Of a stretch of DNA of 64,000 nucleotides, positions 1 to 64,000 are shown piece after piece. The notes below the pieces were generated by a model. It did no database searches. It was given only the letters and a program-made list of their open reading frames with translations, and had not been told where the DNA came from. A program made the position numbers and the translations under genes. Numbering within the stretch: the first letter of the stretch is position 1; every line of letters begins with the position of its first letter. The stretch is from a phage. Location of the stretch: the sequence record OZ346158.1; one strand, given 5' to 3'.

Positions 1-1443
1 AATGGTTGGAAATGGTTAAAAGATAAGCTTGGCTATCCTGTAGACATGAGCGCTTTAGAATTCAAAGCCCCGCCTAAGCGAGCATTTACCTCCACAGGAG
101 ATGTCAGCAAGATGGGGATAAAATGGTGCGAAGAGATGGGCTGCAAAGACCCCGACAAGATGGCTGATTTCTTGAGAGGTTATATTAAGGGCACCTCCAC
201 ACCACAACCTTTACCTAAAGAGCTGATGGATCAGGCAATAAGTGATCTGCAGCAGAAGCGAATGCCTGACTGCAAGATACCTATGAAAATCAGCAATCAG
301 GACGACATTAAGCGATACCTGATCAGTGCTGGTTGGCTTCCGACAATGTGGAGAACTAAGGATGTAACTAAGGACAGCAAGAAGAAAGCTCTACCTGATG
401 CAGATGTTGATGCACGAGTATATGCATACATGGACGAGCTTTTAGAGTCAGAGTATTGTGACCTAATTATCAACTTCTGGAACAAAACTGATGCTAAGTT
501 TCAGACAACAGTGCACAAGTTCCGAAGCTTTCCTAACTCCGAAAGGATTAAAAAGGAAGTGTTCGGGAAAATACGCAGAAAAGCCAGGGCACTTATTACT
601 TCTCCGCAACTGAAAGATACGTTTGGACACCTATGTCCGAATCTTGAAAAATTGAACGGAGAGATGGCTAAAGATATCGTCTTGTGGTTATCATTGCGAA
701 ACCGCAGATCGGTCCTTGATCCAATCAAGGAGGATAAGGTTGATACTGGTCTTCTTAATCACCCACGTTTGAAGATTGACCATAAGCTTCCTGCTAAAAG
801 CTCTGGATTAACAAACACTTCCCGACAGAAACACAGTATTTGTGCAAACATGCCTAAACCATCTCCTAAAGTGGTTATGGGTAAAGAGATGCGTAGCTTG
901 TGGGGTGTTCCTCCTGGATACTTTGAGATCGGTATTGACGGGTCCAACTTAGAGCAGCTTATCGGGGCTTGGGGTGCCTTTGAGTTCGACAACGGCTTGT
1001 ACTATGATGTTGTAAGTAACGGGGACGCACACCAAAACAATGCTGAGGCATATACAAAAGTAGCAGGCAGAGAGGTGTCTCGTAACGACGGTAAACCTAT
1101 CACGTATGGGGTTATGTACGGGGCACAAAAAGATAAAGTTGCAGATATGCTGGATATCTCCCCAGAGTTGGGGCAAAGGGTGATCGATGCACTTTGGGAT
1201 GCCAACCCCGGTCTTAAGGGGCGCAAAGAGGATCTGGAGAAATTCTGGGAAGCAACGGGTAAGAAGTTTATCTACTCTTTTGATGGTCATGCCATCTGGA
1301 CCCGATCTAAACACTCTTTACTTAATGCATACCAACAGAATGGTGGTGCATCGCTGTGTGACTTGGTTGGGATACTTATGCACCACCAAATGGTGAAGCG
1401 TGGGTGGTACGATGAAGGTGTTCGTCGTATTATTTATTACCAT
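1..1443 (+). CDS. DNA polymerase family A, exon 1 (5'-partial; reading frame open to window start)
   Basis: Pol A motif A (IDGSNLEQL), motif B (R..SRNDGKPITYGVMYG); ORF ends ...RRIIYYH then K-stop exactly where motif C HDE is expected. Confidence 0.85.
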
Positions 1444-2285
1444 AAATAACATTGTGGCTTCGTGCAGTGATGCACGTCGAAAACCTCTTTAATTGACGGG
1501 AAGGCTAAGTTGACTTTTACACCTAAACATGGTAAAAGCTCAATATGCTAATCCGCAGCGAAGACTAAAGGGGTGTAGTTAAAATGGCTAGATCAGTTGA
1601 TTATCACGGATATACCGTGTTTGATGATGGAACAATACCTTTATCGAAACGTGATCATACAACAATGTTCTGTTTTGATAATGGTCGAGGTTACCTTTGC
1701 GTAACCATGTTCATCGAGGGGAAGCAGTGCACAAAAGGTGTCCACCACTTGGTTGCTGAATGCTTTGTATCAAACCCTGATCCTGAAAGGCTCACATGGG
1801 TGAACCATAAGGACGGAAACAAATACAACAATGCATACTGGAACCTTGAATGGACCACCCCTGGTGGAAATATCAAACACGCTTATGATAATGACCTCAG
1901 AGTAAGGCCAGTCGGTGAGTATAATGCCAACGCTGTACTGACCGAGGATGAGGTAACGGAGATTTGCGAACTGTTACAAAGTGGTTTACGACAATGCGAG
2001 ATTAGGGATCTTGGGTATCCTTATGAGACGGTCAGAGCCATAAAGCAAAGAAGACAGTGGAAACATATCTCTAAAAACTACACCTGGTAGTAACGTTCAG
2101 AGACTATCGAAAGCATAGCGCCAACATAAATTGGTGCGAAGAAGCGAGTAGAGTAGGCCAGCAAGTGCGGTCGAAATGGGAGGTGCCTTGGTAACAAGGT
2201 AGTGAGATAGTCCGATCCATACAGGAAACTGTATGGCTGTGCACGTAATGGTGCGGGGTAGCTTAACGACCTACCTGAACTATTG
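1444..2285 (+). mobile_element. Group I intron interrupting DNA polymerase at motif C
   Basis: Exon1 ends with U after CAT(His); downstream ORF begins DEYQLQV restoring HDE; P-like (aattgacgggaagg ~1489), Q-like (aatccgcagc ~1549), R-like (gttcagagacta ~2097), S-like (gagatagtcc ~2204) elements; terminal G at 2285. Confidence 0.75.
1584..2090 (+). CDS. HNH homing endonuclease, intron-encoded
   Basis: HNH motif VHHLVAECF...VNHKDGNKYNNAYWNLEW; located inside intron between Q and R elements. Confidence 0.85.
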   Translation: MARSVDYHGYTVFDDGTIPLSKRDHTTMFCFDNGRGYLCVTMFIEGKQCTKGVHHLVAECFVSNPDPERLTWVNHKDGNKYNNAYWNLEWTTPGGNIKHAYDNDLRVRPVGEYNANAVLTEDEVTEICELLQSGLRQCEIRDLGYPYETVRAIKQRRQWKHISKNYTW

Positions 2286-2639
2286 GATGAGTACCAACTT
2301 CAGGTCCCTGACACACCTAAGTATAAGACTGTGTACACCTTCGACACAATTGAAGAATTGGAAGCATTTAAGGCAGAGCAGGAGGCCAAACTTCATGTGT
2401 TCGACGGTCATAAGTACAAAAAGGCACGCAAGGATGAAAACGGAAACGAAGTGGTTGACAGAGACGGAAACACGGTGTACGATCCTATCCTGAACGATGA
2501 CGGAAAGCTTGAACTTATCTGGAGCCCTGTGGGTGAAATGGTGGTGCATTGCTTCTGGCAAGCTTCTAAAATGATGGGCGTTCCATTCCAGATCACAGGT
2601 GAATACTTGTGCGGTCGTAACTGGGGTGATTGTCACTAA
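2286..2639 (+). CDS. DNA polymerase family A, exon 2 (C-terminal, begins with DE of motif C)
   Basis: Translation DEYQLQV... in frame after intron 3' G; completes YYH|DE motif C. Confidence 0.8.
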   Translation, partial: DEYQLQVPDTPKYKTVYTFDTIEELEAFKAEQEAKLHVFDGHKYKKARKDENGNEVVDRDGNTVYDPILNDDGKLELIWSPVGEMVVHCFWQASKMMGVPFQITGEYLCGRNWGDCH

Positions 2640-2688
2640 TGTAAACTATCAGCACAGGGAGGTGCTGTTGAGCAAAGAGGAGACTTTT

Positions 2689-2973
2689 ATGGTAGTAGAG
2701 CCAACAAAAACATTTACATCCATGACCATTCCTGTTATTATGCAGGTGGAGTGTGTTCAGGTATCTCAAGTGTGGCCTGGCACCAAAATCCCAACAGGGC
2801 CTGATTTCTTTCAGGTTGGGAAAGTGTACAATGTCTGGAAGGCACCAGATTGTTACCCTTTCATTAAAGATGACCGTGGGATGCTGTGGTATCTTGGAAA
2901 TGACTTGACACTGCACCTTGGGAATGCTATTATTGCAGTATTCAGACTTAACAAGAAGGAGACCGATCAATGA
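2689..2973 (+). CDS. hypothetical protein
   Basis: ORF with SD aagaggag upstream of ATG; start codon choice uncertain. Confidence 0.5.
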   Translation: MVVEPTKTFTSMTIPVIMQVECVQVSQVWPGTKIPTGPDFFQVGKVYNVWKAPDCYPFIKDDRGMLWYLGNDLTLHLGNAIIAVFRLNKKETDQ

Positions 2974-3197
2974 CGACTTTGGTTAAAGCTACCTTTGTAG
3001 AAGAAAAGATGACAGACCTGTCATTCTTTAAAGAAGGAAAGACCTACGAGGTTTATTACGATAAAGCTCGTGCAAACAAAATGATTAAAGACGAGGAAGG
3101 GGTTGCCTGGTATATCTCTCACCTGGCAAACGGTGAGTATCATATCTACGGAACCACTTTGCTTGCCAAGTTTGTAGTTGTTGAAGAGGACCTATGA
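2970..3197 (+). CDS. hypothetical protein
   Basis: ORF, ATGA stop-start overlap with upstream gene. Confidence 0.55.
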   Translation: MTTLVKATFVEEKMTDLSFFKEGKTYEVYYDKARANKMIKDEEGVAWYISHLANGEYHIYGTTLLAKFVVVEEDL

Positions 3198-3388
3198 AAG
3201 TAAAGTATCTTGCTGAAGGTATGAATAGGTATTTTACCCTTGGTGAAGAATATTGGCCCTTTACAAACAACGGTGATGTCTACGTGAAAGATAATTTCGG
3301 CACGCCGTGGTTTCTGCACTCTAATGGGCTGGGATACTCCATTTACTGCGGTGCAGTGAACAACACAACTCTTGCAGAGTTCGTTTAG
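3194..3388 (+). CDS. hypothetical protein
   Basis: ORF with overlapping stop-start coupling. Confidence 0.5.
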   Translation: MKVKYLAEGMNRYFTLGEEYWPFTNNGDVYVKDNFGTPWFLHSNGLGYSIYCGAVNNTTLAEFV

Positions 3389-3398
3389 AGGAGGTAGG

Positions 3399-3770
3399 AT
3401 GTTAGTAAAAGGTACCCATACAGTCAAACAACGTATTGAAGTTGAGATTGATGATTGTGAGCTGAAGCATATTTTACGGTCATGCTCCAACGTTTTGCTC
3501 CTTAGTATTCTCCAGGAGCGAGCGGAGAACGAGTTCTTAAATGCACTGGCAGGCCGCCCTGGTGATTTCTGTGTGCGTAAGCGTGGTGACAACAAGTCAT
3601 GGCTGTGGGAGATAGACGCAGAATGGGATTACCATAAAAATGAGGGTATAGATGAACCTATTCGTGAATTGACGGACAACGAGGTTCAGATGTACAATGA
3701 AGTTTGTCAGTGGGCAAAAAGTCAACAAACTTATCTTGATCCTTGGTGGATGATCGAAAATAGTCGTTGA
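3399..3770 (+). CDS. hypothetical protein
   Basis: ORF with SD agaggaggtagg before ATG. Confidence 0.55.
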   Translation: MLVKGTHTVKQRIEVEIDDCELKHILRSCSNVLLLSILQERAENEFLNALAGRPGDFCVRKRGDNKSWLWEIDAEWDYHKNEGIDEPIRELTDNEVQMYNEVCQWAKSQQTYLDPWWMIENSR

Positions 3771-3795
3771 CAGGAAGTAAGATTAGATATAAGAT
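3767..3795 (+). promoter_or_regulatory. sigma70-like promoter TTGACA-N17-TAAGAT
   Basis: Hexamer match read directly. Confidence 0.45.
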
Positions 3796-3846
3796 GCTTC
3801 ACACAAACAGAGCGTTGATTGTTTAACACTTAAGGAGACCGCTAAG

Positions 3847-4101
3847 ATGAAAATTACTCTGAAGCCAGAATGCGTTGAAAATGACCGAGCTTTTAAAGAT
3901 TGCACAATCGGTGCAATTTATGAAGCAGAGTTTTGTGAGAACCCTTTGGTAAAAGCCCTTCTGGAAGAAGGGGCCCCTTTATCACAAGAAGAGATCGATG
4001 AGCTGGAAAACTCAGCACAGTGCCTTACCTTTAAAGATGATGAAGGAGACTCTGTCTGGTGCACTGTTAATGAAGTCGTTTTTGTAAAACCTGAACATTA
4101 A
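3847..4101 (+). CDS. hypothetical protein (paralog of 4165-4437)
   Basis: Shares D(R/S)AF(K/R)DCT and KDD(E/Q)GD motifs with next gene. Confidence 0.55.
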   Translation: MKITLKPECVENDRAFKDCTIGAIYEAEFCENPLVKALLEEGAPLSQEEIDELENSAQCLTFKDDEGDSVWCTVNEVVFVKPEH

Positions 4102-4104
4102 TAC

Positions 4105-4133
4105 TTGACAACAGCGATAGGACCTAATACAAT
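4105..4133 (+). promoter_or_regulatory. sigma70-like promoter TTGACA-N17-TACAAT
   Basis: Hexamers and spacing read directly. Confidence 0.5.
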
Positions 4134-4164
4134 GGTCCTATCAAAACGAAAGGGGACCACAACA

Positions 4165-4437
4165 ATGACCAAACAATACCAACGAATTAAAGCCAAGGTT
4201 AAGCCAGACTATCTGGAGAAGGACTCTGCTTTTCGGGACTGCACAGCTGACAAAGTTTACACAGGGGCCGTCCTGCTGAACGATGAACTTGAAGTAGATA
4301 TTCTTGGTAAAGAGGCCACTATTAAGGACGACCAAGGCGATTATGTTTGCTGCACCACACGTGAGCTAGAAATCTTAGAATACTTCGGTGAAATCTTCAC
4401 CTCTCTTGATGATTACTTAGATGATGAGGAAGCGTGA
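4165..4437 (+). CDS. hypothetical protein (paralog of 3847-4101)
   Basis: SD aaagggga before ATG; motif similarity to upstream gene. Confidence 0.55.
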   Translation: MTKQYQRIKAKVKPDYLEKDSAFRDCTADKVYTGAVLLNDELEVDILGKEATIKDDQGDYVCCTTRELEILEYFGEIFTSLDDYLDDEEA

Positions 4438-4826
4438 TGAAAAATATTTGGGATATCGATATCTTTGAAGCCTCTAAGCTTGATGGTGCTGATGGAGTGA
4501 TTATGGTGTCTGATGGCAAGGCAACACTAACTTCTGGGGATATCATCTATGCCTTGGACGAGCTGGCGCTTCTGAAATCTACCGGTAACACTTTAGAGGA
4601 GCGTCTTCAAGGCTTCGCCTTCAAAGAAGGCACAAATACCGCCATGATGTGCACCACACGGACAGTTCAAGTTGGTAACGGTGTCTATATGATCATTGCT
4701 GTGTGTCCTAAATTCAGCAACGTCAACAAAGATGATGCTGACGCTGTCAACGATGTGGTTGTTCTCTTCGTGGGTGACGCTATGGCAGATCTGATGAATG
4801 CAGGAGAAGCAGCAAATGAAGACTGA
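4434..4826 (+). CDS. hypothetical protein
   Basis: ORF with ATGA overlap. Confidence 0.55.
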   Translation: MMKNIWDIDIFEASKLDGADGVIMVSDGKATLTSGDIIYALDELALLKSTGNTLEERLQGFAFKEGTNTAMMCTTRTVQVGNGVYMIIAVCPKFSNVNKDDADAVNDVVVLFVGDAMADLMNAGEAANED

Positions 4827-5118
4827 AAACATCACCCCCGCAGGGTTCTTAAAAGTATACCGTGAACTGCTATATACTACAGAGGACAGTGTTCTAGAGT
4901 ATCCAGAATATCTTTTGCTGTATAAGTATCTGCAGGAGGCTGGTGAAAATCTGCCAGTTAGTGCAGAAGGTGGTCCGAACTGGATATACAGCGCATGGAG
5001 AAAGGTTGACATTCTCCCCGACCCAGGTAAAGATATGGTAGTTTGGCAGCTTATTAACAACATCGGGATTCCAATCTTTGATGAAGCTGTTAAAATCTAT
5101 TTTGAACTTGACGATTAA
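4816..5118 (+). CDS. hypothetical protein
   Basis: ORF with SD gcaggagaag. Confidence 0.5.
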   Translation: MKTENITPAGFLKVYRELLYTTEDSVLEYPEYLLLYKYLQEAGENLPVSAEGGPNWIYSAWRKVDILPDPGKDMVVWQLINNIGIPIFDEAVKIYFELDD

Positions 5119-5135
5119 TATCAGGAGACCTTAAG

Positions 5136-5381
5136 ATGACTGAAGTAGTTGCTCGCGCAGGACAGAAAGTACGTTGTGTTGAAGTAGGTTTTGGTGGCAA
5201 AGGGTGTCAAAACTTGACTCAAGGTAAGGAATACGCTGTTATTTCTGGTGGTGGCGACGAAAGTATTGTGTTCGAGGGCCACATCCTGGATGCTGAAAAC
5301 TTTGAAATCTTTGACGACGATGGGGATCCGATCACCTGCCTGCTGGACGGGAATTGGGGAACTTTCGAAGTGATTGGCTAA
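5136..5381 (+). CDS. hypothetical protein
   Basis: ORF with SD caggagacc. Confidence 0.55.
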   Translation: MTEVVARAGQKVRCVEVGFGGKGCQNLTQGKEYAVISGGGDESIVFEGHILDAENFEIFDDDGDPITCLLDGNWGTFEVIG

Positions 5382-5464
5382 CAAATACCTATTGTAATTT
5401 ACAGAAGGGGATGCTAAAATAGTGTCTCCTTCTATGTTGTTCAAATAAAATCGGAGATTCCATA

Positions 5465-5830
5465 ATGGAACAAATGAACGATCAAGCGTCGGTTGCGATG
5501 AACGAGCAAGAACAACCTCAAGAATTTTTCTTAGGGTTAAGTAAAGATCAAGTGTCTCTTTTGCTAGTGCTTTCTTCTTTCATGGGAAGACTTCAGGAGC
5601 TCACACAACAACCGGAGGCTGAACAATTATTTCAGGCTCTGCGTGAAGAAGAAAAATATCGTCGTTTGGACTATGCCTTAGGTTGGGTAGCTCAACAACG
5701 AGATATGCTGATGGCCCTCTCTGGGACCACAAGTTTTGCAATGGGCCTGTTGGCTCAAGTTCAGGACAAATTAATTCAAGCAGGGTTTGCACACACGGCA
5801 AACACTAACGAAGAACAAGGAGACAAATAA
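5465..5830 (+). CDS. hypothetical protein
   Basis: ORF with SD aatcggagatt. Confidence 0.55.
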   Translation: MEQMNDQASVAMNEQEQPQEFFLGLSKDQVSLLLVLSSFMGRLQELTQQPEAEQLFQALREEEKYRRLDYALGWVAQQRDMLMALSGTTSFAMGLLAQVQDKLIQAGFAHTANTNEEQGDK

Positions 5831-7101
5831 TGAGCGTTATTCAACAATTCGCTAACCCGATGAATCCGCGTGAAACTGTTTTACTGGCTCACGGCATGAT
5901 TAAACGCGTCAGCATCAAGCCTATCAAAGGTGCTGATCCTACAACAGGTATTAAAACCACTGTGTGGCAAGGTAAGAAAATTGAGTCCAGCCACACCATC
6001 TCTTTACTGATTTCTGAACTGGATTCCTCTGATAACCTGCTTCAAGGTGGTGAAGAAGTCTGGATCAGCATGGGTGATAAACTGCTTAAACCGGGTCATC
6101 AAGACTCTGTCTCTGTTAAGATTGATGACAAGTGGGAAACCGTAACGCCAGGATGGATCGTAAATATCCCTTTGAAGGCAAACGAGCATAACGGTAAGAC
6201 CTACTACAAGGGCTCACTGGCTAAGATGGTTAAGCTGGGTGCAGGGGAGGCTCCAGCAGCGACTCAGCAGCAAAAACAGCAACAAGGTGCACAATCACAA
6301 GGCCAGAAGCAGAAACCTCAGCAGAATGCCAATCAGGACGTTTTACGCATCTATGGCGATGTGACTCAGATTGTTGGCAACGTGGTTACTGTTAATGACC
6401 ACAAGATTGGCGAAGGTGCTATGGTTGTCACTGATGAGCAGCTTAAAGACCTGGTGGTAGGTGGTCGTGTTGCAGCCATTGTTGACAAAGACACCGGAAA
6501 CATTATCAGTGGTTTCAAAGCCTACCCACCTAAGGCAGAGAACGGCACTCAAGGCTCTGGTGGCAAGCGTAAATCCTCTTACGACCCTATTGGTGTGGAG
6601 ACGGGACATAGCATCAATGCGTTGCAAATCATCCTGGATCGCGGGTTTAAGGTAGACGACCCACTAGGTGTGGCTAAAACACTGCACGTAGTCACCATTG
6701 AGCTTAAGAAAGAGTATGCTCAAGCCACCAACCGAACTGAAGATGAAGTAGGTGCCAGTGTCGGTAATGCGGTGTTGAACGCTTGTCGCCGTATTGACAA
6801 GAAAACGAAAGTTGATGATTTTGCAGCGGCAATTACTGCAGAAGCAAAAGATGTCTTGACTAATCTGGCTGAGCCGTTGTACGATTGGATCAAGAACGGT
6901 GCTGGGTCCACTGACCATCAAGAACCTCAAGCTGCCAAACAGGAAGCTGCTTCACAGCAAAATACTGTAGACGCTCCTCCTGTAAATGACGAGGAAGATG
7001 ACCCAATGGATCAGAATCCAGCACAGTATGACTTCTGTGATGACATACCTTTCGCTCCGGTGGGTTTGCAATATGGCAAAAGTAGAATCCACGCATTGTA
7101 A
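5830..7101 (+). CDS. putative DNA-binding protein with SSB-type acidic tail motif (DDIPF) and Gln-rich linker
   Basis: Near C-terminus ...YDFCDDIPF as in bacterial SSB tails, but followed by 15 extra residues that overlap the next gene. Confidence 0.45.
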
Positions 7102-7696
7102 GAGGTGCATCAAGTGTGGAGAGGTGAAAAACCTCTCCGAGTTCTACAAACATCCAAAGATGTCTGACGGTCATCTTAATAAGTGCAAAGAGTGTTGCAA
7201 GAAGGCCAGCAGGGAGGCTGACCAATTTTCCCACGACTCTTCAGAAAAAGGTGTGATCCGCGTGTTGTACAAGACTCAAAAGTGCAACAGTAAGAAGAGA
7301 GGTCACCCACCTCCGACTTACACCAAAAAAGAGTTTAAGGAGTGGCTATACCTAAACGGTTACAAAGAGTTGTATGATCAATGGGTAGCCAGCGGATACG
7401 ACAAAAGGAAAAAGCCTTCTTGTGACAGGATAGATGATTTCAAAGGGTACTCTTTTGATAATATCCGTTTAACGACTTGGGGAGAAAATAAAGACAAGCA
7501 GACAGAGGATATTCTGTTACATAGAAGCACCAGCGGTAGACGGTGCAAAAATGTAAGGAGGTTGGACATGAATGGTAACGTTCTTAAAGAATGGGTATCC
7601 CACAATTCTTGCCGAAGAGAAACAGGGATATGTGTTGATTACTACATTCATGAAAAAATTCCAGCTCCCGATGGATACCTCTATGAATACTTCTAA
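7070..7696 (+). CDS. HNH endonuclease with CxxC zinc finger (free-standing)
   Basis: [10 protein letters not shown]...CKECC plus [25 protein letters not shown] core. Confidence 0.75.
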
Positions 7697-7711
7697 CATC
7701 TAGTTAACATA

Positions 7712-7739
7712 GCCCTGCCCGAAAGGGTGGGGCATTTTT
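7712..7739 (+). terminator. putative intrinsic terminator
   Basis: GC hairpin cccgaaaggg followed by TTTTT. Confidence 0.45.
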
Positions 7740-7758
7740 GTATAAGGAGATCTGAAAA

Positions 7759-8175
7759 ATGACATTAGAAGATATCATTGTTAAGCCTGAGAACTATGAC
7801 CAATACAACCTGTCAACTCAATCTGTAGACCTTGGATGCGCCACGGTCAGTGCGTGGCTGGTTAACGGAAAAGAGCTGGATAAATGCTTAGAAGCTCACA
7901 TGTCTATTAACAAGTTTCTGGATGAAAATACTCACTGGCTTGAGGGTGCAGGCGTATATGCTTCATGGTTGGAGAGTATGGGATTCGACTACCAATCTGA
8001 AGAGGGGTGGTGGAGCTATTTAGCTATCTGCCCAGAGACGCTGCAATGCTTCATGAAATATTCTGAAGATTTAGAGTATCGCGCTGTGGTTGACAGTGCT
8101 ATTGCCCGTTATAGCCGTAAACCTTTTTCCCACGACATTAAAACTGTGGAAGAGTTTGTTGAAGTTTTCTGTTGA
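7759..8175 (+). CDS. hypothetical protein
   Basis: ORF with SD aaggagatc. Confidence 0.55.
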   Translation: MTLEDIIVKPENYDQYNLSTQSVDLGCATVSAWLVNGKELDKCLEAHMSINKFLDENTHWLEGAGVYASWLESMGFDYQSEEGWWSYLAICPETLQCFMKYSEDLEYRAVVDSAIARYSRKPFSHDIKTVEEFVEVFC

Positions 8176-8270
8176 CACAGGTTGAAAGGTGTGCAATTAT
8201 AACTTCATAGACGGGAGGACGTGATGAACGAAGAAAACTGGGATGTATAACTAACAGGAGGCCACTGCCC

Positions 8271-8468
8271 ATGATTTATCGAATCCGTGTAAGAGAAGAT
8301 GCACCAGGCTGTTACTTTGACTGGCGTGGGTGGTGGTTTCTCCACCCGATGGATGGACTCACAGATAGAATGCTGGATGCTGCCCTTTATACAGATACCG
8401 ACATAGAATATAATCTCTATCTGAAGGACGGTATAGATAACGGTCTATTTGAAGCAATTCCTGTGTAA
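8271..8468 (+). CDS. hypothetical protein
   Basis: ORF with SD caggaggcc. Confidence 0.5.
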   Translation: MIYRIRVREDAPGCYFDWRGWWFLHPMDGLTDRMLDAALYTDTDIEYNLYLKDGIDNGLFEAIPV

Positions 8469-8536
8469 GAGACTGTGATAGCCATGTTTTATGATCTTCC
8501 TGTAGCACCACCACCTGTTGAACCCGGAGAACTAAG

Positions 8537-8962
8537 ATGATCTATGAAATGCCAAAACTGATTCGTGATGATGCCCAAAACGCTCACACCATTATTATGG
8601 GCAAACGTATGGATATTATTTGTCATAAAGATTTCTGGGAAGGAAGTTACTTCACAGAGTATTTTGGTAAACTGGACAATGGTCTGCTGATCCAGTTCTA
8701 CACCGATGCGGAAAACAACATTCACTGGGAGTTCGAAACTGAAGATATCCATAAACTTTTCACCTTCCTCGGTATTAAGGTCGAGGCCAAGTTTGAAGAA
8801 GGTGAGTGCGACGATTGTGGATTCTATGAGGTAACAGATTTCTACCTTCCAAGTGGTAAAAATCTCTACTACGAAAGCCACTTCGGCAACTCAAATATGC
8901 CACAGGGTTGGGATGAGTTTTTGGAAATTGCAGAAGAGGAGCTGGAATACCGTGATTATTGA
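8537..8962 (+). CDS. hypothetical protein
   Basis: ORF with SD cggagaact. Confidence 0.55.
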   Translation: MIYEMPKLIRDDAQNAHTIIMGKRMDIICHKDFWEGSYFTEYFGKLDNGLLIQFYTDAENNIHWEFETEDIHKLFTFLGIKVEAKFEEGECDDCGFYEVTDFYLPSGKNLYYESHFGNSNMPQGWDEFLEIAEEELEYRDY

Positions 8963-9410
8963 TACTGTAAAGGGAGATCTAATCTCCATTTTCAAGAAAG
9001 GGTCAGGCCACATGATCCACGGTTGTAACTGCTTTCACACAATGGGTGCAGGTATAGCGAAAGATATTGCCCGTGAGTTCCCTCAAGCACTGGCAGCCGA
9101 CAAAGAGACTGCTTATGGTAATCTAGACAAGCTGGGTATGTTTTCTTGTTGGGAGCATTTTGCCAAGGCCAGGGTCGTATATGGAATCAACCTGTATACC
9201 CAGTTCTACCCAGGGCCCAATGCTGAATACTTCTCAATCATGAAAGGTTTTGAGCGAGTCAACGAGGTATTCAAAGGTATGTCATTGCCGTTCTACATTC
9301 CTAAAATCGGATGCGGTATTGGAGGTCTAAAGTGGAAACATGTAGAAGATGTAATTAATCTTGCAACCACAGATATTGATGTGGTTGTAGTAGAGTACAA
9401 AAAGTGTTGA
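8952..9410 (+). CDS. macro domain protein (ADP-ribose binding / ADP-ribosyl hydrolase-like)
   Basis: HGCNCFHTMGAGIAKDI resembles macrodomain N-A-N...G-G-G-V motif; about 150 aa; start codon (GTG 8952 or internal ATG) uncertain. Confidence 0.6.
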   Translation: MIIDTVKGDLISIFKKGSGHMIHGCNCFHTMGAGIAKDIAREFPQALAADKETAYGNLDKLGMFSCWEHFAKARVVYGINLYTQFYPGPNAEYFSIMKGFERVNEVFKGMSLPFYIPKIGCGIGGLKWKHVEDVINLATTDIDVVVVEYKKC

Positions 9411-9661
9411 CGACCATCTTCTGAGGTGATATAGTTTCCACAACAACTAAGAGAGGAGAGCACTGTGGAGACTAAAATCTTAATTCTTGCTGTGGTAGAT
9501 ACAACCGAAGGAGCTATATTCGAATCTGCAGGAGGGTATTTCTACCTACCATACGGAAAAAGAACTTCCGAGCCAAGTAAAGATTCAATCCTCAAAGTGT
9601 TCCCGTGTGCTTTCTGGCTGGAGATTTTGGTATAAGATTGCAGATGATTTGGGAGAGAATT

Positions 9662-9856
9662 ATGAGAAACAAGAAAGAACTTTACTCTGGTGAGTGGATC
9701 AACGATCAACAGGTGGGAGAGGTAACCTGCTTCCGATGTTTTACCAGGTACAATCTTAAAACTGCACCAAAAAGTGTTCCAAAGACTGATGGTTATTATA
9801 TAAAAGAACCTCATTGCCCAAAATGTAAATGCCGATTGTACTGGAGCAATCTGTAA
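9662..9856 (+). CDS. small zinc-ribbon protein
   Basis: CFRCF...CPKCKC cysteine pairs. Confidence 0.45.
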   Translation: MRNKKELYSGEWINDQQVGEVTCFRCFTRYNLKTAPKSVPKTDGYYIKEPHCPKCKCRLYWSNL

Positions 9857-9860
9857 GAGG

Positions 9861-9888
9861 TTGACATCTGAAAACTGCAGTGTATAAT
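9861..9888 (+). promoter_or_regulatory. sigma70-like promoter TTGACA-N16-TATAAT
   Basis: Consensus hexamers read directly. Confidence 0.6.
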
Positions 9889-9919
9889 ATACGCATAAAC
9901 TAACAGAGAGCGATGTATT

Positions 9920-10111
9920 ATGGTAATTTTTAACCGAGATGGTATCATAGTTAGACAGCACCCGTTCCTTGAATACTATCAAATTGAGCAATGGTGCTAC
10001 GGGGATTGCAGTCACTCCTATGGGCAAAGTTGGGGATACCGTACAGTTTTTGAATCCACAGACCTTGACAAAGTAAGACAGAAAGTTTTAGAACTTATTA
10101 ACAACAAGTGA
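9920..10111 (+). CDS. hypothetical protein
   Basis: ORF downstream of promoter. Confidence 0.45.
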   Translation: MVIFNRDGIIVRQHPFLEYYQIEQWCYGDCSHSYGQSWGYRTVFESTDLDKVRQKVLELINNK

Positions 10112-10118
10112 GTATGAT

Positions 10119-10451
10119 ATGGTAACATTAGAAAGACGTAAAGCTATTGCCGCCACACTGGCAGACATCTTTTGGGATTGTAATTTAAAATCTACCCGAA
10201 ATTGTGGCGCATCTGTAGATGTATTATTCCCACGGCCTACTATTGTTGCAATGGGCAACCTTCTTGATGTGGTATATGGAGCATGGGACAAGGAAGGTGG
10301 ATTCTATATCTGGCAACCTGACTACGGGACTTGGAAAGAGGTTAGTGGTTCTACGGACTTCACTCCTGCAGTGGCTAAAATGGATGGCTGGAAAATCTAT
10401 GTCGGTAACGACATGGAACTGAAAGGCGAAATTGTTTACTGGTTACCTTAA
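10119..10451 (+). CDS. hypothetical protein
   Basis: ORF. Confidence 0.5.
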   Translation: MVTLERRKAIAATLADIFWDCNLKSTRNCGASVDVLFPRPTIVAMGNLLDVVYGAWDKEGGFYIWQPDYGTWKEVSGSTDFTPAVAKMDGWKIYVGNDMELKGEIVYWLP

Positions 10452-10471
10452 GAAAGTGCAGGAGATAAAGT

Positions 10472-10717
10472 ATGAACAAAGGGTGGACATTTGTAGACGG
10501 CGTTGAAAACATGCCTCTAGGAAAGTATATTGTAGCCATGGCAGATGAGAATGGCAAGGTTGATTTCGGAGCTTGCGAGATTGTTCTTGCAGGATCTGGT
10601 GACCATGTGCACAAAACTGGGATAATTAACGGTCATTTCTACTTTGATTACAACCCTGTTGTGGCGTATATGGCTATGCCAGAGTTAGAGCTCCCAAAGG
10701 AGGGTGCAGATGTTTAA
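10472..10717 (+). CDS. hypothetical protein
   Basis: ORF with SD gcaggagat. Confidence 0.5.
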   Translation: MNKGWTFVDGVENMPLGKYIVAMADENGKVDFGACEIVLAGSGDHVHKTGIINGHFYFDYNPVVAYMAMPELELPKEGADV

Positions 10718-10907
10718 GCTTAAATCTGCATGGAACATCGCTGTGGGGGATGAGATCCGCATCCCAGGTGGAAAGACCATTATGAAGATATCACGTATCG
10801 AGTATGAAGGTGATCGTGTATTTCATATCTTTGCAGAAGATGGTCGAGAAATTTATATACAGGCAGGCTCTCACATCTATATCAGTAAGAAAGGGGACGA
10901 CAAATGA
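10704..10907 (+). CDS. hypothetical protein
   Basis: ORF with overlapping start. Confidence 0.45.
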   Translation: MQMFKLKSAWNIAVGDEIRIPGGKTIMKISRIEYEGDRVFHIFAEDGREIYIQAGSHIYISKKGDDK

Positions 10908-11236
10908 CAGAGATCATCGTTTCAACTGCAGGGTATGTATTCCTGACAATCATTGCGTTGGCTATTCTGGTGGCGGTGTATGGATTTGTTATCCTGCCTA
11001 TTCTTGAGACATTTAGCTTGTGTCGGTGTTGGAGAAAAGCTTACGGACCACAACCGTGGAAAGACTGGTTTCATTTGGTGCGTATAGCGTTCTCTTATGC
11101 CTATGATCACTCCAGCAGTGCATGCGTAACCGGGTACCATGCCTACAACTGGAACTGGGAAGGGCTTGGGAGATGGACTGTTACAAAAACTATACCCTTA
11201 CGGTTGTATAAAGGAAAGAACACACTGGGAGCCTGA
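10904..11236 (+). CDS. putative membrane protein
   Basis: Hydrophobic N-terminal segment VFLTIIALAILVAVYGFVILPIL. Confidence 0.45.
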   Translation: MTEIIVSTAGYVFLTIIALAILVAVYGFVILPILETFSLCRCWRKAYGPQPWKDWFHLVRIAFSYAYDHSSSACVTGYHAYNWNWEGLGRWTVTKTIPLRLYKGKNTLGA

Positions 11237-11544
11237 TATTTTAAGTTATCAGATTGCCAGAGATCAGGAGGATTTCTAAAATGGATTTCCTCCTTTTGAT
11301 ATTTTACCTACCAGGATATTTTAAAATCCTTAGAAAATCAGAAAATGGATCGAAAACTAAAATGGATTTTTCAGAGCAGGCACGACGAGATGAACCACTC
11401 ATCCTATCGTCTGCACCATATTCCAGACCACCATTACAGATTTCCCGCACATGCTCACATCCTTCTACTAGAACTTCCCCCACTTACCCTTGACCTTTTA
11501 TAGTAATAATCCAACCACTACCTTGAAGTTGTGGCGCAGCTTTC

Positions 11545-11720
11545 CAAGTACTCGATCTGTTTTTCGTTTCAAAGATTTAATTTTCTGAAAATTTTTCTCG
11601 ATAAATTTCTCAGTACTCGATCTGTTTTTCGTTTTCTGAATCGGATTTTCTGGAAATCGTTCCGGCTCTCGACCTGAAATTTTTGGGGACGAAATCGATT
11701 TTTCGTTTTCAGAAATGGAT
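11545..11720. repeat. Direct repeats (25-nt unit cagtactcgatctgtttttcgtttt x2 plus degenerate copies) in non-coding region
   Basis: Identical 25-mers at 11545-11569 and 11611-11635; related atcgatttttcgttttc at about 11693. Confidence 0.8.
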
Positions 11721-11839
11721 TTTTAAAATTTCTATATGGGAATATTTTAGTGGATACTATTTTATAGGAAATTGTTACGGAGGGTAATTAGCGTGCTAAT
11801 TAAATTTATTAAATGCGAGGAGTTCTCATTTAGAATTTT

Positions 11840-12050
11840 GAATGATAATCATTCTCGTTTGCAGAATAACGGGCAGGCCCGGTGATTGTCTCCCGGCCCC
11901 TACTGCCCCGGCTTGTTATTATAGTAACACACAGGACAAAGAAAGCAAGAAGTTTTTGCATAAATTTTTAGACGATAATGATAATCGTTCTCATTTCATG
12001 CAGCGCCCATCCCCGGTGGTTGTCTCCCCCGTCACCGGTGCCTGCCGTCC
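11840..12050. repeat. Two direct copies of a ~60-bp unit (gataatc..ttctc..gcag ... ccggtgRttgtctccc)
   Basis: Units at about 11840-11901 and 11972-12048; the 16-mer ccggtgattgtctccc recurs inverted at 21016-21031. Confidence 0.75.
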
Positions 12051-12238
12051 TTTCAATAGGTATATTTTGCCACCTGGCGGGGCCGCTGTCAACACTTTTC
12101 AAAAAAAAAATTCTAACCTGATGCGCTGACCGCTGCAACCTGGCAGGGCCTAACTGACCAGGTAGGAGAGAATGAAGGCTTGCAAACCTGGTGGGCCTAT
12201 GCTATAGGATAGGTAACAATTGAAGAGGAGGTACAAAA

Positions 12239-12415
12239 ATGGAAGGTAATATGATCCCCCTGGAAAATGTAGCTATTAATGACGCTGAGGCTATCGCCCT
12301 GGTTGAAAAGGCTATGGCGGGAGCGTTGGAACATAAAGAAGAGTACGAAAAAATGGTGGTTAACCTGGCAGGGGCGGCGGCTGGAGAATTCTACCCAAAA
12401 AATAATTTTAACTAA
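12239..12415 (+). CDS. hypothetical small protein (58 aa)
   Basis: Strong SD gaagaggagg 8 nt before ATG. Confidence 0.5.
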   Translation: MEGNMIPLENVAINDAEAIALVEKAMAGALEHKEEYEKMVVNLAGAAAGEFYPKNNFN

Positions 12416-12418
12416 TGG

Positions 12419-12447
12419 TTGACAGCTCGGACAGTTCTTGTTATTCT
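12419..12447 (+). promoter_or_regulatory. sigma70-like promoter TTGACA-N17-TATTCT
   Basis: Read directly. Confidence 0.5.
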
Positions 12448-12500
12448 TATCCTCGCAAGGTGAACAACACCACACCAATTAACAGAGAGGATAAAAAATC

Positions 12501-12698
12501 ATGAACGCCTACGGAATTAAAGTACGTCGCAACACTCGCCAGGTGGTCACCAATCAAGTGATTTGCCGGGTGGATGTAACCATCAACAACGGGCAAGGCC
12601 TTTATAAATTTCGTCGCGGTCATAGCTATACCCTGCAACAGCTTAACCGTTGCGCCCTGACAAAAGGTCAGATCAACCACTGGTTTAATAAAAAATAA
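12501..12698 (+). CDS. hypothetical protein
   Basis: SD agagagga; basic small protein. Confidence 0.55.
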   Translation: MNAYGIKVRRNTRQVVTNQVICRVDVTINNGQGLYKFRRGHSYTLQQLNRCALTKGQINHWFNKK

Positions 12699-12700
12699 TG

Positions 12701-12729
12701 TTGACATAGGGTCTGACACAAAATACACT
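12701..12729 (+). promoter_or_regulatory. sigma70-like promoter TTGACA-N17-TACACT with A-rich upstream tract
   Basis: Read directly. Confidence 0.55.
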
Positions 12730-12761
12730 GAAATCACAAAAGACACTAAGAGGATAAAATC

Positions 12762-13160
12762 ATGAAAACCACTACCTTTAATTTTGATAATGCGGACTTT
12801 TCTTTTTCTGATGTCAAGAACTGCCGCCGTGATCGTGGATTTTACAAGGCTTATAATCTGGTGGGCCTGGACGATGACAATAATTTGCACGAAGTAGCTG
12901 AGATCCGGTATTATGCCGCCGCCAGTGGTAACACTCACTACTGCGTGTTTTGGATTCACGACAACAAGAACAATAAGTACGGTTATACTGGCGGCAAGGC
13001 GAGCGGTCACGGTTACGATAAAGCTAACGCAGCACTTGAGAGCGCATTAAATGCTATGGGGATCACTGCCGACGGCTGGATCTACGAAGAAGAGTTTTTG
13101 TCGGCACTTGCTGACCACCTGGGCTATAAAAAGCACATTGTGACATGCGCCCACGAATAA
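12762..13160 (+). CDS. hypothetical protein
   Basis: SD aagaggata. Confidence 0.55.
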   Translation: MKTTTFNFDNADFSFSDVKNCRRDRGFYKAYNLVGLDDDNNLHEVAEIRYYAAASGNTHYCVFWIHDNKNNKYGYTGGKASGHGYDKANAALESALNAMGITADGWIYEEEFLSALADHLGYKKHIVTCAHE

Positions 13161-13243
13161 AAATCATTGACACGCTGCAAAATTTAAGTAAACTAGACAC
13201 AAAAGGCGGGAATGTTTCCCGCCAGCACAAAGGAAAAAAGATC

Positions 13244-13639
13244 ATGAATAAGAACGTACGCCGCATCATGAACGAACTGGCAAACGATGAAAAAATTATT
13301 GACATGCATTTAGTCAACATTTGCCGCCGTTGTGTAACATATAACAACCGCGCCGCAAAAGCGCGTGAGATGAACGCAAAAGGCACCTTAAAGCCCTTTC
13401 AGGTGGTTGTAAAATCTATAACCAGTGCAGCAGGCCAGGCGCATGACCACAACAACGGGAGCACTAATATTGATCCGTCTTACGTAATGAAACGGATCCG
13501 GACTTGCAAGAATAAAGAGCAGGTGTATAATGTCATAGACTGGTTGGATTCTATGGGCGATGTGGTTTACAATAGGTTTTCTGCAGCTATCGAGATCCAG
13601 CTTGACAGGTTGGACGGTAAAGTACTGAAAACTTACTAA
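13244..13639 (+). CDS. hypothetical protein
   Basis: SD aaaggaaaaaag; preceded by promoter and 5' hairpin ggcgggaatgtttcccgcc. Confidence 0.55.
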   Translation: MNKNVRRIMNELANDEKIIDMHLVNICRRCVTYNNRAAKAREMNAKGTLKPFQVVVKSITSAAGQAHDHNNGSTNIDPSYVMKRIRTCKNKEQVYNVIDWLDSMGDVVYNRFSAAIEIQLDRLDGKVLKTY

Positions 13640-13686
13640 GATTATTTTTAGATGGCCTTGACTTCAGGGCCATCAATAAAGTAAAC
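13640..13686 (+). repeat. 47-bp conserved intergenic element, copy 1 (hairpin gatggcc/ggccatc)
   Basis: Identical to 14271-14317; near-identical to 18010-18058. Confidence 0.85.
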
Positions 13687-13719
13687 TAATCCCAGTTAAG
13701 CGAAAAAGGAGGCTTGAAG

Positions 13720-13839
13720 ATGAGCACTACACGCCAACACACAAAGGTAACGATTATCGTTTGCATCATTGGTTACATCCTGGCGCAAATGTTGATGGGT
13801 AGCGCCAATGATTTCGCAAAATTTTTCTTAGACTTTTAA
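13720..13839 (+). CDS. small hydrophobic protein (39 aa)
   Basis: SD aaaaggagg; TM-like IIVCIIGYILAQMLM. Confidence 0.4.
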   Translation: MSTTRQHTKVTIIVCIIGYILAQMLMGSANDFAKFFLDF

Positions 13840-13867
13840 TTGACAAGCTAACTTAAATCAGTATAAT
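13840..13867 (+). promoter_or_regulatory. sigma70-like promoter TTGACA-N16-TATAAT
   Basis: Perfect hexamers. Confidence 0.6.
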
Positions 13868-13919
13868 ACTAAGCACATAAACGGGAAAACTTCCCAGAAC
13901 ACCAAAAGGAGAAAACATT

Positions 13920-14270
13920 ATGAATACTTCCATCACTATGACCGCCGAAGAAAAAGCCCTGCAGATCGCCGCTCTGAAAAAACAGATTGCAGAACTTGAA
14001 GACAAGATCGACAATTTTGAAATCGACGAAGACAAGTACGACGATAAATATGATGAATGGTTAGACGAGATCTACGGCGAAATTATGATCGGAAACATTT
14101 CTTTTCTTCCGTCGCGTATCCTCAAGGAGCTAGATCCTATCGCTTACCGCTGCGGATTTAGCGACTACATCGACAGCCTGGATATTGAGGACGATGAAGA
14201 ATACCAGGAATTACAGACAGAGTTAGAAGAAGCAAAAGAAGAGCTTGCAGAACTGGAAGAAAACGAGTAA
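13920..14270 (+). CDS. highly acidic coiled-coil protein (candidate DNA mimic)
   Basis: D/E-rich throughout (EDKIDNFEIDEDKYDDKYDEW...DIEDDEEYQELQTELEEAKEELAELEENE). Confidence 0.55.
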   Translation: MNTSITMTAEEKALQIAALKKQIAELEDKIDNFEIDEDKYDDKYDEWLDEIYGEIMIGNISFLPSRILKELDPIAYRCGFSDYIDSLDIEDDEEYQELQTELEEAKEELAELEENE

Positions 14271-14317
14271 GATTATTTTTAGATGGCCTTGACTTCAGGG
14301 CCATCAATAAAGTAAAC
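14271..14317 (+). repeat. 47-bp conserved intergenic element, copy 2
   Basis: Exact repeat of 13640-13686. Confidence 0.85.
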
Positions 14318-14359
14318 TTTATACTGTTAACACTGAACTAATGCATAGGAGTTAAAACC

Positions 14360-14605
14360 ATGGCAGCACTAATCACCAAATATTATGCCCCTACCAACAC
14401 CAAAAGCGCCCGTATCATGGTAAAAGGCTTCGGACGTAAAAAGGTGTACACCTGGGATTATGCCTTAGACACGGAAGACAACTACACCAACGCGATGACC
14501 GATTTTATTAATGATCTGAACACGCGGATCTTGACAAATTATAAAATTACCGATATTGCCTATATAGGGGAAGGCGGGATCTGTTTTGTCGGTATCGTCA
14601 AATAA
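14360..14605 (+). CDS. hypothetical protein
   Basis: SD ataggagtt. Confidence 0.55.
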   Translation: MAALITKYYAPTNTKSARIMVKGFGRKKVYTWDYALDTEDNYTNAMTDFINDLNTRILTNYKITDIAYIGEGGICFVGIVK

Positions 14606-14680
14606 GCTGTTTTTTCGGTGGTCCTGGTAGCAGGGCCATCTATAAAGATAGTTTATCAATACAATGAAAGGAGAAAGTAC

Positions 14681-15034
14681 ATGATCAGCGGGGCAAGTTT
14701 TATTATTGGCGCTATTGCTACGGCTTTAATTGTAAACAAGATCCAATCTAAAAACGAAAAAGATAGCAACGCCCTTACAGAATACCCGTTTTGGGTATTC
14801 AACGACAATGAAGACTATATTATCAAGTACAAGAATGAGAAGGGCGACCAGGTAACACCTCGACCGATCCCGGCTTACAAGATGCAAGAAACACTATACC
14901 GCCTAAAGGCTGGAGGCGCAAAAATCGTAGACTTTTGGGGATACGATCACACAGATCAGGAAGTTATAAAGCGCCGTATCCGGGCTATTCAGGCCAATAT
15001 TGAAGTTAGCAAGGGGGGAATATATGAAGATTAA
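14681..15034 (+). CDS. hypothetical membrane-anchored protein
   Basis: SD gaaaggagaaag; N-terminal TM FIIGAIATALIV. Confidence 0.5.
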   Translation: MISGASFIIGAIATALIVNKIQSKNEKDSNALTEYPFWVFNDNEDYIIKYKNEKGDQVTPRPIPAYKMQETLYRLKAGGAKIVDFWGYDHTDQEVIKRRIRAIQANIEVSKGGIYED

Positions 15035-15221
15035 TTTTGAGAAGATTGTAAAGCGATCTCATGCTTCCGAAGAGCTGCCGGAACGCCGCCAGCGCAACAA
15101 TAAACTGAATAAGCCAAAAAGATTTGGGAAGATCTGGCGGAATCATTATGATCGCAAATTACCGGGCCTGCTTTTGGAACGTGAACGACAGGCGGAACGA
15201 TACCGCCACAAAGGCAAATAA
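15024..15221 (+). CDS. small basic protein
   Basis: SD aaggggggaa; Arg/Lys-rich. Confidence 0.45.
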   Translation: MKINFEKIVKRSHASEELPERRQRNNKLNKPKRFGKIWRNHYDRKLPGLLLERERQAERYRHKGK

Positions 15222-15230
15222 CAACCAACG

Positions 15231-15256
15231 CCCCGCCATTGTGCGGGGCTTTTTAT
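15231..15256 (+). terminator. intrinsic terminator
   Basis: gccccgc-cattg-tgcggggc followed by TTTTTATTT. Confidence 0.7.
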
Positions 15257-15403
15257 TTCTATCCTACAAATAGCGCCCCTGGTTGGCCCTGTAAGCGCCA
15301 AAAAGGCCCCACCTATGCAATCGCCCCCCCTTTAACCTGAAAACATCGCTTAGGGCCGTTTTATGGCGTTAAAAATATCATTGACAGTGATTTTATTTAA
15401 AGC

Positions 15404-15431
15404 TTGACATCTTAAACAGGTTAGCTATACT
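15404..15431 (+). promoter_or_regulatory. sigma70-like promoter TTGACA-N16-TATACT
   Basis: Read directly; a second TTGACA lies 23 nt upstream. Confidence 0.55.
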
Positions 15432-15463
15432 AACCACATCAAAGAGAGAAAGGAGTAAACGCC

Positions 15464-15724
15464 ATGCGTAAATTAAAAAATTTTGATAAAGTTGATGTTG
15501 TCCTGAATAATTTTTACTACTGCAACAACAAGGCCATTTGGTGGCGTGATAGTTCCACCGATAAAGTCAAGGCGCGCTTTCTCCAGGGGCACTGGCAAGG
15601 CCGCCCAGTGATTAAAATCATGGGGCAATTGGTAGCGTTTAAAAATTGCCGCCGTGTTGATGACGTTGAAGAGATCTTGAATATTTTACGCCACAATAAT
15701 TTAAAAAATAGTGTTGACAAGTAA
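15464..15724 (+). CDS. hypothetical protein
   Basis: SD gaaaggagtaaacg. Confidence 0.55.
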   Translation: MRKLKNFDKVDVVLNNFYYCNNKAIWWRDSSTDKVKARFLQGHWQGRPVIKIMGQLVAFKNCRRVDDVEEILNILRHNNLKNSVDK

Positions 15725-15741
15725 ATCTCAATAAGTATACT
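15714..15741 (+). promoter_or_regulatory. sigma70-like promoter TTGACA-N16-TATACT, followed by 5' hairpin ggcgggaagttttcccgcc
   Basis: Read directly. Confidence 0.55.
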
Positions 15742-15798
15742 TAAGCACACAGGCGGGAAGTTTTCCCGCCACTAACAAAGAAAATAGGAGAAAATATC

Positions 15799-16422
15799 AT
15801 GACCACCGTTAACATTACCACAGGTTGCAATTTATCTTTCGACGTGCTGACCGACGAACAAAAAGAAAAAGCTATTGAAATGGTCCGCGAAAGAGAAGAA
15901 CACAGCGGAGAGGATTTTTTCGCAGAAAGTGTAATTGAATATTATAAAGAACAAGTTTTTCCAGAGTACGGCCTTGAAGATACCGATGTACATTGGTCCG
16001 GCTTTTGGTGTCAAGGCGATGGCGCGTCAATTAATGCTGAAAATGTAGACTTAGAGAAATTCTTGCGTAAAGTCAAGGCCCTGACCAAGTTCCGATCAAT
16101 TCGTCACTTGTTCGGCACAATGCACGATGGCGAACTATCAGCCAGTGTTGAACGCGACAAGTACAGCCATTACAGCCATGAAAACACTGTAAGCGGATAT
16201 ATTGATACTACCTGGCTAGATCTGACCGCAAAACAAGAAAATAAAGTAGAAGATCTGGAAGAGCTGATCACCGAGACGGTACGGGAGCTATCCCGCAAGG
16301 TTTATGTAGACCTGGAGGAGGCCTATCTTGAACAGTTTACTACCGAAAACCTGATCGGCCTTATTGAAGCCAATGATTGGCGGTTTGATGTGGATGAATA
16401 TGGAGAAATGAGTTTTTCATAA
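15799..16422 (+). CDS. hypothetical acidic protein
   Basis: SD aataggagaaa; 207 aa, E/D-rich. Confidence 0.55.
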   Translation: MTTVNITTGCNLSFDVLTDEQKEKAIEMVREREEHSGEDFFAESVIEYYKEQVFPEYGLEDTDVHWSGFWCQGDGASINAENVDLEKFLRKVKALTKFRSIRHLFGTMHDGELSASVERDKYSHYSHENTVSGYIDTTWLDLTAKQENKVEDLEELITETVRELSRKVYVDLEEAYLEQFTTENLIGLIEANDWRFDVDEYGEMSFS

Positions 16423-16513
16423 ATAAAGTGTTGCAATAATCTAAAAACCTGCTATATTAAAACTTAAGGGGGAGAGATGACTTGCCCCCACACAAAACAA
16501 AGAGGAAAACATC

Positions 16514-16894
16514 ATGAAAAACACTACTAAAGCTATTGACACCGTTATGTTTAACCTGGTTACATTCCGTGAAGATATGAAAGATCTTCCACGTGAAACA
16601 GTGTGCGACCATATCGAAAACTATCGCAAACTAATCAAAGAGTTGCCTTTAAAACGTGACCAGTACGCGGCTAACGCTATGCTTAACGCCATGATCAAGA
16701 AAATGATTCAGTGCGATTTGACTTTAGCTTATGATTATGCAGGTGGTCGTTTTGCAGTATACAATCAGCCCGTGCCTGGTATGAGCACCACAGAAGAATT
16801 GCACGCGTTAAATCTAAAACAAGACGTATGGGATAACATGCCCCGCGTGGTGGTGTGGGCAGAAAGCGGAAAGATTTACGGCGATAATTTTTAA
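16514..16894 (+). CDS. hypothetical protein
   Basis: SD agaggaaaac. Confidence 0.55.
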   Translation: MKNTTKAIDTVMFNLVTFREDMKDLPRETVCDHIENYRKLIKELPLKRDQYAANAMLNAMIKKMIQCDLTLAYDYAGGRFAVYNQPVPGMSTTEELHALNLKQDVWDNMPRVVVWAESGKIYGDNF

Positions 16895-16958
16895 TCAGGT
16901 AACAGGCGGCATATTTGCCGCCTTATTGTTAAACAGAACTGCAAAAGAGGTACATAGA

Positions 16959-17330
16959 ATGGAATTTATTATTTTGGCTGTAGTAGTTGCCTTGTTCAAC
17001 GCCTGGATCGCTGGCAAGATAGGTAGATCCGCTTTTCTATGGTTTGTTATATCTATTTTCCTGGGAGTGGTTGCAACTATTGTATTGGTTATCCTTGCAA
17101 TTGTTGACAAGGGGAATAATAGAAAGGGTAAAGTATTTTCAGACCTGTACGACGCTCAAACGTTTGTCAACGCCTATTATAGTGATCTTCCAGTCTCCCT
17201 ACGTTGCAGCCTTGCACAACAGGTTTTCGATGAAGCTAAAACCAGAGATCACGCCCATGAGATTTGTTTAACTGAGGCGGATCGCCTATTTGAGAGGAAT
17301 AGAAAATATGTGGACCAGCCGTTTAAATAA
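16959..17330 (+). CDS. membrane protein (2 TM)
   Basis: FIILAVVVALFNAWIA and LWFVISIFLGVVATIVLVILAIV. Confidence 0.5.
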   Translation: MEFIILAVVVALFNAWIAGKIGRSAFLWFVISIFLGVVATIVLVILAIVDKGNNRKGKVFSDLYDAQTFVNAYYSDLPVSLRCSLAQQVFDEAKTRDHAHEICLTEADRLFERNRKYVDQPFK

Positions 17331-17547
17331 TGCCACGTTAATTAACCCCTTTAGTGAAGATTTGAAGCCAGCCGCCTGGCGGGATGGATTCAATAACGAA
17401 AGCTTTATTTTCAGGCCTGATCTTAAGGAATTTTATAACAATGGATCGAACAACGACAGAGATAATTTTTCTTGTAATGTGCGTGGTGATAATACTCCTG
17501 GGGGCCATTGCAAACCACGTCACTGCTAACAGGAGGAAAGGGGAGAC

Positions 17548-17668
17548 GATGACACCCAAGGATAAGCCCCGTACCGATAAGGCGCGCCGTGTTATGGTAT
17601 GGCTTGAGATCATCGCCCTTGAAATATTGTTAGGCGTAGGGATGTATTTTATCGCTGTAAGTAATTGA
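17548..17668 (+). CDS. small membrane protein
   Basis: SD aacaggaggaaagggg; TM VMVWLEIIALEILLGVGMYFIAV. Confidence 0.4.
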
Positions 17669-17808
17669 TAACGGCCCCGATCCCTGGGGCCTAACTTTTC
17701 AAATTTTTTTCTCCCTGAGTGTTGCAATCCGATCCAGAATATGGATAATAACAATCAACGGGGAGACACTCCCCACCGCATAGACAAAGTTCCAAAAGGA
17801 GAAACAAA

Positions 17809-18009
17809 ATGAGCAACAATATCCGCGTTATTAACTTCAAAAAAGAAGAAAAAATTGCCGTGCTGATTGACGGTCAAGAAATCTTTAAAGGTGATTATGA
17901 AGATCATCAAACGGCGATTAGTATCACTCGCGTGATTGGTTACCATAATTTTTACCCTCAAGGCGCTGAGGCAGCAGTAAAACGAATTAAAGAGATTGTA
18001 GGCCTGTAA
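17809..18009 (+). CDS. hypothetical protein
   Basis: SD caaaaggagaaac. Confidence 0.55.
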   Translation: MSNNIRVINFKKEEKIAVLIDGQEIFKGDYEDHQTAISITRVIGYHNFYPQGAEAAVKRIKEIVGL

Positions 18010-18058
18010 AATTTATTTTTAGATGGCCTTGACTCCAGGGCCATCAATAAAGTAAATT
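18010..18058 (+). repeat. conserved intergenic element, copy 3 (2 mismatches)
   Basis: tttttagatggccttgactccagggccatcaataaagtaaa. Confidence 0.8.
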
Positions 18059-18100
18059 TAAACCCTGTTAAAATAATCAGTGCAAAAAGGAGTAATGATC

Positions 18101-18400
18101 ATGTTTATCCAGGCTAATAATCTTTATTTCTTTGATGGTCAGATCGTAGACGGCGTGGAGGTGGAAATCACCGGGTGCCCTGGCGGTCAGGTTATGACTT
18201 TTCGGAATAATGCCTTTGATGATTCTCATATCGTTATGAGAATGGAAGTTAGTAAGCTGGATGACAAGAAAACACTCATTGATTATTCCGTGAAAGATCA
18301 TCCAGACTACCACATGATCTATGGTGATTTGTGCATTGTTGACCGTGACAAGGTGGGCGGCATTGTGATCGCTATTGTGAACGATGTTTTCTCAAACTAA
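18101..18400 (+). CDS. hypothetical protein
   Basis: SD aaaaaggagtaatg. Confidence 0.5.
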   Translation: MFIQANNLYFFDGQIVDGVEVEITGCPGGQVMTFRNNAFDDSHIVMRMEVSKLDDKKTLIDYSVKDHPDYHMIYGDLCIVDRDKVGGIVIAIVNDVFSN

Positions 18401-18417
18401 TTTCAGCAGGTGATTTT

Positions 18418-18768
18418 ATGAAAGTAAAACTATATTACCTTAATGAGCTTAACCCCCTTGCCCAGGTCCGCGCCATGGCTAATACCTTGATTTGTGAGAA
18501 ATCTGTATATTGTGTTGAGCTTAACTCCATGCGTGAACGTCTCAAAGGTGGTTACTTTGACATCCATGCTGCAATCAACGGCCTGAATATGGAATTTATC
18601 CGCTTACGTAACAGCCGCCAGAATCTGGGAAGAATGGAACAAGATCCGGCCCACCTTCGTAAGCTGGTTATTGAAAATCATCTAATGTTTAATGCCGATG
18701 GTGATTATTACCATTTTCACCGTAAACGCTGGTACCGTAGCGGCAATATAGGAAAGAATGCAAAATAA
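18418..18768 (+). CDS. hypothetical protein
   Basis: ORF. Confidence 0.5.
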   Translation: MKVKLYYLNELNPLAQVRAMANTLICEKSVYCVELNSMRERLKGGYFDIHAAINGLNMEFIRLRNSRQNLGRMEQDPAHLRKLVIENHLMFNADGDYYHFHRKRWYRSGNIGKNAK

Positions 18769-18976
18769 GGCCCCTGGCAGGGCCTGCAGCGATATAATCA
18801 CATAAAGGCTATGCGGTTGCATAGCCTTTATTATTTTGGCGTTACAGCGGCCCCCAAGGCGCTTAAAAAAATTTTTAAAGAAGTACTTGCATCAAGTCCT
18901 ACAATATGGATAATAAAGGGTGTCGGGGGGGCGGTGAGGCCTCCAATCATTAACCGGATAGATAGGAGTTAAAACC

Positions 18977-19261
18977 ATGGCTATTGTTACCGTTGGCGAT
19001 GTAGTAGAAATGGAAGCCAAATACTTAAAAGCTGGTATGCATATCATACGGAATGATCAAGAATTGTTATTAACCATGGTTGAATATAATCCCGGTCAGG
19101 ATTATCCAAGCATTGACTACTTTTTCCAGTATGTTGATGAAGAATTAAAAGAGGATGAGGCTTATCAGGGTGAATTTTGTAATTTCTTTTGCCCTGATGA
19201 GGTTGTAAAAGTTATCTATCAACCTGGCGTACCTTTCCCGCTGCACGCTATCAACAAATAA
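18977..19261 (+). CDS. hypothetical protein
   Basis: SD gataggagtt. Confidence 0.55.
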   Translation: MAIVTVGDVVEMEAKYLKAGMHIIRNDQELLLTMVEYNPGQDYPSIDYFFQYVDEELKEDEAYQGEFCNFFCPDEVVKVIYQPGVPFPLHAINK

Positions 19262-19316
19262 ACCTGGCGGGGCCGAAAAGGCCCCCAATTATGAAAATAA
19301 AGAGAGGCAAATCATC

Positions 19317-19550
19317 ATGATGGAACAAATTAAACGCGCCGAGGCTATTAATGGCAACGTGATCTATTTTGTCAGCAAAAACGAAAAAGGCGTACCCTAT
19401 GCGGCGGTAATAGTACAGCCTGACGGCGATTATTGGTGTACTGTGTACGGCGCTTATTCTTTTGGGCGTCCAGTGCATGATAAAATTTTGAAAGTAGCGA
19501 ACCCTACCGGGAAAAATATCACAGCAGAAAAATTTTTTGAAAATAGTTGA
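19317..19550 (+). CDS. hypothetical protein
   Basis: SD aagagaggcaaa. Confidence 0.5.
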   Translation: MMEQIKRAEAINGNVIYFVSKNEKGVPYAAVIVQPDGDYWCTVYGAYSFGRPVHDKILKVANPTGKNITAEKFFENS

Positions 19551-19621
19551 CATGACCATATAAGACTGTAGTATATAAATCAAAGGGGCAAGCCCCACCA
19601 ACCACAAAGAGGATAAAAATC

Positions 19622-19801
19622 ATGGCTATTATTGCAAAGACTGAGATCGTAGGCTTGGATTCTATTCTCCTCGCATATGAGGAAGCTATAGAAATGTATG
19701 TGGTTTCCTATGGTGAGTATATCCGTGAATATAAATCTATTGATCTGGCTTTTGAATGTTATATTCGCCAGGTTAATAAAGCGTACGATGATTATCGTTA
19801 A
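19622..19801 (+). CDS. hypothetical small protein
   Basis: SD aaagaggataaaaat; downstream of promoter at about 19547. Confidence 0.45.
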   Translation: MAIIAKTEIVGLDSILLAYEEAIEMYVVSYGEYIREYKSIDLAFECYIRQVNKAYDDYR

Positions 19802-19891
19802 AATAGTTTGAAAACAAACAACCATCTTACAAAGCATAATACATAAGGCGGTGGAATGGTCCGCCACCTGGAACAAGAAGAGGAAAACAAA

Positions 19892-19996
19892 ATGAAACAG
19901 AAATTAATTGATGCGGTGATCCTGGTTATTGCCCTGGGTATTGGCCTGATTGCAACCATGGCTAATGTGATCTTGTCTTCCAACGGTATCGGGTGA
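19892..19996 (+). CDS. small single-TM protein (34 aa)
   Basis: SD aagaggaaaac; AVILVIALGIGLIATMA. Confidence 0.35.
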   Translation: MKQKLIDAVILVIALGIGLIATMANVILSSNGIG

Positions 19997-20311
19997 GGTT
20001 GGCAAATGATCACTAACAAAACAGGCAAGCGGAATTTTTACTCAACTTACAGATCGGCAAGCCTGAGATCTGGTATTGCACTAAAACACCACGTGACGAA
20101 ATGAAAGACTTCACCGCCACGCTGCAACGGGTAAAGATATCCATCACGCAGAAAAAGGCCTTGATAGTGGTGGAAGGTGAGATCCCTCAAACCGTTGTTA
20201 TAGTTGAGCGTACAGCATAGTTTAATTTATACCGATACCCGAAAATTAACCAACAAAGCATAAACAGGCGGTTACCGCCGCCTTAAACGTAGCAGAAAGA
20301 GGATAGACACA

Positions 20312-20596
20312 ATGAAAAAGATGATCGCAGTGGTTGCCCTGGTTGTTGGACTTAATGCGCCTGTAATGGCTAAAGAGCTGGCAAAAGAGGTTAATCTAAC
20401 GGATATTCATGCCGTCAATCGAATCGGGGTTACTTATCGCTTATGCCTTGCCGCTAAAACTTTTAAGGACGGCACGACAGAGTACTACGGATTCGAAGGT
20501 GTCCGGTGCGGTGAACTTGCTCGCGACCTTAAGGAAGATCCAGACCTGGAGGATCTGCCCATCACCGTAAACGGGAAAACTTACGTAAACCGTTAA
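20312..20596 (+). CDS. secreted/periplasmic small protein
   Basis: Signal peptide MKKMIAVVALVVGLNAPVMA. Confidence 0.55.
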   Translation: MKKMIAVVALVVGLNAPVMAKELAKEVNLTDIHAVNRIGVTYRLCLAAKTFKDGTTEYYGFEGVRCGELARDLKEDPDLEDLPITVNGKTYVNR

Positions 20597-20744
20597 CCAT
20601 GATAAAGATAATCATCACCTTGGCATCGTGGCGGGATCGCTGGCGCTCTTTCTCCTTATGGTTAGGTATGTGCTGATCGGTATTGTCCTGGTAGTCAGTG
20701 ATCTATTGGAAACGGTTGGCACCTTGTTTTAAAGAGCGGTAAAA

Positions 20745-20936
20745 ATGAATATCGAACAAGTTAGAAAGGTATTGGCGGTACTGCGTTATCATAATCATAG
20801 AAAGGTCATAGACGATCCTGATTATGTCGATTCAAGCCTGGAAGGGGATACACTACAAGCCATAAGTAACATGCAAGAATTGCTAAAGCGCATGACAGAG
20901 AAAAACCGACCGGACTACATAGGCGAAAAAATATAA
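20745..20936 (+). CDS. hypothetical protein
   Basis: ORF followed by terminator hairpin at about 20955. Confidence 0.5.
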   Translation: MNIEQVRKVLAVLRYHNHRKVIDDPDYVDSSLEGDTLQAISNMQELLKRMTEKNRPDYIGEKI

Positions 20937-21015
20937 TCCTTATAAACTACAAAACAGGGCTTGCAATGGTCCTGTTTTTTGTTATACTTGTTTCACGGCA
21001 GGCGCCTGGCGACGG

Positions 21016-21031
21016 GGGAGACAATCACCGG
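21016..21031 (-). repeat. inverted copy of 16-mer ccggtgattgtctccc (extended similarity 20996-21035)
   Basis: Exact reverse complement of 11879-11894; about 85 percent match to 12014-12048. Confidence 0.8.
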
Positions 21032-21063
21032 GTGTGCCTGCTATATAAAAACTATAAAAACCG

Positions 21064-21092
21064 TTGACATCTGCCAGGTGGTGGGGTAGCAT
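21064..21092 (+). promoter_or_regulatory. sigma70-like promoter TTGACA-N17-TAGCAT
   Basis: Read directly. Confidence 0.5.
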
Positions 21093-21147
21093 TTATCTCG
21101 AAGGGGGCAAAAGCGCCCACACAACAACCGGAAGAGAGGAAAACGCC

Positions 21148-21420
21148 ATGTTAAGCTGGATTAACCAAGAAGTTGAATCACGTTTCAATGCTATTTGGGA
21201 TCTCATCGAAAAAGAGGACGGAACATCAAGCCCTTATCTCAATAATCTTGAATTCCATTTCGTGGAAGCGATGAACGCAGAACATGATCACGAAGGTGGT
21301 GCGGATGAATTCGCTAAAGGATATGGCTTCAACAATGCCAACGAAATGATCGAGGCGGTTGTACTCCAGGCTGAGGAAGATTATCAATTAAAAACGCTTG
21401 AATTCTGCCGCCGTAAGTAA
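21148..21420 (+). CDS. hypothetical protein
   Basis: SD aagagaggaaaacg. Confidence 0.5.
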   Translation: MLSWINQEVESRFNAIWDLIEKEDGTSSPYLNNLEFHFVEAMNAEHDHEGGADEFAKGYGFNNANEMIEAVVLQAEEDYQLKTLEFCRRK

Positions 21421-21482
21421 TAAGATAATGACACGGGCCAAAAGGCCCACTAAACAAAAACCACATAAAGAGGAAAAACATC

Positions 21483-21746
21483 ATGAAACGTCTTGATCAG
21501 CTCAAATTAGTTCAATATATGGCTTATCGTGTTCTTGAAGTCCAGAAAGGTAGCAAAAAAGAGGTTTGCGAGAAAGCTTATAAGATCTTCACTCGCAAAA
21601 AAGATGATTGGATGTTACGCCAGACCAAAAAAGCCGATATCTTGGGGTACCTGGAAGAAGAGATCCGGCTTGAAGAGCAAGAAGAGATCCGCCGCAGTGA
21701 GGCAGATTATCAGGCAGCTTGGGAAAACTGGATGAATAACAAATAA
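21483..21746 (+). CDS. hypothetical protein
   Basis: SD aaagaggaaaaac. Confidence 0.5.
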   Translation: MKRLDQLKLVQYMAYRVLEVQKGSKKEVCEKAYKIFTRKKDDWMLRQTKKADILGYLEEEIRLEEQEEIRRSEADYQAAWENWMNNK

Positions 21747-21812
21747 TACAACAAGTTACATGGTCAGGGGCAATAAAGCCCCTTGATCACATAAAAATTA
21801 TGCCATCCTTGG

Positions 21813-21841
21813 TTGACAGGGATCGGCAGTTTTGCTATATT
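21813..21841 (+). promoter_or_regulatory. sigma70-like promoter TTGACA-N17-TATATT
   Basis: Read directly. Confidence 0.55.
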
Positions 21842-21890
21842 CTTTTTTGAAGGGAAGTTGTAAGAAAATTAACTAAGAGGTAAAAACACC

Positions 21891-22310
21891 ATGAACATTA
21901 AATCTAATAATCCGGCATATAGCTTTGATAACGCTTTTTGTCACGGTCCGGCGGCGAAAGGATTCGAAATCGATGGTAAACTAGTTATTGTCAATGTTGA
22001 CGGGGAAGAGGTTGCAGTATATCCGGTGGCAGACGTTAAAAGCCGTCTACAATGCCGCATCGATGTTACCGCCTACCAGCTTGATCCGGTCCGGGTAGTT
22101 GCCCTGGTCCTGGAAGAAGAAATTAAAGCAATGCACCACAGCAACAAGTTTATTGGTGACGCTCAAGATAATATGAAGGTGTGCCGCCATAAAGTTAATG
22201 AAGTGCTTAAAGAATATGGCTTTAAAGATCTGATGATCAAACGTGAGGAAAAATTCCGCTACCGTAACGACCTGGCAAATCGGATTTTTGAAATATACGA
22301 ATCATTATAA
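21891..22310 (+). CDS. hypothetical protein
   Basis: SD taagaggtaaaaac. Confidence 0.55.
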   Translation: MNIKSNNPAYSFDNAFCHGPAAKGFEIDGKLVIVNVDGEEVAVYPVADVKSRLQCRIDVTAYQLDPVRVVALVLEEEIKAMHHSNKFIGDAQDNMKVCRHKVNEVLKEYGFKDLMIKREEKFRYRNDLANRIFEIYESL

Positions 22311-22328
22311 TTTCTTAACTGAATTATC

Positions 22329-22356
22329 AAGGGGCTTAAAGGCCCCTTTCTTTTTG
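22329..22356 (+). terminator. intrinsic terminator closing the + strand block
   Basis: aaggggc-ttaaag-gcccctt followed by TCTTTTTG. Confidence 0.7.
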
Positions 22357-23123
22357 TCTGCTCTTCTCCTACCATAAACGGCCCTACCTGGCAAGTGGAA
22401 TAATTGACTAGCCATCAATCCCACATACTGTACAAATATACATGGAAAATAACTATTGCATAATTTTTCATTGTGTGGTAGCAAGTCCATTTTTACCCGT
22501 TTTCTCTCCCAAAAGTGCACGTAATGCCGCTATTGCACAAATTTTAACCTGATGCACATCTCCAATATCTTGTCAACAACTAAAAATCTTTATAAGTCAT
22601 ACACTTACACAGCATCGAAAGCGTGTTCTACGCGAAAAATCGAGTATAACTATAGCCGCCAGATCTCAGAATTCACGTACGCACGCCATTCTATAGCCTG
22701 CAAAGTATTTATTCCAACCACAGAATAACGGAATAGTCAATACCTGCATAAAATAATTATTCGTGTAAACTGCATAACATAAATCAGCTCAGGTGTCAAC
22801 ATTTTTCGTAAACAGTCCGAAATTATCACGATGAGTTATCATAAACAGAGAAATCTTTAGTCGTCTAATGTTTACTGTACATTACTATACTGACTGGAAT
22901 CATTAGATGACTAATACAATAGAACAAATTAATAATGTAATTATTTTACCTGTAACAATAAGGCAACTATGCAAACGAATGGCATGGCGCGACGGAGTCG
23001 CGACATAATATAAAAGCAGTAACCATCACCCCCGTGATAGTTTGTCTGCAAACTATTAATCAGATCATAGTTGCCTTGTATTTAGTTAATCATGACATAA
23101 CAAGCAAGGCAACTATAGATATA

Positions 23124-23381
23124 CTAAACCATAGCTTCAAAAGGAGTCATGAACGAATAAACGGCATCATCATCTGCTTCAGGGAATGCTCCCAAAGACT
23201 TCATATCTGAACCCTTGACAAATACAAGGTTTTGATCAAAGGCTTCTTGGGGGTCAATCCGATACATATTTCGTAGAATATCGCTTACCTCCTCATCAAG
23301 AGGTGAGTATGCTGTGCACGTTTTTCCGATCAAGCTTTGAGAATCAGGGTATCCACCTGAAGTTTTAAAATAAACAATCAT
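23124..23381 (-). CDS. hypothetical protein
   Basis: ORF at end of - strand block. Confidence 0.5.
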   Translation of the reverse strand: MIVYFKTSGGYPDSQSLIGKTCTAYSPLDEEVSDILRNMYRIDPQEAFDQNLVFVKGSDMKSLGAFPEADDDAVYSFMTPFEAMV

Positions 23382-23472
23382 ATAGTATCACCTCTGGTAA
23401 GAGATTGGGATTCCTTTCCCACAAATAATTACAAATCTTCCTTATCGAGGAAGTATGCTAATCCAAGCAGGA

Positions 23473-23742
23473 TTATTCCTCTACAATCTCATACACATCA
23501 GGAGTTACAATCAATTCTTCTCCGTTACCCGGTGCAACAAACACCACCAAACCTTCAGGTGTGTGCTTTTTAGCCATCTCGATAACATCTTCTCGCAGAG
23601 CTGGCTCCATCAGATCAAAACCTTCACCCAGGGCATCACGAACCACCTTCATATAGTCCACTGGTTGTGCTTCAACAATCATGCCTTCAACCAGTCCACA
23701 GTTTTTGTCTGCCAGCTCAGTTTTGAATAATTTAATTTTCAT
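23473..23742 (-). CDS. small protein, distant member of MKVK..EIVEE paralog family
   Basis: MKIKL N-terminus and EIVEE C-terminus shared with 25243/28892 genes. Confidence 0.5.
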   Translation of the reverse strand: MKIKLFKTELADKNCGLVEGMIVEAQPVDYMKVVRDALGEGFDLMEPALREDVIEMAKKHTPEGLVVFVAPGNGEELIVTPDVYEIVEE

Positions 23743-23879
23743 TTAGAGGTCTCCTCAATTATTTGATATTAATAGCCGTAACCTAACACATTAACTACAA
23801 CTGCGATTGCAAACATAATTTCAAAGCATGCAATCTCTACATTTGGGACTAATTTCTTAATCACACCCATTGTAGCACC

Positions 23880-24197
23880 TCATTTTCCAAAGTCAATCTT
23901 TACTTTGCCTTTCCCCTTACCTTTCTTTCCACCGCATTTAGCCAGCTGACGTGCTGCAACATCTACCATACGGTCAGTTGCCTCGTAAGCATCACTACCT
24001 TTAGCCTTGGCAATAACTTCTTTTCCAGAATTGTCAAAAATGAACGCCATAACTTCCTGGTGATCATTTTCAACTTTTACACTCACACGTGCATAGTTGG
24101 CAGAGGGGTGCAAACGCTCCAGTTTAGACATTTTGTTGGAAATGAAAGACACCATACCTTCAGTGATTTCTACGTTGCCAGTGATTTCAATTTGCAT
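23880..24197 (-). CDS. ribosome hibernation promoting factor / RaiA (S30AE family) homolog
   Basis: MQIEITGNVEITEGM...KLERL...VSVKVE and ...GSDAYEATDRMVDVAARQLAK closely parallel bacterial HPF (MQLNITGNNVEITEAL...KLARQL). Confidence 0.8.
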   Translation of the reverse strand: MQIEITGNVEITEGMVSFISNKMSKLERLHPSANYARVSVKVENDHQEVMAFIFDNSGKEVIAKAKGSDAYEATDRMVDVAARQLAKCGGKKGKGKGKVKIDFGK

Positions 24198-24279
24198 AAC
24201 GTGTTCCTTTTAAAGAAGAGGGAACCAAACCCTCTTTGAAAACAATGATACTAAATCTGAAGCGTTGTGTCAACAGTTT

Positions 24280-24570
24280 TTACAGATTGTTGTCGATAGT
24301 TTTTAAAATATCCACAGCAAGATCTGCCATTTTTCGAACATACTCTGCAAACTCAACAGGATCCTTGATCAAAGAATTCACAGGGTCGTACCCTAGAGCG
24401 TTCAAAATGGCTGCAGCATCTACAACCTTCTCATCATTTGCGAAGATCTCTCCATCAAACTTGTAGGTCCATTTTGAGTCAATCTTGGCAGGGAAGGATT
24501 GGTCAACGCTTGTTACACCATCCTTTTTAAACGCTCCGGTGTTATCAGTGTCCAGAACTAAATCCATCAT
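24280..24570 (-). CDS. hypothetical protein
   Basis: ORF. Confidence 0.5.
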   Translation of the reverse strand: MMDLVLDTDNTGAFKKDGVTSVDQSFPAKIDSKWTYKFDGEIFANDEKVVDAAAILNALGYDPVNSLIKDPVEFAEYVRKMADLAVDILKTIDNNL

Positions 24571-24587
24571 GTTAGTACCCCACTGTT

Positions 24588-24986
24588 TCAGTTTAGCTTT
24601 TCTTCAACAACCCCATAGCTCGGGACAGAGTCAAGAGCTTTCTGGTTTAAAAGTGGTGTAGCAGAATCTGCAAACGGTGTCCAAGTTTTTGTTCTGGCAT
24701 TCCAGTAATGCTTCACTCTGGAATCTGGATGCACTATAACAAAAACTTTTTCACTTGTCAACACATTAATTTCTTCTACACCCTTGCTGATAATTTCTCC
24801 GTCATAGCCCCCAGTCTGGTATCCTTCGTACCAGGTTCTTGCATAGGCATAGCCAGCTTGCCAGCATGCAGCCTCCTCCGAGGTGGAGACTACGTAGAAG
24901 TCTTTCTCAAATTCTGGAATACGCCCTTGCTTTATGCTCCAAGCTCCGCGAATTTTCATTGTAACTTTGAACAGTTTATTTTTCAC
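24588..24986 (-). CDS. hypothetical protein
   Basis: ORF. Confidence 0.5.
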   Translation of the reverse strand: MKNKLFKVTMKIRGAWSIKQGRIPEFEKDFYVVSTSEEAACWQAGYAYARTWYEGYQTGGYDGEIISKGVEEINVLTSEKVFVIVHPDSRVKHYWNARTKTWTPFADSATPLLNQKALDSVPSYGVVEEKLN

Positions 24987-24998
24987 AACGGTTACCCA

Positions 24999-25253
24999 TC
25001 ACAGCTCTACAATATTTGCATCTGACCCTACCCCAAAGGCATAATAGGACTCTTCCCCGAAATAATATTCAGGTGCACCAGCGGTGATCAGGTCTGCTCC
25101 TAAGATAAACACTACGTTGTGGCCTACATAACTGTGATGTTGCCGAACAGGATCATCCCACGGCAACCCTTCAAAGTATACCGCAGGAACGACCTTTCCC
25201 TTCAGGAAGGATTGTCCCAAGTAGACGTTAGAATCAAGAATTTTAACCTTCAT
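24999..25253 (-). CDS. small protein, MKVK-LD/LIAAGA paralog family
   Basis: MKVKILDSNVYLGQ...GADLITAGA. Confidence 0.55.
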   Translation of the reverse strand: MKVKILDSNVYLGQSFLKGKVVPAVYFEGLPWDDPVRQHHSYVGHNVVFILGADLITAGAPEYYFGEESYYAFGVGSDANIVEL

Positions 25254-25470
25254 GATTGTCCTCCACTATCTCTACATCCTCACCTAGGGCAAAGTTGTAG
25301 GTCCACTGACTGTCAAAGCATTCCTGAGATGCACCAGCGGCAATAAGATCTGCCCCTTTTATTTTTAAAAGGTCGGGGTAATCTTCGTTAGGGACAGCAG
25401 TAAACACTTTCCCCACTAAGGGCTCCTGACCAATATAGAAGCTCGAATCTAAAACTTTAACTTTCATCAA
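25243..25470 (-). CDS. small protein, MKVK-LD/LIAAGA paralog family
   Basis: MKVKVLDSSFYIGQ...GADLIAAGA...EIVED. Confidence 0.55.
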   Translation of the reverse strand: MMKVKVLDSSFYIGQEPLVGKVFTAVPNEDYPDLLKIKGADLIAAGASQECFDSQWTYNFALGEDVEIVEDNHEG

Positions 25471-25754
25471 CGGTCTCCATCAGGTGGTTGTGGGACGTAA
25501 ACACTGTTACGAATATCGTCCGCAGTATAGTAATAAGTGTCTCCAACCCTATCTCTGGCTGCAATGTACTCTGCTATACCAATAAGTGCCATTGATTTGG
25601 TGGCGTATCTTCCCCACTCGTTAGCTCCCCAGTAGAATTTAGACCAGTAAGGAATAAGACCGAACAAATATACCTTTTGACGAACTTCCCAGTAAGTGCC
25701 TTTTCCGACAAGTTTAAACTCGACTTCACTACTGTTAATCTTTTTCATTATCAA
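25467..25754 (-). CDS. hypothetical protein
   Basis: ORF, translationally coupled. Confidence 0.5.
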   Translation of the reverse strand: MIMKKINSSEVEFKLVGKGTYWEVRQKVYLFGLIPYWSKFYWGANEWGRYATKSMALIGIAEYIAARDRVGDTYYYTADDIRNSVYVPQPPDGDR

Positions 25755-26047
25755 TCTCCCTCTACCGTGGTAGGATTGTCAGTAAGAAATTGAGCATTGG
25801 CTGGAGGCACGCCTGACATTTTCCACACAACCATAAGTTTGTAACCAGGCACTCTATTAAGTGCAGATCGAGTAGAGTTTGTGCACGTATACTTTCGCTT
25901 TCCAAACCCGTTCTCCATCATAATCCAGTACCCAGTATCTTTGTCACCAGGTATCGGTAGACCACCTTCATCAACCCACTGAATGGACCACGGCACGATG
26001 GCTACAGCTTTATATTTAAACTTTTTAAACCACTCAAAAAGTTTCAT
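25751..26047 (-). CDS. hypothetical protein
   Basis: ORF. Confidence 0.5.
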   Translation of the reverse strand: MKLFEWFKKFKYKAVAIVPWSIQWVDEGGLPIPGDKDTGYWIMMENGFGKRKYTCTNSTRSALNRVPGYKLMVVWKMSGVPPANAQFLTDNPTTVEGD

Positions 26048-26142
26048 AATTCAGCCTCGCATAGACATAATCACTATAAACAGGCAAACAATGAATCCGA
26101 ATGCCACGCCACCCATAAACGTTAATATTGATGCAATCATAG

Positions 26143-26328
26143 TCAATCAGCCTCGCTTGGCAACTCTTCTACCTTAACATGCCGAAAAGTGTTACCGTAA
26201 TGGTTGATCCATGACATCAGCTCGCTTTCTTGCTCTTCCTCTGGGATGAACTCTCGAATGCTGACAAGTTTTAAGAAAACCCAATCACAATCTGCACCCA
26301 TTCTACCAGACAGGCAATAGTGCTTCAT
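26143..26328 (-). CDS. hypothetical protein
   Basis: ORF. Confidence 0.4.
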   Translation of the reverse strand: MKHYCLSGRMGADCDWVFLKLVSIREFIPEEEQESELMSWINHYGNTFRHVKVEELPSEAD

Positions 26329-26346
26329 AAAACCCTCCCGCCTGGT

Positions 26347-26541
26347 TTAGAATATTGCTTCTTCCATTGCGCCTGAGAGCAACAAAGAGGTGATCTGGCT
26401 AACATTCATCTCAGACTCTACTTCCTCCCCTTTGAAAGGTTCGCGGCAGAATAGGACTGTTTCAGGACTTTTACTTCGAACAATATAATACAAATCATTC
26501 AATGTGTTGTAGTAATAAGTGTTAAAACGTAAGTTTTTCAT
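26347..26541 (-). CDS. hypothetical protein
   Basis: ORF. Confidence 0.45.
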   Translation of the reverse strand: MKNLRFNTYYYNTLNDLYYIVRSKSPETVLFCREPFKGEEVESEMNVSQITSLLLSGAMEEAIF

Positions 26542-26825
26542 TTTCTAGTCCTCTTCTTAGATTTTTGGGGAGAAACGCTTTCTGCAATACGAGACAGACG
26601 TTCTTCTGAAGCCTTACCTACTCCAGGTTTTTTGAGTGGATTATCTTTATGACCACAATCCAACTGGATATTGGATACCTCTCCAACTTTGTAAGTCAAT
26701 TCTAGCAAAAGGTTGTCGTCCTTGTCAAATGTTTTTACGATAAATTTTTTATCGTTCTCCTGAACTTCATATCTGGTACCTGCAGTATACAGCATGGTGC
26801 CATCAGCATAGGATATCCAAATCAT
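26538..26825 (-). CDS. hypothetical protein
   Basis: ORF. Confidence 0.5.
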   Translation of the reverse strand: MIWISYADGTMLYTAGTRYEVQENDKKFIVKTFDKDDNLLLELTYKVGEVSNIQLDCGHKDNPLKKPGVGKASEERLSRIAESVSPQKSKKRTRK

Positions 26826-27169
26826 TGAGCCTCCTTTTGCTGCAACAGCATTAACTCTTTGTTAGAAATCTTTACTGCTGTTTTTATTGTTCCATCTTCA
26901 CGAAACCACGACCAGAACTCTACAGTGTCACCACTATCAAGTAAAGCATGCCCATGGTAAAAATCTTTGTCCTTAGACAGTTTCTCATCTATATCTGCAT
27001 CAACACATTCGTGATCCATAGCATTTTGCCTGAACGCATCGGTTATGCCAATGCACGCCTTGCTCTCAAGACTGGTATATCCGATATCTTTTAATTCAGT
27101 TTCCCAAGTCCAGTACCCTATAAAAGCTAAAACAGCTACCCACAGTAATAACGTTTTAATCTTTGGCAT
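26822..27169 (-). CDS. secreted or membrane-anchored protein
   Basis: N-terminal hydrophobic LLLWVAVLAFIGYWTW. Confidence 0.5.
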   Translation of the reverse strand: MPKIKTLLLWVAVLAFIGYWTWETELKDIGYTSLESKACIGITDAFRQNAMDHECVDADIDEKLSKDKDFYHGHALLDSGDTVEFWSWFREDGTIKTAVKISNKELMLLQQKEAQ

Positions 27170-27231
27170 TCTCTCTACCTCTTTCTTAGTTTATTTCACT
27201 ATGGCACATCCTTTGTGCCATATCTCAACTA

Positions 27232-27702
27232 CTACTTAAATAGTAGTTCAAAATAGTGCAAAATTAACAGAAGTTGAACTACACCTAGTGCAACGGCGAG
27301 TATGTTAATCTTAGAATCGAAAAACTTCTTAACTTTTACTCTAAAAGGTTCCTTAATGTCCTTTACGATCCTATCTATAGATGACCTCATATCTCTGATT
27401 ACCATCCTGAACATTAAAGACGGATGCTCCCCCATCTCTGTAACGGAATCGAAAACATACTCTCTTCGGTCATAAGGGCCGCCAGCTCTGCGTATTAACC
27501 TCTCCACAGAGACCTCGAACGTCACACCTGTAACGTAATCATCTATAACAAGTCGTGACGGGTCTTTACCTTTACTGTCAAGAGGTATCAAAGTTATCTT
27601 TCCAGATTTTGTTAAAATTTCCCCTTTTTCAAGCAAGGTGTACCAATGCTCTCTGCCAAGACTGTTGAGGCACGTTTTTACATATTTAACAAACATCGTC
27701 AC
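27232..27702 (-). CDS. C-terminally membrane-anchored protein
   Basis: C-terminal ILAVALGVVQLLLILHYF. Confidence 0.5.
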   Translation of the reverse strand: MTMFVKYVKTCLNSLGREHWYTLLEKGEILTKSGKITLIPLDSKGKDPSRLVIDDYVTGVTFEVSVERLIRRAGGPYDRREYVFDSVTEMGEHPSLMFRMVIRDMRSSIDRIVKDIKEPFRVKVKKFFDSKINILAVALGVVQLLLILHYFELLFK

Positions 27703-27902
27703 CCCTCATCACACGTCTGATATAACCACTCTATGAAATCTTGATACCATTCGCCCTCTGAGCGCTCCGTAGGCCAATAATCTTCACCCTCTCGTGCATT
27801 AAAATCTGAGTATTCAACTTTCCACTCCTTTACCAGCTCGTGGAGAAGGTTTTCAGCCTGTTCTAAAGATTTATTTTTTACCATTGCTGTCTCCTTTTTC
27901 AA
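27699..27902 (-). CDS. hypothetical protein
   Basis: ORF. Confidence 0.45.
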   Translation of the reverse strand: MKKETAMVKNKSLEQAENLLHELVKEWKVEYSDFNAREGEDYWPTERSEGEWYQDFIEWLYQTCDEG

Positions 27903-27967
27903 GATAGTTATACATCAGAACTGCACCACCTAAGATGGCTACCAGTAACAATATCCCAGATAGCATC

Positions 27968-28120
27968 TCAATAAACATGGCTTGAAACACTGGAAGGTCT
28001 CCCTAAATTAACGCACCATTTTAAATACATGCTCTTTTCCCATAAAGGTGCCTGGCTAAGATCTGCGTAGAACGCAATCTCTTTAAGAACAGTATAGATA
28101 GTTTTAGGTGCGGTCTCCAT
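27968..28120 (-). CDS. hypothetical small protein
   Basis: ORF; start uncertain. Confidence 0.3.
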   Translation of the reverse strand: METAPKTIYTVLKEIAFYADLSQAPLWEKSMYLKWCVNLGRPSSVSSHVY

Positions 28121-28331
28121 CCCTACTCTCCTTCCTGATATTCTTGTAGTAATCAACTAGGCACATTATTACGATGAAGATAACAACAGGCCAAAAAGGT
28201 GCAGCAGTGATGATGGTGATAAAATCATCAAACTTCACCCTTCGTCTGGACACGATGCATACACCTGTCAAGAATACCGCTGTTATAACGGACATTACCA
28301 GGTAACCTATTAGCACAACATTTATACTCAT
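28104..28331 (-). CDS. small membrane protein (2 TM)
   Basis: VVLIGYLVMSVITAVFLTGVCIV and AAPFWPVVIFIVIMCLV. Confidence 0.5.
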   Translation of the reverse strand: MSINVVLIGYLVMSVITAVFLTGVCIVSRRRVKFDDFITIITAAPFWPVVIFIVIMCLVDYYKNIRKESRDGDRT

Positions 28332-28361
28332 TGGTCCTCCCTTTGTAGGTTAAATTGTATA

Positions 28362-28895
28362 CTACAAATGGTCGCTGAGGGTGTCAAGAAAATTATCCCG
28401 TTCTTTCTCAGAGTTTTCATGTGTGTAGCTGAAAAACATATCGAGAATAACCTTATTGATATATTCCAGCTCCTCTGTGTTCAGATGCTTAGCAGGATCT
28501 ACAATGACATCCCAAATATCATACAGACCACACTCATGATACCCATAACGCCACTCAATTGTCAAGCTGAGCGGCAAATCTTTACCTTCACAAACAACCT
28601 TCCATCTACATATGTTGGTATCTGGTCGTACCTGTGCACGGTACACCTGCACAAAATCCAATTTGAATTTGAGGTACTCGTCATACAATTTAAGCACAAA
28701 GCTCTCGATTTGTGGAGACACTTTTGCAGCAAACTGTGCGTATTTGTACTTGCACTGGATGATCTTTCTGCGTTTTGCAGTTAAATTTTTTGCCGCCAGT
28801 TGTTCTTCAGTGTATCTCCACCTACGATCAACAAACGCAACAGGGTCTTTGTCCCCATAGAGGTCTTCCCAGTTAATCAGAAGCATACCTGTCAC
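28362..28895 (-). CDS. hypothetical protein
   Basis: ORF. Confidence 0.5.
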   Translation of the reverse strand: MTGMLLINWEDLYGDKDPVAFVDRRWRYTEEQLAAKNLTAKRRKIIQCKYKYAQFAAKVSPQIESFVLKLYDEYLKFKLDFVQVYRAQVRPDTNICRWKVVCEGKDLPLSLTIEWRYGYHECGLYDIWDVIVDPAKHLNTEELEYINKVILDMFFSYTHENSEKERDNFLDTLSDHL

Positions 28896-29125
28896 TCCTC
28901 CACAACTTCAAGGCCTTTACCGCCTCGCTCTGGCAGATTACTTAAAGATAGGTAATACATATAATCAGGAGAGATCCTGCCAGACTCTGCACCTGCAGCT
29001 AGTAAATCCTTCCCTTTAACCAGGACAACATTCTCGTTTGCAGATAGCCGTTTTGCTTCCACAATTTTACCAACACAGTCAACCAAGGAAGGGTACCCTA
29101 AATCTGTAAGAAATTTAACTTTCAT
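28892..29125 (-). CDS. small protein, MKVK-LD/LIAAGA paralog family
   Basis: MKVKFLTDLGY...GKDLLAAGA...EVVEE. Confidence 0.55.
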   Translation of the reverse strand: MKVKFLTDLGYPSLVDCVGKIVEAKRLSANENVVLVKGKDLLAAGAESGRISPDYMYYLSLSNLPERGGKGLEVVEE

Positions 29126-29162
29126 GCTACCTCCTACCTACCGTCCCTGGTAAGATAAATTA

Positions 29163-29561
29163 TTACTGAACAGAGCGCGGTGCTGGGAAGGATAACTCTT
29201 CTAAAGAGAAGATTTCATTTCCTACCACCCAAGTTGCTGGGTCATCTGGATCAACAGGTTGGATAATCATTACCTCATCCGCCTCGCACACACGTTTCCC
29301 ACCCATAGTAGCGTCAGCCACTAACATACGCGGCTCTTCAGAAATGCACAGGTAGCCACCTCGGCCCACTGTTCCTTCCACGGGATCCTGCCCTTTGACC
29401 ACAATGAATACCTTCTCTCCTGTGGAGATATTACTTTTCACACTAACAGTTTGACCAACTTTAGATGTACCGATCTTGGTGGCTTCAAACATTAAATCCC
29501 GAATTACTGTTGCATAGTTGCCGGACACTTTCTTACCTTCTTTAGTAATCTCAATCTTCAT
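29163..29561 (-). CDS. hypothetical protein
   Basis: ORF. Confidence 0.5.
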   Translation of the reverse strand: MKIEITKEGKKVSGNYATVIRDLMFEATKIGTSKVGQTVSVKSNISTGEKVFIVVKGQDPVEGTVGRGGYLCISEEPRMLVADATMGGKRVCEADEVMIIQPVDPDDPATWVVGNEIFSLEELSFPAPRSVQ

Positions 29562-29833
29562 AATCTAGGCTCCTTAAATGAATCTATGTAATCAATTAAA
29601 TCCCAAGCATCGCGATGGGCTGTCAGAGGGTATACTTCTCCGAGAGGGATCATAGCAATAAGTCTATCAAAAACCCAGTCTGGACGCAACATTTTATGGT
29701 GATATTCCCACTCACCTTCCACAGATTTTTTCTGAGTGATCAGGATCTCTGTGTAGTGTTTCGCCTGTCTTGAGTAGATTGAAAATGACTTGTACATAAA
29801 TGACCCCCTCTTGTTGAAAACAACAATACACAA
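29558..29833 (-). CDS. hypothetical protein
   Basis: ORF. Confidence 0.5.
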   Translation of the reverse strand: MCIVVFNKRGSFMYKSFSIYSRQAKHYTEILITQKKSVEGEWEYHHKMLRPDWVFDRLIAMIPLGEVYPLTAHRDAWDLIDYIDSFKEPRL

Positions 29834-30148
29834 CTACCAGGTTACTGTCAAGTAGGCAACCGTATTATTTTTCTCTGGGGAGATGCCAACAACATCTACC
29901 TGCAGACCTCCTGCCCTTAAATCTCCAACAATGTGCGGGAAGTAATCTGAGAGATGCGAGGGTAGATTTATCGAAAATCCGCACCCCAGAAAGCCTGCTA
30001 ACGCTTTATTTTGTATCTCCCCTACAATCGCATCATAAATGGAGTTAAGCTCGTCAGGGAGCGTTACAGGGCGTTTTAGCGCTAGCTGGTGTAATTTGTC
30101 CTTAGCACTCATTTTCATTTCAGGTCTACCTCTGGGGGTGCCAACCAC
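29834..30148 (-). CDS. hypothetical protein
   Basis: ORF. Confidence 0.5.
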   Translation of the reverse strand: MVGTPRGRPEMKMSAKDKLHQLALKRPVTLPDELNSIYDAIVGEIQNKALAGFLGCGFSINLPSHLSDYFPHIVGDLRAGGLQVDVVGISPEKNNTVAYLTVTW

Positions 30149-30648
30149 ATAAACGGCGGCAAGTCTAAACGGTTTTTCTTATCCCACACAAAATATGCAT
30201 ATGCTTGCCCGTCAGTTCTGCCGTTTGATTGAAATGATGGACGCTTAGATATTGTGATCACAGTAGTAGGTGCATTATCAAGCCACCATTCAAATCTGGC
30301 TTTGCTTTCCAGAAAATTAAGACGCAAAAGCATAATAACTACGTCAGCATCTTTCAACGCCTTGTCTACAAACTCACGAGCCAGGCTGTATGGTGGGTTG
30401 GTGATAATACAGTCAACATGGTTGTATTCTGTATTCAGATAGTCAACACCTTCTTGTATTTCTCCCCATGCAGATCCTAACGGCATACGGGAGTAGAACA
30501 CACCTGAGGCACTATTCCTGCAAGGCTCTAAGTAGGTCCAGTCTTCTGGGAACGGAATAAGGTCATACAGCCCTTCTGCACACCACTCCGGTGTCACATA
30601 CTCATCGTAGGCGTTACGTTGTTCATCAGGTTTTCTAGCACAAGTCAT
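30115..30648 (-). CDS. DNA methyltransferase (N6-adenine/N4-cytosine class, NPPY motif), orphan
   Basis: DCIITNPPYS catalytic motif; no adjacent restriction enzyme. Confidence 0.6.
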   Translation of the reverse strand: MTCARKPDEQRNAYDEYVTPEWCAEGLYDLIPFPEDWTYLEPCRNSASGVFYSRMPLGSAWGEIQEGVDYLNTEYNHVDCIITNPPYSLAREFVDKALKDADVVIMLLRLNFLESKARFEWWLDNAPTTVITISKRPSFQSNGRTDGQAYAYFVWDKKNRLDLPPFMWLAPPEVDLK

Positions 30649-30699
30649 GCAAATCTCCAGATCATAAAAGCCCTCCGAAGAGGGCTTTAGAATTAATGT

Positions 30700-31749
30700 T
30701 TAAGCTTCTTCGACAATTCCTGCACCCAGGATTTTTTCATTGAGCTCTTTTGCTGTTTTAATAATATTGTCCACCAGACGCTTGCGAGTCTTATCTTTCA
30801 CCTTAACCTCTTCACCGCCGTTCAGAGTAGTCTTCAATTGAGACAGAATATCCTGAAGTTCAACGACAGAGAATCTCTGCAGATCTTCTGAAGTAATCTC
30901 ACTCAGGGCAATTCTGACGGTCTCGCCACTTTCCATCTGCAGATTCAGGAACACAGTGTGAACATCACCTTTCGAACCACCCGCTTTTGCAGATTCAACA
31001 GCATGAACTAACTCATCTAAAGATGTGCACTGGTGAATCTCCGGAAGACCTGCTTCACCTAACACGCCTTCTTCATCACCTTTTGCCAGAAGCTTTTTCG
31101 GTTTTTGTCCGTTCTGGATGCGTTGTATGTTGCCTTCATCCAGAATAATAGCTCCAGTGCGTGCTGCCAGCTCTTCTCCGTCCAACCACACTTCGCCACC
31201 AGCTGTGATGGATGCGATCTCATCTTCTGTCAGCACCCCACCGTAGTATTTTTCGATCAGGCGTTCAAAACGTTTTTTCCAGTAGCTGACCTGAGTATTC
31301 ATGTTCACACCGTTACCATAAGTGCCACCTTGATAGTAGTGGAACATAAACTCTGTGTCCGGAGCCACAGTACGTTCTTTACAACCAAGCCATAAGATTG
31401 TTCCAGCAGAGCAGCACATCCCTTCAGCATGTGCAACAACGCTTGCCTGAGACTCTCGGAATGCCTGCAGATAAGCCATTGCAATGTGCACGCAACCCCC
31501 AGGACTATTGATGATCACCCGAATGCTTTCTTCCGGCTGAGCCATACGGATCGTCTGCAGACGAGACATATGATCTTGTAAGTCTTCCAAATCGTCGATA
31601 TAAAGAACGTGGTCAACAACAGGTGTTGGGTAGCTGTATGTTTCCATGATACCGCCCGGCATACCGAACATTTTATTACTCATAGGTTCGAAACCGTTCT
31701 GTTTTTCTTTCATGCCGTGTACCATGGTTCTGCGAGGTGTTAAATTCAT
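30700..31749 (-). CDS. ClpP-like serine protease (S14 family) with C-terminal extension
   Basis: INSPGG...GMCCSAGTILWLG active-site serine context; about 130 aa extra C-terminal region; terminator hairpin 30661-30700. Confidence 0.65.
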   Translation of the reverse strand: MNLTPRRTMVHGMKEKQNGFEPMSNKMFGMPGGIMETYSYPTPVVDHVLYIDDLEDLQDHMSRLQTIRMAQPEESIRVIINSPGGCVHIAMAYLQAFRESQASVVAHAEGMCCSAGTILWLGCKERTVAPDTEFMFHYYQGGTYGNGVNMNTQVSYWKKRFERLIEKYYGGVLTEDEIASITAGGEVWLDGEELAARTGAIILDEGNIQRIQNGQKPKKLLAKGDEEGVLGEAGLPEIHQCTSLDELVHAVESAKAGGSKGDVHTVFLNLQMESGETVRIALSEITSEDLQRFSVVELQDILSQLKTTLNGGEEVKVKDKTRKRLVDNIIKTAKELNEKILGAGIVEEA

Positions 31750-31809
31750 GAGAAATCCTTAATATTGGAAGTTGAAAGCTATTTATTTAAACCTGATTCA
31801 CATTTACCT

Positions 31810-32121
31810 TTATTTAGCAATCACTATGGAATACTTACGATTGTCAGAAGCATCACAACTCAATGATTGCCAGTCTACCACATACCACGTATCATTGTCA
31901 ACAATTACTTTATCGCCTGTTCTGTAGCAAGTGCTGCTTTCAATAATTCGAGACTCGATAAAGAATCTGTGTCGGCGCTCACGTAGCAACGCTAAGTTAA
32001 TTATATTACCACCGCTGTCCTTGGTCCACACATTCTTGGATCCCTTATTTGCCAAAATTGTCTCGCCGTTATAGACAAACAGGCAGTATATTTTATTCAG
32101 TTTCTCTTGTATTGTAGCCAT
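31810..32121 (-). CDS. hypothetical protein
   Basis: ORF. Confidence 0.5.
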   Translation of the reverse strand: MATIQEKLNKIYCLFVYNGETILANKGSKNVWTKDSGGNIINLALLRERRHRFFIESRIIESSTCYRTGDKVIVDNDTWYVVDWQSLSCDASDNRKYSIVIAK

Positions 32122-32222
32122 ACTGTCCTTCTCTCTGTTTTGTCCGATAATAATATCTAAAGCTTACCTATTTGTCAACAACTGTTTTAGATATTTAAGG
32201 GTGGAATAACCACCCTTCTGTA

Positions 32223-33011
32223 TTACTCGGAAACAGGGGTCCAAATATGATTTGCACGATCCTCAATAAGATTGAGTGCGATCTGACGACCCAACCCAGA
32301 ACGAACGACATCGTCTGGACTATCAAAGCTGATCATTCCAACCTCAGGATCTGGATGACGAGTAAAGAAATCCGTCACCCATGCAAGGCCAGATTTACCA
32401 GGGATGTCACGTTGGCTATTATCACCCATAATTACAAGGGTGGCTTGATCAGAGATCCTTGTGATAATTGACAACATTTCTTCAGGGTTAGTTTGCTGTG
32501 CCTCGTCAATCAGGACAAAGCATCGCTCATCGAAACTACGACCACGAATGCTTTCAACTTCACAAATCTCGATACGGCTGTTCTGACCGTCTCCCAGCAT
32601 TGCGGCAAAAGCACCTTTGCCAACACGACGACAAATCGTGTCCATCATGCTTCGAAGATAGGGCCACAGTTTCTGCATTGCATTTCCAGGTTTAAATCCT
32701 GAAGTCTTTCCTGTCTGAACGTAAGGACGTGCAACAATAATCTTATCAATCTCGTTCTTACGCAGAAGATCACCTGCATATGCAGATGCCATGAATGTCT
32801 TACCGGATCCAAACACACCGTTTACAATAATAATCTTACGTGACCCTAGATAATCAAGATACTTTTGCTGCTTCTTATTCATTGGTCGGAGAGCTGGAGC
32901 GGTGTGCTCTCTTTCGTCAGCAAATTTCTCAGCAGCCTTACGCAGGCGATCAGATTTGCGAGCCTCTCTAGCTTCATCACGCATGCGTTTTGTTTCTTTA
33001 GCTCGACCCAT
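32223..33011 (-). CDS. phoH: PhoH-like ATPase
   Basis: Walker A GVFGSGKTFMA, Walker B-like VLIDEAQ, PhoH architecture. Confidence 0.85.
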   Translation of the reverse strand: MGRAKETKRMRDEAREARKSDRLRKAAEKFADEREHTAPALRPMNKKQQKYLDYLGSRKIIIVNGVFGSGKTFMASAYAGDLLRKNEIDKIIVARPYVQTGKTSGFKPGNAMQKLWPYLRSMMDTICRRVGKGAFAAMLGDGQNSRIEICEVESIRGRSFDERCFVLIDEAQQTNPEEMLSIITRISDQATLVIMGDNSQRDIPGKSGLAWVTDFFTRHPDPEVGMISFDSPDDVVRSGLGRQIALNLIEDRANHIWTPVSE

Positions 33012-33049
33012 GTTGGGACTCCTTTCAGATTGAGATGTGCCAAGTACTT

Positions 33050-33400
33050 TTACTGCAACAGTTTTTCAATAGCCGCTTCCATGCTGCTTGCAACAGCCTG
33101 AACTCGGATATTCATCTCTTCTTGGTGGATCAGCTCCTTAAGCTCTTTAATGGTAAATTCTTTAGAGAAACCTTCCACCATAATCTTGTGCAAGGCTTCT
33201 TGCGTGTCTACTTGCAAGAACTTTTCCAGTTTGTTGGCAGAGGCTTCTAAATCAGCCCGAATACGAGGGTCATCTGTGCGATTCAGCATTAGGCGTAAGC
33301 CATCAAGATTAGTAGAAATAGCATCTGCATGTTGAGTAACTAACCGTGGCAAAATGAGATCTACAAACTTATTAGCCAAATCGATACGTTCTTGTGTCAC
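33050..33400 (-). CDS. hypothetical protein
   Basis: ORF. Confidence 0.5.
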   Translation of the reverse strand: MTQERIDLANKFVDLILPRLVTQHADAISTNLDGLRLMLNRTDDPRIRADLEASANKLEKFLQVDTQEALHKIMVEGFSKEFTIKELKELIHQEEMNIRVQAVASSMEAAIEKLLQ

Positions 33401-33572
33401 TGTTGCACCCCCTCTTCATCTTCATGATGTTTCTTTTCACGCTTGTGTTTTTTCTTAAGCTCAAGCGCAATCTCTTTCTTGTACGCCTTCTTCAAGGCTT
33501 TTTTAGCCATTTGGCACCTCCTCTGCTTTCATTACGGCAATTATAACCAACTCAACAAAGCTTTGTCAACAA

Positions 33573-34046
33573 CTAGTCTACCTGAACCCAACCGCCTGAT
33601 ACTTTTTTAAACATTCTTTGGTTATCACTGCCTCGGAACGGTTTCTTGGTTGGTAAATCTTTTACATACTTACCGTCAATGATGATATCAGCCAGTTTAA
33701 GAACATCACTAGAGATATGGTCAAATGTGAACCCAGTATATACAAGAATAGTTTTCTTGTCACCAAATTTTTCCTTAATTTTCTCCATCAGGCTAATAAT
33801 ATCTGGCTCATTATAGTATGCTAAGGGTTCTCCACCCAGCAGAGAGATACCGCACACAGACGGGTTATCTAAATCTGACAAGATTTTTTGCAAGTCTTCT
33901 TCAGTGAACTCCCTCCCCTTATCTTTTGACCAAAATGCCTGATTAAAGCAACCAGGGCAAGCGTGTGGGCACCCAGATACCCACAAGGCAGTTCTAATAC
34001 CTGGTCCTTCGGTGTAAGATATTTCTGTGTATCCAGCAATGTTCAT
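33573..34046 (-). CDS. nrdG: anaerobic ribonucleotide reductase activating protein (radical SAM)
   Basis: CPHACPGC radical-SAM CxxxCxxC cluster; adjacent to nrdD. Confidence 0.85.
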   Translation of the reverse strand: MNIAGYTEISYTEGPGIRTALWVSGCPHACPGCFNQAFWSKDKGREFTEEDLQKILSDLDNPSVCGISLLGGEPLAYYNEPDIISLMEKIKEKFGDKKTILVYTGFTFDHISSDVLKLADIIIDGKYVKDLPTKKPFRGSDNQRMFKKVSGGWVQVD

Positions 34047-34159
34047 AGATACTCCGCATCACATTTAGGGCAATGCCAAATAAAATCGTCTAGTGCCTTG
34101 CACCAACGAAGATTACAACTACAGCCGCACTTGCAAATTTTATAAATACCTGATGACAT
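34043..34159 (-). CDS. small Cys-rich (zinc-ribbon-like) protein, 38 aa
   Basis: Hand translation MSSGIYKICKCGCSCNLRWCKALDDFIWHCPKCDAEYL between nrdD and nrdG; not in ORF track (under 60 aa). Confidence 0.3.
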   Translation of the reverse strand: MSSGIYKICKCGCSCNLRWCKALDDFIWHCPKCDAEYL

Positions 34160-34222
34160 ACTGCACCTCCTAGCTCACTGTGTGTCAATAATATGCCACA
34201 TCCTTGTGGCTTTTGTCAAGAA

Positions 34223-35467
34223 TCAGCAACCACAACTTCCGTAGTGCTTAACTCGCTCGATAACTTCCGCTTGCTTACCTTTATTGTAAGGACGGGAGTT
34301 AGGACTGGAAAGGTATCCAGACACACGTCGAATTACACTGATCGTTCCCTCTTCATGGTTTCCACACTCTGGGCATACAAAGCCTTTAGCTGTTGCACTG
34401 AACTCACCAGAGAAACCACACTTGAGACATTTATCCACAGGTTGGTTAATACCAAAATACATAATGTGTTTATACCCGAAGTCAACAAGAGCCTCTAAAG
34501 CATCCAGGTTGTTTTTCAGGTTAGGTGTTTCTACGTATCCGATGTTGCCACCAGAGGAGATCATAGCAAAACCTTCCTCATACTCCCACTTATCAAAAGG
34601 AGAGCTATTTATCCATACTGGCTGATGGAAACTGTTGGTGAGATATTCATGCTCGTGCTTCAACACTTCCGGATATTCACGATCCAGACAGGTTGCAGCT
34701 TTATAGCATAGACTCTCAGAAGGAGTGCCGTACAAGCTAAATGCTAGTCTACTTTCCTTCTTGTATCGCTCACAAGCATCTCTCATGTGCTGAAGGATTC
34801 CAAGAGCTAAAGCCTTGTCACCCTCTCTGCCCAAAATCTGACAGGTTTCATACACACCGATATACCCAATACTGATGGAAGCGTACCCGTCATAGAAGAG
34901 TTTATCAATACTCTCTTCAGGATCCAGGCGAGCAAGAGCGCCTTCACACCACATGATGGGGTTCTGCCCTGCCTTTGTTCCTTTTAGACGATTAACCCTT
35001 ACAAGGTGAGCCTCGTATGCAAGATCCAAGTATTCGTCAAGAACTGCAAAGAAATCAACACCTTCCGTCTTGGCTTTTGCCGCAATCATTGGCAGGTTAA
35101 GGCTAACAACGCCTAAGTTAAATCTGCCAAGGTATTTCTCCTCGCCTGTTTCCAAGTCATTGTATTTGCTAAGAAAACTCCTGCAACCCATGCTAGTTAC
35201 TTTGCCATCTGTCGAGCCTGTCACTTTTCTATTTAGTGGTACAGATACGAAGTCAGGATAGATACGTTCTGCACAGCATTCCAGAGCTAATCGTTTCAAA
35301 TCATAGTTAGGATCCCCAGGGTTCATGTTGACACCCTCTTCCAGGAAGAACAGCACTTTAGGGAACACAGGTGTGATACGTTCTTCACCAAGACCCATTT
35401 TGTGGACTTTCAGGTAGTTTTTGGTAATCATTCTACCAAAGACCGAGGTATCCAGTCCTAAACTCAA
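34223..35467 (-). CDS. nrdD: anaerobic ribonucleoside-triphosphate reductase, C-terminal exon
   Basis: C-terminal CxxC...CPECG zinc site and glycyl-radical motif RRVSGYL; exact 5' exon boundary not determined. Confidence 0.8.
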   Translation of the reverse strand: MSLGLDTSVFGRMITKNYLKVHKMGLGEERITPVFPKVLFFLEEGVNMNPGDPNYDLKRLALECCAERIYPDFVSVPLNRKVTGSTDGKVTSMGCRSFLSKYNDLETGEEKYLGRFNLGVVSLNLPMIAAKAKTEGVDFFAVLDEYLDLAYEAHLVRVNRLKGTKAGQNPIMWCEGALARLDPEESIDKLFYDGYASISIGYIGVYETCQILGREGDKALALGILQHMRDACERYKKESRLAFSLYGTPSESLCYKAATCLDREYPEVLKHEHEYLTNSFHQPVWINSSPFDKWEYEEGFAMISSGGNIGYVETPNLKNNLDALEALVDFGYKHIMYFGINQPVDKCLKCGFSGEFSATAKGFVCPECGNHEEGTISVIRRVSGYLSSPNSRPYNKGKQAEVIERVKHYGSCGC

Positions 35468-36282
35468 TGTGATGAATGGAGTCTGCTGTCTCCTCCCTGT
35501 GTTTCCACAGGGCCAGACTATCTCTTACTCTACTTCAATAAGATAATAACCCTTTATTGTGAGATGCTTACCTTCGGCATTTCCTTCGATAGCCCTATGA
35601 ACGTTACCTACGTTCAAATTTAAGGCTTTTGCACAGGCATAGAGTGAAGGATATTCACCAACCAAGGTTTTACCTTTGTATGCCTGCACTTTCCTATAGC
35701 ACTTACCTGGACAAAGTCCTGTTCGGAAAGCATGTCTCTTATTATCTTCCGGCAAAACCCACTCTAGGTTAGACGGATGATCATTCAATGTATTGCCATC
35801 TTTATGATTCACTTCCCAGTTTTCAGGGTCTACTGGGACATCTGGCAAACAATACAAGGCAACAACCCTTGAGGTTTGGATTCGAATCTTTTTGCCTTTG
35901 TGGTTGAAAGAGTACATATAACGGCGTTTAACATGCTTGTTACCTTTTCCATAACCTCCCCACAATATTGGGTGTAGCATTCCACGTTTTCCGTATACGT
36001 TTCCAACCTCATCAATCACATAGTTTGATTCTTCACCATTAAGAATGATCTTTTTCATAGAGCCTCTCCATTTCGAAGTTAGTATTTCAACTAACCCCTA
36101 CACTACTTGGTTCAGAAATGTTTGTCAAGCATCTCTGCCTTTCGTTAGTCGTTACAACCGTTCCAACTCCTGTAAGAACTAGTCACGGGATTGGCATAGC
36201 TTTCGCCTTAGCGTTCCCCGTTAGCCGGATTTACCGACCCCTCTTATGAGGTTAGGAGAGTTTTACAACGGCCAGTTTGTTA
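35468..36282 (-). mobile_element. Group I intron in nrdD (approximate bounds) carrying HNH endonuclease
   Basis: nrdD split into N- and C-terminal ORFs flanking an HNH ORF; S-like element agatagtctgg on - strand near 35480. Confidence 0.65.
35525..36058 (-). CDS. HNH homing endonuclease, intron-encoded
   Basis: NWEVNHKDGNTLNDHPSNLEWV HNH core. Confidence 0.85.
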   Translation of the reverse strand: MKKIILNGEESNYVIDEVGNVYGKRGMLHPILWGGYGKGNKHVKRRYMYSFNHKGKKIRIQTSRVVALYCLPDVPVDPENWEVNHKDGNTLNDHPSNLEWVLPEDNKRHAFRTGLCPGKCYRKVQAYKGKTLVGEYPSLYACAKALNLNVGNVHRAIEGNAEGKHLTIKGYYLIEVE

Positions 36283-37143
36283 ACCGTTGACAGAAGTTAA
36301 CGTATTGATTTGATAGAGCAAAGTCTGCATGCTGTCAAATACGTCTTTATCTGTCATTTGCATTGCAACAGTCTCAGCATCTGGCAACCAATGTTCCTGG
36401 CAAAATTTAAGGTTCTTCTCATAGGTCGCTTCAGCATACTGTGCCAGATAATGATCAATATGGCTCATAGTCTGACCACCATATTGAGCACTAGCTACCG
36501 CACTAGAGATTTGGCTAAGGATTGTTGTTGCAACCCCTATTGACTTCGGCTTACTGACATGGGCGTTACCAATGTTGAATCCGTTTTCCAACATATCTGG
36601 ATAATTTACCAAACAACAGTTTGTTAACGGACTGATCAAGTAGTCAAGATCATGCACATGGATGAATCCTTTATTGTGCTCTTCGGAGACACGGTCTGGC
36701 AGGATCTGTGTTGATGCAAGGTGTTTGCTAAGAATACCTGCAAGCAGGTCGCGATGAGTGTGTACATGATTAGTAGGCTTATTTGCGTTTTCTTTTGTAA
36801 ATTCATCACAAGTTCGATCCAAGAAGCCACTAATATCTGCAAGCAGTTTTCCACCTGCCTCTCTGTTATTATCTCTTGTCTGTCTATACTGGATGTATTC
36901 TCTGGCTGCACATTTTAAACCCATATCCATAAGAGCATCTTCAACAAGGATATGGATATTTTTTACAGAGATCGTGCACTGGTCGGTTGGTAGATTGTTA
37001 GCAACAACTTCATTAACCGCGCAGGCGATCCGGTAAGCTTCTTCTTCAGTATGTCCAGACTCAAGTAAGGCGGACTCTGCCGCCTTGATCACCTTAATTC
37101 CGTTATAGAACTCTTCTCTACCGTCCCGTTTTACAACTTTCAC
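36280..37143 (-). CDS. nrdD: anaerobic ribonucleoside-triphosphate reductase, N-terminal exon (ATP cone)
   Basis: ATP-cone start MKVVKRDGREEFYNGIKVIKA; ORF terminates at intron border. Confidence 0.8.
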   Translation of the reverse strand: MKVVKRDGREEFYNGIKVIKAAESALLESGHTEEEAYRIACAVNEVVANNLPTDQCTISVKNIHILVEDALMDMGLKCAAREYIQYRQTRDNNREAGGKLLADISGFLDRTCDEFTKENANKPTNHVHTHRDLLAGILSKHLASTQILPDRVSEEHNKGFIHVHDLDYLISPLTNCCLVNYPDMLENGFNIGNAHVSKPKSIGVATTILSQISSAVASAQYGGQTMSHIDHYLAQYAEATYEKNLKFCQEHWLPDAETVAMQMTDKDVFDSMQTLLYQINTLTSVNG

Positions 37144-37418
37144 TTTTTCTCTCCAAAACCATTCTTAACAAAAGAGATGAAATCGTCGGCACCGCCTATA
37201 TGGACACTGTCAAGATCGCTTTCTAAGAAGATCTGCGGCAACGTTCTGGGGACAATTGGACTGCACTTCTCAATAAGCTCTTCTTTTGTGTAGCCCTCGC
37301 CAAGTGTCTTATATACAAAAGGCAGACCTTTGCTGATTGCAAATTCTTTTGCTCTGACACAATGTGGGCAGTTATCCTTACCGTAAATGATGATGAAAAA
37401 AGATTTTTCGCAGCTCAT
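37140..37418 (-). CDS. glutaredoxin
   Basis: CPHC active site, TLPQIF and GGADDF motifs. Confidence 0.8.
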   Translation of the reverse strand: MSCEKSFFIIIYGKDNCPHCVRAKEFAISKGLPFVYKTLGEGYTKEELIEKCSPIVPRTLPQIFLESDLDSVHIGGADDFISFVKNGFGEKK

Positions 37419-37421
37419 ATA

Positions 37422-38510
37422 TTAAAACTCCCAAATTTCTTCTTCAGCGTCGTTAACAGTTGTGTTGACGCGGTAGTCAGTGTTCGACATTTCTTGGTTC
37501 GCCGTCTGTTGTAATGAAGGTTTCATCCACACCTGCATAAACGGTAGCGGGTCCTTTGTTGGCGGCACAAAGTCTTTGTCGATGTCGTAGTAATCATAAA
37601 TCGGTGAGCAGTTATAGTCAACCCACTCTTTAAGCAACGGTGAGTTAAGACCTATAATCGCTCTTCCTTCGCTGAAAATATAGTCACTCCAACCGTACTC
37701 TTTGGTTCGTACTTCATCAAGAATCTCTTTTAACTCCCCCTTTATCTCAAGGAAGCTTTTCTCCCATGCGGGATCATTAAGCAAGATATCAATGATGGCA
37801 AAATCACCTTTCGAATGTAGCATTTCGTCAAGCATGATTTTTTGAACAAGCTGCGCCACCTGAACAAAGATACCCTGTTCAGCTACTGCGAAAGTGCATG
37901 CAAAACTTGCAATAAACTCAATACTTTCCAGAGCTAAAAGCGCAAAAAGCGCTCTAAGAATGCATTTCCGCACAATATCTTCTTCAACACTAGAAGGATC
38001 CAGGCGGTATTTTGCACCAATAACCTCAAGCTCTTGCATGTATTTGACAATAACGCCGGATCTGCTCAGAACGTTTTGGTTTTCCTGAATCTCTTCTATA
38101 ATCTCACGGGCATTGGGGAGGCATTGTCTAACAATCTCTGAGTAAGTTAGTGCGTGAAGAACTTCAATCTCTGACTGTTTCATCAATAGAGTGAAAAGCT
38201 CACTATTAGTGATGAATGGTGAAAAGAGGCAGATGATCGATCTTGCCGCAACGCTATCAGCCTCCCATTGCCACATCAAGGTCTGCACCATCACGTCATA
38301 AGTTGACTTTGAGCATGTTACAAAATCTGAAATAGATTGCGACAAATCCACTTCATCCTCTGCCCAATCTTGCTCTTTTTGTTTTTTGTATAGTTCAAAC
38401 AGTTGTGGATATTTTTTGTTGATAGAGTCGTACATACCCATTTGCTGTCCCAGAAACAGCGGATAGTCACCAGTTTTATGAGCGGTGTTCTCAGCATTAA
38501 ATACAGCCAT
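37422..38510 (-). CDS. nrdB: ribonucleotide reductase class Ia small subunit
   Basis: About 360 aa immediately downstream of nrdA; start taken at MAVFNAEN with SD agagg; a GC hairpin lies between nrdA stop and this start. Confidence 0.75.
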   Translation of the reverse strand: MAVFNAENTAHKTGDYPLFLGQQMGMYDSINKKYPQLFELYKKQKEQDWAEDEVDLSQSISDFVTCSKSTYDVMVQTLMWQWEADSVAARSIICLFSPFITNSELFTLLMKQSEIEVLHALTYSEIVRQCLPNAREIIEEIQENQNVLSRSGVIVKYMQELEVIGAKYRLDPSSVEEDIVRKCILRALFALLALESIEFIASFACTFAVAEQGIFVQVAQLVQKIMLDEMLHSKGDFAIIDILLNDPAWEKSFLEIKGELKEILDEVRTKEYGWSDYIFSEGRAIIGLNSPLLKEWVDYNCSPIYDYYDIDKDFVPPTKDPLPFMQVWMKPSLQQTANQEMSNTDYRVNTTVNDAEEEIWEF

Positions 38511-38548
38511 TATTCTACCTCTAAAATGGGGCCGAAGCCCCTTTAAAA

Positions 38549-40864
38549 TTATAGTGCACAGCTTTCGCAATACGGATCTTCAACTGAACTATCTGCAATC
38601 AAAGGATAGTTCTTTCTGGTTTCATCTTCAGCCTGTTTCTTGGCATGAAGTTCCTCTGCCAAGGAGTCACCAGCACCAACCCTAGAGTTTAAATAATACC
38701 ATGTCTTCATCCCGAATTTAGTGGCACGGATAAGGTACCCTAACTGCTCCTTCATTGAAATTTTACCATCTTTCAACTTGGTGTAGTCTATGTATAAATC
38801 CGCGCTGATTGCCTGACCTGTGAATTTTTGAATCACGGCATACATATCGATCATGTCGTTAGTATCAACGTCCCAAGCCGAGGTATAATACTCTTTCAAC
38901 TCATCATAGTCAGGAACGATAAACAGCACCTGCCCTTGTGGCGACTTTTTAAAGATAATGTGCTCACGGACAGGATAAACCCCGTTAGTGGTGTTTGTTG
39001 CCAGCGAAGAGCTTTCATTAGGCATATATGCTTCAAGAACGCTATTACGTAGCCCACCATTCTCAATGATTTCTTTACGTAACCCTTCCCAATCCTGTTT
39101 AAGAGAAGGATCTTTCACCACGCTATCGACCTCTTTGTTATAGGTGTCGATTGGTAACCAACCTTCTGGATATTTTGTTTTATGCATCCACTCGCAGACA
39201 CCACGCTCTTTTGCCAACCGTAAACTTGCCTTATGCAAGCTGTAGCTGTGAAGTTCTGCAAGATCGTGAACGAGCTGTTTACTTTCAGGAGACCCGTAAG
39301 TAACCTTGTGGCTGGCAATAAAATGTGCAACATTGGTAAGGCCAACCCCGATGGATCTGCGTTTTTTAACTGTGCTTTCCATATTTTCATACGGATATGT
39401 CATGATTTCCATAACATTGTCAATCATAAGCACCGTATAGTATGCAACATCCTCATACTCCTCTGGAGTAACCCTCCCAGCTACAAGAGATGACAGGAAG
39501 CACAATGCAACCTCTCCATCATCAGCATCGTACTTGAAGATATTACGCATATCTGAATAGCCTTTTGTCGGGAGGGCTATTTCTGCACACAGGTTGCTTG
39601 AATAGATCACATCTTTAAAAGGTGTATGTCTATTCATCTCATCTGTCCAGTATACGTACAGCCTTCCCACCTCAGTGCGCTGCGTGATCAGTTCAACAGC
39701 AAGATCTCTAGCTCGGATCCATGTTTTAGGAATACTGTCATCTTTAGCAATACGATCAACCTCTGCATCAAACTCCTCCATAGACATGGTGAAGATACCC
39801 TCATGCAGTTGAGGCGCGTGCTTATAAGAAACAAGCATCCAATCTAAATTCTTAGCCACACGGTTGATAAACGACCTATTAATACCGATGGAGTAGTCCA
39901 TGGTGTTGATTCTTTTTGAAGCAACAGTCATAGGGTTTCTCAAACGGATTAGCTCATCAATCTGCGGGTCCAGTGCAAGGAATGATACTGTTGCAGAACC
40001 ACCACGTGATTGTTGTCTGTTCTCCTTAACCCCAGCATCAATACCTCGATAATATGGAATCTTACCCATATGTTTAATAGTGTTACCACGAACACCATCG
40101 CCTGCAGATCTTGAGGATAAGTAGTAGCCGATACCTGCTTGGTTAACCGTCATTGTGTACGCAACTTCACGTGCCACACCAATAGATTTTGCTGTATCGT
40201 CAGCTTTTATTACACAACAAGATGCATACCCTGTCTTACCTGTGCGCAGCCCGTTTAAGTACGGTGTTGGGGCATTGATCTTTAAGTCGGACAGATAAGT
40301 GTATAATTTTACAACATCGTTGATACGACGTTCTTTCGGCATATTCTTCATGACAGCCATTGCTATCCCCATAAACATCATCTGGGGAGATTCAAACAAG
40401 GTGTCTTTAAGAGTATCCTTGATCCCGTATTTGTCGCGAAACTGTTTAAGGACTGCATAGCCATAACCGAGATCTTTACTGTGGTCAATAACAGCGTCTA
40501 AAGTGTTTAGCTCGGTAAAGCTATAACCCATATCCTCCCAATAACCTTTCTCAACCATGTCATTGTAAAATGATGGTAAGGAAGGGATCTTTGTAAACCC
40601 TCCAAAAGCCTCTTTATAGATCTGACCAATAAGAACACGACCAGCCATACGGGAATGTGCTTCGTCTTTACGGCTAACACAAGAGTCTATAATAGCTTGG
40701 TTAACTTCTTTGGTTGTACATCCATCATACAACCGCTTGTAGGCATCCAGTGCAATATGTGACCAATTGCCGTTACCATCGTCACCGAAAATAGCTGCCT
40801 TATTTAAACGTTCTGGATCGAATGCCACTTCACATCCGTTGCTTTTAATTACCTTGGTGATCAA
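38549..40864 (-). CDS. nrdA: ribonucleotide reductase class Ia large subunit
   Basis: ATP cone at N-terminus, active-site SSNLCAEIALP, 771 aa. Confidence 0.9.
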   Translation of the reverse strand: MITKVIKSNGCEVAFDPERLNKAAIFGDDGNGNWSHIALDAYKRLYDGCTTKEVNQAIIDSCVSRKDEAHSRMAGRVLIGQIYKEAFGGFTKIPSLPSFYNDMVEKGYWEDMGYSFTELNTLDAVIDHSKDLGYGYAVLKQFRDKYGIKDTLKDTLFESPQMMFMGIAMAVMKNMPKERRINDVVKLYTYLSDLKINAPTPYLNGLRTGKTGYASCCVIKADDTAKSIGVAREVAYTMTVNQAGIGYYLSSRSAGDGVRGNTIKHMGKIPYYRGIDAGVKENRQQSRGGSATVSFLALDPQIDELIRLRNPMTVASKRINTMDYSIGINRSFINRVAKNLDWMLVSYKHAPQLHEGIFTMSMEEFDAEVDRIAKDDSIPKTWIRARDLAVELITQRTEVGRLYVYWTDEMNRHTPFKDVIYSSNLCAEIALPTKGYSDMRNIFKYDADDGEVALCFLSSLVAGRVTPEEYEDVAYYTVLMIDNVMEIMTYPYENMESTVKKRRSIGVGLTNVAHFIASHKVTYGSPESKQLVHDLAELHSYSLHKASLRLAKERGVCEWMHKTKYPEGWLPIDTYNKEVDSVVKDPSLKQDWEGLRKEIIENGGLRNSVLEAYMPNESSSLATNTTNGVYPVREHIIFKKSPQGQVLFIVPDYDELKEYYTSAWDVDTNDMIDMYAVIQKFTGQAISADLYIDYTKLKDGKISMKEQLGYLIRATKFGMKTWYYLNSRVGAGDSLAEELHAKKQAEDETRKNYPLIADSSVEDPYCESCAL

Positions 40865-41169
40865 TTTGCTTCCTCCACTTCACTAACGTATTTATCAAGG
40901 CAGGTATCAGTATCTTGCTGGATAAAAGTATCCTCTTCTACAGAGATATTTATAATTTTACCTGTATACTCGTCATAATAGACATCATCATACATTTTAA
41001 TATCGTTTGTCAGGCCATTGAACCAAAGCCAACCAACATACTCTGCCCGACTTGCAAAACCAAGATCCTTCCACTTGGAGTTATGACTCATCTTCACCAC
41101 CTTAGCTTTCAATACCGAATAATTTTTCCAGGCGATGCAGATCTTCAAAATTGAAAGGTTCATCAACAA
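40861..41169 (-). CDS. hypothetical protein
   Basis: ORF. Confidence 0.45.
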   Translation of the reverse strand: MLMNLSILKICIAWKNYSVLKAKVVKMSHNSKWKDLGFASRAEYVGWLWFNGLTNDIKMYDDVYYDEYTGKIINISVEEDTFIQQDTDTCLDKYVSEVEEAN

Positions 41170-41602
41170 TATGAATATCTTCAGCCTTTTCAGATTGTTT
41201 TGTATACTTTCTTACATTAACACGATCCTCTACGGGGATATCATACGGGAGATCTTGAACAAGCATTGCCTCACCAGGTGCTTTATCTACATCTAAAATA
41301 TCTACACCGTTATACATTTGTGGGTATCTAAAGTCTGCACGCATGACACCAGCAAATACATCTGCCTTTCGATAATGTGTTGGCTTATTTTTGCATCGAA
41401 CGTTTTTTCCACGAAGAACATCAATACTTTTTAAATCAAACCCTACGGCAAAGAGTGCAGCTCGGAGACCGTTTCGTGTGCGAACGTTAAACCCGGGGAC
41501 GGTAGATAGAAAATCTAAAGTAACTGAAATAAATGTCTTTTTAGGAATCATAACATTACTCATATCTGTCTCCATTTCTGGCTCACCAACAAAGTGAGCC
41601 AT
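41102..41602 (-). CDS. hypothetical protein
   Basis: ORF. Confidence 0.5.
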   Translation of the reverse strand: MAHFVGEPEMETDMSNVMIPKKTFISVTLDFLSTVPGFNVRTRNGLRAALFAVGFDLKSIDVLRGKNVRCKNKPTHYRKADVFAGVMRADFRYPQMYNGVDILDVDKAPGEAMLVQDLPYDIPVEDRVNVRKYTKQSEKAEDIHIVDEPFNFEDLHRLEKLFGIES

Positions 41603-41661
41603 TATTATAGATTATCTAATACTATTAGTCAACACAAAAGTTACCTATCGCTGTGATAGGA

Positions 41662-42645
41662 TTAACCTTTCACGAAGTGGTTATTAAGCAGTTGTCTGTG
41701 CTGAACCCACCCACAAAAGTTGGCAGACCAGAATTTACCATCACGGTCTTGATGGGTTACACCTTCCTGCCAAGTACTGATGTCTTGTGTGATTTCACAT
41801 GAAGACAGGTAGTAGTTTAAACGTTCCATTGCGTTATCGTGATCCATAGGTGTTGCCTGGTGCTCGTAAGGGCTTGCATGAATACGATCCCCACCAATCA
41901 ATTTTTTAGCCACACTATCTGCCTTTTCAAACGTGCTGTCAATATTTCGATAAGATACTTGTGCACAGCAACTAGCACTGATAGACAGAGCTTCTTTAGT
42001 ATCGAGAATGCAGAGCTTTCCTTCTGTGTCACGTACAGCGTAGTTAAACTCTCCGTCCAAATAAACGTGCTCTACATATGGGGTGTGCCATTGACCCGGT
42101 TTAAGGATTTCAGGAGTGCTATTCTCAAGAGCCTCCCACATACAATTAGCTAACATCTGAATCGTAGGATCCGCATCGTGCCAGCAACGGAGGTGGAAAA
42201 AATTATTCCACTCGGTGCTTGTTACAACTGTTTTCATGCGCTGGAACGGCTCCACTAAGCGGTTACATACTTGCTTATGGTAACCAGCAAGGGCGAACTT
42301 CTCTGCATGCCAAGCGGCGTTTTTTGCAGCTTCTTTCCAAAACTCTTCAGGAGTTAGCTCCATGTCAGTGTACTCTACACGGATCTTTTGATCGTGTTCC
42401 CCACCATCTTCCATTCCTCGCTTATTTACACCGAAGCGAACTGGCATTGCCGGATTCTCCACAATCTGTTGCAGCATCTTGCCGACAGGTACTGCACGGG
42501 AAGACATGGCGTTTCGGCTGAACACTCGGTGCGTCATAAGCTCTGAGTGAATAATTCGAGGATACTCTAGTTCAAAAGTGGTGATACGCTTACCTTTCTC
42601 GGAAATGCTGTCAGCAATAATCTTTGCAGTGCACAGTTTTAGCAT
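41662..42645 (-). CDS. thyX: flavin-dependent thymidylate synthase
   Basis: ThyX signature HRVFSRNAMSSRA (RHR..S..N..S.R pattern). Confidence 0.7.
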   Translation of the reverse strand: MLKLCTAKIIADSISEKGKRITTFELEYPRIIHSELMTHRVFSRNAMSSRAVPVGKMLQQIVENPAMPVRFGVNKRGMEDGGEHDQKIRVEYTDMELTPEEFWKEAAKNAAWHAEKFALAGYHKQVCNRLVEPFQRMKTVVTSTEWNNFFHLRCWHDADPTIQMLANCMWEALENSTPEILKPGQWHTPYVEHVYLDGEFNYAVRDTEGKLCILDTKEALSISASCCAQVSYRNIDSTFEKADSVAKKLIGGDRIHASPYEHQATPMDHDNAMERLNYYLSSCEITQDISTWQEGVTHQDRDGKFWSANFCGWVQHRQLLNNHFVKG

Positions 42646-42845
42646 TATTTAGCTCTCCTTGTTTTAATTTTGGAAATTTCGTCTGGGTTTATGTTGGCCT
42701 TAAATGCAAGGTATCTGTTGAACATGTCAGAGCACATATCTTGGGTGATCCTAGAGGCATACACTAGCTTACCTCCTAGATCATACACCTCTAGCCAGTC
42801 ACCGTATCTGACTACAGGATCGCCACCTTTAGAACATCTGCCCAT
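42645..42845 (-). CDS. hypothetical protein
   Basis: ORF. Confidence 0.45.
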   Translation of the reverse strand: MGRCSKGGDPVVRYGDWLEVYDLGGKLVYASRITQDMCSDMFNRYLAFKANINPDEISKIKTRRAK

Positions 42846-42846
42846 T

Positions 42847-43440
42847 TCAAATACCTTCTAAAAATTTTCCTATTTTATACCAGCTATTAGCGGTATAGTC
42901 AACACTGACCTTTAACTCCTCGAATTGCTCATAAGGCGTATCTTTTAGGATTTTAATAACTTCAGGTCGTGAAGCGAATTGGTTCAGGTATTCATGCCTG
43001 TCGTCAATTATAACATCTACAGCCACATTCCCTTTGAAATGTGTGGCGTAGAAGCCGTGGCCCTGGGTGTGATCGTCCAGATCCATAAAATCACTGGTCC
43101 AACGCTTTAAGAACCTTGATTTAGATGCAAGGTGACCTTTCTTGCATACCGAGATAAATGCAAGCTTGTGACCACGAGCCACCAAATCTTTCATAACCTC
43201 AATAGCCCCCTCTTCAGGCTTAAGGAAGTCGTAGAGGAACGGATCACTCCAGAAATCAAAAGGTCCTATGATGTTTTCTTTGGGACGATCAGGCCAATAC
43301 TTTGACAGATCGTAATACATTAGCCCATTAGAAGGTTTAGCTACTGTCTTACTGGCTGGACCATACAAACGCTCCAACCACTCCCACCATGCTGTTCCTG
43401 AATCTACCAGTGTCAGATCTACATCAATTCCGATTAACAT
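42847..43440 (-). CDS. HAD-superfamily 5'-nucleotidase (deoxyribonucleotidase-like)
   Basis: N-terminal DVDLT (DxDxT) HAD motif I. Confidence 0.6.
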   Translation of the reverse strand: MLIGIDVDLTLVDSGTAWWEWLERLYGPASKTVAKPSNGLMYYDLSKYWPDRPKENIIGPFDFWSDPFLYDFLKPEEGAIEVMKDLVARGHKLAFISVCKKGHLASKSRFLKRWTSDFMDLDDHTQGHGFYATHFKGNVAVDVIIDDRHEYLNQFASRPEVIKILKDTPYEQFEELKVSVDYTANSWYKIGKFLEGI

Positions 43441-44048
43441 TCTTCTTGGGCCTCTTTAGCATCAATATACTTGCACACAATCTCCGATGCACACTCCCAA
43501 GGTGCACCTTCAGGGTTTACAACATCAAACTCAACCCCTTTTATTCCGTTCTTTTCCAGACTTAGATAGGTTCTGGAATCATTTCCCCAGTCATATCCTA
43601 CACGGTGAATACGGAACAACAACAGATCTCCACCTGTGCTGTATGCGTACTCGCTAAGGCATGCCAGCTCCTCTTTGAATCCCCCATCGGAGTAAACAAT
43701 AACCCCTTTACCTTCAGGGAAATCTTTCTTCAAAGATGCGACTGCGGCTTTACCGAAAGCATCTTCACCAAAGATAGGTTTAATCAGATTTTCACTACAA
43801 TGGATCATCCATTCTCGCGGAGAAACATGCTTGCCGTCTATCATTAAGAAAGGGCAAGGCTCTTCTTTGTAGTGGCGGTCATAAAGTGCATTCCAGAGTT
43901 GAGGAGTTACACCAGCTGCCTTAATTGCCACACTGAAGAGCATTTCCTTAACCTCACGGTGGTGTGAGTTAGGAATAGCTTCCAACAAGAGATCTGCAAT
44001 GTGATCCTTACCACTGCTGGGTGGGGCGTTAAGAACAATAATATCCAT
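43434..44048 (-). CDS. P-loop nucleotide kinase (dNMP kinase-like)
   Basis: N-terminal P-loop NAPPSSGKD. Confidence 0.55.
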   Translation of the reverse strand: MDIIVLNAPPSSGKDHIADLLLEAIPNSHHREVKEMLFSVAIKAAGVTPQLWNALYDRHYKEEPCPFLMIDGKHVSPREWMIHCSENLIKPIFGEDAFGKAAVASLKKDFPEGKGVIVYSDGGFKEELACLSEYAYSTGGDLLLFRIHRVGYDWGNDSRTYLSLEKNGIKGVEFDVVNPEGAPWECASEIVCKYIDAKEAQEEC

Positions 44049-44251
44049 TAAAAACCTCCGTGGTATTCTTCAACTGCATCAATAATACTTTTACACTTAT
44101 CTACCAGCTCGTTAGCCACTACAGCATCGTCTTCCCAAACAGCCTCCTCAATCTGATCAAGCAATGATCGCATCTTACTCATCATTTCTGGGATAAAGTT
44201 TTCTGAAAAGCTGTCTGGAATTGTTAACTCTAGTGTCATTTCGGTCTCCAA
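44048..44251 (-). CDS. hypothetical protein
   Basis: ORF. Confidence 0.45.
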   Translation of the reverse strand: METEMTLELTIPDSFSENFIPEMMSKMRSLLDQIEEAVWEDDAVVANELVDKCKSIIDAVEEYHGGF

Positions 44252-44266
44252 TCATACTATGCGTTA

Positions 44267-44725
44267 TTAGAAGTTTGTTTTTACACGTCCCTTCTCATCA
44301 ACCTCGTTGTTAGCTAAAAGCGTTACAAAGTCTGTGAAACGAACATGAAGAACCCTTTTCTTATCAAGGTATCCTAAAGCCACCCCTGAGAAATTTAGCA
44401 TCAAAGGGGCTAAAGAAGCTCTGGCACTGAAATGCTGTTGTTCTACCCTTCCAACACCCTTAGTGTAGGATGGGTTAAGATTGTAAGTTCTGAATCCCAG
44501 TTTTGTTGGAGCTTTAGAATTAAAAACGACTTTATAGCGTTTCTTACTCAACTTATGCTCCAGGATAAGCATTCCCTTATCACCTTTGATAAGTTGAAAA
44601 TCTGTAAAGTGCTCTTTTAAGACGAAAGGTAGTGCCAGTCCCATCGCCTGTCCTCTTTGTACCGCTGTCTCACCAAAAGCTTTTGCATCAGTAAGTTCTT
44701 TGGTCAAGTCTATGCTTTTGATCAT
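44267..44725 (-). CDS. hypothetical protein
   Basis: ORF. Confidence 0.5.
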   Translation of the reverse strand: MIKSIDLTKELTDAKAFGETAVQRGQAMGLALPFVLKEHFTDFQLIKGDKGMLILEHKLSKKRYKVVFNSKAPTKLGFRTYNLNPSYTKGVGRVEQQHFSARASLAPLMLNFSGVALGYLDKKRVLHVRFTDFVTLLANNEVDEKGRVKTNF

Positions 44726-45536
44726 ACCTGGTCTCCAAAATGTATTGTAGTTCTTTCTTACCTATACTCTTCATTCCAGCAGTCTTACCTGCTTCTTCTT
44801 GAAAAGAAGAATAGCATTCAGCAAACACTCTGTCAACACCGTTAACTAAAGATTTTATGAAATATGTTGATTCTTCAGATTTTGGGTCATCATCCCCCAA
44901 TACTTTTCCAGCATTATACCCAACACGTCTTACACAGAAGTCGTAGTCATCTGGTGTGCTAAAAGAAAATAACTTATTCTCTCCAATCTCTACAGGATCC
45001 CTATTGCACGCCTTTTTCTCCCAAATTTGGAAAACACATGGCACGTCATAAGGTTTGCCATTAAGTAAAAACGAATTCTTAGGGCACCTTTCGCTGTAGA
45101 CAAGGTGCATCGACATGTCCAGTTTGTTTGCAAAAAATATTTTTTCAAATGTCCGTGGCAAGATGAAGGCTATAGCCCCTCCAAGCTCTAGCAATGATGC
45201 ACAATGGTTAAAGAATTTGCAAGCTAAGGATGAATTCTTGCCAAATGGTGGGTTACCTATGAAGACATCTGCCTTGGGATGCACCTCCAAGAAGTTTGCC
45301 TGAATGCACGGTGTTGGTCCTTCAAATTCAGGATCTGGTACTAAATCGTACGACAGTATCTCTGAAAATAGTTTTGAAAAAGAACCCCTTCCAGCAGAAG
45401 GCTCAACGTATGCACAATTCCCATACTTATCTTTTACTTTACCAACAAGATATTCTGCATACTCAGGGTTTGTGTAGTATTTGTCGTTGGACTCTTTCTT
45501 GCTCAAAGTGCCTCCAAAAGGAAAAGGGAGGCGCAA
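44688..45536 (-). CDS. DNA N6-adenine methyltransferase (NPPF motif), orphan
   Basis: SAM-binding VEPSAGRGSF and catalytic FIGNPPFG. Confidence 0.65.
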   Translation of the reverse strand: MRLPFPFGGTLSKKESNDKYYTNPEYAEYLVGKVKDKYGNCAYVEPSAGRGSFSKLFSEILSYDLVPDPEFEGPTPCIQANFLEVHPKADVFIGNPPFGKNSSLACKFFNHCASLLELGGAIAFILPRTFEKIFFANKLDMSMHLVYSERCPKNSFLLNGKPYDVPCVFQIWEKKACNRDPVEIGENKLFSFSTPDDYDFCVRRVGYNAGKVLGDDDPKSEESTYFIKSLVNGVDRVFAECYSSFQEEAGKTAGMKSIGKKELQYILETRYDQKHRLDQRTY

Positions 45537-45551
45537 GCCTCCCTATAATTG

Positions 45552-46535
45552 TTAGATTATCTGAATCAGGGTATTTTTCATTTCTTCTCTGGTGCGGATG
45601 TTGTTACGGTCACGAACAACAGATCCACAACCTTCGCAGCGGTATGTTTTAAATGCACTCAGTTGAGTATACGCCAAAGCTTCTTCCTCGTGAAGGTGTT
45701 CTCCACCACAGCGTGGGCAACGAACTTTTGGCTCCTCATCCTGGTAGTACAATGACATGTTGGGGTGCTGCTTAGCAAACGGGCGAGCCAGCAAATACAG
45801 GCCTTCCAGAGATAGGATATCGCCAACATTGTACTCCCGCATCTGTTTAAACGCCTCAAGATCACCGTGAACACACTTGATCCACATTTCAAATGTGTGG
45901 TCAATCAGTTTCTGTCGGGCAAGTTGGAAGTATTTGCATGCATACTCCAAAGTGTTTGCATTCAAACGGAATGCCTTCTTGATCATTTTAAGGGTGTCAA
46001 CCTCTTTGTAGGGGCTTGTTGGAGGCAATCCGTGAAATGCAAATCGTTGGTTGGCCCACCCACAGTCAAAACCTGAATTGTGGGCTACTGCGACATCACA
46101 TTTATCCAGATAATACCACAAATCCTGAATCAATTCGAGATCATTGTGAATATCCTCATCCCACATTTTGTAATCAGGAAGAGCGCAGTCAACCACACTA
46201 GGACTGTCTAACCACTTACCTGCGAAAGTTAGCATGTAGGGCATAATTTCAATACCGCAGGTTTGAATGTTGGTCTTATAGTGCCCAAAGAACCAGCCGT
46301 TTGTTGGAGATGTCTCTGTATCATACACCCAAACTTTAGCACCTTTGTGCTCTTCAAGGAAGCGCTCCGTTGCTTCTCCTACAATCTCTGACATATTCTC
46401 TTGTGCACGTTTAAGCTGTAGTCGGATCCAGCTCTCACGTGACTCACGGCCTAAAAATTCACGAGCAATTTGTCTATTAGTGTATCCCTGTTGCTTTAGT
46501 GTTAAAATTTGCTCAAGAGTTAACTTTGTCATCAT
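45552..46535 (-). CDS. DEDD-family 3'-5' exonuclease (DnaQ-like) with N-terminal HTH
   Basis: Exo I VWVYDTETS, Exo II AHNSGFD, Exo III-like YNVGD; C-terminal CPRCGG...CEGCG zinc ribbon. Confidence 0.6.
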   Translation of the reverse strand: MMTKLTLEQILTLKQQGYTNRQIAREFLGRESRESWIRLQLKRAQENMSEIVGEATERFLEEHKGAKVWVYDTETSPTNGWFFGHYKTNIQTCGIEIMPYMLTFAGKWLDSPSVVDCALPDYKMWDEDIHNDLELIQDLWYYLDKCDVAVAHNSGFDCGWANQRFAFHGLPPTSPYKEVDTLKMIKKAFRLNANTLEYACKYFQLARQKLIDHTFEMWIKCVHGDLEAFKQMREYNVGDILSLEGLYLLARPFAKQHPNMSLYYQDEEPKVRCPRCGGEHLHEEEALAYTQLSAFKTYRCEGCGSVVRDRNNIRTREEMKNTLIQII

Positions 46536-46547
46536 CGTTAAGATTCC

Positions 46548-46769
46548 TTAGTAAAACTGAAGAATGTCTTTTAAAGCGAAGTCACGATATTCGCCCTTGT
46601 CTACATCGAAGGCACGCATCAACCACTGCTCTTCTTTATGATACTCTGTAGAGCCAAACCATAAATTAGGCTCAGTAACGCAGCGATCTGCAACAACACC
46701 TTTCCAGTTACGGTATTTCATCCTGATCAGAACTGAATCGCAAGGATTGAATACCTTTTTCATCCCCAT
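46548..46769 (-). CDS. hypothetical protein
   Basis: ORF. Confidence 0.45.
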   Translation of the reverse strand: MGMKKVFNPCDSVLIRMKYRNWKGVVADRCVTEPNLWFGSTEYHKEEQWLMRAFDVDKGEYRDFALKDILQFY

Positions 46770-47313
46770 AGAAATCTCTCTCCTCAGTTTTCTTTATAAA
46801 CTCCTGCATGTAGAACTCAATAGCCTCATGCTTGGTGCACTCCGGATTAATGACAAGATTGAGATCTGATTCTGCTCGTGCAATGATCGTAGCTTTAGAG
46901 CATCTCCTCAAGAACTTTGTCATATCATCTCTGTAGTTTTTGTGGAGCGGGAAGTCGCTGTAGTCTTTCTCCAAATAGTCAGCCATCCGGCGCAACGCCT
47001 CTGATAAACTGCAATCTGTATACTCGTTACAGTATTTCATCCAGTATTTAAGCACATACCCCTCAAAGGTATTAGTGCATTGGGACAAAACACCCCTGCA
47101 ACGACCAGTCAGATGGTCATGATCCAAACAAGGCTTACGAAGTGGCTCGCACAAGATAGGATCAAGACCATCCTGCTCCTCTGACAATTCTTTTCGAAAG
47201 TTGGCTATGTCCTTAGAATCTTTTAACCACCCGTTATGAACGGGGGCTTTGACAGCTTTCTTTCTTATTTTACGCTTTGCGATAATCCCTCCAGATGCGC
47301 CCTGCCTATCCAA
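46708..47313 (-). CDS. endonuclease VII-family protein (junction-resolving / HNH-like)
   Basis: CLDHDHLTGRCRGVLSQCTN matches Endo VII core (DHDH.TG..RG.LC..CN). Confidence 0.65.
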   Translation of the reverse strand: MDRQGASGGIIAKRKIRKKAVKAPVHNGWLKDSKDIANFRKELSEEQDGLDPILCEPLRKPCLDHDHLTGRCRGVLSQCTNTFEGYVLKYWMKYCNEYTDCSLSEALRRMADYLEKDYSDFPLHKNYRDDMTKFLRRCSKATIIARAESDLNLVINPECTKHEAIEFYMQEFIKKTEERDFYGDEKGIQSLRFSSDQDEIP

Positions 47314-47894
47314 TAAGCATCTGCGAGATCGGCCTTACCTTGTACCAAATTGATCCCATCTAGGAACCCAGGTTCAGATACTTCGCAGGCCTTAACCATC
47401 AACTTTTTATCCATCGTAACAGGTTTCTTCACAGTATGCTCTTTACCTGTCTTTTTGTCAAGCTTTTTCTTCTCCTCGAAAGCAAGTTCCTCAGGAAGAT
47501 GACCACGAGCAAACTTTTTGGCAGTTGTTGGTGTCACTGTGTGGACCTTAAACAGGCCGTCATTTTCACAATCAGCTAAGGCATCCCAAAGCATAACTTC
47601 AAGACCGTAAAACAACCCAGCCAGTTCACGTGTGGCATCCCCGCGTGATCCAAAGGAAAGCCCTTCCATAACTACAGTGTCAACGCCGTGCGTGTGGATA
47701 TAATATCTGACCTGTTTGCAGATCCAGTCAATACGCTCAGCAGCTGTTGCAAAAGAAACCGTCCCTGGTTTCTTCTCTTTTGCAGATGAGCTTTGAGTTC
47801 GTAACACAACCTTATGAACAGGCTTTCCATCGTCCCATACAACGCAAGCTGTGTGTGTCAACGACTGGTCTATGGATAATAGACGCTCTCTCAT
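47265..47894 (-). CDS. RuvC-like Holliday junction resolvase
   Basis: LSIDQSLTHTACVV, VVMEGLSFGSRGD, DLADAYWIG motifs in RuvC order. Confidence 0.6.
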   Translation of the reverse strand: MRERLLSIDQSLTHTACVVWDDGKPVHKVVLRTQSSSAKEKKPGTVSFATAAERIDWICKQVRYYIHTHGVDTVVMEGLSFGSRGDATRELAGLFYGLEVMLWDALADCENDGLFKVHTVTPTTAKKFARGHLPEELAFEEKKKLDKKTGKEHTVKKPVTMDKKLMVKACEVSEPGFLDGINLVQGKADLADAYWIGRAHLEGLSQSVK

Positions 47895-48226
47895 GCTTCC
47901 TCATCCTCCTCTCCTTCATCAGGAGCATAAGCCTTATCTTTGAACAATACGAGAGAGCAAAGCTTAACATCTGTTTCCACACTGGTGAACATGCATAACC
48001 GCTCGCCCTCAATCAGCTCACAATCCTCTTTTAAAACAGCAGACCATACACGGTCATCTGCGTAATCATCCGTGTACAGGATGTATGAAATGGTGTCATC
48101 TTCATACAACCGCCACATACCTGTGGCAACAACGAATGTATTTTTTGTTTTAAGTGTCCCTGTTGTGTGATCATCCTCAAAAACAGCTTCCATAATTGCG
48201 TTATCTACAGAATTTTTAGTCATCAA
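47891..48226 (-). CDS. hypothetical protein
   Basis: ORF. Confidence 0.5.
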   Translation of the reverse strand: MMTKNSVDNAIMEAVFEDDHTTGTLKTKNTFVVATGMWRLYEDDTISYILYTDDYADDRVWSAVLKEDCELIEGERLCMFTSVETDVKLCSLVLFKDKAYAPDEGEEDEEA

Positions 48227-49362
48227 ATTGCTCCAACATTTCTAAGAACGTTAACAAGTTTTGTTTGATCATTGAATGTTCGCTTCATATACAAACAGTC
48301 AAAAATTATACTCATCCATTGACCTACAGAGATTCTACGATCAATACCATTGAAGTCAGTATACTTAACAACACCTTTCGGGAACCACTTCTTGTACTGA
48401 TCAATAATAGCCACCCACATCTCCTTTGGAGTGCTGCACTGAGACAGTAGGTAGAATGCTGAGGCATCTCCGAACTTACCCTTACCGATAAGTCCTTGAT
48501 ACGGCTTGATGTTGTCAGCAGAGTCACCACACAGCATTTGGTATCCGAAGAACAGCATTCCGTAACCACCAACCTCTCCATTAGGCTTCATGAAGATGTT
48601 CCCCATACCGTTATCGATCAGCATAGGGGTTTCCCTTACAAAATCTCCCTTATCGTTTCGCATGGGATCGAACACAAGCCCCGGTAGTGTTCTTTGGTCC
48701 TTATCAATAGAGATAATAAACTTGTTGAACTTACCTGTTTTTTGGTAGTGGTTCCAACCTTCAAATTGCTGGATAGCTAACCAGTCATCAGCCTCGATAC
48801 CGTTGATCACTTGAGCATTATACTGCTTTTGGAGATACTGTCTTGCATCTCCAAGCAGCAGTGGTCGAAGAGTATTGTTACGGTTGGCTTTGTATCTTTC
48901 CGGCATTGGAAGATCTAGTCTGAAGTTACCTGTGCCTCCCAACACCCCGACACATCGCTCTTCCGGAATACCAAGATAGTTAAGAACTGCATTTGCCTTA
49001 CATTTTATTGTGTGCAAGCAGTTCTCTACAGGGTCAGGTGTTTGGATATCCAAGACATCAAAATCTTCACGTGTCCACGGAATAAACTCCTTACCAGACT
49101 TTTTACATGCGGCTTCACGGTTGGTATTCTCAGCTTTTAGCCAACCACCAACGGTGTTCTTCTGCCGCCCCCAGAACTCTGTTCGTGTTTTAAACATCTT
49201 CTTACGTCCGGAGGCTTTGTGTGTTACCTCAATTGTCCTTTTTTCACAACTTGCTGCAGCTTGATATGCAACCTGATCGAAGTCATAATAAACTATAGCG
49301 TCAGGTTCAAGAAGATCAGCCAGACAATCTATGGACTCAATAAGTGGATATTCTCTACTCAA
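48223..49362 (-). CDS. 5'-3' exonuclease / flap endonuclease (FEN family)
   Basis: YKANR...NGIEADDWLA...ISIDKDQRTL parallels Pol I 5'-nuclease YKAGR...GVEADDVIG...STGDKDMAQL. Confidence 0.8.
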   Translation of the reverse strand: MSREYPLIESIDCLADLLEPDAIVYYDFDQVAYQAAASCEKRTIEVTHKASGRKKMFKTRTEFWGRQKNTVGGWLKAENTNREAACKKSGKEFIPWTREDFDVLDIQTPDPVENCLHTIKCKANAVLNYLGIPEERCVGVLGGTGNFRLDLPMPERYKANRNNTLRPLLLGDARQYLQKQYNAQVINGIEADDWLAIQQFEGWNHYQKTGKFNKFIISIDKDQRTLPGLVFDPMRNDKGDFVRETPMLIDNGMGNIFMKPNGEVGGYGMLFFGYQMLCGDSADNIKPYQGLIGKGKFGDASAFYLLSQCSTPKEMWVAIIDQYKKWFPKGVVKYTDFNGIDRRISVGQWMSIIFDCLYMKRTFNDQTKLVNVLRNVGAI

Positions 49363-49663
49363 AGACCCTCCTGTTAGTTATTCTGCAAGATGGTTGGATG
49401 CTGTAATGGAATGCATCATCACTCTCTGCAATAAGTGACTCAACATCCCAATACTTTTCAAAAAGGAACGGATTAGACCCCCAGTGGTGGGTTATTTTCA
49501 TCAAGGAGTCTGGTATCATATAACCACAGATCTTAATTACATCGCCAGGTTGAATTGTGTTTTCATGAAGGTTGCTTGCCTTCTTCAGAATCATACCTTT
49601 ATGATTCTCGTTTGCATACAACTGGACAATATCTTTATCTTCAACAATAAAAATTTTAAGCAT
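49355..49663 (-). CDS. hypothetical protein
   Basis: ORF. Confidence 0.5.
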   Translation of the reverse strand: MLKIFIVEDKDIVQLYANENHKGMILKKASNLHENTIQPGDVIKICGYMIPDSLMKITHHWGSNPFLFEKYWDVESLIAESDDAFHYSIQPSCRITNRRVFE

Positions 49664-49722
49664 ACCTAGTTCTCCTAGTTTATAGATATCTGACCGATAA
49701 TATCAGATTAATAACACTTTTG

Positions 49723-50016
49723 TCAAGACTTTTTAGTCTTTCTTGGAGAGCTTTTTGTTGATCTTTTCCTTTTGTGGTAGATTCCAAGTGCAGCGTTTTC
49801 TTGGGCGCACGTTTTAACAGTTCTCAGACAAGAACTTTCAGCTTTAGGCAGGTTTAACTCCCACCAACCAAGCCAGTAAAGTTCTGATTCAGACAACTGC
49901 TCAGATTCAGCCTTCCGATACAAGGATTGCATACCTCTGATGATGTCGTCCAGAGGTGTATCGAATACAAAAGCTGTCTTATCAAATTTCTCTTTTAAAG
50001 GTTTCTTAGCCATCAA
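49723..50016 (-). CDS. hypothetical protein
   Basis: ORF. Confidence 0.45.
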   Translation of the reverse strand: MMAKKPLKEKFDKTAFVFDTPLDDIIRGMQSLYRKAESEQLSESELYWLGWWELNLPKAESSCLRTVKTCAQENAALGIYHKRKRSTKSSPRKTKKS

Positions 50017-50470
50017 GGTAACCCTCTATCCACGAAAAGTCAGTCTTCCATTCTGGAACTTTACTAAGCTCACGCCACTCTGCAAAGCAGTCTCGGTAAT
50101 ACGCCTCTGCCATACCCTTGGTGATCTTATTCACCTTAGCCAACTGACTAACTGCCTGAGCATACTTTCCACGGATATTTGCTAACCCAGGATGCACAGA
50201 TGTGTGACAATCTGGGCACAACGCTATCAGTCCGACAAGCCGGATCACTCCCTCTTCGAAAGTGTAAAGTTCATGACACTCCACTGGGTGTTTGCTGCCT
50301 TTACCGCCGCACACCTCACAGGTGTAGTTGGCTTCTCTATAGCACTTCTTGCGGATCTTATCCCACTCACTCTTCTTTACAGCGTTTCGGAGGTTATTAT
50401 ACCAAGCTGTTTCTGGGATCAGTTGCACAATAAGCCTGCGTTCAGACTTCATTAAACGTCCGTCTTCCAC
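50006..50470 (-). CDS. zinc-finger HNH-like nuclease
   Basis: CEVCGG...HPVECHEL...CPDCH arrangement. Confidence 0.45.
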   Translation of the reverse strand: MEDGRLMKSERRLIVQLIPETAWYNNLRNAVKKSEWDKIRKKCYREANYTCEVCGGKGSKHPVECHELYTFEEGVIRLVGLIALCPDCHTSVHPGLANIRGKYAQAVSQLAKVNKITKGMAEAYYRDCFAEWRELSKVPEWKTDFSWIEGYLDG

Positions 50471-50479
50471 GTATCCCCC

Positions 50480-50686
50480 TTATTCAAAGAAATGGGTGCG
50501 AGGGCAGGAACCTGCCTCGCCTTGTTTCACAAGCTCGTAGAGCTCACCTTGGCTTGTCTCATAAAGGCAAATACGTTTACCATTGTCCCGATATACATCG
50601 ACAAGATACGCTGTTTCACCTGCAAACACGACACCACAGGCCAGACATGCTGCCATGAACAAAATTGCCAACAGAAAATCTTTCAT
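50480..50686 (-). CDS. small secreted protein or lipoprotein
   Basis: Signal peptide MKDFLLAILFMAACLACGVVFAG with possible lipobox. Confidence 0.45.
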   Translation of the reverse strand: MKDFLLAILFMAACLACGVVFAGETAYLVDVYRDNGKRICLYETSQGELYELVKQGEAGSCPRTHFFE

Positions 50687-50754
50687 GGTTAAACCCTCCC
50701 TAACATTGTATGAGGTAACAATACCACGTCCGTGTGGTCATGTCAATGATACTG

Positions 50755-51453
50755 TTACAATCTTTCAGCAAGAGCCTTTGCGTAACACGCTTCAGCAGAC
50801 TCTTTGGTGTCAAACCTGCCTAGCGTTTTTCCTCTGAAAGTTACTTTCCATTTGCCCCTATCTGCTTCAAATCTGACACCTCTAGATTTATCCCTCCCTA
50901 AAGGCTGTCCACGATATTCCCTGACAAACGTGCCACTTTCAAAAGACTTTTGAGCAGCAAGGGCCTCTTCTAAGGTATCGTATTCTCCTAGGTCTTTCTT
51001 ATAGTAATGACCTACCTTACCAAAAGCAGCATACCTTCCAGTTCTAGCATGAAAATATACACCCAAGTGTCCAGTGTTAGATTTAGGTATCTTGCGTGCC
51101 AGGCATCCGTCATCTGCCGCCTTTTTTGCGTTTTCTTCTGGTGTTAACAGTTGTAGGTTTTCTATCCTGTCATCAGCAACACCATCGGAATAGAAAAGTG
51201 GCTTTATGTGATCAACTTCGTACCCTTCTGGAATTGGTCCATAATGCATCTCCCACACCAATCTATGCCTGTAGTAATGCACGCCGCGATAGATTATATC
51301 CCTGTACCCGTCCATGTTAGTACATCCAGCCTCCTTTCCCATCAGTTGAGGTTTGTTTTTTGGTGGGGACTTCCAAAACAACCTTCCAGTGCCTGTATCG
51401 TATCTAAAGACACTCCACCAGTCAATCCCGTTACTCATCTGTAACAACTCCAC
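50755..51453 (-). CDS. HNH endonuclease with AP2-like DNA-binding domain (free-standing)
   Basis: HRLVWEMHYGPIPEGYEVDHIKP...NLQLLTPEEN HNH core plus C-terminal AP2-like repeats. Confidence 0.75.
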   Translation of the reverse strand: MELLQMSNGIDWWSVFRYDTGTGRLFWKSPPKNKPQLMGKEAGCTNMDGYRDIIYRGVHYYRHRLVWEMHYGPIPEGYEVDHIKPLFYSDGVADDRIENLQLLTPEENAKKAADDGCLARKIPKSNTGHLGVYFHARTGRYAAFGKVGHYYKKDLGEYDTLEEALAAQKSFESGTFVREYRGQPLGRDKSRGVRFEADRGKWKVTFRGKTLGRFDTKESAEACYAKALAERL

Positions 51454-51919
51454 CTGCCTTCTTAAAGATCTCCAGCATCTTGTCTATACTTTCTGCTCGC
51501 TGATTGTACAGCTTTCCAGCCCCTGGCGGTGGTGGGAAGCTTGCCCAGCGGCTGCGGCATTTATAAATGGCCTGATGAATACGCCCTTCATCAATGTCGG
51601 CGAGAGCCTTGCACTCACGGATCAGTTGCAACGCAATCTTGTCCTGACTGTCAGGGCCAAAATCTGGTAATCCTAACTGTTTCATGTAGTGTTTAGCAAA
51701 CTTCTCCAAAACCTGGTAACGCCCAGCAGCGGAGGAGGTAAGTTTAGCATTTAGCTTAACGTAAACACCGGGATGCTTGCTGTAATCGCTGAACAGCTTG
51801 CCTCCGACTATGACATCGTACCCCCGATCCTTGGTAGGTTGTCTACCATTATCTGTGCCTTCCGAATATGCGATCATATCCAAGAAAGCTTTTCGTTGAA
51901 CATTTTTATCAAGTTTCAT
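51431..51919 (-). CDS. endolysin, lambda R-type lytic transglycosylase
   Basis: QRKAFLDMIAYSEGTDNGRQPTKDRGYDVIVGG...AGRYQ matches lambda R nearly residue-for-residue at the N-terminus. Confidence 0.9.
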   Translation of the reverse strand: MKLDKNVQRKAFLDMIAYSEGTDNGRQPTKDRGYDVIVGGKLFSDYSKHPGVYVKLNAKLTSSAAGRYQVLEKFAKHYMKQLGLPDFGPDSQDKIALQLIRECKALADIDEGRIHQAIYKCRSRWASFPPPPGAGKLYNQRAESIDKMLEIFKKAGGVVTDE

Positions 51920-52043
51920 TTTTCATACTCTCCAGTTTACTCATAACTAACCCGATCAACAACACTGCATAGTGTGGTTATGTAGGTGCCAATTGAAAAA
52001 CCATCATTCAATTGGCTACCGTTACCTACTGAACCTCCCTACA

Positions 52044-53327
52044 TCATTCCAGCACCTCCCAAGTGTCTGGGTTAACATTTCGGACGCAGATACCGACAGG
52101 GAATTGGTAGTTGTTGTCTTCTGTCCTTGCTTGATATTTGAAGGTGACAAACTTGCCGATCATTTCCTGCATCCTGTCATAGCTACGCTCCTCGTGCGTG
52201 CCTTTCATCTTCATTTTAACAATAACACCTTCCTTGTCAACACAGATAAGAACACCTTCATCATTCTTATCTTTCTCAACGTCAATAACTTTCACCTCTG
52301 CGTCGTTGAACTTTTTCCATTTCAATGCTTCAGATGTTCGCTGACCGTACTCGTATTTACCGCAGAAATTACGCATGATAGTACCTTCATATCCTTCGGA
52401 CATGAATATACCAACAGATTCTTCGCAATGATCAACTGTGTACGCAAGCTCTGCGTCAACAACCTTGATATGGTCAAGCATCAGAGTGGTAACGGTATCC
52501 TCTGCATCCATAAGATCCTTGCAGCGTCCAGACTCTGTTTCTGGATCCCACCACACCTTGTCGCTAGGAATATCAAAAATGTGATACTCCAGATCGTAGC
52601 TACAGTACCCACCGTAACGCAAATCATCACGAACAGGCTCAACATCGACAGGAATATCTACCTTGTTGAAGTTTTTGTATGTTGATAAGCCTGCCTTAAT
52701 TGCTGCATGACGGCGTTTTTTATCTGCCTCATAGTCTTTATCGATCTCGGCCTGAATCTCTTCCTGTGTGCGCCACCGTTTAGCAAGAGACACTATTTTC
52801 TGCAAAGGAAGACCATGAATGTATAGTTCCCCATCAAGTTGTTTAATCCCAGTGGTAGAATGGAAAGAACGAAGTTGCTCTAAAAGCTTTCCTTGAATAG
52901 GGTAGGACTTATTACCACGGGAAATAAATTTAGGCTCACCATTTTGGAAAACAACAAGCAGACGAAGGCCATCTAACTTACGCAAGATCCAGCAAGGTAA
53001 TTTAAGTGCCTTGCCACGCTTCAGGTAGTCATGCACCAGCATGGGTAAAAGATCAACACCCTGCTCGCAATCTTCCATGTTTTCAACATACCCCAGACGG
53101 ACTTGTTTTTCCCACTTGCTGATAGCCTCAAGCTCGGCCTGTTGCTCAGCTGTAGTCTCGTTGGCACGACCTACGTTCTTAGGTGTGCATACCGTCTCTT
53201 TGTACTGCAGTTTACCATCAAGCTTGCCAAACTCTACGATAACCTTATCACCATCCGTGAATACTTTCCACTGTTGGTAGCTGCCATCTTTATTCAGTGC
53301 GTACAGTGTTGTTTTGATCTGATGCAT
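52044..53327 (-). CDS. DNA ligase (nucleotidyltransferase motifs I/IV/V)
   Basis: Motif I KLDGLR, motif IV EGTIMR, motif V LKWKKF. Confidence 0.7.
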   Translation of the reverse strand: MHQIKTTLYALNKDGSYQQWKVFTDGDKVIVEFGKLDGKLQYKETVCTPKNVGRANETTAEQQAELEAISKWEKQVRLGYVENMEDCEQGVDLLPMLVHDYLKRGKALKLPCWILRKLDGLRLLVVFQNGEPKFISRGNKSYPIQGKLLEQLRSFHSTTGIKQLDGELYIHGLPLQKIVSLAKRWRTQEEIQAEIDKDYEADKKRRHAAIKAGLSTYKNFNKVDIPVDVEPVRDDLRYGGYCSYDLEYHIFDIPSDKVWWDPETESGRCKDLMDAEDTVTTLMLDHIKVVDAELAYTVDHCEESVGIFMSEGYEGTIMRNFCGKYEYGQRTSEALKWKKFNDAEVKVIDVEKDKNDEGVLICVDKEGVIVKMKMKGTHEERSYDRMQEMIGKFVTFKYQARTEDNNYQFPVGICVRNVNPDTWEVLE

Positions 53328-53596
53328 TACTCGGCCTCTTCCTTAAAAATTTTAAACATCTCTTCTTTACTCATTACCAACCAGTCTCCCATAAAGTCAA
53401 CTAGCCAATCTCCCTGGTACAAGACAAGGTTACCAAAAGGCTCGACAAGCTCACACATGCGACGAAGATCTCTGGTCCGAACAGGTGACGATGTAAACAC
53501 ACCTGTATCAATCCACCGTTGCAGATCAGATACTGATGAAGAGCTTCCGTCAAACTGATGTGCTTCTACAGGTTTAGCAAGATTAAATAACGGCAT
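53327..53596 (-). CDS. hypothetical protein
   Basis: ORF. Confidence 0.5.
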   Translation of the reverse strand: MPLFNLAKPVEAHQFDGSSSSVSDLQRWIDTGVFTSSPVRTRDLRRMCELVEPFGNLVLYQGDWLVDFMGDWLVMSKEEMFKIFKEEAE

Positions 53597-53891
53597 TGCA
53601 GTCCTCCTTCTGTAGTAGGTCTTTTATAGGATAAACAAGTAAGTGTGGGTCGTAATAACGTATAGTCCTATTCTGCCACACTATGAACTTTATTACAACC
53701 AAATTTACAATATCTTTATCACCATGTAGCCCAACACACACATTTGTCCATATTTTGTGGTTGAAGACCTTGCTATCGATGTAGATTTTAGTGTCAAACT
53801 TATCTTCCATTCTACCAATAAGTTTGATCAGCTCCTTCATCTGGTCGCCAAACACAGCATCTTTTTCAAGATCTCTGGAATGCTTGTACAT
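53583..53891 (-). CDS. hypothetical protein
   Basis: ORF. Confidence 0.5.
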   Translation of the reverse strand: MYKHSRDLEKDAVFGDQMKELIKLIGRMEDKFDTKIYIDSKVFNHKIWTNVCVGLHGDKDIVNLVVIKFIVWQNRTIRYYDPHLLVYPIKDLLQKEDCNAVI

Positions 53892-53953
53892 AACTGACTA
53901 CCTCACTGCATACTTTCCATAATAAGTAAAGCCGGGTAATCCCGGCTATGTTG

Positions 53954-54667
53954 TTAAATATACTCTGTTACATCCTTGAAGCTCGAAGGCTTCATAATCT
54001 TACCTTTACTGTCAAGGAATATAATAACTTTATTGCCGTTGTAGAACTCCTCTTTAGCAACGAAACCTTCGTAGCGACCACCAAAACGACGCTCAAGATC
54101 TTTAATCTCCAACTCGATGAGTTGTTCAGCAGGCATATCTGCACTGGCACCGTGTGAATGCCGTAGATGGTTGATCCGTGCAAACTTACTGTCATTAGAT
54201 TTTAGAACCTTCCGCATCATCCCACACACATCCCCGCTAAGCTGGAACAGCAAAGCTGTTGATAACTCCGCTAGTCGGTAAGCTGACGCTCTTTGCTTGG
54301 ATGTGTTTTTCGCAGCGATCAGTGTATCATAGAACTCACCGATCTTGAACTTAAGACCTCGCGGATTATCAAACAGGTTTGACCACTTTTCGTGGTTATC
54401 ATTAACAAGATAAGCTGCATAACTTGTGACAACGTGAAGATCGCAGGCCTCTTTTAGCAGGTGATCTCCACCATCACCTTTCTCCAGCTCTTCCAAAACC
54501 TCATTGAACTCTTCCTCAATGAAGCTAAGCTGTAATTCGAATGGTGTGTATGATTTTTTCACTTTAGCTGCCACACGGTTCCAGTTTTCCACCCAGTTGG
54601 CAGACCAAAGGTAGTTTTCAGGCTGGGACAGTTTTTCCAGGTTGTCGATCAGTTTAGTATTCAGCAT
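53954..54667 (-). CDS. MazG-like nucleotide pyrophosphohydrolase (tentative)
   Basis: EEEFNEVLEELEKGD...LLKEACDLHVV resembles MazG EExxE/D metal-binding helices. Confidence 0.45.
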   Translation of the reverse strand: MLNTKLIDNLEKLSQPENYLWSANWVENWNRVAAKVKKSYTPFELQLSFIEEEFNEVLEELEKGDGGDHLLKEACDLHVVTSYAAYLVNDNHEKWSNLFDNPRGLKFKIGEFYDTLIAAKNTSKQRASAYRLAELSTALLFQLSGDVCGMMRKVLKSNDSKFARINHLRHSHGASADMPAEQLIELEIKDLERRFGGRYEGFVAKEEFYNGNKVIIFLDSKGKIMKPSSFKDVTEYI

Positions 54668-54680
54668 TAAAGGTCTCCTT

Positions 54681-55442
54681 TTAAAGTTCCATAAAGTTTT
54701 CTACAGTTTCAATAAATGCTTTATCAGAGAAAGCGTCAACAGCACCGTTAAACCATACAGGGATCCCGCGATCCTCATATTGATAAAGGTCGCTACGTGA
54801 AATGCCACTTCCATCTGCACTCTGCGAATCATACTTGTTTACAATCAGCAGTTTTGTGCCTTTACAAGTAGCAGGAAACAATTCCCAGTTAAAATTAATA
54901 ACTGTGTTAGAACAACCTACCAGGATCACCATATCATTGCTTGTGAGAGATGTCAACAGGTCATACATGTCTGTATACTTAGGAGCAACCTCACCGAAGA
55001 ACACTACATTGGGCTTAACCCAGGTATACTTGCCTGTATCTACCTCCGTGTATCCGATATTTTTAATTACATCATTACCTTCAGCATCTTCGTAGGTGAT
55101 TTCAGGCAAATACCCGTGGACATGTAAAATATCTTCATGTTTTACACCAGCACGCTCCAGCAAATCATCTACATTGGTAGTAAGGTTGATCACACGACCA
55201 GACCAGCGGGAATACCACTCAGCGATCCGAAGATGTGCAAGGTTAGGATCAACACTGCCCAGAGCTACACGACGTGCATTGTAAAAGTCATGCACCTTAT
55301 AGTAGTTCTTGGCAAAGGTGTGGATGTTGCACACCTCATCGATGCTGAAATTCTCCCACATTGCAGTGCTACCAGATCGGAAAGTGGGAATACCAGATTC
55401 AGCGCTCAAACCAGCACCGGAGATAATAATCAGTCGTCGCAT
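54681..55442 (-). CDS. Sir2-family NAD-dependent deacylase / ADP-ribosyltransferase
   Basis: GAGLSAESGIPTFR, TTNVDDLLERAG, catalytic HVHG, PNVVFFGE; no obvious zinc-ribbon cysteines. Confidence 0.8.
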   Translation of the reverse strand: MRRLIIISGAGLSAESGIPTFRSGSTAMWENFSIDEVCNIHTFAKNYYKVHDFYNARRVALGSVDPNLAHLRIAEWYSRWSGRVINLTTNVDDLLERAGVKHEDILHVHGYLPEITYEDAEGNDVIKNIGYTEVDTGKYTWVKPNVVFFGEVAPKYTDMYDLLTSLTSNDMVILVGCSNTVINFNWELFPATCKGTKLLIVNKYDSQSADGSGISRSDLYQYEDRGIPVWFNGAVDAFSDKAFIETVENFMEL

Positions 55443-55450
55443 AAGTGTCC

Positions 55451-55801
55451 TCAGTAGATGTTTTGTTTAATCTCTATTCCAAACTTCTTGAATGAGTCAG
55501 CAGCAAGCATAAATTTACGAGCTGCCGATGGATTAGAAGTATGCACGAAAATAATCACGTTGTCAATAAGTGGTGGCTTTCCGAATACAAGTTTCTCCTC
55601 TAGCGCAGAGAAGCAGTCGTACCCTTCAAGCACTTCACCTAGATCATTGTCAAAATGCCACTCAGAAACGCGCCTGTAGAGCTTTCTATTATCGTTAATA
55701 AAATCCATGAACTCAGAAGAGTTCTTCAGCCAAAGAGCATCTTGGATTCCGTAATTTGACGGATCTCTCAAGTCATCTAGCCACACAATCAACTTCTTCA
55801 T
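55451..55801 (-). CDS. hypothetical protein
   Basis: ORF; start MKKLIVW overlaps upstream stop. Confidence 0.5.
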   Translation of the reverse strand: MKKLIVWLDDLRDPSNYGIQDALWLKNSSEFMDFINDNRKLYRRVSEWHFDNDLGEVLEGYDCFSALEEKLVFGKPPLIDNVIIFVHTSNPSAARKFMLAADSFKKFGIEIKQNIY

Positions 55802-56733
55802 TGCATATAGTCCTCGTTGTGAAAATAGCAATCAAGTATCTCACGGCGTTCCTGCTCCAGGAGGCAGTTCCACACATCTTCTGTGTAATTGCTACGAATG
55901 AAGTTTACCATGCCATAAAACTCTTCGTCAATACGTTTAAAGATATCATCATCCCAAATCTTCCAAGCTTTACCCCTCATTACGGCCTTCCGTGCCAAAT
56001 AGTATGGAGACTTGATCTTCAGCTGCAGGTCATAAGGGTAGTAAGGCTTACGGATCATATACCCTTCGCCCCTTGTTTCTGCAGCTAATTCTTTTGCATA
56101 GCTGAACGGGATTTCACGCAAAGTGTGAGGACGTTTTGCACCAAGGTATTTGGCAATCCCATCTAAAGCTGCTTCTGGTAGCATTATTCCAGAATCATTA
56201 TATCTGCAACCTATCAAATATGCGCCATGGTCTTCTTGAACAATATGCGGATCTGAAGGGTGACAAATTTCAAACATGAATGTCATGTTTTCATTGCCCA
56301 TAACCTTCTTGATAAGATCTAAATTACCACATTGCTCTTGGATGGTTTCCTTTGCAAGGTTACAATATGGAGAATCAAGAGACCCGGTTGTTGAGAACAA
56401 TAGGTCACCTTTATGAGATGATACCACACCAAGGAATCCGTTCTTTTTCTCTACCGCAGTCACAAGCTTATTGTCAGGCAGGTTGGTGGAGTTTTCTCCC
56501 AAGTTAAACACTTTTGTGAAGGGCCATGCCACAACATTTCCTTCATTACCTACAACAATGCCTCGGCACTCCAGTAAACGAGGGGACAAATGCCATAAAT
56601 TGTTGTAAAATACTTTTCTAGCATATTTATAGATCTTTAACCCGAGATCTGGGTAATACCTACTGGTTACAAGACCTTTGTCAACTAGGTCGTCTGCATT
56701 AAAATACTTCATCATACGTTCCTCATTTGTCAT
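55798..56733 (-). CDS. RNA ligase-like nucleotidyltransferase
   Basis: Motif I VEKKNGFLG (Kx[DN]G), motif IV GEGYMIRKP, motif V LQLKIKSP; divergently adjacent to kinase/phosphoesterase pair. Confidence 0.6.
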   Translation of the reverse strand: MTNEERMMKYFNADDLVDKGLVTSRYYPDLGLKIYKYARKVFYNNLWHLSPRLLECRGIVVGNEGNVVAWPFTKVFNLGENSTNLPDNKLVTAVEKKNGFLGVVSSHKGDLLFSTTGSLDSPYCNLAKETIQEQCGNLDLIKKVMGNENMTFMFEICHPSDPHIVQEDHGAYLIGCRYNDSGIMLPEAALDGIAKYLGAKRPHTLREIPFSYAKELAAETRGEGYMIRKPYYPYDLQLKIKSPYYLARKAVMRGKAWKIWDDDIFKRIDEEFYGMVNFIRSNYTEDVWNCLLEQERREILDCYFHNEDYMQ

Positions 56734-56833
56734 TTTGTCAGTCTATCCTGCCACACAAATAACCTAGTGTCAACACTTGAAATTAACAAAACAGTTAGAT
56801 ATACTATCGTTGAAATTAAAACGGAGGGTCACT

Positions 56834-57244
56834 ATGTCTAAAATGCTATATATCGTGCGTGGTCTACCAGGGTCTGGCAAATCAACACTGGCAAATGCGC
56901 TATCTTTAGAGGGTCTGTATCCACATTTTGAGAACGACATGTTCTGGTATGACGATGACGGCAATTACAACTGGGATGCAAGTAAAGTAACACTCGCAGC
57001 GAAATGGTGCAAAGATAACGTAGAAGATATGATGCGTATGGGATACGACCGTATCGTGGTAAGTAATACGTTTACAAAAGAAAAACATGTGCAGGAATAT
57101 GTTGACATGGCAATCAGTCATGGGTATAGTTATACCGTGATCGTGGTTGAAAACCGCCACGGTAATAAAAGCATTCATGATGTTCCAGACAAGGTTGTGG
57201 ATCGTATGGAACGCCAGCTTAAAAACTGCATTAAACTTAAATGA
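56834..57244 (+). CDS. P-loop kinase, polynucleotide 5'-kinase-like
   Basis: YIVRGLPGSGKSTLA resembles T4 Pnk kinase P-loop; SD aacggagggtcact. Confidence 0.6.
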   Translation: MSKMLYIVRGLPGSGKSTLANALSLEGLYPHFENDMFWYDDDGNYNWDASKVTLAAKWCKDNVEDMMRMGYDRIVVSNTFTKEKHVQEYVDMAISHGYSYTVIVVENRHGNKSIHDVPDKVVDRMERQLKNCIKLK

Positions 57245-57251
57245 GGAATGT

Positions 57252-57806
57252 ATGAAATACTTTGTAACAAGCGACACACACTTTCTCCACCAGCGGGTCA
57301 TGGAGTTTGATTCATGTCAAAAACACAGATCTCAGTATGATCACAATCTTGACAGTATGAATGCGGGAATCATCGCCGAATGGAACTCTGTTGTGTCACC
57401 TGCAGACACTGTGTTCCACTTGGGAGATATTGCGTGCACTAATGATAAGAATATCAACAACTTACTTCCAGATATTCTAAATATGTTGAACGGACATATT
57501 ATTCTTGTTCGTGGCAACCATGACACACGGACGACTGTCAGAATTATGAAAGAGTTCGGTCATGAGGTTGTAGATTATTACGAGCTTCGCCACAACAAGA
57601 ATTTGATCTGTATGAGCCATTACCAATTTGCAAAGTGGAACAGAAAGCCTCACGGATCAGTCCAACTGTTCGGTCATGCTCACGGAACCACACAACAGTT
57701 GTTTGGCAGGCAGCTTGATGTCGGTTGGGATGTGTGGGGGAGACTCTTACCATTAGAAGAGGCATACCGTATTGCAATGAGTCTTGCTATTGACAGCGGG
57801 GAGTAA
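57252..57806 (+). CDS. calcineurin-like metallophosphoesterase
   Basis: DTHF, GDI, GNHD, GHAH metal-binding motifs in order. Confidence 0.75.
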   Translation: MKYFVTSDTHFLHQRVMEFDSCQKHRSQYDHNLDSMNAGIIAEWNSVVSPADTVFHLGDIACTNDKNINNLLPDILNMLNGHIILVRGNHDTRTTVRIMKEFGHEVVDYYELRHNKNLICMSHYQFAKWNRKPHGSVQLFGHAHGTTQQLFGRQLDVGWDVWGRLLPLEEAYRIAMSLAIDSGE

Positions 57807-57853
57807 TCCCTGCTATTTTAAAGAAAATTGCCACACAAGGAGAATCAGGAGAT

Positions 57854-58204
57854 ATGAAAGATGGGGATAAGCTGCTATATCTTAAAGTCCCCCTTGAAAT
57901 ACTGTCTATGTCAAAAGTTTTGAATGACACAACTGGGGAGGTTGTTGTTCTTGACTTGTATGACAAGATCGTATACTGCTACCTGCACAACTGGTATAAG
58001 CTTGGAGGAAGTTCACGCTTCACACCCAGCACAAGGAAAATTGCAGCAGATGTTGGGATAAAGAAAACAAAAGCAGCAGCGTGCGTTAAAACTTTAGAAT
58101 GTGCAGGAGTGGTTGAAATATCCACACAAGGGAGAGGTAAAAGATGCACATTTTCCAAAGTTTTGCCACCAGAAGAGGTTATTCGAATGTCAACAACTGG
58201 TTAG
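57854..58204 (+). CDS. winged-helix DNA-binding protein (replication-initiator O N-terminal-domain-like, tentative)
   Basis: HTH segment TPSTRKIAADVGIKKTKAAACVKTLECAGVVEI; immediately upstream of iteron array. Confidence 0.5.
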   Translation: MKDGDKLLYLKVPLEILSMSKVLNDTTGEVVVLDLYDKIVYCYLHNWYKLGGSSRFTPSTRKIAADVGIKKTKAAACVKTLECAGVVEISTQGRGKRCTFSKVLPPEEVIRMSTTG

Positions 58205-58278
58205 ACCAGTAAAAACTTAAATATCTGTACTATAAGGATTCGTATGTTTTATGTTCGCTCTGGAACAGAGGTTAGTAA

Positions 58279-58361
58279 CTGTCCGTGATACGGACACTAC
58301 TGTCCGTCACGCGGACACATCTGCCCGTAATACGGACACTAACTGTCCGTGATACGGACAC
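58279..58361. repeat. Four tandem about 21-bp palindromic iterons (consensus cTGTCCGTgatACGGACAc)
   Basis: Copies at 58279, 58300, 58321, 58343; each has 7-bp inverted arms with a 3-nt spacer; followed by AT-rich tract 58362-58490. Confidence 0.85.
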
Positions 58362-58864
58362 ATAAAGAATATAACTAAAATAACTAAATAATAAAAAATA
58401 AAAGATCTAGTACTTATGGTACTAAGTACATATACTTAACTTATGTAGAATATACTAGATCCTAAGTACCATGTTTTAAATTTATTACTTACTATGGGTA
58501 GTGTCGGCCCTTCATTGGCACTCGCCTACGAGGGGCGAGATGCCGGGCCTCCCTGGTGCACACAATAACAGAAGTGCATACATGCAGGTCTGGTAACATG
58601 TGTGGGAGCGAAGCGATAGCGCAGGCCAAAGGCCGAGCACTGATGTGGACCACCGACGAAAGCTTGCCAGCGCCGTAAGGAGTCGGTTGAGAGTCTCCCG
58701 CGCGAGCTTGGATGAAGTTTATGTGTGGAAACGGACAAGAAGGCCCCTAAATCGCTCCACAGCTATATAAACTATACCAGGTAAGGCAATCGCACCAGTT
58801 TGATAGAAAAGCTCGTTACAAAGCGATACAGTGAGTTTTTCTATAACTTGAAGAGGAGGTAGTT

Positions 58865-59443
58865 ATGAGTCCACGCAAAGATGACCGTGAAAAGATTGCA
58901 AAACGTTATCAGAATGAAGAACAGATGGAGAAAACTTTCAAGTGGAAGCCAGGTTTCCAGCGTAATCATTCTAACGCTCGTGATCGTAAGCATCCGGATA
59001 AGTGGTTAACACCGCCAAATGATGGCATTCAGGTTGGTGATGAGAAGGAGCTGTCACCTGGAAAAGATGGCAACTACATTCGAACTAAGGAAGCAGGTCC
59101 AAAGGATGACAGCTATCTTGTAGATAAGGTTCTTGACGGTGTTGATGTAGGTGTTGACACTGTACGAAACCTTTTTCTTGGTTGGTATCGCACAGGGTTT
59201 TTCGACATCAAGGCTATTCGTCGTGTTTGTGATATTAAAAAGTCTGCCTACGATGATGATTCCCTACATCGCACTCTGAGACAATACTCAGAGAGATACG
59301 GTCATCCAGTTATCACTCTTGACGATATTAACGAAGTTATGTATCATGTAGAGGTTGTTGCAGGTAGGTTCGGTGATGCATATCTCGGTATTCTCTCTGC
59401 AAAGGATGAGGTAATGTTAAATAAGATTTACTATGAACGCTGA
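58865..59443 (+). CDS. hypothetical protein
   Basis: Strong SD gaagaggaggtag. Confidence 0.55.
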   Translation: MSPRKDDREKIAKRYQNEEQMEKTFKWKPGFQRNHSNARDRKHPDKWLTPPNDGIQVGDEKELSPGKDGNYIRTKEAGPKDDSYLVDKVLDGVDVGVDTVRNLFLGWYRTGFFDIKAIRRVCDIKKSAYDDDSLHRTLRQYSERYGHPVITLDDINEVMYHVEVVAGRFGDAYLGILSAKDEVMLNKIYYER

Positions 59444-59453
59444 GGGGCGATTA

Positions 59454-59642
59454 ATGAACAATCCGGTAGCAAAGAACTGTAATAAATTCAACAAGTCTGC
59501 GATTCACACTGACAGGAAAAAGAGTTGGTTTCCTGACATTGACGAGGAGCTTGAGAGTTACTTTGAAGATTTAGTCACCAATGCAGAGGAGGTTGCGATT
59601 AAAGAATACGCAGACAGGAGGGATAAGGCCGGAATCTGTTGA
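59454..59642 (+). CDS. hypothetical small protein
   Basis: ORF. Confidence 0.45.
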   Translation: MNNPVAKNCNKFNKSAIHTDRKKSWFPDIDEELESYFEDLVTNAEEVAIKEYADRRDKAGIC

Positions 59643-59718
59643 CAAAAATAATGTTACCTGATAAGATCTGCAATATGATGTGATACAATTTTAACTTACG
59701 AGGTCTACAGGTAATGCT

Positions 59719-59961
59719 ATGTTTAAGGTTAAGCTCGTTTTTCGTTCCATGAATGAGGATTATTTAGAAGATGAAGGTGAATTTCGTGCACTGGATGATG
59801 CAATAGATTTTGCCAACGACTTAGCTTGTATGAATACGGGTTATGGGCTATGCTGTTGGGATGGTGGTGTTCAGATCGGTGATAGCAAGATCTTCTACTT
59901 CTACCCTGAGCCCGATAACAAACAAATTAAGTATGTTTTATTTATTTGTGCTTTACAATGA
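59719..59961 (+). CDS. hypothetical protein
   Basis: ORF with SD ttacgaggtctac. Confidence 0.5.
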   Translation: MFKVKLVFRSMNEDYLEDEGEFRALDDAIDFANDLACMNTGYGLCCWDGGVQIGDSKIFYFYPEPDNKQIKYVLFICALQ

Positions 59962-60250
59962 GGTTGTTTTCGTGTATCATGATGAATATCCAATTTAAAG
60001 ATGAATTTGATGGCTTTATCTCCGGATGCTTTGAAACAGGGTTCGGAGAAGACTGAGTTCCCCTTAGAGGGCTTGATAGTGCACCACACTTAAAATGGTA
60101 GGGGCAGCCAGCACATGACGATGTGACTCCAGCCAACCTGTAACAAGGTCGAGCCGAAGCGCGGGTAATAGGCCTCTGGTAACCCACTTGTTGGGTCTTG
60201 CTGGTCCAGGACGCTGGACAAGTCGCAGGGAACACCACCCTGCGGCGAAC

Positions 60251-60279
60251 TTGACAATCAGTATTTGCTATGATAAAAT
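60251..60279 (+). promoter_or_regulatory. sigma70-like promoter TTGACA-N17-TAAAAT
   Basis: Read directly. Confidence 0.55.
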
Positions 60280-60307
60280 CCACCTATCACGTGATAATGG
60301 AGGAAAC

Positions 60308-60646
60308 ATGGCGGATACAACTAAAAAGCGTCGCCGTAGAGGCAGACCTCTGAAAGAGGAGTCCAACGCCATTCAGCTAGAGAAGAACATCCTTGATATG
60401 AAGGAATCTTTTATAGCGATGGTTCCAGAAGCTCACAAAGTTTTAAGAGAGCTGATGTTGGACCCGAAAACCAAACAAAATATTCGTCAAAGCATTGCAG
60501 AGTATGTTCTTGATAAGGCAGACCGAATGCAGGAAGAATATGATGAGATGTTTGGTGAAGAGGAAGAGGTGGTAGTAGAAGAGGCTGAAAAACCAGCACC
60601 TTTTATGCCATTCACCACAGAAATACAGCCTGTTGGCAATAGTTAA
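60308..60646 (+). CDS. basic-N-terminus/acidic-C-terminus DNA-binding-like protein
   Basis: KKRRRRGRPLKE followed by acidic tail; SD aatggaggaaac. Confidence 0.5.
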   Translation: MADTTKKRRRRGRPLKEESNAIQLEKNILDMKESFIAMVPEAHKVLRELMLDPKTKQNIRQSIAEYVLDKADRMQEEYDEMFGEEEEVVVEEAEKPAPFMPFTTEIQPVGNS

Positions 60647-60742
60647 AATATTTTCTTGACAAACTTTGCTTAACAGTGTAATATTGTAAACATGGTCTCC
60701 CACCTTTTCTGGCGGCTAAGGTGTAAAAGAAAGCCACCCAGT

Positions 60743-60817
60743 GCCCTGTTAGCTTAGTGGATAAAGCAGCGGCCTTCTAAGCCGTTGACACTGGTTCGAG
60801 TCCAGTACGGGGTGCCA
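60743..60817 (+). tRNA. tRNA-Arg (anticodon UCU)
   Basis: Hand-folded cloverleaf: acceptor gccctgt/acggggt, anticodon loop cuUCUaa, T-loop ttcgagt, encoded CCA. Confidence 0.85.
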
Positions 60818-60821
60818 AATT

Positions 60822-60908
60822 GGGGAGTTATCCCGTAGAGGTAGCGGTGTAGACTGTAAATCTATTGTCATTGCGACTCGGGTGGTTCGACTCCACCACT
60901 CCCCACCA
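60822..60908 (+). tRNA. tRNA-Tyr (anticodon GUA), long variable arm
   Basis: Acceptor ggggagt/actcccc, anticodon loop ctGTAaa, T-loop ttcgact, CCA. Confidence 0.85.
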
Positions 60909-61022
60909 AATTTATATTTTTAGATGCATAAATAATACAGATAATGGCATTGATATTTATCGTCGTTTATACTAGTCACTAACTGCTCGAAAATCAGTGT
61001 CATTATCAGTATAATTTATAAA

Positions 61023-61113
61023 GGAGGGTAGGGAGCAATGGTGCTCAAGCGGTCTTGAAAACCGTCCCGTTGAGGATGACTCGATGATGGTTCGATTCCA
61101 TTACTCTCCGCCA
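61023..61113 (+). tRNA. tRNA-Ser (anticodon UGA), long variable arm
   Basis: Acceptor ggagggt/actctcc, anticodon loop ctTGAaa, T-loop ttcgatt, CCA. Confidence 0.8.
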
Positions 61114-61211
61114 CATTGTTGACCTTGTAATTAAGCGAAAGCCGGAAGCAGAACCGGATTATCAAATGTTACAGTCGTCATCGCCGACTAGCAACATGGT
61201 CAACATACTGA

Positions 61212-61308
61212 GCTAGGTAAGCCCTTTGGCAAGGGCGAGGATTTTTAATCCTGAAAATAGACGAGGTAGTCGTTGAATACATAGGTGGTTCGATTCCATC
61301 ACCTAGCA
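61212..61308 (+). tRNA. atypical tRNA-like gene (possible tRNA-Lys UUU with about 30-nt variable region)
   Basis: Perfect 7-bp acceptor gctaggt/acctagc, D-arm gccc..gggc, T-loop ttcgatt; anticodon arm imperfect; 97 nt. Confidence 0.4.
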
Positions 61309-61315
61309 CCTTTTT

Positions 61316-61388
61316 GCTGATGTAGCACAATCGGTAGTGCAATTGATTTGTAATCAATAGGTTGTAGGTTCAAGTCCTGCCATCAGCA
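61316..61388 (+). tRNA. tRNA-Thr (anticodon UGU)
   Basis: Acceptor gctgatg/catcagc, anticodon stem attga/tcaat, loop ttTGTaa, T-loop ttcaagt. Confidence 0.85.
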
Positions 61389-61392
61389 CCAA

Positions 61393-61467
61393 GGCCCTGT
61401 AGCTGGAAGGTTCAAGCAAGCGACTCATAATCGCCAGACGGTGGTTCAATTCCACCCAGGGCCACCA
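61393..61467 (+). tRNA. tRNA-Met/Ile2 (anticodon CAU)
   Basis: Acceptor ggccctg/cagggcc, anticodon loop ctCATaa, T-loop ttcaatt, CCA. Confidence 0.85.
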
Positions 61468-61478
61468 AATAGTAAATA

Positions 61479-61555
61479 CTCCGCGTAGCTCAGCTTGGTA
61501 GAGCGCCTGATTTGGGATCAGGAGGTCGAGTGTTCGAATCACTCCGTGGAGACCA
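61479..61555 (+). tRNA. tRNA-Pro (anticodon UGG)
   Basis: D-arm tagctcagcttggtagagc, anticodon loop ttTGGga, T-loop ttcgaat, CCA. Confidence 0.85.
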
Positions 61556-61601
61556 CTTTCAGTTATACTTTAAACATATATAAACAAAAGGAACCTTTAA
61601 A

Positions 61602-61871
61602 ATGTATACACTTAAAATTGTAGAGCGTGTAAATCCAACTCATACCGTAGATTTTCGTGACGATTTCAATCCTCTGGCTGTAAATCTTCGAGAGTCATAT
61701 CATGAACTCAGCTGCGATGCAGTGGTGGTCTTTTTTGAAGACAACTCTGAAGGGGCGGTAGCTTGTGTTGTTGATAGTGAGCAGAAGTTTTATATTTACA
61801 GAGATGTAGATGCATACTTGATGAATGAAAACGCAGTTACTGTTAGAATCATCCACCGAGTGCCTCGATAA
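61602..61871 (+). CDS. hypothetical protein
   Basis: SD aaaggaacc. Confidence 0.5.
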   Translation: MYTLKIVERVNPTHTVDFRDDFNPLAVNLRESYHELSCDAVVVFFEDNSEGAVACVVDSEQKFYIYRDVDAYLMNENAVTVRIIHRVPR

Positions 61872-61976
61872 GTATTAGTCTCCTTTTAGTTAGTTTCGAT
61901 CTATTTAGGTTACTCAATTTTAACCCGCCCCGTTAGCTGTATAGCTGCGGGGTTTTTTCGTTTCTGGAGCCTTAAA

Positions 61977-62375
61977 ATGATTTCAGGTTTAACATGGCTG
62001 AGTAGGTATAGAGGGATTATAAAAGGTTTAGTTTTTGCAGCGGCTATAGGTACAGCTTATCTTGGGGCCGTGTATTGGTTTAACTCTAAGCTTAATGAAG
62101 CCTACCAAGAAGGTGTGTTAGCAACAGAGTTGAAGTGGGAACGGATCCTTGATCAGCAACAAAAGCAGGCCGACAAAATTAAAATGGGCCACGCAGAGGA
62201 GGTTAAAAACCTTGAAAAATCCCTTTCTGATCTACAGGATAAATTAAATATAGCTGAGAGGGCAGGTAGAGAAAAGCAGATTATCTACCTCCAGTCACCT
62301 GAAGGCAAGAAGTCAACACTTCCTGATCAGCTTATAGATATTTATAATGAGAGTATCAATCAGGAGGATCAATGA
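61977..62375 (+). CDS. i-spanin (Rz-like)
   Basis: N-terminal TM LVFAAAIGTAYLGAVYWF then coiled-coil periplasmic domain; next gene is a lipoprotein. Confidence 0.6.
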   Translation: MISGLTWLSRYRGIIKGLVFAAAIGTAYLGAVYWFNSKLNEAYQEGVLATELKWERILDQQQKQADKIKMGHAEEVKNLEKSLSDLQDKLNIAERAGREKQIIYLQSPEGKKSTLPDQLIDIYNESINQEDQ

Positions 62376-62659
62376 GAGTTGCTACACTGTTTATTGTGTG
62401 CTTGTTATTATGTGGGTGTGCAACCAGCGTTGAGAGAGAATACAAGATTGACCCTCCTGATGTAGGAAGGTTGATTGTTAAACCCCCGGAAGGTGCCATG
62501 AAACCACCTGCTAAAGCTATGCCTTTGAAGAAAGGTGCGCCAGATGCAGTGAATTCTGGCATTATGAGGGATAATAATCTGTCTTGTAGCAATGATAGAG
62601 CTAAATTGATCATTTTGCAAGACTATATTAGAACACTTTTTCCAAAGGAGAGAGGTTAA
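62372..62659 (+). CDS. o-spanin (Rz1-like outer-membrane lipoprotein)
   Basis: Lipobox LLLCGCA, Pro-rich mature region; start overlaps i-spanin stop. Confidence 0.65.
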   Translation: MRVATLFIVCLLLCGCATSVEREYKIDPPDVGRLIVKPPEGAMKPPAKAMPLKKGAPDAVNSGIMRDNNLSCSNDRAKLIILQDYIRTLFPKERG

Positions 62660-63084
62660 TGTCTAAGATTTACGGACCGTGTTCTGAAAAGCAGAAGATG
62701 ATCCTAGAAAACGATGCAGATATTTTGGTAATCGGCGGTGCCGCAGGGTCTGGCAAGTCGTTCCTCTTGCAATTGATGCCACTTAAAATTATTGATGACC
62801 CCCACAGCTCTGTGGTTATGTTCCGAAGAACAACCCCACAGTTGGAAGGTGAGGGTGGATTATGGCCTAAAGCAGTAGCTATTTATAGTGATCTGCCTGA
62901 AAACATTAAGCCAAAGTTTAGAGAGAAGGATCATAAGTTCATTTTTCCACGGTTTGATCCGAACACTGGCAAGTGGGATAGAAGCAAAAAGGGAGCTGTT
63001 GTAAAATACTGCCACATGGAGTATGTACAAGATAAGCTTAACCATCAGGGGCTTGAGTACACCATGGTTTGCTTCGATGAGGGT
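62659..63084 (+). CDS. terminase large subunit, exon 1 (ATPase N-terminus)
   Basis: Walker A GGAAGSGKS, Walker B MVCFDE then G-stop at intron border. Confidence 0.8.
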
Positions 63085-64000
63085 TAATTTGTAGCTCTCG
63101 TAAAACCTCCCTAATTGCGGGGAAATCTTTATTATTGACACCACCAACCTGTCATGGTAACATGACAGAGGCTTCGAAGAGAGATCGAAGGTATGGTAAC
63201 AGTGTGTTAATTTAGATAATCCGCAGCGAAGCATCCGAGAGGATGAACGTTCAACGACTAGTCGAAAGACGTAGAATCAAGCGATTCGAAACGGGAGGGT
63301 GAATGTGTAATACTAAGAAATGTATGGATTGCCAAAGAGTTCTACCTATTGATGATTTCTTTTTATCATCTAAGAGCAAGGATGGATACTCAGGTACATG
63401 CAAGGAATGCTATATGTACTACAGGAAGGGTGGATCTCGTAAAAACAAAAATATGGTTAAGAGAGATGATGCAGCATTGTTTATTCAAGACTTGCTGAAG
63501 AAAGGTGAACTTTTTGAATGCAAATCTTGTCATGAAAGTATGCTCGCTGATAGTTTTTACACAAAACGTGACTATGGTAAAGTATATCTGGTTACGAACA
63601 GGTGTAAGATGTGTGAAAAGTTTTATCAGATTGAGAAGAAATTTCACATAACAAAAGATGAATACTATCGTCTACTCTCAGATCAAGATCATAAGTGTGC
63701 CATTTGTAGAATATCCCTTGATGAGTATAGGACGCAAGGGTATAGAGATTTCTTTTGTGTTGATCATGACCATAAAACTGGTGCTGTAAGAGGGTTGCTT
63801 TGTGATAAATGCAACAGAGCTTTAGGTTTCTTCCAAGAGGATGAGGAAACTATTCTTAGAGCGGCAGAGTATTTACACATTCATAAGATATAGTCTGGTC
63901 TGCATGGAGACATGCAGCTGCCTGAAAATGGCGGGGCAAGACTAGCGACCTTGCCCGAACATAAACGACACAATTCGAATGGGAGCAGATAGACTACCTG
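63085..64000 (+). mobile_element. Group I intron in terminase large subunit gene (3' end beyond window)
   Basis: P-like aattgcgggga (63106), Q-like aatccgcagc (63220), R-like gttcaacgactagtcg (63250); contains endonuclease ORF; shares the 15-mer taatccgcagcgaag with the polymerase intron. Confidence 0.7.
63303..63893 (+). CDS. intron-encoded endonuclease (Endo VII / HNH-like)
   Basis: Zinc fingers CMDCQ..C and CVDHDHKTGAVRGLLCDKCN core. Confidence 0.8.
   Translation: MCNTKKCMDCQRVLPIDDFFLSSKSKDGYSGTCKECYMYYRKGGSRKNKNMVKRDDAALFIQDLLKKGELFECKSCHESMLADSFYTKRDYGKVYLVTNRCKMCEKFYQIEKKFHITKDEYYRLLSDQDHKCAICRISLDEYRTQGYRDFFCVDHDHKTGAVRGLLCDKCNRALGFFQEDEETILRAAEYLHIHKI

Follow-up and report, generated by a model that had tools for sequence, protein, structure and literature searches.

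By sequence comparison, four short minus-strand genes of an rV5-like E. coli phage, here named B, C, D and E, are the survivors of an apparently ancient family of five paralogs (D, C, B, E and F), which we call family 1. Its proteins are predicted to be five-stranded SH3-like beta-barrels, and our best guess, made with low confidence, is that they are putative protein-binding accessory modules. We give the whole explanation, paralog family and binding modules together, a probability of about one half; its descriptive part we hold with high confidence, and the binding-module mechanism itself is tentative. The source phage is a Vequintavirus with 99.5% identity to rV5_ev168, and the window analysed is a 64,000-nucleotide stretch of it.

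Membership of family 1

The four ORFs named in the original prediction (A, B, C and D) are all present on the minus strand, and each is preceded by a Shine-Dalgarno-like sequence. Three of them are paralogs, as had been proposed: D (28892-29125; 77 aa, pI 5.4), C (25243-25467; 74 aa from its ATG, with a TTG at 25470 as an alternative start, pI 4.1) and B (24999-25253; 84 aa, pI 4.8). The stop of C and the start of B overlap by 11 nt, and B has 14 residues inserted in the loop from strand 2 to strand 3. BLASTP among the 564 ORFs of the window pairs B with C (E 5e-14, 42% identity) and C with D (E 1e-5). All three match the profile phrog_5009 of PHROGs v4 over its full length, about positions 1-74 of 74, with E-values of 9.5e-32 (B), 3.1e-38 (C) and 8.3e-36 (D); D is recovered by our family profile at E 9e-24.

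The multi-copy family of small proteins is thus real, but its membership differs from the proposed one at two points, in that gene E was overlooked and gene A is not shown to belong. Gene E (23124-23381, minus strand; 85 aa, pI 4.1) is found by a profile built from B, C and D at E 5e-6 and by a broader profile of 44 family sequences at E 1.4e-16; jackhmmer searches seeded with B, C or D also converge on this gene. Among PHROGs its match is to phrog_13920, with a weak second one to phrog_5009 (E 1.2e-4). E and F have PHROGs of their own and are tied to family 1 through profiles. A whole-genome profile scan of a complete relative, phage CarlMeissner, returned five family-1 copies and no more. 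The copies are mutually 29-50% identical and measure 74-87 aa, except for F with 110 aa. They are acidic (pI 4.1-5.4, family median 4.45) and soluble, with a maximum Kyte-Doolittle 19-residue mean of at most 1.26 and no transmembrane or other hydrophobic segment. Three more ORFs with similar start or end motifs (24588-24986, 2970-3197 and 18418-18768) were considered as extra members and gave no profile signal.

Family 1 is already catalogued, as phrog_5009 with satellites phrog_13367, phrog_13920 and phrog_13661, and is listed there without function; the entry bears no annotation and omits the fold, the multi-copy habit and the link to E and F. The alternative, that low-complexity sequence accounts for the resemblance by coincidence or that the ORFs are not genes, has only the small size of the ORFs in its favor. 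Against it stand E-values of 1e-14 to 1e-38, the 54 representative sequences found by exhaustive search among 1.84 billion proteins, a confident fold prediction, purifying selection and the ribosome-binding sites; we regard the idea as practically dismissed, and coincidence is ruled out for B, C, D and E.

Gene A (23473-23742, minus strand; 89 aa, pI 4.4) had been described as a more distant relative, and we do not detect it as a member. Profile comparison places it in a second paralog family of the same size class, here called A-type (phrog_11868; A-type profile E 4e-26). Family-1 profiles do not recover it (E 3.4 and 6.1 only), it has no phrog_5009 match at E <=0.1, and the G(A/K)DL(I/L)(A/T)AGA core, which corresponds to the GxDLIxAGA helix, is absent from it. 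What A and family 1 have in common is an MK[IV]K[LI] start and an E[IV]VEE end.

A may nevertheless be a highly diverged family-1 member, so that family 1 and the A-type genes would together make up a single superfamily with about ten genes in each genome, a serious possibility that falls just short of an even chance. Besides both termini, a second strand reading G-x-[IV]-V-E-A occurs in both families, and their profiles align with an hhalign score of 25.1 against a column-shuffle null of 8.7 ± 1.8, a score reached in 0 of 200 shuffles; yet the hhalign probability is 6-41% and the alignment is confined to the first ~30 residues, and after removal of the first five residues the score drops to 13.2 against 8.4 ± 1.9 for shuffles, near background. 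The AF2 model of A (pLDDT 90.7) has five strands, as in family 1, plus a three-helix insert located where B and E carry their insertions. The BFVD match lists of the two families overlap (A0A514CYF5, A0A516M2G1, A0A0K2FHW6, A0A2Z4QD94 and others), and the genes are interleaved within one stretch of ~8 kb. On the other hand, the missing helix and the family-profile E-values of 3-6 speak against a single superfamily, and the common termini could simply be what the first and the last strand look like in any small barrel.

The best BFVD fold match of A is a 95-aa ECP32 protein, most likely the A-type paralog ECP32DNA_00145, judging by length and profile; another candidate, P0028, is not the same protein. 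Some GenBank records call A a "sigma 54 modulation factor". We reject this label: A has no Pfam match at E <=1, hence none to Ribosomal_S30AE (PF02482), and the true S30AE gene, for a phage-encoded ribosome hibernation factor (HPF), is its neighbor at 23880-24197.

Predicted fold, conservation and copy number

The AF2 model of C (pLDDT 92.3) contains five strands and one short helix. Each family-1 protein is predicted to form such a barrel, in which the short helix (G-x-D-L-I-x-A-G-A) is conserved and follows strand 3; the loop that joins strands 2 and 3 is variable and accepts insertions. The second-best BFVD match of the C model is the E ortholog of Shigella phage CM1 (TM 0.78). We compared the model with SH3-like small beta-barrels, namely the KOW domain of Spt5/NusG, PsaE, eukaryotic SH3 and the retroviral integrase C-terminal domain; Z was below 5 throughout, with 4-26% sequence identity. 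The predicted family-1 barrel differs from SH3 in its conserved helix and in having strands 3 and 4 joined by a long loop; in SH3 they form a tight hairpin. Family-1 proteins might be read as KOW/Sm-like nucleic-acid or ribosome-associated factors that, together with the hibernation factor encoded at 23880-24197, reprogram translation; we think this very unlikely. Searching PDB sequences with a profile turned up no meaningful match, the top one being a designed repeat protein at E 0.003. We also considered the C-terminal E[IV]VEE as a functional tag, given that a nearby ClpP-like protein ends in ...GIVEEA; this is unsupported, since in the models E[IV]VEE forms the last strand of the barrel.

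The copies split long ago, and by codon comparison each is now under purifying selection. Against an 88%-identical relative, dN/dS is 0.059 for D, 0.046 for C, 0.124 for B and 0.081 for E, as gene-wide averages that could mask a few selected sites. The family-1 range (0.05-0.12) is no higher than that of neighboring genes (0.02-0.19); gene A gives 0.045. Orthologs of C keep 92-100% identity throughout ~118 Vequintavirus records; for D, with ~119 such records, identity is 93% or more with a single exception. The family had been called diversifying, and this description does not hold: orthologs are highly conserved.

Copy number, too, is steady among close relatives. Queried with C, nearly all Vequintavirus records show two places per record, a constant number. 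Variation among relatives does exist, but it amounts to rare deletions and one C/B fusion gene, the latter seen in two independent samples. One deletion is in the phage studied here: matches to relatives end exactly at 23127..23128, a junction spanned by none of 123 related records. Relative to these phages, ~6.5 kb is missing. Gene F of family 1 is lost with it, as are four A-type paralogs and further small genes, and the junction clips the final two codons of E (87 aa in relatives). Phage V18 has truncated E and F, and some truncations of this kind are possibly sequencing errors. A divergent relative (L054) has an ortholog of D and no other family-1 match within +/-8 kb, a stretch that includes the syntenic B/C and E/F positions. 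Copy number shifts only by occasional deletion or by recombination between adjacent copies. Since some genomes are without certain copies or carry them truncated, the modules would be accessory and not essential.

Homologs beyond Vequintavirus

All 32 diverse homologs that we tested match phrog_5009. D resembles its own paralogs less than it does the single copy in the temperate coliphage mEp021 (46% identity, E 2e-19). This protein, mEp021_40, and the orthologs of it found in phages and prophages of the mEpimmI group align with D from end to end at 41-49% identity, and mEp021_40 shares the extra loop of D (GDKGRGLEVVEG against PERGGKGLEVVEE). A related-locus search with a narrower alignment yielded mostly mEp021-type prophages. 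In contrast to the multi-copy family of our phage, mEp021_40 is single-copy, and the phage that carries it, temperate and ~54 kb long, has it between the Q antiterminator and holin genes. The paper on the mEpimmI group (PMC11893012) leaves this gene uncharacterised. The homolog of mEp021-type phages thus occupies a late-transcribed position, and the family is not limited to early genes.

Other homologs behave as modules. Two unrelated phages (L058 and L060) each have two family-1 copies per genome, two polypeptides carry two and three family-1 domains in tandem (P0038 and P0042, respectively), and in one case (P0074, on a 1.2 kb contig) the domain is fused to DUF3310. A Pfam scan of the longer homologs returned that fusion alone, plus junk on one low-complexity protein. 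Among the contexts of the dispersed homologs there is no conserved neighbor hinting at a partner, the contigs of P0042 and P0043 being too short to inform.

Proposed function and significance

In rV5-like phages the family-1 genes lie in one minus-strand block of short, tightly packed genes. A promoter scan found that the coding strand of this block has several sigma-70-like promoters whose -35 box is a perfect TTGACA. From promoter scan and gene organisation, transcription would be early and by the host RNA polymerase, which fits the earlier description of an early block. Large virulent phages of the T4, T5 and SPO1 type have expanded early small-ORF families that serve as host-takeover or accessory genes. 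Family 1 is like these in that its genes are short, tightly packed, individually dispensable, provided with host-type promoters and coding for acidic proteins; we know of no homology to a characterised takeover protein, nor of any reported target or phenotype.

We propose that each paralog may be a stand-alone binding module with a fixed partner of its own inside the infected cell. The partner would be a host protein or another early protein of the phage, and the module would modulate it during takeover. The tandem domains, the DUF3310 fusion and the paired copies in unrelated phages are consistent with such modularity. No family member has a match in Pfam or NCBIfam, and literature searches on mEp021, early genes of Vequintavirus, phrog_5009 and paralogs in rV5 turned up no statement on these genes.

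The original prediction took the proteins to be arms-race effectors that diversify in pursuit of a variable host factor, acting as defence inhibitors or exclusion proteins. Many known anti-defence proteins have a similar look, small, acidic and encoded in accessory blocks, and family 1 resembles them in being multi-copy and in residing among accessory genes with early-type promoters; its recurrence in multiple copies in unrelated phages and its dispensability in some genomes also suit this reading. Still, we consider it unlikely. Effectors in such a race should hardly be reconciled with a dN/dS of 0.05-0.12, with a C protein that stays 92-100% identical over ~118 genomes, or with a copy number equal in nearly all Vequintavirus records, and the searches against Pfam, NCBIfam and PADLOC offer it nothing: PADLOC, which comprises defence models and not anti-defence models, gave no match at E <=1 for A-F. 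Surface or receptor exclusion is improbable for acidic proteins without a membrane segment.

A bolder and quite unlikely extension of the binding-module proposal would join family 1 and the A-type genes into one superfamily, giving every rV5-like genome a set of about ten binders built as small beta-barrels. All of them would have separate, fixed targets in the host, for example defence proteins or the translation apparatus adjoining the phage HPF; the variable loop that joins strands 2 and 3 would be the specificity element, and new copies would arise and collapse by recombination at the conserved core.

Family 1 makes a tidy case of accessory phage genes that expanded into paralogs long ago and have stayed stable since, and no new kind of biology. 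The analysis also corrects the "sigma 54 modulation factor" label of gene A, an annotation that is spreading in GenBank. Conservation of the family extends to all Vequintavirus phages examined, a genus with therapeutic and biocontrol uses against E. coli O157, and the family is present in common temperate gut coliphages as well. A partner, if found, would give family 1 (phrog_5009) a first function.

The family-1 paralogs and their predicted fold

All four ORFs named in the original prediction are present, each with a Shine-Dalgarno-like sequence, and three of them, B (24999-25253), C (25243-25467) and D (28892-29125), all on the minus strand, do form a paralog family as proposed (here family 1). 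Among the 564 ORFs of the window, BLASTP joins B to C (E 5e-14) and C to D (E 1e-5), and all three match phrog_5009 at full length (E 1e-32 to 3e-38), a sequence family already in the catalogue without a function. A profile of B, C and D adds a member that the prediction had missed, E (23124-23381, minus strand; E 5e-6). Searches with jackhmmer seeded with B, C or D converge on these three and E alone, and a profile of 44 homologs finds C (1.7e-29), D (9e-24), B (2e-22) and E (1.4e-16), with no further match in the window below 0.1. The remaining gene on the predicted list, gene A (23473-23742, minus strand), has no significant match to the family-1 profiles (E 3.4 with the three-member and 6.1 with the 44-homolog profile) and is at most a candidate member. 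The linking to family 1 of E, and of a fifth member known from relatives, F, is new.

A structure model of C, built from a 10-sequence alignment (pLDDT 92.3, pTM 0.79), gives five strands (residues 2-5, 21-23, 33-37, 56-61 and 65-69) and one helix (residues 38-43), which is the conserved D-L-I-x-A-G stretch. The prediction of a fold, putatively an SH3-like barrel, is new for family 1. No solved structure is sequence-related to the family; among predicted viral structures, the C model is most similar to small uncharacterised proteins from other phages of enterobacteria, such as those of CS01, Merlin, pSf-1, Sf20 and RB49 and, at TM 0.78, the Shigella phage CM1 ortholog of E. Family-1 proteins are acidic (pI 4.1-5.4 in the window; median 4.45 for 40 homologs), and no hydrophobic segment was found in them.

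Gene A and a second, interleaved family

Gene A matches a different PHROG, phrog_11868, and its close homologs occur only in rV5-like contigs; a divergent one (L054, IMGVR_UViG_3300045988_157310, 121 kb) carries four such A-type genes in tandem (L054 13398-14690). A profile of gene A orthologs weakly matches further small genes in ordinary Vequintaviruses, and orthologs and weak matches align coherently as a family (alignments A6 and A7) of 76 sequence clusters; where members come from long contigs, these reach up to ~145 kb. In a scan of the whole CarlMeissner genome, the A-type genes number four or five and span 96.98-99.64 kb (gene A and genes of 86, 116, 109 (weak) and 95 aa). Interleaved with them, at 98.7-105.0 kb, are the family-1 genes, exactly five in number (D, C, B, E and F). 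Recognition of this second family, interleaved with family 1, is new.

We consider shared ancestry of the A-type genes and family 1 possible, while leaning somewhat against it. The hhalign score of 25.1 is well beyond what shuffled columns give (null 8.7 ± 1.8; 0 of 200 shuffles as high), but the probability is 6-41% and the alignment is confined to the first ~30 columns; with the first five residues trimmed the score falls to 13.2 (null 8.4 ± 1.9), the remaining signal being the C-terminal E-I-V-E-E. The AlphaFold models of both have five strands, the three helices of A between strands 2 and 3 fall at the insertion position of B and E, and the two models share some of their BFVD matches, at weak E-values.

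Between A and B, mid-cluster, lies a gene for a phage ribosome hibernation promoting factor (HPF; S30AE/RaiA type; 23880-24197, minus strand), kept in relatives with a dN/dS of 0.046. Gene A is labelled 'sigma 54 modulation factor' in many GenBank records (e.g. MN850593, MK883718, NC_041869); it has no match at all in Pfam, and the label appears to be spill-over from the adjacent HPF gene.

Genome setting, copy number and selection

The window belongs to a Vequintavirus, an rV5-like myovirus of E. coli; rV5_ev168 matches 23128-30000 at 99.5% identity, and dozens of other isolates at 97% or more. Some 18 or 19 records carry the name 'Campylobacter phage' (MG0656xx, with Campylobacter jejuni as host); they share 95-100% identity with E. 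coli rV5-like phages here and look mislabelled or contaminated. The paralog cluster occupies the distal end of a minus-strand block (~23.1 to ~56 kb) of short genes with frequent start/stop overlaps; GC skew changes sign at ~22 kb. The coding strand of the block bears several sigma-70-like promoters whose -35 box is a perfect TTGACA (32 promoter-like sites, versus 20.4 ± 5.2 in shuffles), and promoters and gene organisation fit a putative early transcription by the host polymerase. Immediately upstream of the cluster, in the same block, are genes for a ClpP-like protease (30700-31749, minus strand; 349 aa, C-terminus ...GAGIVEEA) and a DNA adenine methyltransferase (30115-30648, minus strand). 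Terminator-like hairpins on the minus strand lie between A and E (23437-23453) and just downstream of E (23021-23042); E may therefore be the last gene of its transcription unit in this deleted genome.

Copy number does vary among related phages, but rarely. The window genome lacks ~6.5 kb present in related Vequintaviruses, and with it F and four A-type genes. One endpoint of the deletion is at codon 86 of E, the other at an arm of a hairpin between convergent transcription units; the junction (23127/23128), spanned by none of 123 related GenBank records, also takes the last two codons of E, with seven bases at the join, TAGTATA, supplying the new stop codon. In phage V18 (L062, NC_041937.1, 4992-5590), only 59 aa of E and a 46-aa remnant of F are left, and most of the gene downstream from D is missing as well, reflecting either real accessory-gene decay or sequencing errors. 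Metagenome contigs from two independent samples (L063 3001-3213; L064 3001-3213) have a 70-aa C/B chimera in place of tandem C and B, with the crossover inside the conserved core, within an 11-nt stretch identical in both genes, CCGCTGGTGCA. In L054, an ortholog of D (66% identity) is the sole family-1 match within ±8 kb, a stretch that includes the syntenic B/C and E/F positions; unrelated ORFs (L054 11766-12437) stand at that of B and C.

The family had been described as diversifying, which the data do not bear out. Against L008, a relative at 88% identity, dN/dS is 0.124 for B, 0.046 for C, 0.059 for D, 0.081 for E and 0.045 for A, within the range of neighbouring genes (0.02 to 0.19). C is 92-100% identical across about 118 Vequintavirus records, nearly all with two matching places, and for D the identity is 93% or more in every one of ~119 except a single record. 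Thus, the paralogs are old and individually conserved, and the selection newly recognized on family 1 is purifying, not diversifying.

Distribution and possible role

Searched exhaustively with HMMER, a set of 1.84 billion representative proteins yielded only 54 family-1 homologs (E 1e-3 or below). The majority are stand-alone, 63-90 aa long, and follow the consensus MKVKLL..GGY.G....GK.V.A...[variable]...I.G.DLI.AGA...F....Y.F..G.E.EIVEE. A few are tandem two- or three-domain forms (P0038, P0042), and in P0074 the domain is fused to DUF3310. Unrelated phages have two copies each on contigs of 42.5 kb (L058) and 69.5 kb (L060, copies in tandem). No conserved neighbour was found around the dispersed members.

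mEp021-type temperate coliphages and prophages carry a single copy between Q and holin, 46% identical to D (D versus C, 31%). This D-type copy is common to virulent rV5-like and temperate mEpimmI-group coliphages (41-49% identity; L002 5001-5228, the gene mEp021_40, and about 45 prophage-like loci, L009-L055), its temperate neighbours being unannotated small genes between Q and holin; such sharing suggests accessory-gene exchange between virulent and temperate lifestyles.

Pfam, NCBIfam, PADLOC, PHROG annotations and the searchable literature give no function for family 1. The original prediction had the proteins target a variable host factor; an anti-defence role is possible, but the sign of an arms race is absent. 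An alternative is a KOW-like role with RNA or the ribosome, beside the phage HPF gene, against which the acidity of the proteins speaks. Expanded sets of paralogous small accessory genes are commonplace in large virulent phages, and the fold predicted for family 1 is one commonly used for binding. Together, small size, acidity, a binding-type fold, modularity in tandems and fusions, and individual dispensability suggest, with a probability that we put at roughly 0.3, that each family-1 protein would be a stand-alone binding module dedicated to a partner of its own inside the infected cell.

What the first reader, a model, noticed from the sequence alone, without database searches (positions are those of the whole stretch)
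23880..24197. Phage-encoded ribosome hibernation factor (HPF/RaiA) homolog
The first 45 residues and the C-terminal helix track bacterial HPF closely (MQIEITGNVEITEGM... versus MQLNITGNNVEITEAL...). A phage HPF could park or protect host ribosomes, or counter translation-targeting defences. The phage copy ends in a Lys/Gly-rich tail (GGKKGKGKGKVKIDFGK) absent from short HPF.
Basis: partly seen in the sequence, partly recalled or inferred. Interest (0 to 1): 0.6.

Follow-up and report, generated by a model that had tools for sequence, protein, structure and literature searches.

The report
Known phage HPF-family ribosome factor
An rV5-like E. coli phage carries a well-conserved early gene for a relative of the bacterial ribosome hibernation factor HPF. 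This is real but already annotated and published, and the one published ribosome-binding test was negative under stringent salt, so its job is still open.

Summary
Window 23880..24197 (minus strand) encodes a 105-aa protein that belongs to the HPF/YfiA (Ribosomal_S30AE) family. It passes the Pfam and TIGR00741 curated cut-offs. It is 41-43% identical to E. coli HPF over residues 1-89. [quoted passage not shown]

The window is a Vequintavirus (rV5-like coliphage). The gene is rV5 ORF144, annotated since the original GenBank record together with its sigma-70 promoter P144. Mizuno et al. 2019 analysed it as a phage HPF and expressed it in E. coli. They did not find it in ribosomes pelleted through 500 mM NH4Cl, and 100S levels did not change.

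New here:
- The gene is syntenic in a divergent sister lineage (64% identity).
- It is under strong purifying selection (dN/dS about 0.05-0.14), tail included.
- It keeps R83, K87 and K91 but has lost basic residues that are about 95% conserved in cellular homologs (R/K17, K80, K89). It gained K64, K66 and a +6 tail.

Most likely it is a salt-labile binder of the 30S decoding channel with a remodelled interface. Its physiological role is unproven. Novelty: already known.

The parts
23880..24197 (-). Complete CDS (105 codons plus TGA) of the phage HPF/YfiA-family protein, the ortholog of rV5 ORF144 / ABI79209 and BASEL bas57_0152.
   Evidence: ORF list and sequence. Pfam and NCBIfam hits above cut-off. 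100% identical over residues 1-86 to MaxTheCat, pangalan and APECc02. Differs from MaxTheCat only at residue 105 (K instead of E).
23934..24197 (-). Core S30AE domain, residues 1-88: beta1 2-7, alpha1 13-29, beta2 33-43, beta3 46-55, beta4 60-67, alpha2 from residue 70.
   Evidence: AlphaFold2 model with pLDDT above 90 over most of the core. Foldseek top 36 PDB hits are all HPF/YfiA/pY, with rmsd 1.0-1.1 A to V. cholerae HPF and to E. coli HPF in the 100S ribosome.
23883..23933 (-). C-terminal tail, residues 89-105 (GGKKGKGKGKVKIDFGK). Net charge +6, predicted disordered, ends in K-I-D-F.
   Evidence: pLDDT below 50 for residues 91-105. Charge and pI. The tail is conserved in 9 Vequintavirus copies despite synonymous changes. 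The sister lineage has a different basic tail ending K-W-D-Y.
24245..24273 (-). Sigma-70-type promoter TTGACA-17-TATCAT directly upstream of the gene, equivalent to rV5 'P144'.
   Evidence: 11 of 12 consensus match. Annotated as a Sigma70-type promoter P144 in DQ832317. The block AAACTGTTGACAC is invariant in 9 aligned phages, including the divergent L004 lineage.
24205..24209 (-). Shine-Dalgarno-like AAGGA, 7 nt before the ATG.
   Evidence: Read directly from the sequence. Conserved in the Vequintavirus copies.
24216..24236 (-). 7-bp hairpin between the promoter and the SD, at the 5' end of the predicted transcript. Weak and possibly not functional.
   Evidence: MFE -9.9 kcal/mol but z-score only -1.03 against shuffles. 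One stem position is changed without compensation in V18 and A141.

Best explanation
The gene encodes a genuine member of the HPF/YfiA (S30AE) family. It was inherited vertically in rV5-like phages and is transcribed by host RNA polymerase from its own sigma-70 promoter within a long block of small takeover-type ORFs.

Inferred mechanism: like its cellular relatives, the protein sits in the channel between the head and body of the 30S subunit of vacant host ribosomes, over the A/P-site tRNA and mRNA positions. It would use the retained alpha2 residues R83 (which contacts m4Cm1402 in cellular HPF/YfiA), K87 and K91, together with the beta-sheet face.

The interface has been remodelled. Several otherwise near-invariant residues are gone: R/K17, K80, K89 and E51. 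New lysines on beta4 (K64, K66) and a flexible +6 Lys/Gly tail have been added. The tail is 10 residues longer than that of E. coli HPF. It probably runs along the rRNA toward the mRNA-channel and RMF side, as the YfiA tail does. This would make binding electrostatic and salt-labile. It would favour a YfiA-like outcome, with 70S monomers occupied and RMF-driven 100S formation not promoted.

Shown here: family membership, fold, conservation, selection, promoter and synteny. Inferred: ribosome binding, the path of the tail and the physiological benefit (keeping or shielding idle host ribosomes during takeover).
For: Family and fold:
- Pfam 48.9 bits against 23.7, and TIGR00741 46.1 against 40.9.
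- PDB sequence hits are only HPF/YfiA.
- AF2 pLDDT is 85.8 and the top 36 Foldseek PDB hits are all hibernation factors, with rmsd 1.0-1.1 A.

Retention of surface residues whose only known role is rRNA contact:
- Against 135 cellular homologs, the phage keeps K23, K/R26, R29, D69, Y71, D75, R83, Q84, K87 and K91.
- The cryo-EM preprint 10.1101/2025.10.07.680626 names K80, R83, K87 and K91 as the ribosome-contacting residues shared by HPF and YfiA, with R83 the single essential arginine at m4Cm1402.

Selection and age:
- dN/dS is 0.05-0.14 across Vequintavirus copies with dS up to 0.66.
- Tail codons vary synonymously.
- An ortholog at 64% identity lies in a colinear block of a divergent ~137-kb phage lineage, with dS saturated.

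Expression signals: a conserved sigma-70 promoter and an SD.

The YfiA tail heads toward the RMF site.
Against: - The only experiment found was negative. rV5 HPF expressed in E. coli NM522 was detected in crude extract but not in 70S/100S fractions, and 100S abundance did not change. Conditions were harvest at OD600 = 1 and a 500 mM NH4Cl cushion.
- Both phage lineages have replaced residues that are 94-96% conserved in cellular homologs: R/K17 to V, M70 to A, K80 to V/T, plus K89 to G/S and E/D51 to M/S. K80 and K89 are direct rRNA contacts.
- The protein does not reach the equivalog cut-off of either HPF (56 against 125) or RaiA (18 against 158).
- No transcript or protein time course from infected cells was found.
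Confidence: 0.55

Rival explanations
1. Anti-hibernation competitor. The protein still enters the HPF/YfiA site but binds weakly and reversibly. Its main effect is to displace or exclude host HPF, YfiA and RMF, so that ribosomes of stressed or stationary-phase hosts are not locked into 100S or deeply silenced 70S and stay available for phage mRNAs. This is the hypothesis of Mizuno et al. 2019.
For: - Loss of K80, K89 and R/K17 predicts lower affinity than host factors.
- A longer basic tail could clash with RMF as the YfiA tail does.
- Absence from salt-washed ribosomes fits weak binding.
- Early sigma-70 expression fits a takeover role.
- Mizuno et al. propose exactly this.
Against: - Expression in E. 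coli gave no discernible change in the small 100S fraction.
- A weak binder would have to be made in large amounts to compete with host factors.
- The +6 tail and the added lysines K64 and K66 argue for compensated rather than reduced affinity.
- No infection data were found.
Confidence: 0.2
2. Repurposed fold. The protein no longer acts on ribosomes. The S30AE/dsRBD-like scaffold and basic tail bind another target, such as a host protein, another RNA or a nucleotide signal. Phages do this with structurally similar but sequence-unrelated proteins: T7 Gp1.2 inhibits dGTPase and SPO1 Acb4 is a CBASS signal sponge.
For: - The ribosome association test was negative.
- The phage clade has substitutions at near-invariant positions.
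- The authors of T7 Gp1.2 and Acb4 report HPF/YfiA among their closest structural matches.
- Gp1.2 appears as a weak Foldseek hit (rank 38, TM 0.43).
Against: - Gp1.2 and Acb4 have no detectable sequence similarity to HPF. This protein is 41-43% identical to E. coli HPF and keeps the exposed rRNA-contact residues R83, Q84, K87 and K91 in a lineage old enough for dS to saturate.
- All 36 significant PDB fold hits are hibernation factors, and Acb4 is not among the top 50.
- There are no PADLOC hits.
Confidence: 0.2
3. Passenger gene. It is a recently captured host hpf with no role for the phage, or a decaying one.
For: Its nearest cellular relatives are enterobacterial short HPFs (best about 45% identity). 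Mizuno et al. described the transfer as relatively recent.
Against: - No cellular protein above 50% identity was found among 1.84 billion cluster representatives.
- The gene is present in about 119 phage records.
- It is syntenic in a divergent sister lineage.
- dN/dS is 0.05-0.14.
- It has its own conserved promoter.
Confidence: 0.03

Closest known systems
E. coli short HPF (YhbH; PDB 2RQL, 4V8H, 6H4N, 6Y69)
   Same: Best sequence match among solved structures (E 6e-12, 41-43% identity over residues 1-89). [quoted passage not shown] Shares the MQ-I-TG-N-VEITE N-terminus and D69, Y71, D75, R83, Q84, K87 and K91. The HPF equivalog model scores far above the RaiA model (56 against 18 bits).
   Different: - Below the equivalog cut-off (125).
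- One-residue deletion in the beta1-alpha1 loop and a one-residue insertion in the beta3-beta4 loop.
- R17 to V, E51 to M, T53 to F, M70 to A, K80 to V, K89 to G.
- 10 residues longer, with a (KG)n tail.
- Sits in a phage early-gene block with a sigma-70 promoter, not downstream of rpoN.
- No effect on 100S when expressed.
E. coli YfiA / RaiA (protein Y; PDB 1N3G, 4V8I, 4Y4O)
   Same: Same fold and binding-site family. Both carry a C-terminal extension beyond alpha2, and in YfiA this extension heads toward the RMF site and prevents 100S formation. The total lengths are intermediate to similar (105 against 113 aa).
   Different: Only about 22-24% identity. The RaiA equivalog scores 18 bits against a cut-off of 158. 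The YfiA tail ends in an acidic run (VEEVEEE), whereas the phage tail is strongly basic.
Other phage S30AE proteins (Cronobacter phage GAP32, E. coli phage PBECO4, Xanthomonas phage XaC1)
   Same: Phage-encoded Ribosomal_S30AE proteins in large myovirus or jumbo genomes. Recognised in Mizuno et al. 2019 and in BFVD and INPHARED annotations.
   Different: Only 17-22% identical to the Vequintavirus protein, and they fall in a different PHROG (phrog_8990 against phrog_12469). XaC1 keeps DMY and K80 but has Q at position 83 and a long acidic tail. These are evidently independent acquisitions.
T7 Gp1.2 and SPO1 Acb4 (phage inhibitors with HPF-like or dsRBD-like folds)
   Same: Small phage proteins whose closest structural matches include HPF/YfiA.
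   Different: No sequence homology, and different helix packing. Only a marginal Foldseek match here (TM 0.43). Their targets are dGTPase and cyclic nucleotides, not ribosomes.

Membership tests
HPF/YfiA family (Pfam PF02482 Ribosomal_S30AE; TIGR00741) | Profile match above the curated family thresholds | tested here: met
   PF02482 scores 48.9 bits against 23.7. TIGR00741 scores 46.1 against 40.9.
HPF/YfiA family (Pfam PF02482 Ribosomal_S30AE; TIGR00741) | [quoted passage not shown] | tested here: met
   The AF2 model has elements E2-7, H13-29, E33-43, E46-55, E60-67 and H70-92. The top 36 PDB fold hits are all HPF/YfiA/pY, with rmsd 1.0-1.6 A for the best.
HPF/YfiA family (Pfam PF02482 Ribosomal_S30AE; TIGR00741) | Conserved arginine R83 (contacts m4Cm1402) together with K87 and K91 on alpha2 | tested here: met
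   R83, Q84, K87 and K91 are present. Each is 94-96% conserved in 135 cellular homologs.
HPF/YfiA family (Pfam PF02482 Ribosomal_S30AE; TIGR00741) | Remaining near-invariant basic contacts (R/K17, K80, K89) and the DMY motif | tested here: not met
   The phage has V16, V80, G89 and D-A-Y. The sister lineage has V, T80, S89 and D-A-Y.
HPF/YfiA family (Pfam PF02482 Ribosomal_S30AE; TIGR00741) | Binding in the 30S decoding channel of vacant ribosomes | not testable with these tools
   The published test found no protein in 70S/100S pelleted through 500 mM NH4Cl from late-exponential cells. The authors considered it inconclusive.
Short HPF (YhbH) equivalog, NF007780 | Equivalog-level score (at least 125 bits) | tested here: not met
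   56.2 bits.
Short HPF (YhbH) equivalog, NF007780 | Promotes conversion to 100S together with RMF | not testable with these tools
   Mizuno et al. saw no discernible effect on 100S.
Short HPF (YhbH) equivalog, NF007780 | Location in the rpoN-hpf-ptsN operon | tested here: not met
   The cellular context is seen in Salmonella locus L012. The phage gene lies among small unknown ORFs with its own promoter.
RaiA / YfiA equivalog, NF007654 | Equivalog-level score (at least 158 bits) | tested here: not met
   18.2 bits.
RaiA / YfiA equivalog, NF007654 | C-terminal extension that occupies the RMF side of the channel | tested here: inconclusive
   A 17-residue disordered extension exists. It has no sequence similarity to the YfiA tail and carries the opposite charge. 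Its path on the ribosome could not be modelled.
Long HPF (Gram-positive type) | C-terminal dimerisation domain (Ribosom_S30AE_C) | tested here: not met
   The protein is 105 aa with no second Pfam domain.

The most novel reading that the evidence does not exclude
The Vequintavirus protein is a re-engineered hibernation factor rather than a plain copy. It traded three conserved rRNA-contact lysines or arginines for a flexible (KG)n tail with a conserved K-[IW]-D-[FY] end. It may act early in infection either to block RMF/HPF-driven 100S formation (anti-hibernation) or to shield the 16S decoding centre and 3' end of idle ribosomes from host or defence ribonucleases. That would be a phage counter-measure at the level of ribosome dormancy.
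Probability: 0.25. Interest if true: 0.6.

Novelty: already known. Interest (0 to 1): 0.3.

Why it matters
Phage genes that act on the host translation machinery are few, and the role of phage-encoded hibernation-factor homologs has no experimental answer. This gene sits in about 119 sequenced rV5-like coliphages, including BASEL collection members that are easy to manipulate, so it is a convenient test case.

The residue-level picture obtained here gives concrete mutants and assay conditions for repeating the one inconclusive published experiment:
- three of the six basic positions on alpha2 (80, 83, 87, 89, 91, 93) are kept;
- three near-invariant basic residues are lost (R/K17, K80, K89);
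- a basic tail is gained and is under selection.

As a discovery, however, it is not new. The annotation dates from the rV5 GenBank record, and the phage-HPF idea and a first test were published in 2019.

Tried and rejected
- The word-indexed homolog search with the single protein gave only 5 hits, all phage.
- The IMG/VR scan gave only 2 loci, so extra copies were fetched from GenBank records instead.
- The exhaustive HMMER search gave one spurious strong hit, P0006, a 1160-aa repeat protein. It was discarded on inspection.
- The 5'-UTR hairpin was considered as a regulatory element or terminator and rejected as unsupported: z = -1.03 and an uncompensated stem change.
- Rfam found nothing in 22200-24400.
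- PADLOC found nothing for the gene or three neighbours.
- Pfam found nothing for ten neighbouring ORFs, and PHROGs gave only 'unknown function' families. Context therefore gives no functional hint.
- Literature searches for rV5 with 'hibernation promoting factor', and for phage HPF wording variants, found no functional study other than Mizuno et al. 2019. The BASEL paper and the Paride paper say nothing on this gene.
- An Acb4-like nucleotide-sponge reading was considered and given low weight because Acb4 does not appear among the fold hits.
- I could not dock the model onto a ribosome because no coordinates are available in the sandbox.

Full report
**1. The observation**

Window 23880..24197 on the minus strand is an ATG-initiated ORF of 105 codons.
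- It matches Pfam Ribosomal_S30AE (PF02482) at 48.9 bits against a gathering score of 23.7, E 1.1e-12, over residues 3-88.
- It matches the NCBIfam HPF/YfiA family model TIGR00741 at 46.1 bits against a cut-off of 40.9.
- Among solved structures the best sequence match is E. coli HPF (2RQL, 4V8H, 6H4N), at E about 6e-12, aligned 1-89.

**2. What genome this is, and what was already known**

The region is 99.9% identical to Escherichia phages pangalan, MaxTheCat (BASEL Bas57) and CarlMeissner. It is 95-99% identical to about 100 other Vequintavirus (rV5-like) records.

The protein is found by tblastn in 119 phage records. All but one are Vequintavirus. They name it variously 'sigma 54 modulation factor', 'ribosome hibernation factor', 'hpf' or 'RaiA'.

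In the original rV5 record (DQ832317) the gene is ORF144, 'sigma 54 modulation factor', and is preceded by an annotated 'Sigma70-type promoter P144'. The rV5 genome paper places it in a region of 88 mainly small ORFs and reports 33 sigma-70-like promoters.

Mizuno et al. 2019 (Nat Commun 10:752, PMC6375957) list exactly this protein (ABI79209, 105 aa) as one of seven phage HPFs. They place it among gammaproteobacterial HPFs and propose that viral HPF might compete with the host factor and prevent ribosome dimers. They also tested it. The protein was expressed from pBAD24 in E. coli NM522 and detected by MS in crude extract (peptides include the C-terminal VKIDFGE). It was not detected in 70S or 100S fractions, and the 100S peak did not change. 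Cells were harvested at OD600 = 1, and ribosomes were pelleted through a 500 mM NH4Cl sucrose cushion. The authors themselves name growth phase, salt stringency or genuine loss of binding as possible reasons. I found no later functional study.

**3. Structure**

I used a 71-sequence alignment (A2). AlphaFold2 gives mean pLDDT 85.8 and pTM 0.75. [quoted passage not shown] Residues 91-105 are disordered, with pLDDT below 50.

Foldseek against the PDB returns 36 hits at E <= 0.001, and all of them are HPF, YfiA, pY or long-HPF N-domains. The best are V. cholerae HPF (rmsd 1.0 A) and E. coli HPF in the 100S ribosome (rmsd 1.1 A, 41% identity). The next hits are marginal and include T7 Gp1.2 at TM 0.43. 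Against viral models, the significant hits are other phage S30AE proteins (GAP32, PBECO4 and three unnamed) at 17-28% identity.

**4. Which subtype**

The short-HPF equivalog model scores 56 bits (cut-off 125), and the RaiA equivalog scores 18 bits (cut-off 158). There is no long-HPF C-terminal domain. So the protein is HPF-like rather than YfiA-like in sequence, but it is an equivalog of neither.

It has its own PHROG (12469, 'unknown function', E 4e-70), separate from the generic phage S30AE PHROG 8990 (E 9e-7).

**5. Residue-level comparison**

I aligned the protein with 135 cellular homologs. This sample is biased toward proteobacterial short HPF/RaiA.

Conserved positions that the phage keeps:
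- M1, T6, G7, T13, K23, L27, E28, R29, V43, E44, A52, A63, D69, Y71, A73, D75, D79, R83, Q84, K87 and K91 (E. coli HPF numbering).

Conserved positions where both phage lineages differ:

| Position | Cellular homologs | Phage lineages |
|---|---|---|
| R/K17 | 95% basic | V |
| E/D51 | 99% acidic | M / S |
| M70 | 94% | A |
| K80 | 96% | V / T |
| L81 | 93% | A |
| H88-K89-E90 | conserved | CGG / YSK |

Two positions on beta4 that are usually acidic or polar have become lysines in the phage: 64 (D 47%) and 66 (E 53%).

A cryo-EM preprint on four Gram-negative hibernating ribosomes (10.1101/2025.10.07.680626) states the following:
- K80, R83, K87 and K91 are the ribosome-contacting residues identical between E. 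coli HPF and YfiA.
- Positions 80, 83, 87, 89, 91 and 93 form the positive face of alpha2.
- R83 is the single essential arginine contacting m4Cm1402.
- T53 with V/H62 contacts m2G966.

The phage thus keeps three of the six alpha2 basic positions, including R83. It has I62 but F at the T53 position.

The core (residues 1-88) has pI 5.6, like E. coli HPF. The tail carries +6 and lifts the whole protein to pI 9.2.

**6. The tail**

Tail length after alpha2 has a median of 19 residues in the sampled cellular homologs, while E. coli HPF has 7. Length alone is therefore not unusual. A (KG)n composition, however, is found only in the Vequintavirus cluster.

Within nine Vequintavirus copies the tail is conserved at the protein level while its codons vary synonymously, most clearly in the IMG/VR copy L003. 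The sister lineage has a different basic tail, KYSKSKGIDKRTAKWDY. Both end in K-[IW]-D-[FY].

The window's copy is the only one seen with K105. All the others have E105 or a variant C-terminus.

**7. Evolution**

An exhaustive HMMER search of 1.84 billion cluster representatives finds only 23 proteins at E <= 0.001. The nearest is P0004 (65% identity). The best cellular proteins are about 45% identical and resemble enterobacterial HPF.

P0004 lies on contigs of up to about 137 kb, in a block colinear with window 28.2-23.1 kb whose neighbours are 42-83% identical. It is absent from the phage GenBank collection searched.

Pairwise dN/dS among Vequintavirus copies is 0.05-0.14, with dS up to 0.66. 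The ratio of mean dN to mean dS over 35 pairs is 0.05. dS is saturated against the sister lineage, where dN is about 0.30.

The gene is therefore an old, vertically inherited and selected component of these phages. It is not a recent passenger.

**8. Expression signals and context**

A TTGACA-17-TATCAT promoter lies at 24273..24245 on the minus strand (11/12 match). It starts 6 nt after the stop codon of the upstream ORF. Its -35 block AAACTGTTGACAC is invariant in all nine aligned phages, including the sister lineage. An AAGGA Shine-Dalgarno sits 7 nt before the ATG. A 7-bp hairpin lies between the promoter and the SD, but it is not better than shuffled controls (z = -1.03) and is not maintained by compensatory change.

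None of ten neighbouring ORFs has a Pfam hit, and all fall in PHROGs of unknown function. PADLOC and Rfam give nothing. The arrangement is many small ORFs with sigma-70 promoters inside rV5 transcription unit 82-163. That arrangement is typical of early host-takeover genes, but the timing is inferred and has not been measured.

**9. Interpretation**

Family membership is secure. The most economical mechanism is that the protein still binds the HPF/YfiA site on vacant 30S/70S. Exposed residues whose only known role is rRNA contact (R83, Q84, K87, K91, K23, K26) have been kept under purifying selection over a long divergence.

The loss of R/K17, K80 and K89, together with the gain of K64, K66 and a +6 disordered tail, points to a remodelled and more electrostatic interface. 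Such an interface would be expected to be salt-sensitive, and that would reconcile the model with the negative result at 500 mM NH4Cl.

The tail is 10 residues longer than in E. coli HPF, and the YfiA tail is known to head toward the RMF site. A YfiA-like, 100S-antagonising outcome is therefore plausible. This step is inference. Whether the benefit to the phage is ribosome protection, prevention of host hibernation, or something else cannot be decided with these data.

The main rival is that the fold has been put to a non-ribosomal use, as in T7 Gp1.2 or SPO1 Acb4. It is kept at about 0.2 because of the negative binding test and the clade-specific substitutions.

**10. Verdict**

The functional ideas are reasonable but unproven, and they have been partly challenged by one published experiment. 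The finding is already known: it is annotated in the rV5 GenBank record and was discussed and tested in 2019.

The modest added value here is:
- the residue-level map of retained and lost contacts;
- the evidence of selection on the tail;
- the divergent syntenic ortholog;
- a clear design for a decisive re-test.

Noticed in passing
window ~23121-23127 (junction); compare MZ501094.1 90874-97319: Relative to MaxTheCat, the window lacks 6,446 bp just downstream of the HPF block. The missing stretch covers most of the ~2.5-kb ORF-free region noted in rV5 plus 17 small ORFs (bas57_0132-0148). The junction has about 7 nt of filler (ATACTAA), and ORF 23124..23381(-) ends two residues early. None of 116 or more database Vequintaviruses shares this junction.
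   Followed up: partly
window 60743-61555 (+): A tRNA cluster: Arg-TCT, Tyr-GTA, Ser-TGA, Thr-TGT, Met-CAT, Pro-TGG. It also contains a 99-nt ARAGORN call at 61212-61310 with an apparent 4-base anticodon, and Rfam scores that one only 35.5 bits. The tRNA-Ser call (61023-61113) did not reach the Rfam gathering score.
   Followed up: partly
public records MG0656xx (e.g. L011 = MG065672.1): Eighteen to nineteen 'UNVERIFIED: Campylobacter phage' GenBank records are 95-98% identical to E. coli Vequintaviruses across this region and are classified as Vequintavirus. The host label looks doubtful.
   Followed up: no
window 24999-25253 (-) and 25243-25470 (-): Two adjacent, slightly overlapping ORFs (84 and 75 aa) both match PHROG 5009 (unknown function), so they are a tandem duplication in the early block.
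   Followed up: no
window 23769-23870 (-): A 33-aa strongly hydrophobic ORF (MGVIKKLVPNVEIACFEIMFAIAVVVNVLGYGY, PHROG 15151). Its GAGGTG ribosome-binding site overlaps the HPF stop codon, which suggests translational coupling. No counterpart of it was seen in the tblastx comparison with the sister-lineage locus L004.
   Followed up: no
public records MT884008-MT884011, OR062528, OR062530: The HPF ortholog is annotated 'ATP-dependent protease La type I' in several Vequintavirus records. This is an evident mis-annotation.
   Followed up: no
L004-L006 (Logan contigs ERR6997038_58 etc.), gene at 4001-4312: A divergent rV5-like phage lineage, with contigs up to about 137 kb, carries a 64%-identical syntenic HPF with a different basic tail. 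It is absent from the INPHARED copy searched, although NCBI holds the protein under an E. coli name.
   Followed up: partly
L009 (phage V18) 601-921; window residue 105: V18-type phages carry an extra Asn (ITGNNVEIT), which restores the beta1-alpha1 loop length of E. coli HPF. The JES2013 copy starts with GTG. The window's copy alone ends in K105 instead of E105.
   Followed up: partly

Follow-up and report, generated by a model that had tools for sequence, protein, structure and literature searches.

Orphan adenine methyltransferases encoded by phages are a classic theme. Escherichia coli Dam and the Dam-type enzymes of phages T4/T2, P1 and T1 are GATC methyltransferases, and M.CviQI, M.PabI and M.HpyAXII are GTAC-specific adenine methyltransferases. 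The Dam-type enzymes yield the same product as the first of the two genes described here, termed A (Gm6ATC on both strands), and are likewise orphans. M.CviQI, M.PabI and M.HpyAXII place the same mark that is found in vequintavirus DNA and that we attribute to the second gene, B, as a candidate; they are likened to B by product alone. Both proteins also resemble M.TaqI, M.BseCI and other gamma-class Type II enzymes, although with identities of only 14-20%. Compared with the M.TaqI/M.BseCI-type enzymes, B has a far smaller recognition domain (total length 272 aa versus 421-544) and A has none, and the phage carries no endonuclease partner.

The window, which is the whole 64,000-nucleotide stretch of phage DNA analysed (OZ346158.1), derives from a Vequintavirus, an rV5-like E. 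coli myovirus, and is 99.4% identical to slur16. When the whole window was scanned for the motif (D/N/S)PP(Y/F/W/H) in frames of at least 100 aa, only A and B were returned, both on the minus strand, with an NPPY motif in A and an NPPF motif in B. These genes are already known, as evident by their annotation as putative N6-adenine methyltransferases in >100 GenBank records and in all sequenced vequintaviruses and by the publication in 2025 of the activity and motif of A. A previous reading of the sequence alone (the sequence-only reading) counted two methyltransferases, which is correct for the window but not for this type of phage, because two further methyltransferase-like genes lie ~4-7 kb past the left end of the window in slur16, EmilHeitz and Bas51. 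The features surrounding A are as follows.

30115..30648, minus strand: gene A, encoding a minimal, GATC-specific N6-adenine DNA methyltransferase of 177 aa.
30658-30655, minus strand: Shine-Dalgarno GGAG of A, separated by 6 nt from its downstream ATG at 30648.
30668..30687, minus strand: hairpin AAGCCCTC-TTCG-GAGGGCTT then TTTAT, between the stop of the ClpP-like gene (30700) and A, read from the sequence.
29834..30118, minus strand: 94-aa ORF, phrog_12158, of unknown function, with a 4-nt overlap between its annotated ATG and the stop of A.

The 177-aa NPPY frame proposed earlier is present exactly as drawn, with TNPPY at residues 83-87. The hairpin upstream of A was missed by the terminator scan, whose rule requires a longer T-tail. 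Given the 4-nt overlap of start and stop, the 94-aa ORF is probably translationally coupled to A; it matches nothing in Pfam or PADLOC. Gene A is kept beside the ClpP-like gene across all Vequintavirinae genera and their relatives.

Several motifs of A are invariant across the alignment of its family, namely D15-x-Y17-x-T19-P20 (motif X), L40-E-P-C (motif I region), D69, D79, T83-N-P-P-Y87 (motif IV) and R136-P-S-F, and residues T83, N84, P85 and P86 are invariant among 54 homologs. Both A and B carry the SAM-binding motif I on a Rossmann-like fold and display the gamma-like motif order X - I - IV, after which motif VIII follows. Only ~35 residues lie beyond motif VIII in A, and therefore this protein lacks a separate recognition domain. 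The fold predicted for A is confident, and M.TaqI is its nearest neighbour when the structure model is compared with known folds.

Among existing families, A strongly matches phrog_799 (‘DNA methyltransferase’; 8.1e-67), and neither A nor B reaches any Pfam or NCBIfam cut-off, including that of PF02384 (N6_Mtase). Unlike alpha-class Dam, A has no match to PF02086, its motifs run in the gamma-like order (X, I, then IV), and with 177 aa it is almost devoid of a recognition domain. It also differs from the small phage Dam families, as evident by scores far below threshold for PF05869 ‘Dam’ (19.2 bits, cut-off 28.1) and TIGR01712 (16.1 bits, cut-off 97.05). The score of A against PF13651 (EcoRI_methylase) is 20.1 bits, below the cut-off of 26.4, and its match to the PADLOC MTase_II models is marginal and local rather than full-length (9.7e-4). 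Single-sequence searches of the PDB with A and B gave no meaningful match.

The methylation of virion DNA is known from Bas51 (Escherichia phage WalterGehring, MZ501111.1), a different isolate of the same genus. Its gene bas51_0176 encodes a protein identical to A at 176 of 177 positions (the sole change is V174A) and occupies the same site beside a ClpP-like protease gene, and its ortholog of B is identical at 270 of 272 positions. Wild-type Bas51 virion DNA yields m6A calls at 1405 GATC, 509 GTAC and 576 other positions (PMC12548924). By our count the Bas51 genome has 703 GATC and 258 GTAC sites, corresponding to 1406 and 516 adenines, and therefore each motif is ~99% methylated (1405/1406 and 509/516). 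The window holds 352 GATC and 128 GTAC sites. The sequence-only reading had proposed two distinct specificities, with virion DNA lacking methylated motifs as the outcome that would speak against them; the published study of this near-identical phage effectively carried out that experiment, and the DNA bears both GATC and GTAC marks (PMC12548924).

The assignment of GATC to A rests on a mutant. Virion DNA of Bas51 carrying T83P in the A ortholog yields 35 GATC, 511 GTAC and 349 other m6A calls (PMC12548924), and because GATC methylation falls while GTAC methylation stays, A is the GATC enzyme and GTAC methylation is independent of it. The reported escape mutations D69G, D79G and T83P (PMC12548924) map exactly onto D69, D79 and T83 of A; B has Q, A and I at these positions. 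The A ortholog is required for GATC m6A, is toxic when expressed alone, and triggers the retrons Asa1 and Squ1 (PMC12548924). This triggering is a cost of A and would occur through GATC methylation in the msDNA of these retron abortive-infection systems, and users of rV5-like phages should expect A to trigger some retrons. The GTAC mark is not attributed to any particular gene in PMC12548924. Our literature search turned up no Vequintavirus methylome besides that of Bas51, and no report of rV5-like phage DNA digested with KpnI or RsaI. For the related phage CB7, Dam methylation has been claimed on the basis of ClaI; this claim was set aside, since host Dam could explain it.

It is possible, though we consider it doubtful, that the methylation is real and its selected role is not anti-restriction, such that saturation of GATC would shield phage DNA from MutH while it replicates fast and recombines, or would time replication, packaging or transcription. 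Unmethylated or hemimethylated GATC is the substrate for MutH nicking in established mismatch-repair biology, and Dam serves the timing of replication, packaging or transcription in other phages. GATC is nearly unmethylated in the A mutant (35/1406), which suggests that DNA made without A would be a MutH substrate. Furthermore, the window contains more GATC than expected (O/E 1.47 zero-order, 1.05 Markov), unlike the many palindromes that are avoided, and the conservation of A across Vequintavirinae genera suggests a core rather than a host-specific role. Vequintaviruses also show no general resistance to restriction-modification (R-M): in the only systematic data, those of Maffei et al. 2021 (PMC8594841), six R-M systems were tried, and the Vequintavirinae were described as ‘exceptionally susceptible’ and seemed ‘to lack any effective protection’. 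However, loss-of-function mutants of the A ortholog plaque at wild-type level on E. coli K-12 (PMC12548924), and a role of this kind is therefore dispensable in the laboratory.

The sequence-only reading proposed that the two enzymes would protect phage DNA against multiple restriction systems. In the reading that we prefer, any protection afforded by A and B would be site-specific rather than general, working against enzymes that Gm6ATC or GTm6AC can block. To our knowledge, none of the R-M systems tested by Maffei et al. 2021 has GATC or GTAC in its site. Those who use rV5-like phage DNA for therapy, engineering or defence screens should expect full Gm6ATC and GTm6AC modification. Such DNA should be resistant to MboI/DpnII-type enzymes, probably resistant to RsaI/KpnI-type enzymes, and sensitive to DpnI-type enzymes.

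Gene B lies among the following features.

44688..45506, minus strand: gene B, a 272-aa gamma-type N6-adenine DNA methyltransferase and candidate GTAC enzyme.
45525..45544, minus strand: intrinsic-terminator-like hairpin after the DnaQ-like exonuclease gene, GGGAGGC-TTGC-GCCTCCC then TTTTCCTTTT.
44267..44725, minus strand: 152-aa ORF, phrog_9938, of unknown function, which shares 38 nt with the 3′ end of B.

B had been drawn as a 282-aa NPPF frame spanning 44688-45536. Its end at 44688 on the minus strand and its GNPPF and EPSAGRG motifs stand, whereas its start and length required revision. A start at TTG 45536 was rejected because this codon sits in the loop of the hairpin at 45525-45544, an element with 8 pairs (6 of them G-C), a loop of 4 and a T-rich tail that is listed first in this region by the terminator scan. 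TTG 45506 is preceded by a Shine-Dalgarno GGAGG at 45515-45511 and agrees with the annotated start in curated records and with the starts of homologs (‘MSK...’), and therefore B extends from 45506 to 44688 and encodes 272 aa. The first 9 residues of its structure model have pLDDT <50.

The catalytic core of B carries D-K-Y-Y-T-N-P, EPSAGRGSF and GNPPFG, and the last of these, where N85 and F88 of the 272-aa protein are located, is invariant among 56 homologs. A C-terminal target-recognition domain of ~100 aa follows, with the motifs RRVG-x-x-AGK and TAG-x-x-S-x-x-K-x-EL. B strongly matches phrog_5172 (‘unknown function’; 4.4e-129) and, over residues 8-253, positions 2-249 of 269 in the PADLOC MTase_II profile PDLC03255 (3.3e-34). 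It scores 15.5 bits against Eco57I (PF07669), below the cut-off of 25.3, and does not match PF05869 or TIGR01712; PF26055 is precomputed on many B homologs. Structural alignment places 242 residues of the B model on M.BseCI, 255 on MmeI, 238 on CamA and 229 on M.TaqI, and its C-terminal domain superposes on the recognition domains of these enzymes. A search of viral folds in BFVD returned only unnamed or generic methylases. B is present in all vequintaviruses sampled, and its family is large and functionally unannotated, with 806 relatives in the protein database and 281 in bacterial genomes.

The sequence-only reading took the two enzymes to be unrelated, a claim that must be withdrawn. Alignment of the two families with hhalign spans 146 columns at 97.9% probability (E = 4.8e-13), the HMM of each family detects the other protein (3.3e-7 and 2e-4), and phrog_799 and phrog_5172 are each matched by both A and B. 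Judged by these profile comparisons, the catalytic domains of A and B are homologous and distantly related, and B consists of the core of A with a C-terminal recognition domain added.

Bacterial relatives of B provide a view of its origin. In 19 of 80 bacterial B loci, a homologous ORF of ~200-280 aa follows directly on the same strand, and 18 of these 19 downstream ORFs match the PADLOC model REase_II PDLC03460 (best E = 5.3e-15). One B homolog with a downstream partner is that of Poseidonibacter ostreae. The partner protein is ~210 aa and bears the motifs Q-HGK-FE, PTSIK and LNPKIDS-QRRLQCS. It has no similarity to PabI-family enzymes in the PDB, and its identification as a GTAC glycosylase of the PabI/HpyAXII type (HpyAXII is cited in PMC12707154) was abandoned, since there was no PDB match with a single sequence or a profile and no Pfam family. 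Around bacterial loci that carry both B and the endonuclease, GTAC is the lowest of 16 palindromes. However, a permutation test detected no significant difference in GTAC avoidance between loci with and without the endonuclease (p = 0.21, family-wise 0.42), and for this reason avoidance was dropped as a read-out of the specificity of B.

We also weighed whether B might be an RNA (rRNA/tRNA) N6-adenine methyltransferase of the METTL5/PH1948 (COG2263) type acting on host or phage RNA, and judge this very improbable. Matches of such proteins to B cover the ~150-residue core only, whereas its last 100 residues find counterparts only in DNA methyltransferase recognition domains, and Type II DNA methyltransferase models match B over its full length. 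Moreover, a Type II restriction-enzyme homolog after relatives of B (19/80 loci) makes sense only if B is a DNA methylase.

In the phage itself this partner is missing. An HMM of the partner family found nothing at E <= 10 in any frame of the window, and the 152-aa ORF that overlaps B is no relative of the restriction enzyme that partners its bacterial homologs. As had been claimed, no restriction endonuclease is adjacent to either gene, as evident by the fact that no neighbour matches one in Pfam, PHROGs or PADLOC. Because the window neighbours match no endonuclease model and no frame matches the partner family, A and B are orphans, DNA adenine methyltransferases that lack a restriction enzyme.

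The writer of the GTAC mark is less direct to name. No GTAC methylase is known from E. coli K-12, but simple elimination does not prove that B is the GTAC enzyme, since the full genomes hold, outside the window, gene C (type III Mod-like), the sole further candidate for an adenine methylase, and gene D (C5-like). One alternative is that C (bas51_0070, slur16 gp056) writes GTm6AC, with B having another target among the ‘other’ calls or weak activity. Bas51 and slur16 both carry an intact C, which has a DPPF motif and belongs firmly to a family of DNA adenine methylases (PADLOC MTase_III, 1.5e-205). In the PDB, C is related to the Mod subunits of H. pylori and EcoP15I; a Mod-type enzyme such as C with a palindromic site is possible, and the 349 m6A calls outside GATC and GTAC could belong to B. 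Type III Mod enzymes typically recognize asymmetric 5-6-bp sites and methylate one strand. This habit is at odds with m6A at 509-511 of 516 GTAC adenines, which indicates that GTAC is modified on both strands, and the 349 residual calls approximate the yield of one 5-bp asymmetric site (mean 275 per 5-mer). Furthermore, C is frameshifted in EmilHeitz and occurs at >=90% identity in only about 88 records, versus about 119 for A, whereas the class of B fits a short palindrome (Type II gamma, small recognition domain, Type II endonuclease partner in bacteria). We therefore regard C as an unlikely source of the GTAC mark.

On the account that we consider probable, A and B are orphan adenine methyltransferases with A acting at GATC, B most probably acting at GTAC, and protection confined to these sites. 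Both would use S-adenosylmethionine to methylate N6 of adenine in the phage's own replicating DNA without a cognate endonuclease. A, a gamma-order core with nearly no recognition domain, modifies the GATC adenine of both strands at essentially every site, as shown in Bas51, whose enzyme differs by one residue, and host Dam would add little during infection. B, with the same kind of core and a compact C-terminal recognition domain, would derive from the methyltransferase of a Type II R-M pair whose endonuclease is absent from the phage, and by elimination and enzyme class it is the most probable candidate for the second saturated mark, GTm6AC. We lean somewhat toward the view that B is the first member of the phrog_5172 family to be assigned a function, as a compact 272-aa GTAC m6A methyltransferase that became an orphan of a Type II R-M module of two genes. 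If so, the bacterial partner of ~210 aa is predicted to cut GTAC as a restriction enzyme of unsolved fold, and the phage carries two unusually minimal sequence-specific methylases, of which A reads GATC without a recognition domain.

Two methyltransferase genes lie in an extended run of leftward-oriented genes for nucleotide metabolism and replication (ClpP-like protease, PhoH, NrdDG, NrdAB, ThyX, dNMP kinase, DnaQ-like exonuclease and EndoVII):

30115-30648, minus strand: gene A, a 177-aa N6-adenine DNA methyltransferase
44688-45506, minus strand: gene B, a second methyltransferase
30700-31749, minus strand: ClpP-like protease gene, directly upstream of A

A and B are the sole frames of at least 100 aa carrying a (D/N/S)PP(Y/F/W/H) motif in the whole window. 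The sequence-only reading had placed both ORFs, and its 177-aa NPPY-type frame is indeed present, with the motif TNPPY. For B, its end at 44688 on the minus strand and its NPPF motif (GNPPF) stand, and its 5′ end is off by 30 nucleotides. A hairpin (GGGAGGC-TTGC-GCCTCCC, then TTTTCCTTTT; 45525-45544), the first-listed terminator-like site of the region, holds the TTG codon at 45536 in its loop, and a structure model of the long form starting there gives the first nine residues a pLDDT below 50. The TTG at 45506 has GGAGG upstream, is the start in curated records and is where homologs begin; gene B therefore spans 44688-45506 and encodes 272 aa. A hairpin (30668-30687) and a GGAG lie upstream of A, and each gene overlaps a small uncharacterised ORF on its downstream side. 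No restriction endonuclease likeness was found among the neighbours of A and B by Pfam, PHROGs and PADLOC, in agreement with the description of both genes as orphans. The pair is a correct but ordinary observation: both genes are already annotated (alike as ‘putative N6 adenine methyltransferase’ in EmilHeitz, BASEL Bas49; as ‘DNA methyltransferase’ and ‘SAM-dependent methyltransferase’ in RefSeq slur16), and one has already been characterised by experiment.

That experiment used BASEL phage Bas51 (WalterGehring, MZ501111.1), from which escapers of retrons Asa1 and Squ1 were obtained (PMC12548924, PLoS Biol 2025). The substitutions D69G, D79G and T83P abolished defence when remade in a clean background (PMC12548924). 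Because bas51_0176 is identical to A at 176 of 177 positions and has the same D69, D79 and T83, where B carries Q, A and I, the characterised enzyme is the ortholog of A. Native nanopore sequencing of wild-type Bas51 yielded 1405 m6A calls at GATC, 509 at GTAC and 576 elsewhere, and the T83P mutant yielded 35, 511 and 349, respectively (PMC12548924). In the Bas51 genome we counted 703 GATC sites (1406 adenines) and 258 GTAC sites (516 adenines), and thus each motif is ~99% methylated on both strands. Methylated motifs in virion DNA, the check proposed from sequence, had therefore already been found in Bas51, and A is needed for methylation of GATC and not of GTAC. Calls at other sites fell from 576 to 349 in the mutant, suggesting that A also acts off target to some extent, which would fit its missing recognition domain and the toxicity of its ortholog when expressed alone (PMC12548924).

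Ordinary E. coli served as host for Bas51, and the paper never mentions Dam (PMC12548924). Since T83P DNA is nearly devoid of GATC methylation (35/1406) on such hosts, we infer that host Dam does not keep pace with phage replication. Although such strains are normally dam+, their Dam seems almost incapable of methylating this phage's DNA during infection, with replication speed, exclusion or inhibition as candidate causes.

Both A and B stay below every curated cut-off of Pfam and NCBIfam and lack sequence relatives in the PDB, so the methyltransferase call previously rested on motifs. Invariant in the A family (54-homolog alignment) are D-x-Y-x-TP, LEPC-x-G-x-G, D69, TNPPY and RPSF; in the B family (56 homologs) they are DQFYTxP, EPSAGxGxF and GNPPFG, with a conserved C-terminal module (RRVGGxAGK ... 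TAGVRSxSKxEL). The sequence-only reading had called the two enzymes unrelated, which is wrong: profile-profile comparison aligns them over 146 columns, from motif X to motif VIII, at 97.9% probability (E = 4.8e-13), the HMM of each family detects the window's member of the other, and both match phrog_799 and phrog_5172. B is in effect the catalytic core of A plus a ~100-aa recognition domain. By tblastn, 544 phage records match A and 224 match B. A is conserved beside the ClpP-like gene in Vequintavirus, in the Klebsiella, Cronobacter, Pectobacterium and Erwinia relatives (59-66% identity) and in Phapecoctavirus/phi92-like phages (~47%); this adjacency is kept across Vequintavirinae genera. 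B is restricted to Vequintavirus (94-100%) and Phapecoctavirus (~54%), besides scattered distant phages.

Assignment of GTAC to B by elimination was dropped, as curated genomes hold two further methyltransferase-like genes, C and D, ~4-7 kb past the left end of the window:

C, ~6 kb past that end: Bas51 bas51_0070 (L016 14456-15781); slur16 gp056 (L019 3695-5020); EmilHeitz (L015 14474-15800)
D, 253 aa, ‘Dcm-like C5 cytosine methyltransferase’: bas51_0074 (L016 17042-17806); slur16 gp052 (L019 1670-2434)

C is intact (441 aa) in Bas51 and slur16; in EmilHeitz a frameshift leaves an N-terminal ORF of 43 aa plus one of 386 aa in a different frame. Its matches to Pfam N6_N4_Mtase and PADLOC MTase_III (1.5e-205), with H. 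pylori and EcoP15I Mod subunits as PDB relatives, clearly predict a type III Mod-family adenine methyltransferase; no Res subunit is annotated nearby. D is much shorter than typical C5 enzymes and carries FDGSGG and FPPCTHL (PPC) motifs, with no Pfam or PADLOC match; the Bas51 nanopore analysis covered 6mA calls only (PMC12548924).

B is the better candidate for GTAC methylation, at moderate confidence, and C is the rival. Among 281 relatives of B found by a genome scan of bacteria, 80 loci were kept, and in 19 of these a homologous ORF of ~200-280 aa directly follows the methylase on the same strand:

~4750-5500, plus strand: partner ORF in L028, L044, L045 and 16 other bacterial loci
6805-7404: partner ORF in L004, as an example

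Partner-bearing loci occur in Campylobacterota, Sphingomonadales, Rhodobacterales, Verrucomicrobiota and others. All but one of the partners (18/19) match the PADLOC Type II restriction-enzyme model REase_II PDLC03460 (best E = 5.3e-15). The family (~210 aa; motifs Q-HGK-FE, FD..D..PTSIK, LSDAR and LNPKIDS-QRRLQCS) has no Pfam family or PDB relative and could not be detected in any of the window's reading frames; judged by sequence, its members are candidate Type II restriction enzymes. This bacterial pairing, with no counterpart in the window, makes B an orphaned Type II methylase. GTAC avoidance in bacterial loci with versus without the endonuclease runs in the right direction and is not significant. 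That C methylates GTAC instead seems rather unlikely: Mod enzymes of type III systems usually methylate one strand of an asymmetric 5-6-bp site, whereas methylating a 4-bp palindrome to saturation on both strands is typical of a Type II enzyme. C may instead be the source of the ~349 m6A calls outside GATC and GTAC, a number near the 275 expected for one 5-mer with both strands counted.

The sequence-only reading had proposed self-protection against multiple restriction systems. In tests against R-M systems, Vequintavirinae were described as ‘exceptionally susceptible’ and seemingly without ‘any effective protection’ (Maffei et al. 2021, PMC8594841). Both motifs are methylated in Bas51 virion DNA. 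To our knowledge, no system in the Maffei et al. tests recognises a site containing GATC or GTAC; what is excluded is therefore general protection alone, and an anti-restriction role at cognate sites is plausible. Evasion of MutH, which acts at unmethylated GATC, is a possible alternative role for methylation by A. Mutants of the A ortholog plaque normally on K-12 (PMC12548924), and A is a liability against retrons with GATC in their msDNA.

Palindromes are strongly avoided across the whole 64 kb window. Eight GC-rich 6-bp palindromes, each expected 6-11 times from base composition, are absent (CCGCGG, CGATCG, CGGCCG, CTCGAG, GACGTC, GCCGGC, GTCGAC and TGGCCA). GATC is over-represented (352 observed vs 239 expected) and GTAC under-represented (128 vs 239). 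CGATCG is missing despite containing GATC.

Two further genes lie in the neighbourhood:

35525-36058, minus strand: homing-endonuclease gene, within nrdD, which encodes the anaerobic ribonucleotide reductase
28362-28886, minus strand: ortholog of the Bas51 ‘putative glycosidase’ bas51_0171 (99.6% nucleotide identity)

The homing endonuclease, one of several in rV5-like genomes, is the restriction enzyme of neither A nor B; nrdD is a two-piece join in the BASEL annotation. The bas51_0171 ortholog lies ~1.2 kb downstream of A and is transcribed in the same direction; R87* in bas51_0171, from retron escapers, abolished defence by Asa1 and not by Squ1 (PMC12548924). Of interest for the ClpP-like protease gene next to A, a CBASS operon (EcCdnG) that is activated when phage proteases cleave a CD-NTase loop is reported to defend against Bas48-59 (2026 preprint).

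Megablast with 29000-47000 as query gives 114 phage records at 80% coverage or more. Escherichia phages slur16 and slur12 rank first (99.4% identity), and other Vequintavirus (rV5-like) myoviruses come next. Some 20 unannotated GenBank ‘Campylobacter phage’ records (host C. jejuni; MG065635, MG065653-55, MG065662, MG065666, MG065672-77, MG065684 and others) are 99.6-100% identical to this E. coli phage over the gene A region, and look like mislabelled or contaminant assemblies rather than true Campylobacter phages.
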